Source of the DNA: an uncultured Deferribacteres bacterium
Lineage (GTDB): Bacteria; Zhuqueibacterota; Zhuqueibacteria; Zhuqueibacterales; Geothermadaptataceae
NCBI GenBank assembly: GCA_964014485.1
Contig: CAXHAT010000098.1
Location: forward strand, 1 to 27,593
Direction of reading: 5' to 3'
DNA length: 27,593 nucleotides
Shown: positions 1 through 27,593 of the stretch, piece by piece
Numbering within the stretch: position 1 is the stretch's first letter
Layout of the letters: each line of letters opens with the position of its first letter
Translations under genes and position numbers: made by a program
Notes under the pieces: generated by a model
What the model was told of the DNA's origin: nothing
Databases searched by the model: none
The model's input: the letters and a program-made list of their open reading frames with translations, nothing else

Positions 1-55
1 CCCTCATCCACCTTAACTTCTCGTAAAAACTGTCTTGACATTGGGGTCCACTTCA
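1..55 (+). mobile_element. Right end (terminal inverted repeat) of a probable IS3-family insertion sequence, cut by the window edge
   Basis: 31-55 reads TGTCTTGACATTGGGGTCCACTTCA; its reverse complement TGAAGTGGACCCCAATGTCAAGACA has the TG..GGACCCC..GACA form typical of IS3-family termini. The transposase is not visible in the window. Confidence 0.7.
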
Positions 56-809
56 CTTCTCCATATGTATACGTATCAACATAAGCAGACATTACATCGC
101 TAAAACACGTATTTAGAAATTCTTGAAATGTTCCAAAATCGTCACTATAAGTTAGAATTCCAACAGAATCTACTTTGGAAAAATCAACTGAAAATAGTAT
201 TTGTTCATGAGATGAGTGATGATTCTTTTGATATTCGAGACTCGGTGTTGTTTTTGATAACCGGGTGATAAGATTACGGATGTCTCGAAATTGTTCTAAT
301 ATCTCTAAATGACGATTTTTGGGCGGATCGTTACTTTGTCGTAGCAGCTCTATATCAATGGCTGTTGAAATAGGAGTATCTATACCTGTAGGGTTGCTTG
401 CTGCAAATTTGATCTGTCTTGACAATTCAGTTCGACTTGAAACAACATTATCTGGATCGGTTAGGTCAACAAAAATAGTTCTACTATGTGCAACATCAAA
501 CGGTATTGTCTCGCCTTTTGAGATAATTTGGACTACAGGCTTTCTCAGTGTGTGTCGGATTGCCAGTTCATAAAATACATTCGGATTTTGACTTGTTAGA
601 TCAGCTATTACCATATCATCATTGATGATGTGTGTAATAACTTGAGAAGTGATCATCCCTGGATCAGATATTTGATCAGCACGAATACAATCGTACCCAT
701 GTTCAGAGCATGCTGGCTCCAAGATATGCCGCAACGTTAGGTCAGCGTACCTTCGAATTTTTGAGCCATCAGGACCAATGGGTGATATTACGAAGCAAGT
801 TTTTGACAT
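1..809 (-). CDS. Nucleoside 2-deoxyribosyltransferase-like (NDT/TIR-like fold) protein, 3' end interrupted by the IS (possible pseudogene)
   Basis: Hand translation from the ATG at 809: MSKTCFVISPIGPDGSKIRRYADLTLRHILEPACSEHGYDCIRADQISDPGMITSQVITHIINDDMVIADLTSQNPNVFYELAIRHTLRKPVV...IPFDV. The CFVI.P, RAD, ADLT..NPNV.YEL..RH and PFDV motifs are characteristic. The frame has no stop before the window edge, which explains its absence from the ORF track. Confidence 0.8.
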   Translation of the reverse strand, partial: MSKTCFVISPIGPDGSKIRRYADLTLRHILEPACSEHGYDCIRADQISDPGMITSQVITHIINDDMVIADLTSQNPNVFYELAIRHTLRKPVVQIISKGETIPFDVAHSRTIFVDLTDPDNVVSSRTELSRQIKFAASNPTGIDTPISTAIDIELLRQSNDPPKNRHLEILEQFRDIRNLITRLSKTTPSLEYQKNHHSSHEQILFSVDFSKVDSVGILTYSDDFGTFQEFLNTCFSDVMSAYVDTYTYGEVKWTPMSRQFLREVKVDE

Positions 810-902
810 CTGAGTATTACACAAAATGGTTTATTCAATGGAGGACTATTATGACCACAAACTAAGGGCTTCCGTATCAAAGTAGTCGTATAGTTACTAA
901 AC

Positions 903-931
903 TAGCCGCTTATAGTTAATTTAGGCGGCTA
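903..931 (-). terminator. Stem-loop just downstream of the TolB-like gene
   Basis: TAGCCGCTTA...TAGGCGGCTA imperfect inverted repeat abutting the stop codon at 932; the U-tract is weak. Confidence 0.35.
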
Positions 932-1879
932 TCATTTTATAATATAAATATCCGGTTTTCCATCCCGATCTGACACGAACGCCAATTTTTTGCCTACAGG
1001 AGACCATGAGCCGCTCGTGTCCCGTGCAGGATGATTCGTCACATTCTTGAGCTCAGAGCCGTCACTTTTCATCACAAAAACTTCCAAATCGCCCGTGACG
1101 TCCGTTTCAAACGCAATGTGTTTTCCATCCGGAGACCAAAAAGGATAATGGCTTCTGGCTCTCATAAAAGTGAGCCTTGTCTGATTTGAGCCGTCGGCGT
1201 TCATGAGGTAAATCTCGGCTGGTCGTTTTTCTTCGTCTTTAATATGCAGATAATCCCGTTCAGAATAGAAAACGATCCTTGAGCCGTTCGGCGACCATTG
1301 CGGCGCCGCCTCGTAGGCTTTTGTATTCGTTAAGCGCTTTAACCCGTCAGCTCCAGAATTCAACGCGAATATTTGATGCGTCCCAGAATTCTCACTCCAG
1401 GCATCAAAGGCAATTTGTGCTCCATTTGGCGACAGAACTGGTCTGAATTCCGACAAATCATATTCGGTCACTCGTCTTTGGTCGCTTCCATCGATTTTCA
1501 TTCTATAAAGCTTCCAGCTTCGTGCCTGATTCACCTTAGAATCTCGATCAGAAAAAAAGAGAATCTCATTTCCGTCAGGACTCCATGACGGGCTGGCGTC
1601 GTTGCCGTTATCGTTGGTGAGTCGGGTTTGATCGGCTCCGTCGGCTTTCATCACATAAACTTCTAGGTTGCCGCTTCTTGTTGATTCAAACACTATCCGC
1701 TTGCCGTCCGGCGACCACATTGGTTCATAGTTTTTCCCGTCACTGGTAAGCTTTAATACCGAATTCGGCGTCGCCGCGTTGACTGCGCCGGTTTCTTCTT
1801 GAGCCAAACAGTCACAGATTGAAGCTGTCAGCGATAGAACAGACAAGATTGCAGGCGTAGTTATTAAGTTTTTATTCAT
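932..1879 (-). CDS. Secreted TolB-like beta-propeller (PD40/WD40-like repeat) protein
   Basis: Signal-peptide-like N-terminus; six P.WSPDG..I.F.S.R-type repeats with IY.M..DGS...RLT linkers; no TolB N-terminal domain. Confidence 0.9.
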   Translation of the reverse strand: MNKNLITTPAILSVLSLTASICDCLAQEETGAVNAATPNSVLKLTSDGKNYEPMWSPDGKRIVFESTRSGNLEVYVMKADGADQTRLTNDNGNDASPSWSPDGNEILFFSDRDSKVNQARSWKLYRMKIDGSDQRRVTEYDLSEFRPVLSPNGAQIAFDAWSENSGTHQIFALNSGADGLKRLTNTKAYEAAPQWSPNGSRIVFYSERDYLHIKDEEKRPAEIYLMNADGSNQTRLTFMRARSHYPFWSPDGKHIAFETDVTGDLEVFVMKSDGSELKNVTNHPARDTSGSWSPVGKKLAFVSDRDGKPDIYIIK

Positions 1880-1911
1880 TACAATTTGTAATTGTGGGCT
1901 GATGCTAAAAA

Positions 1912-2316
1912 CTATGCAAGGTGAGTGTTTAAAAAGTCGCGCGGGGAAAGTATCTTTATCTCTTGAAGATCGGTTATTTCCAACAGGTGCTTATCCCCGC
2001 TCACAACAACGCCGCTTCCGCTCGCTAAAGCGCATGCAATGAATTTGTCATCGTCCGGGTCAGCGCTTATTCTAACTTGGAAGTTTGCTGTATCTGTTAT
2101 CTCAGCATTCAAAGCCAGCAAGTTGAGAATTTCCTGAACATTAACAACCTTGTATTTTTTAGAAAGTATGCGCGCGACTCTTTGATATTCTGACAAGATT
2201 TCCGCTGATAACGCGATTTGCAAATCGCCGTTTCGCCAAGCGTCAAGAATTTGAGCGGGAGGCCCCGAAAAGAAAATGCCTGAGATGACAACATTAGTAT
2301 CCAGAACAACCTTCAT
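1912..2316 (-). CDS. PIN-domain toxin (VapC-like, TIGR00305-type)
   Basis: MKVVLDTNVVISG...EY...DPDDDKFIACA...VVSGDKHLL; 4-nt overlap with the upstream antitoxin. Confidence 0.92.
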   Translation of the reverse strand: MKVVLDTNVVISGIFFSGPPAQILDAWRNGDLQIALSAEILSEYQRVARILSKKYKVVNVQEILNLLALNAEITDTANFQVRISADPDDDKFIACALASGSGVVVSGDKHLLEITDLQEIKILSPRDFLNTHLA

Positions 2317-2576
2317 ACTTCTTTACGCGCTTCTTTAACAGCTTCGGCGACGTCAGATTGTTTGAGCCCCGATTTTTGCGCTGACTTTCTAGCTTTATTT
2401 CTTAAATGCTCAAATTTGTTCAAGGACGGTGCTGAAACGGTTTTCAAAATAACAGCGTCGCCGTCGTCTAGAACGACGAACTGCGCCCCGGCCGCTAGAT
2501 TCAGCTTCTTTCGCACTTCTTCCGGGATCATCACTTGCCCGGAAGCAGACAACTCTGTCACTGCTAAATTCGACAT
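2313..2576 (-). CDS. AbrB/MazE/SpoVT-family antitoxin
   Basis: SASGQVMIPEEVRKKLNL..G..F.V...GD.VILK motif. Start moved to the ATG at 2576 (MSNL), which has a GGAGA SD upstream, rather than 2681. Confidence 0.88.
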   Translation of the reverse strand: MSNLAVTELSASGQVMIPEEVRKKLNLAAGAQFVVLDDGDAVILKTVSAPSLNKFEHLRNKARKSAQKSGLKQSDVAEAVKEARKEV

Positions 2577-2677
2577 TTTGATCTCCAATAATGATCCTTG
2601 ATTGCGATTGTTTAAACGTACGATAGTCGAACTTAAAATACAATATCCGCGCTTTTCAAAGCGTCGTCCGAAAATCA

Positions 2678-4591
2678 TCATTGCTTCTTCGTCGTATCGG
2701 GCTCGCTCTTTTTCTTCTTTCCGAGCAGTCCGCCGAGGCGTTTTTTTGCTTCGTCTTTAGCTTTTTGCTTGCCTTTGTCCGCTACTTTTTTCTTCTCGGC
2801 TTCAACGCGCGCTTCCAGATCGCCGCGGAATTTTTCCAATTTCGCTCGTTCCGCGTCGATTCTGGCGGTTAAGCTCTCAATGCGCTGCACGGCGTTCTGG
2901 CGGAATTGCTCAACTTGATCGCGCGCCTGTTTTTCGTATTTCCCAACTTCCGCTCGTACAAAACCGTCCACACGTTGACGTGATTTCTGCAATTCATCTC
3001 CCAGCAGGCTTTTAATTCGTGAAGCCAAAGCGTTGTCGACGTTTGATTGTACGCGAAGCTTCCCTTCTTCCAAACCGCCCAGCAAAGCCTTCAAATTTAT
3101 CTCGCCCAAATCCGCGAGCGTTTCACGCACGGCTTGAGCAAGCAAACCGGACTTTTGGTTGGCAAAATCAAATGCAACGTCTCTGGCGTCAAAACCAAGA
3201 TCCAGCCCGACTTTTTTGCCAATGAAATTTGTGTTGATGACAACGTCACCCCGGTCGGCGAGCAGCGCGGAAGGCAAAATGCCGCCTCCACCCAACTTGA
3301 GCCTGCCGACATGAAAATTCGTCACGGCGATTCGCAGCGAATCCTTCGCCGATTTTTCGGTGTGATCAAATGCGCCGGTGAGCCGAAAACTGCTTTTCGC
3401 CGGATGGTTCGCGTCGAGTTCAAAACGCGTCGGCTCGCCAAAAATAAAAGGTTCGTTTGTCAAACCGGTCATTTCGCCGGACAGCGCGTATGCTTTAGAA
3501 GTATCGGAAGCGTGCGTCGCCGCCGTCAATTCGGCCTGGCGAATCAGAAAGCGCGGGTAGCGGTATTTGAATGGAAACGAAATATCGATTCCTTCAAAAC
3601 GCGGCGGCGTTTCCGGCTCGTCATCATCCCCGAGAAAAGCTTCGGCGGCGGGCAGGTATTTTCGCGCCAATGAAATGTAGTACAAGATTTCATCCACCTG
3701 TGCTACCAGCGGCTCGCCGAACAACAGCAATCCAACGTCTCGCGTGTCCAATTCTTTTAATTTGGCGACACGCTTTGCTTTTTCTACATCGTTTTCCAGC
3801 GCGCCTCGCAAGCTCTTGAACTGGCTGTCAACGGAAGCAATATTCGTTCGGACAAAAGACCGCTTTTGGTCGAGATCGACTTTCAATGCACGAATATTGT
3901 CGCGGGCGGCGTCAGCTTGTTTGAGCGTTTTTGCCGCACTCGCTGCATCGGTGACTTTGGTTGCCAAAAGCTTTTGAACGTCCGTTTCAATGGCCGTCAA
4001 TTGCTTGGCGTAATCGTTCGTCTTGAGCGTATTTTCCCAAAAATTCTGCGAGCTGTCAACCGTTGCGCTCAATCGCGAATATCCTTGAACCGTCGAAAGT
4101 TGCTGCACGTTAATCAGCGAATCCAGTTTCAGCTCACGCGCCAAACCTTGCACATCCAAAGCGGGGAGTTCCTTGATTTGCTGTTTTACTGACGCAGAGA
4201 TTTCGCTGAAACGACTCTCTTCGGCTTCAGGATCGAAGGGCAGGCTGCCATCGGTTTCTCGCGCCGTGCCGCTGCGTACGTCTTCAAGCGACAAATCACT
4301 GATGATAAACCGTCCCCAAAAAAGCGGACGTGATTCAACGGAAAATTTTGCCTTTCCTGACTCGAGAATATTCTTCCAGGGATCGTTTGGATTAGCGATC
4401 TGAATCCGATTCCAAGAACCTTGCAAATTCCAGAAGCTGAGATGAAAATCATCGATTTCCACCTTCGCACCGACAATCGCCTCGCCCCCGCTTTCAAAGG
4501 CGCGTTCGAGATAACGATCCTGCAAAAAGTAGAATGCAATCGCCCCCAGAACGCCGAAAACGGCCAGGACTATGAGTGCGCTTTTTCTCAT
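2678..4591 (-). CDS. TIGR03545-family-like membrane-anchored protein (AsmA-like N-terminus, coiled coils)
   Basis: N-terminal TM, GAKVEI...QIANP.DPWKN...F.V...PL, PPRFEG.DI.FP motif, Lys-rich tail; coupled to a TIGR03546-like gene. Confidence 0.8.
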   Translation of the reverse strand: MRKSALIVLAVFGVLGAIAFYFLQDRYLERAFESGGEAIVGAKVEIDDFHLSFWNLQGSWNRIQIANPNDPWKNILESGKAKFSVESRPLFWGRFIISDLSLEDVRSGTARETDGSLPFDPEAEESRFSEISASVKQQIKELPALDVQGLARELKLDSLINVQQLSTVQGYSRLSATVDSSQNFWENTLKTNDYAKQLTAIETDVQKLLATKVTDAASAAKTLKQADAARDNIRALKVDLDQKRSFVRTNIASVDSQFKSLRGALENDVEKAKRVAKLKELDTRDVGLLLFGEPLVAQVDEILYYISLARKYLPAAEAFLGDDDEPETPPRFEGIDISFPFKYRYPRFLIRQAELTAATHASDTSKAYALSGEMTGLTNEPFIFGEPTRFELDANHPAKSSFRLTGAFDHTEKSAKDSLRIAVTNFHVGRLKLGGGGILPSALLADRGDVVINTNFIGKKVGLDLGFDARDVAFDFANQKSGLLAQAVRETLADLGEINLKALLGGLEEGKLRVQSNVDNALASRIKSLLGDELQKSRQRVDGFVRAEVGKYEKQARDQVEQFRQNAVQRIESLTARIDAERAKLEKFRGDLEARVEAEKKKVADKGKQKAKDEAKKRLGGLLGKKKKSEPDTTKKQ

Positions 4592-5115
4592 ACGGCGCCT
4601 CCCGCGCGCATCACGCGCTCAATCCATAAATAAACCGTCGATCCCTGAATTGCCCGAACGACTTTGAGCCGTCGAATTCGCTCCAGCAATCGTTCGCGAT
4701 AAACGATGACGAATTTTTTAAAGCCAAGATAAACCGGGGAAAAACTCAACAGCGCAAAGATCATCGCGCCCATGGAAACGGTGTTGTAAAAGCGGGTTAA
4801 CGGGGCAACGGGCATGTTATTCAAGGTCGTCCAAAATCCTTCCATCGATGGCAAGGTCAGCGCCCAAAGTCCGAGTTGATGCAAAAGCGGATCGAAGAGA
4901 AATGCGATTAATCCAGCGAGCATAAACGCAAAAACACCGGCGGCAAAATTGACGTTCAGGAGCAAGAGTAGAAATGCAAAAATAAAAGTTTGCAGGCTCA
5001 AAAACGGCATAAGGCCGATGAGATAGCCGAGCGTGAATCCGGCGGCGACCTGGCGAGGCGTGCTGCCGGACGCTAAGCCGCGAAAAAAGCTTCCGAGAAG
5101 ATCAATCCAAAACAT
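4588..5115 (-). CDS. TIGR03546-family (DUF2062-like) membrane protein
   Basis: TPRQVAAGFTLG..IGLMP, DPLLHQLG..AL and P..PLTRFYNTVSMG motifs; hydrophobic. Confidence 0.85.
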   Translation of the reverse strand: MFWIDLLGSFFRGLASGSTPRQVAAGFTLGYLIGLMPFLSLQTFIFAFLLLLLNVNFAAGVFAFMLAGLIAFLFDPLLHQLGLWALTLPSMEGFWTTLNNMPVAPLTRFYNTVSMGAMIFALLSFSPVYLGFKKFVIVYRERLLERIRRLKVVRAIQGSTVYLWIERVMRAGGAV

Positions 5116-5199
5116 GATTTATCATCCCTGACGTTTGAGTTTTTGATTGACAGATACACCAACATGAAAAAGTATTAAAGCCACAAATCCAAAGAAAAG

Positions 5200-6243
5200 T
5201 TAATTTGATTTCTCAATGGCTTCCAGCAATCCTGTGAGATACATGGCGCCGAGCGCACGATCATGCAGCCCATAGCCCGGCCTGCCGGTTTCGCCCCAAA
5301 TCATGCGTCCGTGATCAGGGCGGATCGGGCCGTCAAATCCGATTTCGTGCAACGCCCGCATCACTTCGTACATATCGACAGAGCCGTGTTTTGACGGATG
5401 TTCGCTTTCTTCAAAATCTCCTTCGCCTGTGACCTTTACATTCCTCGCGTGGACAAAGTGTATGCGCCCCTCCCCTCCTATCTCACGCACAATCTGCGGA
5501 AGATCATTGACTGGCTCGGCGCCGAGAGAACCCGTGCAAAAGGTCACGCCATTCGCCGGATAATCGACGATTCTAATCAAACGTTTGAGCGCTTCGCCGG
5601 AGGTGATTATGCGCGGTAAGCCGAAAATTGACCACGGCGGATCGTCCGGATGGATCGCCATTTTTACATTGGAAGCGGCAGCAACCGGAACCGTTTTTTC
5701 TAGAAAATACGCTAAGTTTTCCCAAAGCTTTTCGGGCTCGATTTTTTGGTAGGCGCTCAGCAGCGCGTTTAATTCTTTGGCGGAATAGGCCGCTCCCCAG
5801 CCCGGCAAATCGCCGGTTCCGGCAGAAAGATCGAATGCGTCGAGCTTGTTTTGAGAAAAAGTCAGCGTCGTCGAACCGTCCGGCAGCATGGCGGCGAGAT
5901 CGGTTCGCATCCAGTCGAAGACGGGCATGAAATTGTAGCACAAAACGGAAATATCGTTTGCGCCAAGGTTTTCGATACTGCGGCAATAGTTTTCAATCAA
6001 ACGATCGCGAGAAGGTCGCCCGAGTTTAATGTCCTCGTGGACAAAAATGCTTTCTATGACGCTCAATCGCAGTCCGGTTCGCTCGATCTGATCTTTCAAA
6101 AAGGCGATCTTTTCGTACGGCCAAATTTCCCCAACCGGCACGTCAAACAATGCGCCGACGACGCCGGTGACGCCCGGAATTTGCCGGATATGTTCCAGCT
6201 TGACAGCATCGTCTGAACCATACCAGCGGAATGTCATTTCCAT
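5200..6243 (-). CDS. uxuA: Mannonate dehydratase
   Basis: MEMTFRWYG, CYNFMPVFDWMRT, AIHPDDPPW, GVTFCTGSLG, RPDHGRMIWGE and GYGLHDRALG motifs. Confidence 0.97.
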   Translation of the reverse strand: MEMTFRWYGSDDAVKLEHIRQIPGVTGVVGALFDVPVGEIWPYEKIAFLKDQIERTGLRLSVIESIFVHEDIKLGRPSRDRLIENYCRSIENLGANDISVLCYNFMPVFDWMRTDLAAMLPDGSTTLTFSQNKLDAFDLSAGTGDLPGWGAAYSAKELNALLSAYQKIEPEKLWENLAYFLEKTVPVAAASNVKMAIHPDDPPWSIFGLPRIITSGEALKRLIRIVDYPANGVTFCTGSLGAEPVNDLPQIVREIGGEGRIHFVHARNVKVTGEGDFEESEHPSKHGSVDMYEVMRALHEIGFDGPIRPDHGRMIWGETGRPGYGLHDRALGAMYLTGLLEAIEKSN

Positions 6244-6360
6244 GGTTGTTCTTTTGTCACTAGCTTTTTGCTATGATTACGCTCAGACAAACTAAAGTTC
6301 AAGCTTCAGCTCAATGTCGCTAACTTTTCATGATTCTGAGTTCATAATGACGGCCACAGC

Positions 6361-6461
6361 AAAGACACGCTAAAACGCGGACTACAAACGACAGAGTCTT
6401 TCTTTACGCTCAAAGGAAAAGAACGCATTGTCGTTTGTAGTCCATGCTTTAGCATGTTTTT
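6361..6461. repeat. REP doublet (REPIN-like) inverted repeat
   Basis: AAAGACACGCTAAAACGCGGACTACAAACGACA (6361-6393) is the imperfect reverse complement of TGTCGTTTGTAGTCCATGCTTTAGCATGTTTTT (6429-6461); each arm has GTAG followed by a small hairpin. Confidence 0.7.
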
Positions 6462-6576
6462 TCAAAACCGCTGTTTTGGACCCGAAAGGTAAAAAGTTGG
6501 TGACATTGCGTTTCAGCTTGCTTGCGTTTTTTATCCGGCTCGGAATGAACGAGAATTGTAACAACCGCCAGAAGAA

Positions 6577-6610
6577 TTGCGAGTAACTCGCAAGGCTAGC
6601 CTTGCACTCC
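6577..6610. repeat. Two overlapping palindromes (REP-like or terminator)
   Basis: TTGCGAGT-A-ACTCGCAA (6577-6593) overlaps the perfect 16-bp palindrome GCAAGGCTAGCCTTGC (6590-6605); GGAGT precedes it on the minus strand. Confidence 0.55.
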
Positions 6611-6621
6611 TTTGGCCAAGT

Positions 6622-6960
6622 TTACGATCCTTCGTTGAGTTCTTTGACTTTGTCGATCAACTTGATCATGTCTGAACGTTTGGCGTTGGAAACTTCCACC
6701 GTCGTACCGCCGTGCTGAATTTTTATCGTGCTGCCGGCGAAGTGGTTCTTGACAATTTCCAGCAGCGTATCGACGATCTTGTTGGTCGATTCCAGAAGCT
6801 CGGCGCCGAATTTGAACATTTTGCCGAGGTCTTCGAGCACCCCGCGCGTTGGTCCCATTTTAAACAAATGCATTTCGTTGCTTTGTGCAAAAGCGGCTTC
6901 AATTTTTTCGTCGTCCAATCCTTCGCCTTCAAAAACGAGCATAACTTTCGGTGTGCTCAT
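6622..6960 (-). CDS. Small hypothetical protein (112 aa)
   Basis: AAGGAG SD upstream of the ATG and protein-like composition; no family recognised with confidence. Confidence 0.75.
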   Translation of the reverse strand: MSTPKVMLVFEGEGLDDEKIEAAFAQSNEMHLFKMGPTRGVLEDLGKMFKFGAELLESTNKIVDTLLEIVKNHFAGSTIKIQHGGTTVEVSNAKRSDMIKLIDKVKELNEGS

Positions 6961-7029
6961 GGTTCTCCTTTTTGCCGTTTAAAGATTTGAAATGATTCTG
7001 TGTCGATTCCTACGGGTCGTCTTTTGCTA

Positions 7030-7301
7030 TTTTTGACAGGATTTACTGGATCAACCGGATTGCGTGACAACATAATTGTAAATCCAGGTTGTGACTGAAA
7101 ACCGAAAAGTGGGATGCAAGGTTTGCCTTGCCGTATCGTCGAAGACTTTTTCAATCTCGCCCAAAATTTACAGACGTTTTTCAGCCGGTCGACTGAAAGG
7201 CAAAGCAAGCTTTGCACTCCTTATCCGTTTTATGACTTTAGGCACAGATTGAGTCAATTTTCTGAGATAAATCCTGTCGATCTTGTTCATCCCGTCAAAA
7301 A
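7030..7301. repeat. Inverted pair of degenerate 9-mer (AATCCTGTC-type) repeat arrays flanking about 210 bp; MITE-like remnant
   Basis: TTTTTGACAGGATTTACTGGATCAACCGGATT (7030-7061) versus AATCCTGTCGATCTTGTTCATCCCGTCAAAAA (7270-7301). Confidence 0.6.
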
Positions 7302-7328
7302 AAACGACCACAGCCACAGCCTTCGAAA

Positions 7329-8819
7329 TCAAGCTAGAATGTCGTGAATGACTTTGCCGTGTACGTCCGTCAGGCGGAATTCACGTCCTTGAAATTGGTA
7401 GGTCAATTTTTCGTGATCCAGGCCAAGCTGATGCAAAATCGTTGCCTGAAGGTCGTGTACATGAACGCGGTCTTTGGTCCCGGAATAGCCGATCTCGTCG
7501 GTTTCACCGTAAGAAAACCCGCGCTTTAAACCGCCGCCGGTCGCCCACATAGTGAAGGCGTCGCCGTGATGGTCGCGTCCGGCGTAAGGATTGTCGTTTC
7601 CGCCGCGATTTTCCAGCATCGGCGTGCGACCAAATTCGCCGCCCCAGACTACCAAAGTTTCGTCCAGCATACCGCGCTGTTTTAGATCGAGAACCAGTGC
7701 TGTCATCGCTTGATCCACCTCTTTGCAGCGCTCGACAAAACCAATATTAAGCGCTTCAAATTTGTTGCTGCCGTGTGAATCCCAACCGCGATGAAAAAGC
7801 TGGATAAAGCGCACGCCGCGCTCCGCAAGTCGGCGCGCTAAAAGACAGTTGTTTGCAAAAGAAGTTTGCCCCTGCTCCGTTCCGTAAAGTTGATGAATAT
7901 GTTCCGGCTCTTGCGAAATATCCATTGCTTCAGGCACGGACATTTGCATGCGAAAAGCCAGTTCATACTGCGAAATGCGCGAAAGCGTTTCTGGGTCGCC
8001 CATCTCTTCGTAATGCTTGCGGTTGATTTCGGAAATCGCTTCGACGGCCCATTTCCGCACGTTGCGGGGCACGCCTTTTGGGTTGGAGATATAAAGCACC
8101 GGGTCGCCGTGAGAACGGCATTGCACGCCTTGAAAAACGGACGGAAGAAAGCCGCTTCCCCAAACGCTTTTGCCTGCACTCGGCGCTGATTGCCCAGAAA
8201 CCAGAACGACAAAACCCGGCAAATTTTGGTTTTCCGACCCGAGGCCGTAAGTCACCCACGAACCCATCGAGGGCCGTCCCATTCGCGCGTGGCCCGTGTG
8301 CATAAAAAGCTGTGCCGGGGCATGGTTGAACTCGTCGGTGTGCATTGCGCGCAAAAATGTCACGTCATCAACAACGCCGGAAAATTTGGGCAGCAGATTG
8401 GAAACATACGCCTGACTCTCGCCAAATTTTTTGAACGTGGTTTGGTGGCCAAGCATTTTCGGCACGCCTTTGATAAAAGCGAAACGTTTGCCTTCGAGCA
8501 AGGAATCCGGGCAAAGCTCACCATTCAATTTTTGCAAATCGGGCTTGTATTCAAACAACTCCAATTGGGACGGCGCTCCGGCCATGTGCAAAAAAATGAC
8601 TGATTTCGCTTTTGGCGCAAAATACGGCGGACGCATCTTGAAGGGTTGCGTCATGTCAAGCATTGCAGCTTCAGCGCTCGTTTCGTTTTGAAACGGCGTA
8701 CAGCCCGTCAAGTTTGCAAGCGCCATCGCGCCGAGGCCGGTAGAACATTTCCTTAAAAAATGCCGTCGCGTCAGCGCGCGTTCATTAAGCAGAGTAAGTT
8801 CGCCGAGAAGTTTCATCAC
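7329..8819 (-). CDS. DUF1501 family protein (sulfatase-like fold, Tat-like signal)
   Basis: TRRHFL, AKSVIFLHMAGAPSQLELF, PSMGSWVTYGLGSEN.NLPGFVVL, CLLARRLAERGVRFIQL, GEFGRTP, GRDHH and RLTDVHG motifs. Confidence 0.93.
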   Translation of the reverse strand: MMKLLGELTLLNERALTRRHFLRKCSTGLGAMALANLTGCTPFQNETSAEAAMLDMTQPFKMRPPYFAPKAKSVIFLHMAGAPSQLELFEYKPDLQKLNGELCPDSLLEGKRFAFIKGVPKMLGHQTTFKKFGESQAYVSNLLPKFSGVVDDVTFLRAMHTDEFNHAPAQLFMHTGHARMGRPSMGSWVTYGLGSENQNLPGFVVLVSGQSAPSAGKSVWGSGFLPSVFQGVQCRSHGDPVLYISNPKGVPRNVRKWAVEAISEINRKHYEEMGDPETLSRISQYELAFRMQMSVPEAMDISQEPEHIHQLYGTEQGQTSFANNCLLARRLAERGVRFIQLFHRGWDSHGSNKFEALNIGFVERCKEVDQAMTALVLDLKQRGMLDETLVVWGGEFGRTPMLENRGGNDNPYAGRDHHGDAFTMWATGGGLKRGFSYGETDEIGYSGTKDRVHVHDLQATILHQLGLDHEKLTYQFQGREFRLTDVHGKVIHDILA

Positions 8820-11236
8820 ATGAAGAGCGGGAATTTTGCAGGATACGCTTCATTCATCATTTCGTAAACTTTCTCAAAAATCTCTTCGACATTGGGCTTG
8901 GAAAAGTAATCGCCGTCCGAACCGTAAGCCGGGCGATGTTCTTTCGAAGAAATGGTGCGAGGCTCCGAATCGAGCCAGTGGTAACCGCCTTGTTTTTCAA
9001 TGACCTCGCACATCATGTACGCCGTACCGCCGCCGGGAACGTCCTCGTCTATAAAAACGATGCGACTGGTTTTCTTGAGCGATTCTAAAATAACGCCGTT
9101 GCGATCAAACGGGAGCAAACTCTGCACATCGATCACTTCCGGCTCCACCCCAACTTTTGCCAGCTTTTCCGCAGCTTCGAGCGTGATTCTACAGCATGCG
9201 CCGTAGGTGACGAGCGTGACGTCGCGGCCGTCGCGTAGAATTTCGGGTACGCCTAACGGGACGGTGAATTCGCCGATATTCTTTGGCAGCGGTTCACGTA
9301 TGCGATAGCCGTTGAGCACTTCAATGATGAGCGCGGCGTCATCGGATCGCAGCATGGTGTTATAAAATCCAGCGGCCTGGGTCATGTTGCGCGGGACGAG
9401 GACGTATATACCGCGCAAAAGATTGATTATGCTGGACATAGGTGAGCCAGAGTGCCAAACGCCTTCGAGCCGGTGCCCGCGAGTACGAATAATGGCCGGC
9501 GCTTTTTGCCCGGCTTTGGTACGCCATTGCACGGTCGCGAGATCGTCGGACATGATTTGGAGAGCGTACAGCAAGTAGTCCAAGTATTGAATCTCGGCAA
9601 TGGGTCGCAGGCCGCGCATAGCCAAACCAATTGCCTGCCCGATAATCGAAGCTTCTCGGATGCCGACGTCACTGACGCGCAATTCGCCGTACTTTTCCTG
9701 CATGCCCTTGAATCCTTGATTGACGTCGCCCAGCTTCCCCAAGTCTTCGCCAAACGCGAGCACCCTCGGATCACGTGCAAAAGCGGCGTCGAAACAAGCA
9801 TTCAACACATCGAATCCCATGAGGTGTTCCGGCTTTTCAGAGAATTCAGCCTTAATTTCCGGAATCTTTAGAGCGGATTTTTCAGAAGCGCTGTAAAGAT
9901 ATGAACCGTACCGATTTCCGCCTTCATCTAATTGCCGACGCTTCCAATCGAGCAATTCCCGGCGGGCCGGTGATTCTGAATTGCGGGTTAAAATCAACGC
10001 GTCATTGGCTGACGCCAAAATGTCTCGATGCAAAGGATAGGGAATCGCCGCCAATTGACTGCGCACGTTCTGAAGTTCGGAAGACGTCGTCCCGTTATTG
10101 TTCATTTCGTCGATTAATCCGGTGACAAAGCTGCGTTCTTTCTGAATCGGTTCAAGATAAGCTTTCCAGGCGCGATCCCGAGCGTCCGCCACATTTTGGC
10201 GCTCTTCGCTGTCGATAATTTCAAGATCGGCGTCTGACAACAACTCCTGCTCCAGCATCCATTCGCCCATTCTCTTGATGCAGTCATGGTCGTTCTCCCA
10301 TTGCAGACGCTCTTGCGATTTATAGCGCTCATGGCTGCCCGAGGTCGAATGCCCTTGCGGCTGGGTCAGCTCAATAACATGAATAATGGCAGGGATGTGT
10401 TCTTTGCGAACGCTTGCGGCGGCCTTTGTGTATGTTTCAACGAGCGAAGGATAGTCCCAGCCCTTAACCGTATAAAGATTGTAGCCTTCTTTCGAACGGC
10501 CTTTGCGCTTGAAGCCTTGCAGCAGTTCGGATAGATTTTGTTTGGTGAGTTGATATTTGTTGCTAACGGAAATACCGTAATCGTCGTCCCAAACCGAGAG
10601 CAACATGGGAACGGAGAGCACGCCGGCGGCATTGACCGACTCCCAGAATAATCCTTCGGCGCAGCTTGCGTTTCCGATCGTGCCAAATGCGATTTCATTC
10701 CCCTTTTTTGAGAAATTCTCGAATTGGTGCAGATCATCCAATTGCCGATAGAGTTTTGAGGCCTGCGCCAGCCCGACAAGCCGCGGCATTTGGCTTCCCG
10801 TCGGCGAAACGTCGGCGGAGGAGTTGTAAGATTCTGTCAGATTTTTCCAATTTCCGGCTTCGTCAAGGCTTCTCGTCGCGAAATGTCCGGTCATAGAGCG
10901 GCCGGCGCTCATCGGTTCAGCTTCAACATCCGCATGGGCGTAAAGCTGCGCGAAGAATTCTTGCGCTGTGTGGATTCCCAAAGCGAACATAAACGTTTGA
11001 TCACGGTAATATCCGGAACGAAAGTCGCCTTTTTTGAATGCTTTCGCCATCGCAAGCTGAGGCACTTCCTTGCCGTCGCCGAAAATGCCGAATTTCGCTT
11101 TTCCGCCCATAACTTCACGCCTGCCGATCAAGCTGGCGTGTCGGCTGCGCAACGCCCAGCGATAATCTTGCAGGATTTCGTCACGCGATAATTTAGTTTT
11201 GCCAAGCTCTATGACTTTTGCTTCCAAGTCAACCAT
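8816..11236 (-). CDS. Fused E1 alpha/beta 2-oxoacid (2-oxoisovalerate-type) dehydrogenase, TPP-dependent
   Basis: GKAKFGIFGDGKE, GHSTSGSHERYK, AFGEDLGKLGDV, GLRPIAEIQYLDY and HRPAYGSDGDYFSKP; Bacteroidetes-type fused architecture. Confidence 0.92.
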   Translation of the reverse strand: MVDLEAKVIELGKTKLSRDEILQDYRWALRSRHASLIGRREVMGGKAKFGIFGDGKEVPQLAMAKAFKKGDFRSGYYRDQTFMFALGIHTAQEFFAQLYAHADVEAEPMSAGRSMTGHFATRSLDEAGNWKNLTESYNSSADVSPTGSQMPRLVGLAQASKLYRQLDDLHQFENFSKKGNEIAFGTIGNASCAEGLFWESVNAAGVLSVPMLLSVWDDDYGISVSNKYQLTKQNLSELLQGFKRKGRSKEGYNLYTVKGWDYPSLVETYTKAAASVRKEHIPAIIHVIELTQPQGHSTSGSHERYKSQERLQWENDHDCIKRMGEWMLEQELLSDADLEIIDSEERQNVADARDRAWKAYLEPIQKERSFVTGLIDEMNNNGTTSSELQNVRSQLAAIPYPLHRDILASANDALILTRNSESPARRELLDWKRRQLDEGGNRYGSYLYSASEKSALKIPEIKAEFSEKPEHLMGFDVLNACFDAAFARDPRVLAFGEDLGKLGDVNQGFKGMQEKYGELRVSDVGIREASIIGQAIGLAMRGLRPIAEIQYLDYLLYALQIMSDDLATVQWRTKAGQKAPAIIRTRGHRLEGVWHSGSPMSSIINLLRGIYVLVPRNMTQAAGFYNTMLRSDDAALIIEVLNGYRIREPLPKNIGEFTVPLGVPEILRDGRDVTLVTYGACCRITLEAAEKLAKVGVEPEVIDVQSLLPFDRNGVILESLKKTSRIVFIDEDVPGGGTAYMMCEVIEKQGGYHWLDSEPRTISSKEHRPAYGSDGDYFSKPNVEEIFEKVYEMMNEAYPAKFPLFM

Positions 11237-11479
11237 TGTCCGTCTCCTATTTCCTCATATTGGGACAAAATTTTGTATCGTATGCGGTTTTTATCTCTTG
11301 AGATTTCGTAAAGCTAAGTAAAAATAGAAAACTATCAAGCAAAGAAGGTCGGCTTTTGCTGGCGGTTTTGTCGCATCTGAAGCTATATTTGTAAAAAACG
11401 AACCGCTGTCTTAATTCATCAACTCAAGGAGTTTTTTTACTTAGCGATTTCGGGAAGTTATCGCAAAGGCCCAATCTGT

Positions 11480-12196
11480 ATGAAGCATTCGCAGGTTCTC
11501 AACTACATTCACGACTTAAAAAACCCCGAAGCGTTGGTGGAAATTTCAAACATCGCAACACAGCGGTACAAGGAACTTCTCAACCAGTCCGCATTTTCAA
11601 TTAACAACCTTGACGTCGGAGCGTCAGTATCTTTTTTCCTTCGGGGCGGAGAAAAATTGCGGGGCGTTATTGAGAACAGAGGCAGGGTTAATTTTCGCGT
11701 CAAAGTCGAAGACGGCAGAACATTCCGCGTACCCAGGGGATTGGTTTTTGGTGAAAACGCTCGTCCGAAACGTTTCGAAAGCTCCCGAAAATCTGACGCC
11801 GTTTTAAAGCAAGTGATCGAGCACGTTATTGAAATCACAGAGTCGCTTCTTGCAAAACACAAAATCACATTGCCGGTCATTTATAAGCCCAATGTTTGGG
11901 CCACGCATTTTCGCCCAAAAAAGCATATTCAATATGGCGAGCTTTGTCTTCGCAAACAAATCGCTGAAAGCCGAACGAACGACAGTGTCAGTTCAAACTT
12001 AAAGCGTTTCGGACTTCTTTCTCACGCAAGTTCCAGGCTTGCAATGTTAATTTGTCACGAAACGGCTCATGCAGTGACATTCCTAAAATATGGGAATCGA
12101 GTCAAAGCGCATGGCGGAGAATATTATCACACACTCGGAAATCTTGTTGCAGAAGAATATGACGGTATACTGAAGCGGATGACTAAAATTTTATAG
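11480..12196 (+). CDS. Hypothetical protein with SH3/KOW-like N-terminal region and SprT-like HExxH zincin motif
   Basis: VG..VSF..RGG..LRGVIE..GRVNFRVK.EDG..FRVP beta-barrel pattern; LICHETAHAV...HGGEY (HExxH plus distal HG). Confidence 0.65.
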   Translation: MKHSQVLNYIHDLKNPEALVEISNIATQRYKELLNQSAFSINNLDVGASVSFFLRGGEKLRGVIENRGRVNFRVKVEDGRTFRVPRGLVFGENARPKRFESSRKSDAVLKQVIEHVIEITESLLAKHKITLPVIYKPNVWATHFRPKKHIQYGELCLRKQIAESRTNDSVSSNLKRFGLLSHASSRLAMLICHETAHAVTFLKYGNRVKAHGGEYYHTLGNLVAEEYDGILKRMTKIL

Positions 12197-12247
12197 ACCG
12201 ACAAATATTGCATTCTGCTATTGAACTCACTTACCCTGCGGAGAACA

Positions 12248-12658
12248 ATGAGTATTGAAAATATCGCCAATCCTGTCACCGACGGTGACGTCGTTCTGAT
12301 TTATGTTGACGAAAAACCTGTTTTTTTTGCACGTGTCGAGGGCTTTGAGTCAGATAAGAAGCCCAAATGGTGGCAAGTTCGGCTGCTCATTTTGCAAGTT
12401 CCCTTGCAAGAAGTCAATTGGATTTTACGGCGTGAACAAGTCAACGGCGAACCATTTACAATGCAAGGTACTCCGATGCGGATTGAGAAGGTTCTCAGCC
12501 CGGAGTCTAAATCGCTTTCAGTCGCAACGCCCGCAAGCGAAGAGGCGGAAGAGAATGGGAACGCGGTTCAGCAGGAGCCGGATGAACAATCATCAACCCA
12601 GCCCGCAAGGATACTTTCACTTGGCGGCGACAAAAGCGACGGGACTAACTCCGGCTAA
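12248..12658 (+). CDS. Conserved-looking hypothetical protein with acidic disordered tail
   Basis: ATG at 12248 with GGAG SD; GDVVLIY.DEKP.FFARVE....D.KP.WWQV.LL.LQVP.....WILR...NG.PFTM.G. Confidence 0.75.
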   Translation: MSIENIANPVTDGDVVLIYVDEKPVFFARVEGFESDKKPKWWQVRLLILQVPLQEVNWILRREQVNGEPFTMQGTPMRIEKVLSPESKSLSVATPASEEAEENGNAVQQEPDEQSSTQPARILSLGGDKSDGTNSG

Positions 12659-12740
12659 CTCCGCTTGGTTTATCCTGAGAGCATAGAAAATAGATACTTA
12701 AACCAAGCAAGCAATTTGAACCAAAAAGGGGAGAAGGTTC

Positions 12741-13460
12741 ATGGGTAAGCCCAAACAAAGAGTACGATTAGGAGCTGGTCGGATGCTGCCTTCGATGTGG
12801 GGTAACGAGCAAGAATTCTTGAGGTACTGCGCAGAGCATCCCGATGACGCCGAAGCCTGGAACATGTTTTATGATGCGTTCGACGAATTCATCATCTTGA
12901 TCTCCTACAGGGAAACAGAGCGCTATTTTGGCCCGTCAGGCTTTCAATCCAACGGCCCGACCGTTCAAGACGTGGTACAAGATACTTATTTCAAGTTGGT
13001 CAAGGATGATTGCGAGGTTCTAAAGCGGTTTAGAGGCGATTCGTTCGTCGCTTTTCGTAGTTTTCTTGCCGTAATGATTCGCAATCTGGTGGGAAATCAC
13101 AAAACGGCCGCCAATGCGGCAAAGCGCCCCAAAATTGATCCGGGTCCAAATTCGCAAGACAACGAATATCTTGAGCGTCAGCTATTCGATTTGTCTTATC
13201 GCCAAAAAAACCTCGAGAGTTTGAGAGACGAAACGGTCAACTATAAAATGTTGTACTTGGACGTAAAAAAGCTTTTAGATGAATATGCAAAGTTAGACGA
13301 CCAAAACGCAAGAAACGCACTTATTGCAAAGTACTATTTTCTCGATGATCTTCCCGTGTCTGACATTGCTGAAAACTATTTGTCGGATATAAAGGAGAAG
13401 ACAATCAGTAATAACATCAGCATGATGAAACAATATCTCAAAAAGAATTTGGGAGGATAG
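12741..13460 (+). CDS. ECF-type RNA polymerase sigma factor (divergent)
   Basis: Region 2: DAEAWNMFY...VQDVVQDTYFKL...LKRFRG...FRSFLAVMIRN. Region 4: YYFLDDLPVSDIAE...EKTISNNIS..KQYLK. GGGGAG SD; followed by a zf-HC2 gene. Confidence 0.85.
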   Translation: MGKPKQRVRLGAGRMLPSMWGNEQEFLRYCAEHPDDAEAWNMFYDAFDEFIILISYRETERYFGPSGFQSNGPTVQDVVQDTYFKLVKDDCEVLKRFRGDSFVAFRSFLAVMIRNLVGNHKTAANAAKRPKIDPGPNSQDNEYLERQLFDLSYRQKNLESLRDETVNYKMLYLDVKKLLDEYAKLDDQNARNALIAKYYFLDDLPVSDIAENYLSDIKEKTISNNISMMKQYLKKNLGG

Positions 13461-13604
13461 TCTGCAATTTCCGCAGATCGACGAACGGAAAGACGTTTTT
13501 GCTCCAGTTTTCGCATGAAAATATTTACTGGACAATCACACTGAAGCTATTTATTACTCAAGCTTATCCAAGCGCGATAAATTAGAAAAATTAATTAATT
13601 TAGC

Positions 13605-13633
13605 GGGAAACTTCCCCAAAATATATTGTCCAA
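13605..13633 (+). promoter_or_regulatory. Candidate ECF-sigma promoter upstream of the anti-sigma gene
   Basis: GGGAAACTT-N14-GTCCAA resembles the GGAACTT / GTC-TCAA ECF consensus; preceded by an AT-rich palindrome AAATTAATTAATTT. Confidence 0.4.
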
Positions 13634-13678
13634 TGATCCGTTAGCCCGGATTTAACAAACAATAAAGGGGAATTAATC

Positions 13679-14674
13679 ATGATAACAAACGATCCAATGT
13701 ACCATCCATCTCTTGAAAAACTATACGATTTTCAGCAAAAAAACCTTTCAGACGATGAGCAAGTTAAAATAGAAATCCACTTGTCTAAATGTGATACTTG
13801 CCTGGAAGAATATTCATCTTTTGTTCGCAACGCCACAACGCCTGCAACGCTGGAAGAAAAACACGCCATTCAGAGAATGCGTAAATTGACCAAAGATGAG
13901 CAAGTCGAAAAAATAATGACGTATGCCGGGCGGAGCGCCCCAGCAATCGCCGCCGACCCGCCTCGCGGTAATACGCTTATGGCAATTGCACGCACAATTT
14001 TTCAGAGTCAAAATACGCTCAAATTGGTCGGATTTGCAGCCGCTACAGTGCTAATATTCGTCTCCTGGAAAATTATGAACCCATCCTTTGAAATGCATAA
14101 AGTCGACGAGAAAATAGATAAAATCGACCAAGATATTACCAGCGCCTATAAACCTAAGGCCGATTCTCCGGTTCGTTTCATGAACAGCACTCCCCCACAC
14201 CCTCTTGGGGATGAGATGGGTGGATCAGCTTCGGACGCATTGATCGCGCAGTTGCGCAAGGACGCCGAAAGCGGTAGCCAAACAGATTCGCTGCATGCCA
14301 TACGCGTTATACTCAAAAAACTCATTATTGGCGGGAACACATCGGAAGCGCAAAAGATGGCGAACAGCCTGTACAACTTCAAAGACAAGGGCGATCTGCA
14401 TTTTCTCGTCGATTTAGCCTCTGCAAATATTGAACTGGGGAACTCACTTCGCGGCACAGAACTTTTCAAGTTAGCGAATGAAAAATACCCCAATTCCGCT
14501 TCCGTTCTTTATAGTCTTGCCCAACTCGCCTGGGAAAAACAAGAACAAGGCAAAGCGATAGCCTTAATGCGGGAATCAATTAAACATGAAACTCACGCAA
14601 GATGGGCAACCGTTTCAGAGGGTATAGTAGAAAAATGGGAAGCTGAGATTAAAAATCGGGAAAAGCTGCATTAA
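13679..14674 (+). CDS. Anti-sigma factor: zf-HC2 (ZAS) domain, single TM helix, C-terminal TPR
   Basis: H9...H34-LSK-C38-DT-C41; TM LVGFAAATVLIFVSW; TPR-like YPNSASVLYSLAQLAWEKQEQGKAIALMRESIK; AAAGGGG SD. Confidence 0.85.
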   Translation: MITNDPMYHPSLEKLYDFQQKNLSDDEQVKIEIHLSKCDTCLEEYSSFVRNATTPATLEEKHAIQRMRKLTKDEQVEKIMTYAGRSAPAIAADPPRGNTLMAIARTIFQSQNTLKLVGFAAATVLIFVSWKIMNPSFEMHKVDEKIDKIDQDITSAYKPKADSPVRFMNSTPPHPLGDEMGGSASDALIAQLRKDAESGSQTDSLHAIRVILKKLIIGGNTSEAQKMANSLYNFKDKGDLHFLVDLASANIELGNSLRGTELFKLANEKYPNSASVLYSLAQLAWEKQEQGKAIALMRESIKHETHARWATVSEGIVEKWEAEIKNREKLH

Positions 14675-14880
14675 ACACCAACTAAAGCATCAAGGTTTAA
14701 AGGGGCGTCGCTCAACTTCACACGATCATCTCAAACGCGCTCTTTCTATTATCGCTTAACTCAAAAAACGTGTTCGAATGAAATTTCGGAAAATGAGCGC
14801 AGTCGAAATCTCATTATTGCGGATTTGAGTTCAAGCTAAACATCGCTTCTTAGTCATCACTCAACAAAGAGGGGTAAATT

Positions 14881-16377
14881 ATGCAAAAGTCCAACCATCA
14901 TGCGTCGCCTTTCCGTGAACGTACGCCGTTGAGCAACGCAAATGAGGCTGACAAAATTGCTGTAGAGCTACTAGAGTTGATTTTGGGAAGAATGACCAGC
15001 GCGAAGTTTGACGCTGCTGAGATCGAAAAATCAGTCGCACATTTAGAAGCGTCGCCTCAGCACAAAGTCGACCTGCCGAAAGCTGATTCATCTGTTTCAC
15101 AGACGAATGTCGCCGCTTTCGAAACTGCCTTGCGGAGCTTTCATTGGTACCTGCCTTTCGACAAAGCCGCGCGAAGCAGTGAAGAGCTTGATCATGCCAA
15201 AAGTTTAGCAGAAAAAGTGGATAACTACCGGAAAACCGACTACTGGTTGCCTTTAACTGAATATCTTGGCGATTCAACTGTCGAGCAACGCAGAGCTTGG
15301 CAGGCTGCCAGGTACGCACATCTGGAAGCCCAGAGGGCTCTCCATCAAGGGGATTTCGCCAGCGTGAAAGATAACGCCATTTATGGATATCAAAAATTGT
15401 CGGATGCACCGGACGAAAGGTTATTTCTAAACCTTAGCGCGCGTGTACAATCTGCGCTCGCTCTCGGGGACAAAGCAATCAATCTGGCAGTCTTTCTTGG
15501 CCAATGGTTATTTAACAAAGGCAAAAAAATTGGATTTCATATGCTTTCTGCGAACGTCGCTTATAATATGGGCGACCAACTGATTCTTAACGGGAGGTTC
15601 GACGAAGCAAATCACTGGCTAATAGAAACTGAGAAGGTCGCAACTAGCTGGCCAAACATCCGGAAGATTGGTTATTACAAAACCTTTGCTCTTGAACGAA
15701 AAGCAGTTGTCGCCAGAAGGCGCCGAGATTTGACAAAAGCCAGAAAACTTTTGGAACAATTCAAAAAAGAAGTTGATGCAGCCAAGAATGAGAAATGGGG
15801 GAACGAGAAGAAAGCTGAGATTCTTTATTACCAAGGTCTTGGGTTGATTTATGAAGAGGACAAAAAACACGATAAGGCGGAAGCAGCTTTTCATCAAGCA
15901 CACTCTCTTGCCTCAGCCAAGCCAACGAACGGGCAATCCAAGTATGAAGACGCTTACAATGCATGGGCGGCCAAGACTGCACTTGCCTGCAACAGCTTGC
16001 TAGCACGGCAAGACTCAGCCAAAACACTCAAACACCTTGAAGACGCCGTAGACGTCGGCTCCCAAATTCCCGGCTTTCTGAACGCAGACAGACGATGCAC
16101 CGTCGAGATTTATAGAGCGGAAGCGTTTATGAATAACGGCAATGATTCTGACGCCGAAGCCTGTTTGCAGAGAGCCGAAGAATTGCTGGAAGCTGTAGAT
16201 TCGCCTCGCCTTACGGCTCGTAAAAGAATAACGGACGCACAATTTCTCATCAATCGCGGCGAAAAAGCGGAAAGTGATCAGCGTTTTGATGAAGCGGAAC
16301 AGATATCCGCTGAACACGGCATTTACAATTACCTCGAAATGATCAAAGGCTTGCGAAATACAGATCAATCAAGCTAA
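14881..16377 (+). CDS. TPR-repeat protein, paralog of the TPR region of the downstream CHAT protein, lacking the protease domain
   Basis: TPR patterns (AYNMGDQLILNGRFDEA; YQGLGLIYEEDKKHDKAEAAF); collinear shared motifs with 16734-19892; GAGGGG SD. Confidence 0.85.
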   Translation: MQKSNHHASPFRERTPLSNANEADKIAVELLELILGRMTSAKFDAAEIEKSVAHLEASPQHKVDLPKADSSVSQTNVAAFETALRSFHWYLPFDKAARSSEELDHAKSLAEKVDNYRKTDYWLPLTEYLGDSTVEQRRAWQAARYAHLEAQRALHQGDFASVKDNAIYGYQKLSDAPDERLFLNLSARVQSALALGDKAINLAVFLGQWLFNKGKKIGFHMLSANVAYNMGDQLILNGRFDEANHWLIETEKVATSWPNIRKIGYYKTFALERKAVVARRRRDLTKARKLLEQFKKEVDAAKNEKWGNEKKAEILYYQGLGLIYEEDKKHDKAEAAFHQAHSLASAKPTNGQSKYEDAYNAWAAKTALACNSLLARQDSAKTLKHLEDAVDVGSQIPGFLNADRRCTVEIYRAEAFMNNGNDSDAEACLQRAEELLEAVDSPRLTARKRITDAQFLINRGEKAESDQRFDEAEQISAEHGIYNYLEMIKGLRNTDQSS

Positions 16378-16409
16378 ACTCACTTCTAATCTTTCAAAGG
16401 AGAAAAAGC

Positions 16410-16490
16410 ATGATTCTGAACATCAAAGTTGTTATGACCGAAGCAAGCGGCGGCGGCGGTCCAATCGACGATCCGCCGGATCCGGATTGA
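16410..16490 (+). CDS. Unannotated 26-aa peptide MILNIKVVMTEASGGGGPIDDPPDPD
   Basis: AAAGGAG SD 7 nt upstream of the ATG at 16410, 32 nt after the TPR gene stop; TGA at 16488-16490; GC-rich Gly/Pro/Asp codons within AT-rich intergenic DNA. Shorter than any ORF in the track. Confidence 0.75.
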   Translation: MILNIKVVMTEASGGGGPIDDPPDPD

Positions 16491-16733
16491 TTGACTGAAT
16501 TTGCCTCGAGCAATCAAAAAAACATCGGCAGAGAATCCATTTCAAAAAATGTGACTTCTCTGTCGATAAATCCTATATTTTTCATAGAAAACTCACCCAT
16601 TTTTCAACCCGCCCCGGCATTCACTATTTGTCTTCCCTTCTTTGGCTTTTTTGAGCTTTCTCCTCAACAAAAATTATGTTATTCTTTATTTACAATTTTT
16701 GCATAAATAAACGACAATAGCACTTTCCTAACT

Positions 16734-19700
16734 ATGGAAAATCAAAAAACCAAGCGGGTCTTGAAAATTCAAAAAGCTTTGGGCGTTACTCTACTTCTCT
16801 CTCTTCTTATTCATCAGGCATGCATATTCCAGGAAACAAATTCGCTGAAAAAATATAATCGAGCCGTCTTGGCAGCCGGAACGCAAGAAGAGACTGAAAA
16901 AATTGTCGATGAAGCTCTCAACTTTATCACCACTAAAGAGTTATTTGAAGATTCAGAAAATTGGGTAGTGCAAGCTTACAAAGATAGTTGCGAAAAAATT
17001 CTCCTTGAAATTGTTGACGAAATCAATTCTTTAAACTCCATAATTTCAGACAGCGCTTCGATCAAGCTGTCAGAACTCCCTTGGCGACGAAAATTTTTCT
17101 TTGCACTACCATATCTGCGAACAGACTTCCCCGCCGATTCAGCCGACAAAATCATTAAAAACGCTGCCGCTATTCTTGAAGCTCCGCAATTCTCAGATTA
17201 CAATACCAGACTTAATGACGTTTTAGCCAAGCAAGACTCCTTGTATTACGCCCCGCATATCGTACAATTCTGCGCCAATATGAGCGGCAGATCGTTTGAC
17301 GACGGTAATTTCAAGCGTGCTAAAAACGCAGCGGCTTATGGGATACAGCTTGGAGTGAAACTTCCCGATCAGCGAAGAATGTTGCCTCCCCTGGCACGAT
17401 ATCAAGCGGCTGTTTTTGCAGATGAGGGCCTTTTTCATTTAGTAAAAGCAATTGGCGAACGAGTTGTACGCAAATCTATTGACGGCAACTATTTGGGAAC
17501 CGCTCTAAATATGCTCTACAATCTCGGCGATCAGCATATTCAGACCGAAGAACTGGAAGAAGCATTGCGTTATCTATCATCTGCTCAAGAATTCCTAAAA
17601 GAGCAAAAAGATAGACTTAGCCCGAGAACGCAGGAATGGTACGGCAAGCGCCTTTTGGAAAGAATGGCAGTCGTGTATAGAAAATTTGGCGAGAATAAAC
17701 TCGCTCAACAGAACCTTCAGGAATACGAAAAGTTAGTAAAAACTGGCAAAGAAAACGTACTTCTGCACAATTTCCGAGGCTTGAACTATCGGAATGTCGG
17801 CCAATTCGCCAAAGCAAAAGACGAATTTCTCGCTGGGATCAAAATCGCATCACGGCAGGAAGGTGGCGGAGTCTTAGACATTCACAACTTGTTCGTACTC
17901 ATTCATAACCTGGCTGAATTGCATCTGGAGTATGATTTTTACGATGATGCGCTAAAAGTTTGGGAGTCGTGGAAACAGTACGAAGCCTTTGCTCCAGACT
18001 TAACGAACTATCCCGGAAAAAACGCATCACCATTGCAAAACAACGAGGCCAACTTGCACGGCGACCAACTCGATGCTCAGGCGTTGGATAAAGAAGCTGA
18101 CGCTTCCTCCATCAAAGGGTTTATGAACGTCCCAAGAAGGATTGACCGCGATATATTAGGTGCAGAAATTTTCTATAAGCTTGGGCGAAAAGAAAAAGCC
18201 GAACTTTTGATTTCAGACCTGCTGGACAATGTTGACGCTCTCAATTTGAAAAAACACCAGATCGAACTTGCACTGTCTGCTTCGCATATCATTGCTTCTA
18301 TTAAGGGCTATGAAACAGCTAGAAGTCGACTTTTAGACGCCGCAAACATCGCAGAAGACGACGGTTCGTTCCTGAGAAGAATTGATCTAAAGATTCTTGA
18401 ATTTGAGCTTGCGCAGTCGTTCCAAAAGGCTGATGTATCAGTAGCCGATTTCGCAGACCTTATCAGTGAGATTGAAGAAAAAGGATATTATAGCCTTTTA
18501 CCAAAAGCTATAGGTTTGGTCATCAAGTTTGCCTGGAAAACTCAACAAAGGAATCTGGCCCTCGAATATGCTCAAAAGATGTTTGACGTCGTGAAGGATG
18601 TTTCCGAACAGCAAGAAACGGTTGAAGGCGCCACCTTTTACAACCACAGTACAGACGACGGCGTCAAAACAGCCATAGAATGCTTGTTGCGATTTGGCGA
18701 TGATGAAGAGGCGTTTCTCCAGCTTAACCGATTCAAGAACATGGCGATGCGAAATAAATTGCTCGCAACAGACGAAGGCGCATTAGCTTATTCAGATATT
18801 CAACCTTTTTTGCGTCCCGGTGAAACTTTAATTGATTATTTTTCAGGTGATACGCTTTATGCCTTTGTTGTTCAAAGAGACGGGTTTTCTGTGAAGCGGT
18901 TTGACGTAACGCGCCTTGAGTTGCAACGCTTGACGAACGAATACTTCAACATTGTTTCCGACGAAGGCTTGCTAACAGGTCAGCAGGGCGGCAAAACATT
19001 TTACAGGTCGGAATATTTAAAGACTTTGGAAAAATCTCATCAATTGTATAAAAAAGTTGTACAAAAAATAGACGTGGATATTCCAGATTCGGAAAGGCTT
19101 TTAATCGTTCCGGACGCGCACCTTTACAGTCTGTCGTTTGCTTCGTTGGCCATCGAATCGGCGGAGAAAAGAAATGACCAGTTTCTTATCGAAAAGCATG
19201 CCATTGCTTATCTTCCAGGCGCTTGGGCGTTGAAAAACCGGCAGCAGCCAGTTGATTCTACGCCATTCAATTCAATCGTAGCTTCACTCTCAACAAACAT
19301 GCGCGGTGCGGAAGCGCTAAACGAAAAAACCGCATCTCTTTTTCCGGCGCTCCATCGCGATATCAGAAAATCGTGGAAAGACAAGGAAGAATTTTGGGCT
19401 GCAATAAAAACCGACCCAGACATTTCATTGCTTTTTGCGCACGCATTCGCGAGTTGGGAAAACCCGCAGCAATCGTTCATTGAGCTTCCTCTTTCCGACA
19501 GCACTTTGGACGCATTATACGCTCATGAGCTTGAAGGTATTGGAGTAATCAATAGTCGTCTTGCCATTCTGGCTGGCTGTGAAACCATAGGCGTAAGAAC
19601 ATATTGGGGCTCTGGGCTTGTTGGTCTGCAGCGCTCGCTTATGCTCGCCGGAATCGACCAAGTTGTTTCGACAAATTGGAAAGTTTTTTCCATTGAAGCT

Positions 19701-19892
19701 GCAAACACAATAGCAGATTTTTTAGGTGAGTTCAAAAATGAACGCGACCCGATTATCGCATTGCAAAAAGCGCAAATCATGGCGATAGACAGGCTCAAAA
19801 AAGATCGCAATGTTCATTTCCCTTTTCCGCATATTTGGAGCGCATACACTTTGTATGGTTTAGAACAAGACAATGCGCCAAGCACGAATTAG
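16734..19892 (+). CDS. TPR-CHAT (caspase-like, clan CD) protease with N-terminal signal/anchor
   Basis: CHAT motifs ETLIDYF...LYAFVV, LLIVPDAHLYSLSFASL, FLIEKHAIAYLP, LFAHAF (His903), LAILAGCET (Cys949), GLVGLQRSLMLAG...VVSTNWKV, ALQKAQ, PHIWSAY; hydrophobic N-terminus ending in QAC. Confidence 0.92.
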   Translation: MENQKTKRVLKIQKALGVTLLLSLLIHQACIFQETNSLKKYNRAVLAAGTQEETEKIVDEALNFITTKELFEDSENWVVQAYKDSCEKILLEIVDEINSLNSIISDSASIKLSELPWRRKFFFALPYLRTDFPADSADKIIKNAAAILEAPQFSDYNTRLNDVLAKQDSLYYAPHIVQFCANMSGRSFDDGNFKRAKNAAAYGIQLGVKLPDQRRMLPPLARYQAAVFADEGLFHLVKAIGERVVRKSIDGNYLGTALNMLYNLGDQHIQTEELEEALRYLSSAQEFLKEQKDRLSPRTQEWYGKRLLERMAVVYRKFGENKLAQQNLQEYEKLVKTGKENVLLHNFRGLNYRNVGQFAKAKDEFLAGIKIASRQEGGGVLDIHNLFVLIHNLAELHLEYDFYDDALKVWESWKQYEAFAPDLTNYPGKNASPLQNNEANLHGDQLDAQALDKEADASSIKGFMNVPRRIDRDILGAEIFYKLGRKEKAELLISDLLDNVDALNLKKHQIELALSASHIIASIKGYETARSRLLDAANIAEDDGSFLRRIDLKILEFELAQSFQKADVSVADFADLISEIEEKGYYSLLPKAIGLVIKFAWKTQQRNLALEYAQKMFDVVKDVSEQQETVEGATFYNHSTDDGVKTAIECLLRFGDDEEAFLQLNRFKNMAMRNKLLATDEGALAYSDIQPFLRPGETLIDYFSGDTLYAFVVQRDGFSVKRFDVTRLELQRLTNEYFNIVSDEGLLTGQQGGKTFYRSEYLKTLEKSHQLYKKVVQKIDVDIPDSERLLIVPDAHLYSLSFASLAIESAEKRNDQFLIEKHAIAYLPGAWALKNRQQPVDSTPFNSIVASLSTNMRGAEALNEKTASLFPALHRDIRKSWKDKEEFWAAIKTDPDISLLFAHAFASWENPQQSFIELPLSDSTLDALYAHELEGIGVINSRLAILAGCETIGVRTYWGSGLVGLQRSLMLAGIDQVVSTNWKVFSIEAANTIADFLGEFKNERDPIIALQKAQIMAIDRLKKDRNVHFPFPHIWSAYTLYGLEQDNAPSTN

Positions 19893-19928
19893 CGCCAAAT
19901 CAGAAACGCCAAACCTCCTTGTTTACCT

Positions 19929-20600
19929 TTGAACGCTTCATTCTCCGTTATCACCCTTTTCTTTTCCTCTTTGTTAACGCAAAACCCACAAGGGCTTGAG
20001 AGTCCAACTCGTGACAACCCTTTGCTCATCGACCAAGAAAAGCGAGAAACTCAAATTCTCGCACAATTTACGCCCAAGCGATTTTCGAATCATCAAAACG
20101 ACATGGCGGGCTATCACGCCGTTGTCTGGAGAGGCGGAAAGGCGAGTGACTTGGCGCTTTTTAAGAGCTTCGTTAGTGATAGAGAAACGCTTGCCGCCCT
20201 GCAAAAAATAGGCGGCGTTCCCGGAAACAATCTTTCACAGAAAACATGGGATGACCGCAAAAACCGCAAAAGCAGTGCGGCGGACGCACGCATTCTTGGG
20301 ACGCGCATCGAAATGCTCGTCACTTGGGAAGGCTTGCAAAAGCCGCTCTCGTTGGCGGAAATCTTGAATGATCCAGGGGGCAAGGGCATCGATTTGCGTT
20401 TTGGCGGTAATAAAGAAATCATTAAAAACTGGCAATCCGGCTGCATTGTTTGCCTGTATAGCTGCCCTGGAAGCAAAGCAGGAAATCACGCCTACACAGT
20501 GCGTGATTTTGTCGACAAGAAAACGCGGTTTACCGTTGATTTTGAGCGAGTTCCAAAAGAGAAAACGGACGTTGTACTTATTTTCAGGCTTGTAGAGTAA
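19929..20600 (+). CDS. YdjY-like exported protein with Cys cluster
   Basis: AL..IGG.PGNNL, VTWEG, FGGN and SGCIVCLYSCPG motifs; TTG start uncertain. Confidence 0.65.
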   Translation: MNASFSVITLFFSSLLTQNPQGLESPTRDNPLLIDQEKRETQILAQFTPKRFSNHQNDMAGYHAVVWRGGKASDLALFKSFVSDRETLAALQKIGGVPGNNLSQKTWDDRKNRKSSAADARILGTRIEMLVTWEGLQKPLSLAEILNDPGGKGIDLRFGGNKEIIKNWQSGCIVCLYSCPGSKAGNHAYTVRDFVDKKTRFTVDFERVPKEKTDVVLIFRLVE

Positions 20601-20633
20601 GACGCGTTGTTTATGTCTCGAACAGTCGGCGAT

Positions 20634-21434
20634 TCAAGCCTTGCGCGCGACAAAAGCGATATTAGAAGAAAAAATTCCCTTCGACAAAACTTCCGATATT
20701 CTCGCGACGCCTTTGCCTAGGGCGTTTAATTCAAAACTTTCCCCGCCCTTTTTCTTGAGAAAAGGCATTTCCAGACACAGCCCTACACGCGTTTCCGGCG
20801 TATGGAAACGGTCATAATAAAACCAATCCATGACTTCAAAGCCCGTCTCTTTCAAAAAGCCGCGCAGGTCTTTTTTATTGTAATAATATTGGTAGAAAAC
20901 TCTGTTCTTATCCCTAAAAGAAGGCTTGATGAGTTTCAAAAACGGCATGGTTAAAAACCGGCGAACCGTGCTTCGATAGAAATTCTGGTAGGGTACCGAC
21001 AAGATGAGCTTCCCTTCTTCCTTCAAAACGCGATGCGCTTCTAAAAGCGGTTTCTGCGGCCCTTCTTCGAAATGCTCCACAACTCCCATTGAGAGATAAA
21101 GATCGACCGACGCGTCTTCCAGGGGTAAATCATCGACGTTGCCAATTTTGACTTCAATTTTTGGATTGTGTTTTTTGATCAGTTCTAAAGGCGGGCTGAC
21201 AAAATCCACACCGACCAGGTTTTTATAGCCTTGCCGTCCCAGGTAGAGCAGCCACCGACCCAAGCCGCAGCCGCCGTCTAAAACGCACTGCTCAGGCGTT
21301 GCATTATTTTTGATCGCCTCGAGCATTAGCGGATAATCGTTATCCGTCGCCGCCGCTTCTTCTTCGATTGAAACGCGTTCCCAGTACTTTTCCCAATCCG
21401 TTTGTTGCGGCAAAAGACGCCATTTTATCGCCAT
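20634..21434 (-). CDS. Class I SAM-dependent methyltransferase
   Basis: VLDGGCGLGRW, GVDF, LPLEDASVDLYLSMGVVEHF and EAHRVLKEEGKLILSVP motifs. Confidence 0.92.
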   Translation of the reverse strand: MAIKWRLLPQQTDWEKYWERVSIEEEAAATDNDYPLMLEAIKNNATPEQCVLDGGCGLGRWLLYLGRQGYKNLVGVDFVSPPLELIKKHNPKIEVKIGNVDDLPLEDASVDLYLSMGVVEHFEEGPQKPLLEAHRVLKEEGKLILSVPYQNFYRSTVRRFLTMPFLKLIKPSFRDKNRVFYQYYYNKKDLRGFLKETGFEVMDWFYYDRFHTPETRVGLCLEMPFLKKKGGESFELNALGKGVARISEVLSKGIFSSNIAFVARKA

Positions 21435-21618
21435 AGTGTTCTACATTTTCCAGATTTGTGGGATGATAAATTGAGAAGACAGGAATGAACTTTTAGGGAC
21501 GTTGCCGCCGTTTTTCAAGCGGCAAAAAAGAAGCGGCAACTGTAGCAGAGCCCCTATTCACCAAACACAATTTCGGATAAATCGGGCAATAACTTCATTG
21601 AAAGCCAAACAAACTATT

Positions 21619-22794
21619 TTAGACGATCCCTAGTTCCCGGCCAACTTTTCCGAACGTTTCAACAGCAAATCTAATGTCTTCTTCAGAATGCGTCGCGCTG
21701 TTCATAACTCGAATACGCTCCGTGCCGCGCGGCACAGTCGGAAAACTAATCGCCATCGCGAATATACCGGCGTCGTAGAGCGCTTTGCTGAAAGCGACGG
21801 CTTTGGCGGCGTCACGAATGAGCACAGGAGTGATGGGCGTCTGGGATGCGCCGGTGTCAAATCCGAGCTTATCAAGGCCGGAGCGAAATGCTTTCGCATT
21901 GGCCCAAAGTTTTCGCACAAGCTCGTCTGATTCGGTGAGAATATCGACGGCGGCAATGCAAGCCGCCACGTCCGCGGGCGTTGCCGCACTGCTGAAAAGA
22001 AACGGACGTGCGCGCTGGAGCAAATAGTCGACGATTTTCTTTTTCCCGGCGACGTACCCCCCGATCACGCCAAACGCTTTGCTCATCGTTCCTACTTCAA
22101 TATCAACCTTGTTGTGCAAGCCAAAATGATCCGCAATGCCGCGCCCGCTATCGCCAAGAACGCCCTCGCCATGAGCGTCGTCCGTCATTGTCAGCGCATC
22201 GTGCTTGTCGGCGACTTTGACAATCTCGTCCATTGGAGCAATATCGCCGTCCATGGAAAATACGCCGTCGGTGATGATTAGCTTGCGGCGCGCGCCGCTA
22301 AATTCTCTCAACTTCGCATCGAGATCGGCGGGGTCGTTGTGGTTATAGCGCACGGTTTTGGCTTTGGAAAGGCGGCAGCCGTCGATAATGCTGGCATGGT
22401 TCAGCGCGTCGGAAAAGATCACGTCTTCCGCGCCGGTAATTGTTGGGATAACGGCCTGATTTGCAATAAACCCGGATTGGAAAGAGATGGCTCCCTCGAC
22501 GTTTTTGAACTTCGCCAGTTTGTCTTCAAGCTCAACGTGCAGGCTCATCGTCCCGGCAATGCTTCGCACCGCTGCCGGCCCAACGCCGTACTTTTCGATT
22601 GCGTCGTGCGCCGCCTGACGCAATCGCGGGTGATGGGCAAAACCGAGATAGTTGTTCGCGCACATATTCAACACACGTTTGCCGTCAACTTGAATCCAGG
22701 CGTCTACGTTCGTTTCAATGGTTCGAATCGTGTTAAACAGATTGTTTTCGCGCAAATCCTGAATCAGTTCGTCAAGAAAGTCTAACTTACCCAT
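21619..22794 (-). CDS. kbl: Glycine C-acetyltransferase (2-amino-3-ketobutyrate CoA ligase; BioF/Kbl family)
   Basis: [46 protein letters not shown] (PLP lysine) and RPFLFS motifs. Confidence 0.85.
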
Positions 22795-22878
22795 CAAATT
22801 CTTTCCTCAATTTTCACTCGCCAACTATCCTTATACTTTGCAACAACTTACAGCACTGGCTACTGCTCACAAGAGACA

Positions 22879-24159
22879 CTACTTCGTCTTATCTCGAACC
22901 TTCATAATGCGTTTGTTCGCTTCTTGCGCTTTTTTGTGACCAGGATATTTTTCGACGACCATTTCGTAATAATCAATCGCCTTTTGCGCATCCTTTAATT
23001 TGTCTTCGCAAAGTTTGCCCGCTTCCATCAGCTTGTCAGGCGATTTCTCGTAAGCGGGAAAACGCTCTGCAATTCTGGCATAATACGCTGCAGCGCCCGC
23101 GTAGTCTTTATTCTTGTTTTTCATGATGTTAGCTGCGTTATCTAATGCTTCAACGCCGCGCGAGTTTTCAGAATAGTTTTCAACGACTTCGTCATAGGCG
23201 GCGATTGCCGCGGTGTTATCTTTCAGGCCTTTTTCACGGACTTCAGCCATCAAAAAAAGTGCGTCAACCGCGTGGTCATGGGTTGGGTAATTGTCGACCA
23301 TCTGGCGAAGCGCCGCGTCAGCGCTCCTGTGGTCTTTCAATTTTTTATATTTGATTTCTCCCATTGTGTAGAGCGACGGCGCGATGTATTGACTGCCCAT
23401 GCTTTCGGAAAGCACCTTATCCAAAACCGCCACCGCCTGTTGCGGTTCATTCAAATCCTGGTATAAAACCACGCCTTTTTTATACCGAATCTCCGGAATG
23501 AAATCGCTGCGAGGGTAGAGCGCTTCAATTTTTGTATAGCTCGCAACCGCCTGGTCAGGCATTTTGGCTTGCTGATAAACGCCGCCCATCCAGTTCAAAA
23601 CCTGATCCAAATGCTCATTTTCCGGGAAATTGCGCTCGAAATACCTGAATTCGGCTAGTGCTCTTTCAGCAGCTTTTTTGTCGTTCAACGTTGATAAGAA
23701 TTCCAAAAATGAAAAATATTTTTCGGGCATGGATTTGCCGACAGTCTCTTCCTGGATTCTGGTCTTCAAGTCGACTCGCATGCCTTCATAGTTCTTTTCT
23801 TTTTCGATAATGACAGTGGCAAGCGTCACGCTCTGACCTCTCGATTCAGACTCTGGGAAAAGCAATGCGCATTTTGCATAGTACGCTAAAGCCGCCTGCC
23901 TATCATTCTTTGTATCACACAACCGCCCGGCCAACAGAAGCGCTTCAGCCGTATTCTCCCCGTACGGGTACAGTTCGGCGTAAAGATTGAATTCTTCAAT
24001 CAAGTAGCCCTGTAACTTATTGTTTTTTTTGTTATACTCGGACTTAAGAAAATCGAAAAAGACGGTTTCGTGATCCGTCGTTTGTCCGACCAATGGCAAG
24101 CTCATAAAACTCAAAGAGATTGCGAAAACGAATGCGGTAAAAAACATTTTTTTCTTCAT
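22879..24159 (-). CDS. Exported TPR protein (CpoB/BamD-like repeats)
   Basis: Signal peptide MKKKMFFTAFVFAISLSF with GGAGAG SD (start moved to 24159); repeated A...Y..V...YP....A..AL units. Confidence 0.85.
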   Translation of the reverse strand: MKKKMFFTAFVFAISLSFMSLPLVGQTTDHETVFFDFLKSEYNKKNNKLQGYLIEEFNLYAELYPYGENTAEALLLAGRLCDTKNDRQAALAYYAKCALLFPESESRGQSVTLATVIIEKEKNYEGMRVDLKTRIQEETVGKSMPEKYFSFLEFLSTLNDKKAAERALAEFRYFERNFPENEHLDQVLNWMGGVYQQAKMPDQAVASYTKIEALYPRSDFIPEIRYKKGVVLYQDLNEPQQAVAVLDKVLSESMGSQYIAPSLYTMGEIKYKKLKDHRSADAALRQMVDNYPTHDHAVDALFLMAEVREKGLKDNTAAIAAYDEVVENYSENSRGVEALDNAANIMKNKNKDYAGAAAYYARIAERFPAYEKSPDKLMEAGKLCEDKLKDAQKAIDYYEMVVEKYPGHKKAQEANKRIMKVRDKTK

Positions 24160-24371
24160 CACTCTCTCCATCGTTTTGCGAAAAGTGTTTATTTTAACGC
24201 CCTTACAAATCAATTTTTCAAATAGTAACAAACAGCCAAATCGGAGGAAAGCATTTTTATACCGGGGCTCCGGTTAATATATTTCAGAAAATTTTGAGCG
24301 CAACCTAAGATTTATGTGAAAAAATCTATGCTGTTCATGGTTGATTCACAGGTTCAATATCAGGAGACGGG

Positions 24372-25379
24372 ATGAGACGACAAAGCATTTTTCACAGTTT
24401 AAAACTCGCAATATTGACGGCATGTATCGCTGGGTGCGGCGGGCAAGAGACCGACGACGGACAAGTCACAATCGCCGTGATTCCGAAAGGCACAACGCAT
24501 GTTTTTTGGCAGTCAATTCACGCTGGGGCCCGGAAAGCTGAAGCCGAAACGGGAGTTAAGGTTATTTGGGTCGGCCCGGAAAAAGAAGATGACCGCCAAC
24601 AGCAAATTGCGCTGATTGACAATCAGGTGATCAATCAAGTTGACGGCGTCGTCGTAGCGCCGCTTGATGAAACTGCGCTTCGTCGTCCCATTCGCGACGC
24701 CGTAAATCGCAGCGTGCCGGTTGTTATTATGGACTCCGCTTTGAAAGACGCTGATGACATTTACGCAAGTTTCGTTGCGACCGACAATGTGGAAGGCGGA
24801 AAATTGGCGGGCAGACAGATGGCGGAGATGTTAGGCGGCAAGGGCAGAGTCATCATGCTGCGGCTCCAGGAAGGCTCGGCCAGTACGGAAAAACGTGAGA
24901 ACGGCTTTCTTGAAGCCATCGCCGAGTTCCCGGATATTGAAGTTGCAAGTTCTGAGCAATACGGCGGGGTCACCACAGCCTCGGCGCAACAGGCGAGCGA
25001 GAATCTTTTGCTGCGTTTCAAGGATTCTGACGGAAATCTGACCATTCACGGCGTTTTTTGCCCCAATGAATCGACGACGCACGGCATGTTGCAAGCGCTC
25101 CGCCGACAGCGACTCGCCGGAGGAATGAAATTCATCGGCTTCGACGCAGCGCCAGCCTTGATTGAAGGCATGGAAAAAGATGAAATTCACGGTTTGGTGG
25201 TGCAGGATCCTTTTAAAATGGGCTATCTCAGCGTCAAGACCATGCTCGCCCATCTCAATGGCGAAAGCGTTGAAAAGCGCATCGACACCGGCGTTTATTT
25301 TGTGACCAAATCCAATTTGTCAGAACCGAATATTCAAGAACTTGTTGCGCCGGACTTGGCGAAGTGGCTGGAGCAGTGA
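24372..25379 (+). CDS. Sugar ABC transporter substrate-binding lipoprotein (RbsB-like)
   Basis: Lipobox IAGC; IAVIPKGTTHVFW, VATDNVEGG, FIGFD and VVQDPFKMGY motifs. Confidence 0.93.
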   Translation: MRRQSIFHSLKLAILTACIAGCGGQETDDGQVTIAVIPKGTTHVFWQSIHAGARKAEAETGVKVIWVGPEKEDDRQQQIALIDNQVINQVDGVVVAPLDETALRRPIRDAVNRSVPVVIMDSALKDADDIYASFVATDNVEGGKLAGRQMAEMLGGKGRVIMLRLQEGSASTEKRENGFLEAIAEFPDIEVASSEQYGGVTTASAQQASENLLLRFKDSDGNLTIHGVFCPNESTTHGMLQALRRQRLAGGMKFIGFDAAPALIEGMEKDEIHGLVVQDPFKMGYLSVKTMLAHLNGESVEKRIDTGVYFVTKSNLSEPNIQELVAPDLAKWLEQ

Positions 25380-25405
25380 GCAGTGAGCAGTGAGCAGTGA
25401 GCAGT
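25371..25405 (+). repeat. Heptamer tandem repeat (GAGCAGT)x5
   Basis: Five perfect copies overlapping the stop codon of the binding-protein gene. Confidence 0.95.
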
Positions 25406-25455
25406 GAATCAATTTCTATCAGATTTGTACAAATACAACCGCGAGAATTCTGTTT

Positions 25456-26985
25456 GTGAATGCTGAAAAGTCCAGTCCCGATATTGCGTTAGAAATGCAA
25501 GGCGTTTCAAAACGCTTTGGCGCTACAGTCGCGCTGGACGGCGTTGATTTAACACTTAAAAAGGGCGAAGTCCACGCCCTTGTCGGTGAGAACGGAGCAG
25601 GCAAAAGCACACTGATGAAAATTCTCTCCGGCGCGCATCAAGCGAACGCCGGAAAAATGCGTTTGTTTGGAAGGGCTTATCAACCGTCCGGGCCTTTGGA
25701 AGCGCGGCGGCTTGGCGTAGCGATGATTTATCAGGAGCTTTCACTTGCGCCGCATTTGACTGTGCAGGAAAATATTTTTCTCGGCGCAGAACACACGACG
25801 AAAGGCGTTTTTCTCGACCGGGAAAAAATGCGCGACAAAACGCGCGAAGTTCTCGCGCAATTCGATCACCCTGAAATCAAGCCGGAAACGCAAGTTTTAA
25901 AGCTTTCCCAAAGCGCGCAGCAATTGGTGGAGATTGCCCGCGCCCTTTCCGCCGGCTGCCAAATTCTGGTCTTCGACGAACCGACGAGCAGCTTGGCGCA
26001 ACAGGATATCCAGAGACTTTTTGAGATTATCCGGCAACTTCAAGACAAAGGTTTATCGATCATCTACATTTCCCATTTCCTGGAAGAAGTGCAGGAAATT
26101 GCAGACCGCGTTACAATTCTACGCGACGGGCGAGCGGTTGGCACGCATGAAATCAATGCAATTTCCACTGATGACGTCGTGCGAGCAATGGTCGGACGGG
26201 AGATTGAAGCACTTTACCCGCGCTCATCCCGGACGCGCGGCGAAAAATTGCTGCAAGTCTCGAATCTGGCCGGTTTTGAAAAGCCAATTGACGCGTCGCT
26301 CGAACTGTATCGCGGCGAGGTTCTGGGAATCTGCGGTCTCGTCGGCGCAGGGCGGACTGAGTTTTTGCGTGCGCTTTTTGGCCTTGATCCGGTGGTAAAC
26401 GGTGAGATTCGAATTGGTTTGGCCTCGGGGATTGCAACGCCGCGAAAACGGTGGCAACAAGGCGCGGGCATGTTAAGCGAGAGCAGAAAAGAAGAAGGTT
26501 TGGCTATCAATCTCAGCATCGCTGAAAACGTCACCCTTTCAAAACTGCACGGCTTTGGGCCGTCTATGCTCGTGCTTCCCGGCAAACAAAATGAGAGCAC
26601 GCAATTTTGGATTGACGAGCTGGACATTCGGTGTGAAAATCCGGCACAAGCCGTTGAAAATCTCTCCGGCGGCAATCAACAAAAGGCCGCGCTTGCTCGA
26701 CTTTTACAACACGACGTGGACATTCTTTTGCTCGACGAACCGACGCGCGGCGTAGACGTAGCCGCCAAAGCAAAAATCTATGAAGTTATTGACGCCATCG
26801 TTTCCGGCAAGGACGGCAGAACGCCGAAAGCCGTTCTCATGGTCAGCAGCTACTTGCCCGAATTGCTCGGCGTTTGTGATCGTATCGCCGTCATGTCGCG
26901 CGGCAAACTTTTGCAAGCACGACCCGTGGAAGAAATGGACGAGCACCAACTCATGCTTGCCGCAACGGGACAGTCTTCGGAATAA
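25456..26985 (+). CDS. Sugar ABC transporter ATP-binding protein (RbsA-like, two NBDs)
   Basis: GENGAGKSTL, FDEPTSSL, LSGGNQQK, LLDEPTRGVDV and SSYLPELL motifs. Confidence 0.95.
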   Translation: MNAEKSSPDIALEMQGVSKRFGATVALDGVDLTLKKGEVHALVGENGAGKSTLMKILSGAHQANAGKMRLFGRAYQPSGPLEARRLGVAMIYQELSLAPHLTVQENIFLGAEHTTKGVFLDREKMRDKTREVLAQFDHPEIKPETQVLKLSQSAQQLVEIARALSAGCQILVFDEPTSSLAQQDIQRLFEIIRQLQDKGLSIIYISHFLEEVQEIADRVTILRDGRAVGTHEINAISTDDVVRAMVGREIEALYPRSSRTRGEKLLQVSNLAGFEKPIDASLELYRGEVLGICGLVGAGRTEFLRALFGLDPVVNGEIRIGLASGIATPRKRWQQGAGMLSESRKEEGLAINLSIAENVTLSKLHGFGPSMLVLPGKQNESTQFWIDELDIRCENPAQAVENLSGGNQQKAALARLLQHDVDILLLDEPTRGVDVAAKAKIYEVIDAIVSGKDGRTPKAVLMVSSYLPELLGVCDRIAVMSRGKLLQARPVEEMDEHQLMLAATGQSSE

Positions 26986-27062
26986 CACTTTTCGGAGTGC
27001 GGTGATTCATCGTCGCCCCTTTCCAGCACCGTTTTTCGGATCAAACGCTGCTTCATTCTCAC

Positions 27063-27503
27063 CTATTGCCGCATAATCAGCCACACTCCAAAAAGAATGG
27101 TGGCCACCCCGGCAAGTTTGGTTAAATCGAACTCGCGAACGGGCGCGCCAAACAAGCCGAAATGATCGAGAATCGCCGCGACGATAAACTGCGATGAAAC
27201 GGTGATCGTGAAAACCGTGACGAGCCCCAGGCGCGGGACGACAAAGCCAAGCGTTCCGACAATGATAAGCCCTAGAAGTCCGGCTGTGAGCGCATACCAC
27301 GGCACGCTTTGCCACGCCATCAAATTGCCGCCCCGGTAAATGACCACCGCCGACAAAATCACGACGCCGCCACCGAAATAGGTGATAAAAATACTCTCCA
27401 TCGTCCCAAGCCCGCGATCCAAAAGCCCCATAAATTGCGCTTGCATCGCTGAAGCAATGCCGCAAATGATCGTTAAAACAACAAGCGCCGCCGTACTGCT
27501 CAT
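27063..27503 (-). CDS. DMT-superfamily small membrane protein (YdcZ/DUF606-like)
   Basis: G...AMQAQ..G.L, PWYALTAGLLG, PRLG and QFIVAAILDHFGLFG motifs; GGAGG SD. Confidence 0.88.
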   Translation of the reverse strand: MSSTAALVVLTIICGIASAMQAQFMGLLDRGLGTMESIFITYFGGGVVILSAVVIYRGGNLMAWQSVPWYALTAGLLGLIIVGTLGFVVPRLGLVTVFTITVSSQFIVAAILDHFGLFGAPVREFDLTKLAGVATILFGVWLIMRQ

Positions 27504-27593
27504 TTTATTTGCCTCCTCCTGAATCGTTTGTCTTATTTTCTGATGTTACGCGCCAGCTATGAAGCCAAAGAAACTCCTGTTAAAGTCATTCCC

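Follow-up and report, generated by a model that had tools for sequence, protein, structure and literature searches.

A conserved sigma factor, anti-sigma and TPR-CHAT protease locus that probably represents a split, protease-driven gene switch

A cluster of co-oriented genes within a 27,593-nucleotide stretch of bacterial DNA (contig CAXHAT010000098.1 of assembly GCA_964014485.1; hereafter, the window) is probably an unstudied type of gene switch driven by a protease. We give about even chances to the reading that it is a split version of the DdvA/DdvS switch, in which a periplasmic TPR-CHAT protease cuts an anti-sigma factor and thereby frees an ECF sigma factor. From what is known of these families, the zinc-finger N-terminus of the anti-sigma would keep the sigma factor at the membrane; the linker and three-repeat TPR domain of the anti-sigma are predicted to be exposed to the periplasm. 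The separately encoded, signal-anchored TPR-CHAT protein is also predicted to face the periplasm, where its long TPR solenoid would sense the signal and its His903/Cys949 site would cut the anti-sigma linker, likeliest at or near Arg166, as a site-1 step. The sigma factor would then be set free through intramembrane proteolysis and degradation in the cytoplasm. It may read a promoter-like element between the sigma and anti-sigma genes and thereby increase expression of the genes for the anti-sigma, the TPR paralogue, the peptide and CHAT. In the variant found in the window, the TPR paralogue and a 26-aa peptide would stand in place of three proteins, X, Y and Z, of the commoner form.

The window comes from an uncultured marine bacterium, and its phylum is marine and poorly known. 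A preliminary description of this DNA had listed five co-oriented open reading frames, all of which are present on the + strand at the positions it gave (Table 1). A gene for a YdjY-domain protein begins 36 nt downstream of the CHAT gene; tblastn found no counterpart of it in loci L029-L036, and it is a neighbour that lies outside the conserved module.

Table 1. Features of the sigma/anti-sigma/CHAT locus in the window.
Feature	Position	Strand	Basis
ECF-type sigma factor, 239 aa	12741..13460	+	TIGR02937, profile A3, synteny
Bipartite promoter-like element	13605..13631	+	GGGA, 18 nt, TGTCC; 52 nt before the anti-sigma ATG
Single-pass ZAS anti-sigma, 331 aa	13679..14674	+	RsrA-like match, TPR profile, AF2, KD hydrophobicity
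TPR paralogue, 498 aa	14881..16377	+	TPR_12, TPR_2; likeness to sensor region of the CHAT protein
Shine-Dalgarno GGAG (16399-16402), then 26-aa mini-ORF (16410-16490)	16399..16490	+	Counterparts in L029, L031, L032
TPR-CHAT protease, probably membrane-anchored, 1052 aa	16734..19892	+	PF12770, invariant dyad, AF2, fold matches
YdjY-domain protein, 223 aa	19929..20600	+	NF040466, E 1.1e-21, above cut-off

The five-gene arrangement is far more than a chance assembly, because it is found again in related genomes. When conservation of the neighbourhood was scored, as the preliminary description had proposed, sigma and anti-sigma genes were found directly 5' of the CHAT gene, and co-oriented with it, in 19 of the 24 related loci that could be judged, a set drawn from two families and several of their genera. 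Two further copies lie in the genome that the window comes from. A minimal form consists of these three genes (L038, L050, L051 and L052), and the commoner form has six, with a membrane HExxH metalloprotease (X), a protein Y and a two-TM protein (Z). PADLOC returned no match for the cluster and generic matches only elsewhere in the window, no window ORF contained a cas domain, and no Csx30-like gene, CRISPR array or Rfam family was found there, the repeats being two trivial tandem repeats. The earlier proposal of a conserved, CRISPR-independent sigma/anti-sigma/CHAT unit, in a window free of cas genes and arrays, was thus borne out.

The domain content of the sigma factor, sigma2 and sigma4 only, points to the ECF (group 4) class of sigma-70 proteins. 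It matched TIGR02937 (sigma70-ECF) over residues 38-237 with an E value of 1.9e-10, at 40.6 bits against a curated cut-off of 42.9, and Pfam Sigma70_r2 at E 0.0026 only. A profile of 17 sigma homologues (A3) aligned end to end over sigma2 and sigma4 with solved ECF sigma factors (8z6g_B, 2e-11; 6in7_B, 3e-11; RpoE 1or7, 1.7e-7). The pattern (GGGA/GAGA/TGAG)-N16-19-TGTC[TC] was searched in the gaps between sigma and anti-sigma genes and occurred in 17 of 19 loci, where the same strand of these loci would lead one to expect 0.16; the count is partly circular, as the pattern was derived from those same gaps. For the four window genes from the anti-sigma to CHAT, this element is a candidate sigma-dependent promoter. 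No motif common to the regions upstream of the sigma genes emerged from a crude search.

The anti-sigma has the zinc motif H34-x3-C38-x2-C41, with H9 as a possible fourth ligand, and H34, C38 and C41 are conserved in at least 90% of 17 homologues, a pattern that suggests membership of ZAS (zf-HC2) class I. The window protein itself had no Pfam match and remained below all curated cut-offs, including that of the RsrA-like model (E 1.3e-4); zf-HC2 (PF13490) passed in five of the seven full-length homologous anti-sigmas scanned, and was detected neither in L036 nor in the cut anti-sigma copy of L031. By KD hydrophobicity there is one hydrophobic helix (residues 114-132), and the family profile shows a C-terminal TPR domain, which here has three repeats and spans residues 186-330, the protein ending at residue 331. 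The order is cytoplasmic zinc-finger helices, TM helix, extended linker (residues 157-185) and TPR domain (AF2 model, pLDDT 82), the last of which, lying beyond the TM helix, is predicted to be periplasmic. R166, A293 and W309 are invariant among the 17 homologues. Arg166 (codon at nt 14174-14176) lies in the extended, non-helical linker about 33 residues past the TM helix, and the window linker keeps it without the S-G-G-Y/F that follows it in most homologues. The anti-sigma is a candidate binding partner and inhibitor of the sigma factor, the two genes being neighbours in 19 of the 24 loci.

The CHAT domain of the protease scored 97.9 bits against the PF12770 cut-off of 24 (residues 767-1042), and the His903 (nt 19440-19442) and Cys949 (nt 19578-19580) pair, described earlier as retained, is an invariant dyad in all 25 aligned homologues; domain and catalytic His/Cys together identify a caspase-fold CHAT protein. 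A signal-anchor helix (residues 15-33) and a helical repeat solenoid (residues 39-672) precede this domain, and the AF2 model (pLDDT 79.9, pTM 0.76) includes an N-terminal helix at residues 2-35. Its fold matched Csx29 best (Z 32.8) and also the separase protease domain (Z 28.4, rmsd 3.2 over 326 residues) and DdvA (8rot_A, Z 20.2 over 607 residues, Foldseek E 3.4e-11). K/R followed by a single hydrophobic helix is found at the N-terminus in eight of the nine full-length CHAT proteins listed, and in six of those eight the helix exceeds the KD threshold. Given this signal anchor, the TPR-CHAT protein is probably periplasmic and tethered by it, a topology call that is based on hydrophobicity and charge only. 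With the anti-sigma TPR domain also lying beyond its TM helix, any cut would be periplasmic, as has been proposed for DdvA.

That CHAT cleaves the anti-sigma is suggested by the invariant linker Arg166, the candidate cleavage residue, and by a weak complex prediction. In this prediction, one of the checks put forward in the preliminary description, CHAT residues 256-1052 were paired with anti-sigma residues 134-331 using purpose-made alignments. The pair scored 0.40 versus 0.00 for the best of three controls, and runs agreed in at least 85% of contacts with a partner pLDDT of at least 75; the check thus lent weak support to the pairing but returned no interface. Among solved complexes, 116 of 157 attained this mark, as against two of 215 mismatches, but just 18 of the 157 had scores no higher than 0.60, a range that included both mismatches that passed. 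Likeness to the solved, fused DdvA may account for the pass.

The closest known system is DdvA/DdvS of Myxococcus, not Craspase. According to the available part of the report on DdvA of Myxococcus xanthus (PMC11506125; PDB 8rot), ZAS domain, TM helix and periplasmic TPR-CHAT are joined in one protein, in which a linker segment after the TM helix faces the dyad. Cleavage by CHAT is described there as still a hypothesis, dyad mutants had no phenotype in the absence of signal, and such fused proteins are reported in that text only from Myxococcota and one Comamonas. As far as that account goes, the two systems share an ECF sigma factor, a single-pass ZAS anti-sigma, a His-Cys TPR-CHAT on the periplasmic side (predicted here) and a long linker after the TM helix beside the TPR-CHAT, with Arg166 in the same place as the dyad-facing segment, and in both, CHAT is proposed as the site-1 protease preceding intramembrane proteolysis. 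In contrast to DdvA, a single polypeptide that is described there as a dimer acting in trans, the window encodes its anti-sigma and anchored TPR-CHAT in separate genes, which rules out an anti-sigma of the one-polypeptide type. The window locus also differs in having no CBASS or CRISPR regulon nearby and in carrying additional parts, namely the peptide and TPR paralogue, whose place is taken in the commoner form by X, Y and Z; phmmer against the PDB detected no sequence similarity to DdvA. The DegS/RseA/RseP pathway, as outlined in the same source, likewise begins with a site-1 cut that a single-pass anti-sigma receives in the periplasm, and continues with a site-2 protease, although the site-1 enzyme proposed here would be an operon-encoded cysteine protease of caspase fold rather than a serine protease with a PDZ domain. 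The window contains no gene for a site-2 protease. In ECF54 of Actinobacteria, the available text (PMC7826278) describes an ECF sigma factor conserved beside a TPR-repeat CHAT protein, but without an anti-sigma and linked to subtilase and carboxypeptidase-regulatory-like proteins. This context was ruled out, as the window cluster has an anti-sigma and no subtilase or CarboxypepD_reg.

The TPR paralogue matches the CHAT protein at residues 119-340 (E 2.7e-9) and the CHAT-family HMM (1e-46), and falls inside the CHAT subclade of a tree (96/96). Only TPR models (TPR_12 and TPR_2) passed their cut-offs in it, and it corresponds to the sensor region of the CHAT protein, copied with neither the membrane helix nor the CHAT domain. 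Intact ORFs of this type, of about 500 aa, occur in four of 167 genomes of the phylum, and those of the other loci are only 27-28% identical to the window copy. The 26-aa ORF that follows has GGAG 7 nt 5' of its ATG and a TGA stop codon, which a further assembly of run X1 also contains. L029, L031 and L032 each have a counterpart of 22-24 aa with ATG and a GGAG(G) sequence, so that mini-ORF, start codon and Shine-Dalgarno sequence are kept in all four loci with a TPR paralogue, and the earlier view that peptide and paralogue are genuine and occur together is upheld. Relatives show third-codon changes that leave the residues of the peptide intact, and its motif GGG-x0-1-P-x-[DE][DE]-P turns up a single time, within the peptide itself, when the 8.4-Mb genome is translated in all six frames. 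It aligns to the N-terminal tail of Z, and by these sequence features the ORF is real, a free-standing version of that tail. No export signal was found in the paralogue, which has no hydrophobic helix, or in the peptide, whose hydrophobic start of 8-9 residues is too short for a signal peptide; both are probably cytoplasmic. They would therefore be poor direct triggers of a protease predicted to be periplasmic, and the preliminary suggestion that they trigger it loses ground. More probably they act on the cytoplasmic side, and one may guess at a peptide-receptor pair. A cytoplasmic TPR protein beside a tiny peptide gene recalls RRNPP systems (NprR, Rap), and both NprR and Rap gave structural alignments with the TPR solenoid of the modelled CHAT protein (Z 22.2 and 19.6, respectively), values that are common among helical repeats. 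An RRNPP receptor was ruled out, as the paralogue is TPR-only and the peptide has no signal peptide; the window also differs from these systems in having no DNA-binding or phosphatase domain and no link to an Opp-type importer, and the resemblance is a lead only.

Other readings assign the parts differently. The protease could be an output, with the TPR domain of the anti-sigma as sensor and the freed sigma factor inducing the operon, so that CHAT cuts other envelope proteins (in remodelling, defence or cell death) and not the anti-sigma. The conserved sensor domain of the anti-sigma favours this, as does the position of the promoter-like element, which makes the genes after it look like sigma targets; however, a three-gene core that stays fixed despite 18-27% sigma identity is typical of mutually acting parts, and an invariant Arg in an exposed linker, with the fused DdvA as precedent, suits cleavage. 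We regard this account as possible but somewhat unlikely, and CHAT as output and CHAT as input are compatible rather than mutually exclusive. A Craspase-like arrangement, in which a cytoplasmic TPR-CHAT is triggered by the peptide and/or the paralogue and cleaves the anti-sigma within its cytoplasmic portion, appears highly improbable. It would fit the Csx29 fold match, and it would place the protease in one compartment with two partners that have no export signals. The analogy, drawn in the preliminary description, implies a cytoplasmic protease; against it stand the N-terminal hydrophobic helix of nearly every CHAT protein of the family with an N-terminus, with positive charges on its N side, and a paralogue that is precisely the sensor region minus that helix. 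Type III-E Craspase (Csx29, Csx30 and CASP-sigma; PMC10028731) does link a TPR-CHAT to an ECF-like sigma factor and its inhibitor, but it is cytoplasmic and activated by an RNA-guided Cas7-11 complex, whereas here the protease is predicted to be signal-anchored and the inhibitor a transmembrane ZAS protein. With no Cas7-11/gRAMP, array, cas domain or Csx30-like gene within the window, that system was ruled out.

The peptide ORF and paralogue might instead be debris, a truncated Z and a partial duplicate with no role, leaving sigma, anti-sigma and CHAT as the working system. The three-gene form and the lack of a significant score for the window peptide with the Z N-terminus HMM are in keeping with this, as is L031 (G023, unpublished), where a C-terminal Z remnant (E 1.1e-12) follows the paralogue, which therefore looks inserted into Z. 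Yet in the window the rest of Z is gone and 26 codons are kept, the ORF with its ATG and Shine-Dalgarno sequence persists in four of four loci despite the divergence of the paralogues, the peptide motif is unique in the genome, and the paralogue ORFs are intact, all of which makes debris unlikely. A more speculative extension of the split switch, which we regard as doubtful, envisages a proteolytic switch of a previously undescribed type that works across two compartments. Its periplasmic arm would comprise the anti-sigma TPR domain and linker with the anchored TPR-CHAT as site-1 protease, and its exchangeable cytoplasmic arm would usually be the membrane-tethered metalloprotease X with Y and the two-TM Z, whose conserved acidic Gly/Pro tail would face the cytoplasm. 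In the window, this arm would have been rebuilt as a soluble receptor-peptide pair, the sensor solenoid of CHAT being copied without anchor or protease and the Z tail becoming a free 26-residue peptide, and the pair might set the threshold or reset of the switch.

Release of an ECF sigma factor by a CHAT protease is, as far as the available part of the DdvA report indicates, known only as a hypothesis for that one fused protein. The split version allows protease and proposed substrate to be expressed, mutated and titrated separately, and the locus supplies Arg166 as the candidate residue for cleavage and, for use as a reporter, a candidate target promoter. Its core is widespread in at least one phylum, with accessory parts swapped as sets, and the conserved mini-ORF may be a further example of a functional peptide that arose from the 5' end of a gene for a membrane protein.

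The region from 11480 to 20600 of the window carries eight plus-strand ORFs, among which all five genes of the preliminary description were found: an ECF sigma factor, an anti-sigma factor, a TPR protein (TPR498), a small peptide (the mini-ORF) and a TPR-CHAT protein. A profile of the sigma family, built from 17 homologues, matched solved ECF sigma factors across both domains (8z6g_B, 2e-11; 6in7_B, 3e-11; RpoE 1or7, 1.7e-7). In the anti-sigma, H9 occupies a position of Cys or His in relatives, and in the AF2 model (pLDDT 82) N-terminal helices are followed by a long helix for the TM and juxtamembrane part (114-156), an extended stretch (157-185) and seven helices of TPR type. In genus g8, the anti-sigmas (L029:10703-11827, L030:14635-15834, L047:2729-3853) have two tandem N-terminal H-x3-C-x2-C motifs, not one. 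His903 and Cys949 of CHAT were invariant in 25/25 aligned homologues.

Features of the window, with their positions and the matches or motifs that identify them
Feature	Position	Strand	Evidence
Partial ORF at window edge	3-824	-	Weak PADLOC TIR effector match, E 1e-6; no Pfam match
Toxin and overlapping antitoxin gene	1912-2681	-	PIN-domain toxin (PF13470, E 6e-23); MazE/AbrB-like antitoxin
DUF1501 protein	7329-8819	-	E 4.5e-154
SprT-like ORF and 145-aa ORF	11480-12658	+	SprT-like: HExxH motif, Pfam 24.7 bits (below cut-off); 145-aa ORF: no family
ECF sigma	12741-13460	+	TIGR02937 over aa 38-237, E 1.9e-10, 40.6 bits (just below curated 42.9)
Anti-sigma	13679-14674	+	H34-x3-C38-x2-C41; one hydrophobic helix, aa 114-132; C-terminal TPR domain
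TPR498	14881-16377	+	Pfam TPR cut-offs passed
Mini-ORF	16410-16490	+	26-aa peptide
CHAT	16734-19892	+	PF12770, 97.9 bits
YdjY-domain protein	19929-20600	+	NF040466, E 1.1e-21; TTG start, 36 nt past CHAT stop
Tandem repeat	25371-25407		Perfect 7-nt unit GAGCAGT, 5.3 copies

As had been noted from the sequence, the window contains no cas gene or CRISPR array; Rfam families were also absent from it, and the cluster gave no PADLOC match. Searched singly against the PDB, the CHAT, anti-sigma and sigma sequences gave no useful match, the Protein Atlas placed TPR498 in generic TPR clusters only, repeats within the cluster were unremarkable, and a scan for sigma-70 promoters and terminators gave no excess over shuffles. 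A single marine metagenome study accounts for the three DNA runs in which the window stretch was present; two of these, X2 and X3, contributed no sequence at 16200-16900, and no RNA runs were listed. The SprT-like and 145-aa ORFs directly upstream of sigma, together with the YdjY gene, were rejected as parts of the module, as tblastn found no counterparts in L029-L036. Elsewhere in the window, the toxin and antitoxin genes form a type II pair, the tandem repeat runs from the end of the gene for a sugar-binding protein into the gap preceding an ABC ATPase gene, and the DUF1501 protein belongs to a family typical of Planctomycetes-like genomes.

The preliminary description had proposed that conservation of this neighbourhood be scored around CHAT homologues. 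The best CHAT matches were taken from 41 related genomes, up to 20 kb was fetched around 28 of them, and all ORFs of the fetched loci were scanned with HMMs built from an initial set of loci. The contig ended in or before CHAT in L032, L039, L040 and L049, and inside the anti-sigma in L031. Sigma and anti-sigma genes lay co-oriented and directly upstream of CHAT in 19 of the 24 judgeable loci, window counted, which are not a random sample because they were picked by CHAT similarity. Of the five loci in which the pair was not upstream (L042, L053, L054, L055 and L056), four hold the most distant CHAT paralogues. L042:7651-11643 is a 1330-aa ORF with a weak match to accessory protein Y and a CHAT domain, possibly a Y-CHAT fusion; the 5.4 kb preceding it showed neither a sigma nor an anti-sigma gene. 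Claims on L031 rest on genome G023, and those on L044 and L051 on G016, both unpublished. This synteny gives good support to the view that sigma, anti-sigma and CHAT are functionally linked.

Three architectures were distinguished. The commonest has the order sigma, anti-sigma, X, Y, CHAT, Z and was complete in 12 loci; in it, X is a putative metalloprotease and Z a small protein with two TM helices; the minimal form has sigma, anti-sigma and CHAT alone (L038, L050, L051, L052). In the third, X, Y and Z are absent and a TPR paralogue of about 500 aa and a mini-ORF are found instead, as in the window and in L029, L031 and L032, all three of genus g8; L047 is cut. Within the phylum, paralogue-type ORFs were found in 4 of 167 species genomes. 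Two more sigma/anti-sigma/CHAT clusters are present in the window's own genome, on contigs C99 (L037: 3422-11934) and C77 (L038: 8485-13500), one of them six-gene with X, Y and Z and the other minimal. A related-locus search of genome contigs gave one match, an unrelated Saprospiraceae CHAT, and a search of metagenome contigs with the TPR-paralogue alignment found none. When homologues of CHAT aa 600-1052 were sought by a word-based method, only 3 proteins were returned, one of them 29% identical; this result is uninformative on fused forms.

X combines an N-terminal two-TM module with an invariant HExxH...DEY motif (L037:5520-7697 and homologues, alignment A4). M64-like metallopeptidases made up 27 of its 30 nearest Protein Atlas clusters (score 0.91), and this identity serves as a lead for X, which had no match in Pfam, nor did its profile in the PDB. 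Z is 107-165 aa long, with a conserved acidic Gly/Pro N-terminal tail, two hydrophobic helices and a YN-L-x-x-RR-x-N-LFGL end. The membrane parts of X and Z cross-matched weakly by HMM, and the two-TM N-terminus of X resembles Z. Around the helices of Z, 64 K/R residues lie on the N and C sides versus 21 in the loop, a charge count that weakly favours a cytoplasmic N-terminal tail.

With regard to the compartment of the protease, the N-terminus showed K/R residues and then a single hydrophobic helix in 8 of the 9 full-length CHAT proteins listed, with the KD threshold passed in six, and in the AF2 model of the window CHAT (pLDDT 79.9, pTM 0.76) residues 2-35 form one helix preceding the solenoid. 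By the positive-inside rule, the bulk of the CHAT protein would therefore be periplasmic. The TPR domain of the anti-sigma is placed beyond its TM helix. CHAT probably resides in the periplasm rather than the cytoplasm. Among the folds matched by the CHAT model, Csx29 gave Z 32.8 and the separase protease domain Z 28.4 with an rmsd of 3.2 over 326 residues; DdvA 8rot_A was matched along 607 residues at Z 20.2 and a Foldseek E of 3.4e-11.

TPR498 matched CHAT aa 119-340 (E 2.7e-9) and the CHAT-family HMM (1e-46), and has no hydrophobic helix. The g8 paralogues start with the sequence that, in the corresponding CHAT proteins, comes after the membrane helix. A tree of sensor regions grouped the window paralogue with those of g8, from paralogues and CHAT proteins alike, at 98/98, with branching inside the group unresolved, and the window CHAT joined at 96/96 on a long branch. 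The matches, the start points and the tree together indicate that the paralogue is a copy of the sensor solenoid, minus anchor and minus protease.

The mini-ORF has GGAG 7 nt upstream of its ATG, and L029, L031 and L032 carry a 22-24-aa ORF between CHAT and paralogue, likewise with GGAG(G) and ATG. All four begin with a short hydrophobic run; an acidic residue comes next, then a Gly run, and the end is acidic/Pro. They align with the N-terminal tail of Z (S-G-G-G-G-P-I-D-D-P in the window versus G-G-G-G-P-E-D-D-P in L035, L040 and L045). A consensus-derived pattern, written after the peptide had been seen, has a single match, the mini-ORF, in the 8.4-Mb genome translated in six frames. With the Z HMM, a C-terminal Z remnant was detected in L031 directly after the paralogue (E 1.1e-12), in a highly fragmented genome where misassembly is possible; no further match was obtained within the window. 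An HMM of the Z tail alone left the window peptide unscored, its top match being the L031 peptide (E 3), so the link between peptide and Z rests on alignment, position and uniqueness of the motif. In the g8 loci, the mini-ORF and its ribosome-binding site are better preserved than the DNA beyond, with third-position changes. Selection is indicated because ORF, start signals and motif persist although the paralogues are only 27-28% identical. From these comparisons we conclude that the 5' end of a Z gene gave rise to the mini-ORF, and that selection maintains it. Peptide and paralogue are real, rare and linked; since both are probably cytoplasmic, their role would differ from the trigger of CHAT that had been imagined for them.

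The preliminary description also proposed that CHAT cuts the anti-sigma. Arg166 is invariant in 17 anti-sigmas, usually within [DE]-x-x-R-[LP]-[SA]-G-G-[YF], and lies about 33 residues past the TM helix in an extended stretch of the AF2 model. Separase cleaves after Arg. In complex predictions, CHAT 256-1052 with anti-sigma 134-331 scored 0.40, compared to 0.00 for the best of 3 controls, with contact agreement of at least 85% between runs and partner pLDDT of at least 75. Of 157 solved complexes, 116 attained the mark used, as did 2 of 215 mismatches; scores of 0.60 or below were given by only 18 of the 157 solved complexes and by both passing mismatches. The prediction, made with our own alignments and returned with no interface, lends weak support to the pairing, and the solved fused DdvA could make it a pass by likeness. 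Cleavage of the anti-sigma by CHAT is a plausible proposal.

At 65-297 nt, the gap between sigma and anti-sigma genes is unusually long, and in 17 of 19 loci it contains (GGGA|GAGA|TGAG)-N16-19-TGTC[TC], 26-270 nt upstream of the anti-sigma start, versus 0.16 expected from these loci on the same strand and 0.088 per kb genome-wide on both strands, a pattern count in which the pattern was derived from the very gaps counted. This element resembles an ECF-type promoter that would serve the anti-sigma gene and those downstream of it; in the window it is not repeated before TPR498, peptide or CHAT. Upstream of 19 sigma genes, a crude search for bipartite k-mers gave no excess (5 versus 3-5 in shuffles).

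In the accessible part of the literature on CHAT, TPR-CHAT and orthocaspase proteins with sigma or anti-sigma factors, and of the ECF classification, consulted for earlier groups, no sigma/anti-sigma pair is described together with an exported CHAT protein encoded by a gene of its own. ECF54 has CHAT neighbours but, according to the portion of the supplement available (PMC7826278), no anti-sigma, which the window has. Craspase has its fold and sigma link in common with the window locus, but is cytoplasmic and Cas-dependent. The Myxococcus xanthus protein DdvA joins a ZAS anti-sigma to a TPR-CHAT part in the periplasm, where the dyad of one protomer faces the linker of the other; site-1 cleavage by CHAT before RseP is a proposal, and DdvA-like proteins have been found solely in Myxococcota and one Comamonas (PMC11506125). 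In the window locus the same parts are divided between two polypeptides, so that the single chain that defines DdvA is lacking, but the locus may work like DdvA.

Follow-up and report, generated by a model that had tools for sequence, protein, structure and literature searches.

Sigma/anti-sigma switches that work with a periplasmic TPR-CHAT protease are represented by one studied example, DdvA, and the passages devoted to it in PMC11506125 give its trigger as unknown. In this DdvA/DdvS system of Myxococcus xanthus, the ECF sigma factor is held by a ZAS-type anti-sigma factor across the membrane, and the periplasmic TPR-CHAT part of DdvA, which contains a His/Cys dyad, has been proposed as the initiator of regulated proteolysis (PMC11506125, passages on DdvA). 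CHAT genes have also been noted near ECF54 sigma factors, whose loci, in the part of PMC8999054 dealing with them, are described as lacking anti-sigma factors, whereas the locus described here has an anti-sigma-like gene. This locus is located in a stretch of DNA of 27,593 nucleotides, which was analysed as a whole and is referred to below as the window. It resembles the DdvA system, as portrayed in the same passages, in combining an ECF sigma factor, a putative ZAS anti-sigma factor and a TPR-CHAT protein with the His/Cys dyad.

The subject of this work is a frame of 26 codons between the TPR and CHAT genes of the locus. On balance, we consider it to be a small-protein gene of a conserved and undescribed signalling cassette, for which a mechanism can be proposed. 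The locus would thereby reveal a much wider, split form of the TPR-CHAT sigma/anti-sigma module. The constant small partner of this module, unnamed in databases, appears to be a two-TM protein whose flexible tail is conserved, and the tail alone can apparently persist as a gene for 22-26 aa that is overlooked by standard gene callers.

Composition of the CHAT cassette

All cassette genes described for the window are on the forward strand. The putative gene for an ECF-like sigma factor (12741-13460) was recognized by a match to the sigma70-ECF model TIGR02937 (1.9e-10; 40.6 bits, just under the cut-off of 42.9) and a weak match to Sigma70_r2, and its homologs head the related cassettes. The following gene (13679-14674) codes for an anti-sigma-like protein of 331 aa with an N-terminal HxxxCxxC zinc finger of the ZAS type, one TM segment (residues 114-134) and a C-terminal TPR region. 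This protein gave weak zf-HC2 and RsrA-type matches, has homologs in 14 related loci and looks like a membrane-spanning ZAS anti-sigma factor. Downstream of these two genes, the peptide gene is placed between the genes of TPR498, a TPR protein considered below, and of the CHAT protein.

The CHAT gene (16734-19892) encodes a predicted signal-anchored TPR-CHAT caspase-like protease of 1052 aa (Pfam CHAT, 9.2e-28). Its N-terminus consists of a basic stretch followed by a hydrophobic segment. Since an N-terminal hydrophobic anchor of this kind was found in 14/14 CHAT proteins, the protease domain should sit outside the cytoplasm. The columns of the catalytic His (FAHAF) and Cys (AGCET) were likewise conserved in all 14 aligned proteins. 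A PDB sequence search with the 1052-aa protein returned 0 matches. The N-terminus of one CHAT paralog reads to us as a lipoprotein-like signal.

The common form of the cassette has the order sigma factor, ZAS-TM-TPR anti-sigma factor, membrane protein of 414-725 aa (gene 3), protein of 133-226 aa with the start M.PLHP.FRK (gene 4), TPR-CHAT protein, and two-TM protein with the tail. Searches of Pfam and NCBIfam with the products of genes 3 and 4 gave no matches above the cut-offs. A match of the gene 3 product to an M64 peptidase cluster in the ESM Atlas (0.90) fell within the range of shuffled proteins and was rejected, and the other matches were unnamed clusters. By eye, the N-terminal two-helix part of this protein resembles that of the small two-TM protein.

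The second form, present in the window, in genomes G021 and G023 and on the metagenome contig L054, comprises the sigma factor, anti-sigma factor, CHAT, free peptide and TPR498 genes and is devoid of the two middle genes; the 4.3-kb contig of G017 shows the CHAT, peptide and TPR498 genes only. The order is TPR498-peptide-CHAT in the window versus CHAT-peptide-TPR498 elsewhere. Genome G025 has the common form, with a fused tail, genes 3 and 4 present and no TPR498, and its CHAT protein is basal in its tree group. According to our reading of the ORF lists, G025 and G023 have flanking genes in common.

The peptide gene and its surroundings

The original prediction of a Shine-Dalgarno (SD) sequence, a start at ATG 16410 and a 26-aa peptide was borne out by direct reading and translation of the sequence. 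The SD sequence AAAGGAG (16396-16402, forward strand) is separated from the ATG by 7 nt, AAAAAGC. The frame occupies positions 16410-16490 of the forward strand, stop included, translates as MILNIKVVMTEASGGGGPIDDPPDPD and is closed after 26 codons by TGA (16488-16490). It starts 32 nt past the stop of the TPR498 gene (16377) and an AT-rich spacer of 243 nt separates it from the start of the CHAT gene (16734). The frame was also said to be absent from the ORF track, which is correct and is explained by its length, because the list had cut-offs of 60-80 aa.

A purine tract resembling an SD sequence precedes about half of the window genes. The combination of a 6-mer SD with an ATG 4-9 nt further on is less frequent; with both strands counted, the 27.6-kb window has 7 distinct instances of it. 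By our comparison of coordinates, four of the seven (the 16410 frame, 24372, 11236 and 6960) are starts of ORFs taken as genes.

The window peptide was excluded from a profile of the two-TM protein family, which was then run against the contig (--max option) and the genome (default filters). On the contig, the peptide frame came out on top among 1,021 six-frame segments (E 0.096 for the set), and the match spanned positions 4-25, which is the tail part of the two-TM profile. A profile of the tails only placed the frame second in the genome, among 294,690 segments; the genome-wide E of 3 is not significant alone. The sequence match alone is insufficient to make the case for a gene, and the match and the position together suffice. 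The decisive support is comparative and comes from SD-led small ORFs, apparently homologous, that lie beside CHAT genes in other genomes. Given the translation, the peptides of these orthologs and the similarity to the tail of the two-TM family, the frame is very probably a genuine gene.

Pfam and NCBIfam searches with the peptide gave nothing above the cut-offs. Rfam returned two chance-level matches in the region 16000-17000 (E 0.63 and 0.65), far below the gathering scores. The window stretch was present in 3 DNA sequencing runs of one study, and no RNA runs were among those listed.

A long imperfect hairpin (16524-16567, forward strand) begins in the spacer 34 nt past the stop of the peptide frame. 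It contains the only long stem common to the MFE and centroid folds, and the whole stretch of 361 nt folded around it had z = -2.67. The hairpin may mark the 3' terminus of an RNA or serve as an attenuator; it does not qualify as a canonical terminator. In a scan of 14600-17000 for promoters and terminators, counts were at the level of shuffled sequences and no terminator-like site was found after the peptide; the only sequence words common to the upstream regions of the cassette genes were AT-rich 7-9-mers. Inverted repeats could also be seen by eye past the peptide stop in the orthologous loci, where they are not alignable and are conserved in neither sequence nor position.

Free peptides in related loci

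The CHAT protein was searched for in 41 related genomes, the nearest of which belong to another family of the same order. The nearest CHAT relatives among these genomes were those of G021, G025, G017 and G023 (E 1e-60 to 1e-68). Identity to the window protein was 26-28% over 890-1054 columns in the three proteins compared (G021, G025 and G023) and 29% in that of G017, which is cut by the contig start. Comparable small ORFs, for which the original prediction had proposed a search next to homologous TPR-CHAT genes, were indeed encountered there. An SD-led small ORF was located not more than about 40 nt from the CHAT stop in 4/4 of the nearest genome loci and on the metagenome contig L054. The SD sequence was GGAGG or GAGGAG, 6-8 nt ahead of the ATG, in the four free-peptide orthologs and in the fused gene of G025.

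The peptides of G021 and G017 are MFIFSAPAMPDADGGGSNNDGP and MLTWPEMLIPHADGGGVGSNNDGP, respectively, and G023 encodes a 22-aa peptide of the same pattern. Contig L054, fetched later using the TPR498 alignment, carries MFIFPVMLTPDAGGGGSNDDGP at the predicted place; because the pattern was already recognized when this contig was found, it bore out a prediction. All four ortholog peptides are 22-24 aa long and end in ...DGP followed by a stop, with differing stop codons, and thus end earlier than the window peptide. Three of the short peptide genes differ from each other by 6-7 synonymous versus 7-9 non-synonymous codons of 22. At the DGP-stop end, the last three codons and the stop of these genes vary at silent positions only, and the stop remains in place across three synonymous versions of the final codons and two kinds of stop codon.

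The fourth of the nearest genomes, G025, links these peptides to a longer protein. There, the start MFFIPTMVMPDEPGSNGDGPGDPDG is extended by a basic flank and a pair of hydrophobic helices to a total length of 112 aa. In the alignment, the stretch ...GGGGPIDDPP-DPD of the window peptide stands opposite ...GSNGDGPGDPDG of G025, and therefore the window peptide ends at the point at which the membrane flank of the fused form begins.

Two of the genomes are unpublished. G023 (locus L033) contributes one free peptide, one TPR498 and one CHAT row, and G016 (locus L044) contributes one fused-tail locus. When both are left out, the free peptide and TPR498 occur together in 4/4 loci, and the tail (see below) is beside CHAT in 16/17 judged loci. 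The conclusions hold without them: G021, G017, L054, G025 and the window remain.

A two-TM protein family with the same tail

Among 15 further loci with distant CHAT homologs, 13 encode a protein of 104-165 aa directly downstream of CHAT; in the other two, this place is taken by a different small membrane protein (L043) or by the end of the contig (L048). Of the 20 loci L031-L050, 14 have the tail fused to a two-TM protein. Free or fused, the tail is beside CHAT in 18 of the 19 loci that could be judged, L048 being left out since it stops 12 nt past CHAT. A functional tie of the peptide to the TPR and CHAT genes had been suggested by the original prediction. This suggestion has stood up well, because the peptide, which appears to belong functionally with these genes, travels with them in the related loci judged.

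The first ~25 residues of the two-TM proteins comprise a hydrophobic start, D/E, a Gly run and P-x-D-D-P, and the tail consensus is M.S.LNI(S/A)PE....GGGGPEDDPRF or ...LLLS(D/E)AD.K.GPPPTD. The window tail, ILNI...TEASGGGGPIDDP, matches the family consensus LNI(S/A)PE....GGGGPEDDP. In the main-branch proteins, the two hydrophobic helices are followed by an end of the form YNLLVVRRLNLFGLESS-x-D. The window's own genome also holds the fused form, on another contig (L042).

The family comprises 84 representative clusters (50% identity) in a set of 1.84 billion proteins. Its 35 clusters at 90% identity are all "hypothetical" or unnamed, except for P0035, annotated as "putative flippase GtrA". A Pfam or NCBIfam model of the family was not found. 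Likewise, no description of the small partner was found in a search of an incomplete literature collection. One profile match, P0093 (1651 aa), was set aside as a repetitive low-complexity sequence.

The AF2 model of a two-TM member, calculated from a 39-row alignment, had a mean pLDDT of 78.5. It contains long helices at residues 21-54 and 70-105, and pLDDT was <50 at residues 1-14; the tail is thus modelled as disordered and flexible. Counts of K/R favour the N-in/C-in orientation in 30/30 family members with two TM calls, after 9 of the 39 members had been dropped for a single TM call by the hydropathy rule. The tail of the two-TM proteins is accordingly predicted to be cytoplasmic, on the basis of hydropathy and the positive-inside rule only. 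If it were periplasmic, the TPR domains of CHAT or of the anti-sigma factor would be the likelier ancestral partners.

Like the genes of this family, the window gene has an SD-led start, encodes the N-terminal tail and adjoins the CHAT gene. Unlike them, it encodes a peptide that stops before the basic flank and is without both helices and the YNLLVVRRLNLFGLESS-x-D end, and it is located upstream of CHAT, whereas the two-TM genes are downstream. A remnant of the membrane domain was absent in any frame downstream of the window peptide, as judged from the profile and a three-frame translation. Since the frame stops after 26 codons and such a remnant is missing, the gene is considered to be a truncated derivative and not a full member of the two-TM family. 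The peptide itself appears to be a free-standing form of the flexible acidic tail of this CHAT-cassette protein family. The locus would then provide a clean example of the origin of a micro-protein through truncation of a longer gene.

TPR498 and its pairing with the free peptide

The gene upstream of the peptide (14881-16377, forward strand) encodes TPR498, a predicted TPR superhelix of 498 aa, characterized by Pfam TPR matches, similarity to the N-terminal half of the CHAT protein, the tree and an AF2 model. Its Pfam matches were to TPR only. TPR498 begins where the CHAT sequence resumes past the membrane anchor (...SLRD(Y/F)E..C..T.D...) and has no CHAT domain, and a signal peptide, TM segment or hydrophobic N-terminus is missing in 5/5 TPR498 proteins. 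By these features, TPR498 copies the scaffold/TPR region of the CHAT protein itself. When a tree was built from the region common to both proteins, all five TPR498 sequences clustered together (support 91/91), with the CHAT scaffolds from G021, G023, G025 and L054 as their sister group. The window rows are on long branches, and therefore the order of events is uncertain.

The free peptide is accompanied by TPR498, without genes 3 and 4, in 5/5 cases, and phmmer found a TPR498 match in 0/14 of the fused-tail loci (L031-L050). This co-occurrence should not be taken as a statistic, because one or two events in evolution may account for it. A search of genome contigs for further TPR498-type loci gave 3 loci, with coordinates coinciding with known ones, and metagenome contigs gave 1 new locus, L054; no further stand-alone TPR498 was found among 29 genomes of the order. 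The variant with TPR498 and the free peptide is rare.

The AF2 model of TPR498 (pLDDT 88) is a confidently predicted TPR superhelix. Among its fold neighbours are DdvA, MalT domain III and three TPR proteins that bind peptides, namely, LGN with bound partners, NprR and a phage Rap in complex with pheromone; these model-based matches are generic to TPR superhelices. For the complex of TPR498 with the peptide, the prediction score was 0.03 against a mark of 0.32, the peptide chain being below the calibrated 30 residues, and the score carries no weight for or against binding. The window peptide has no signal-like segment or hydrophobic N-terminus. The peptide is a plausible candidate for a ligand of a TPR protein, as the original prediction had envisaged.

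Proposed role of the peptide and alternative explanations

We propose that the tail acts as a cytoplasmic short linear motif. The free peptide may dock in the groove of the TPR498 superhelix, which we put forward tentatively, as a possibility somewhat short of an even chance. The soluble pair of peptide and TPR498 would replace membrane-tethered parts and would tune a sigma/anti-sigma switch whose protease arm acts outside the cytoplasm. The pair could exert this effect by retaining either the sigma factor or the ZAS domain; it could also have an adaptor role. Since the tail of the two-TM proteins has no free C-terminus, models that need the C-terminal carboxylate of the peptide cannot be general.

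A fuller scenario can be outlined, although taken as a whole it is rather doubtful. The tail would have been freed at least once, possibly twice, each time with a soluble TPR copy; the pair would replace three membrane modules; and the peptide would serve as a dedicated ligand inside the cell by which the switch is set, perhaps in the manner of an anti-anti-sigma adaptor. If true, nature would here have turned a linear motif into a stand-alone regulatory micro-protein. The 26-mer would also offer a synthesizable handle on the binding partner of the tail and on the setting of protease-linked switches.

The proximity of the small gene to CHAT also allows for a securin-like role, in which the peptide is a substrate or pseudo-substrate that lies along the TPR-CHAT protein and either occupies its active site or is cut, for example, after the conserved D/E behind the hydrophobic start. 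Securin is the inhibitor of separase, a TPR-CHAT relative under its control, as stated in the passages on these proteins in PMC11506125. The small gene adjoins CHAT in the window, on L054 and in 18/19 judged loci of L031-L050; CHAT retains its His/Cys dyad, and the tail is predicted to be disordered. Moreover, by eye, the tails share a protease-site-like succession of hydrophobic residues, then P/A/T, then D/E. However, the anchored CHAT protein is predicted to be outside (14/14), whereas the tail is predicted to be cytoplasmic (30/30) and the peptide has no signal, and the 15 best genome matches of the tail profile included no tail-like motif of an anti-sigma or CHAT protein. The original prediction had offered a CHAT substrate or inhibitor as one of its readings; since the predicted topology puts the tail and the protease in different compartments, we regard this role as less likely, and indeed unlikely.

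The peptide frame could alternatively work in cis, as a leader whose Pro/Asp-rich end stalls the ribosome and, together with the hairpin, sets the next gene, which is CHAT here and TPR498 in the relatives. Pro-rich and Pro-stop ends slow elongation and termination, the window frame ends with DDPPDPD-stop, the four orthologs with D-G-P-stop, and a hairpin is found past the peptide stop. Such a leader is nevertheless improbable: the motif is the N-terminus of a membrane protein in 14/20 of the loci L031-L050 and in most of the 84 clusters and, heading full-length membrane proteins, it therefore acts as part of a protein. Besides, most fused tails are without Pro-Pro or Pro-stop, the hairpins vary between loci in both sequence and position, and a terminator-like site was not found in the scanned region.

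About equally improbable is that the peptide frame is a functionless, decaying stump left after the loss of the two-TM membrane domain. The peptide clearly is a truncated form of a longer gene family, as this explanation requires, but the SD sequence, start and stop are kept in five loci, at only 26-28% identity of CHAT between the window and the other group. The ...DGP* stop position is kept despite the synonymous variants and two stop codons, and no trace of the membrane domain is left. Finally, the window peptide ends after DPD and the others at DGP; the different end points suggest two separate truncations, both of which were retained.

Export of the peptide was considered with respect to the genes around it. 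Pfam searches of the 21 window ORFs revealed no C39 peptidase, peptide exporter or peptide-modifying enzyme, in agreement with the original prediction that no modifying enzyme or dedicated exporter is adjacent. The sole ABC ATPase (25456-26985) is encoded behind the gene for a periplasmic binding protein of the sugar type (24372-25379). Double-glycine leaders of the class II bacteriocin or ComC type have conserved hydrophobic and Glu positions before GG and a bond after GG that can be cleaved. Despite the Gly run in the middle of the peptide, an exported double-glycine signal, processed at this run with release of GPIDDPPDPD as had been envisaged and sensed by TPR proteins outside the cell, is very improbable, because by eye no register of the run fits the leader consensus, cleavage would precede Pro, neither a C39 peptidase nor an ABC peptide exporter is encoded in the window, TPR498 has no signal peptide, and the stretch, being the predicted cytoplasmic N-terminus of a membrane protein in most relatives, is not a leader.

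Comparison with known systems

The reading that we prefer, with the peptide as a putative intracellular ligand of TPR498, can be compared with three kinds of described systems. As with securin and separase, the window locus has a TPR-like protease of the CHAT clan accompanied by a small protein that is acidic and disordered. It differs from them in that there is no sequence relation and in that the peptide and the protease of the window are predicted to be in different compartments.

The RRNPP pairs (Rap, NprR, PlcR and PrgX) have in common with the window a short peptide gene beside a gene for a TPR superhelix protein. RRNPP-type folds were also found among the matches of the TPR498 model, namely, NprR (5dbk, TMq 0.54) and phage Rap with pheromone (8rsv), with the similarity confined to the TPR superhelix. 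In RRNPP systems, the pro-peptide is secreted by means of a signal, and the receptor joins TPR to an HTH or phosphatase effector domain. In contrast, the window peptide has no export signal, TPR498 has no DNA-binding or phosphatase domain, and the context is that of a sigma factor, an anti-sigma factor and a protease.

DdvA is also matched by the TPR498 model at the level of structure (8rw5, TMq 0.51). It carries the ZAS domain, the TM segment and TPR-CHAT in one polypeptide, as depicted in the passages on it, whereas in the window these parts are split into an anti-sigma-like protein of 331 aa and a CHAT protein of 1052 aa. The same passages of PMC11506125 mention no small partner protein or peptide for DdvA, whereas the split cassette of the window has the peptide.

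Membrane modules of the related CHAT cassettes

Cassette gene 3 encodes a large membrane protein of 414–725 aa without a Pfam family, with copies in four related CHAT loci (L035, 3143–4975; L038, 9320–11062; L032, 10894–12468; L046, 2892–4136). Inspection by eye revealed in its N-terminal two-helix segment the pattern LR..LLGL...G...G....YN.L, as in the two-TM tail protein, the small membrane protein whose N-terminal tail resembles the 26-aa peptide. Since this pattern is common to both, their sequences suggest that the N-terminal segment of gene 3 and the two-TM tail protein are paralogous membrane modules, and these modules may pair with each other. The large C-terminal domain of cassette gene 3 has a conserved end, ...F.YDRL.AK.NR.

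The genome that contains the window carries a third CHAT cassette (L043) on another contig, with the CHAT gene at 5486–8512 (–). A small one-TM protein replaces the tail protein just downstream of this gene. Its C-terminus (...GLFNLTGKNSDPPELDE) resembles the tail and C-terminal motifs of the two-TM family, but the tail-like motif sits at the opposite end of the protein.

Sigma-like proteins of 259 aa are encoded in L032 (13900–14679, –) and in the metagenome contig L054 (516–1295, +). An apparent N-terminal hydrophobic segment at residues ~19–41, preceding region 2, hints at a membrane-tethered sigma factor in these two cassettes.

Surroundings of the peptide and CHAT genes

The frame of the peptide remains open for 70 further codons past its TGA stop and ends at TAA (16491–16703). 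The translation of 16491–16703 is AT-rich and gave no match to the two-TM family profile, so there is no indication that read-through of the TGA yields a membrane domain. Downstream, 36 nt after the CHAT stop, a TTG-started ORF of 223 aa (19929–20600) scores 77 bits (1.1e-21) against the NCBIfam model for the YdjY domain, above the cut-off of 50. This ORF is probably outside the cassette, because phmmer found no matches to it in the related CHAT loci.

Four intergenic regions of the window, upstream of the SprT-like, sigma, anti-sigma, and CHAT genes, each contain a recurring word (at 11324–11333, 12682–12690, 13583–13589, and 16583–16592), with the form (C)ATAGAAAA(CT) or only the core TAGAAAA. 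This word could be a common promoter or operator element, or else a chance product of AT-rich sequence.

Other genes of the window

A DUF1501 protein (7329–8819, –; 4.5e-154) and an 806-aa fused E1 dehydrogenase/transketolase-like protein (8816–11236, –) are encoded by neighboring genes overlapping by 4 nt, an unusual pairing. At 1912–2681 (–), a PIN-domain toxin gene (PF13470, 6e-23) and the overlapping upstream gene for a MazE/AbrB-type antitoxin form an ordinary VapBC-like pair.
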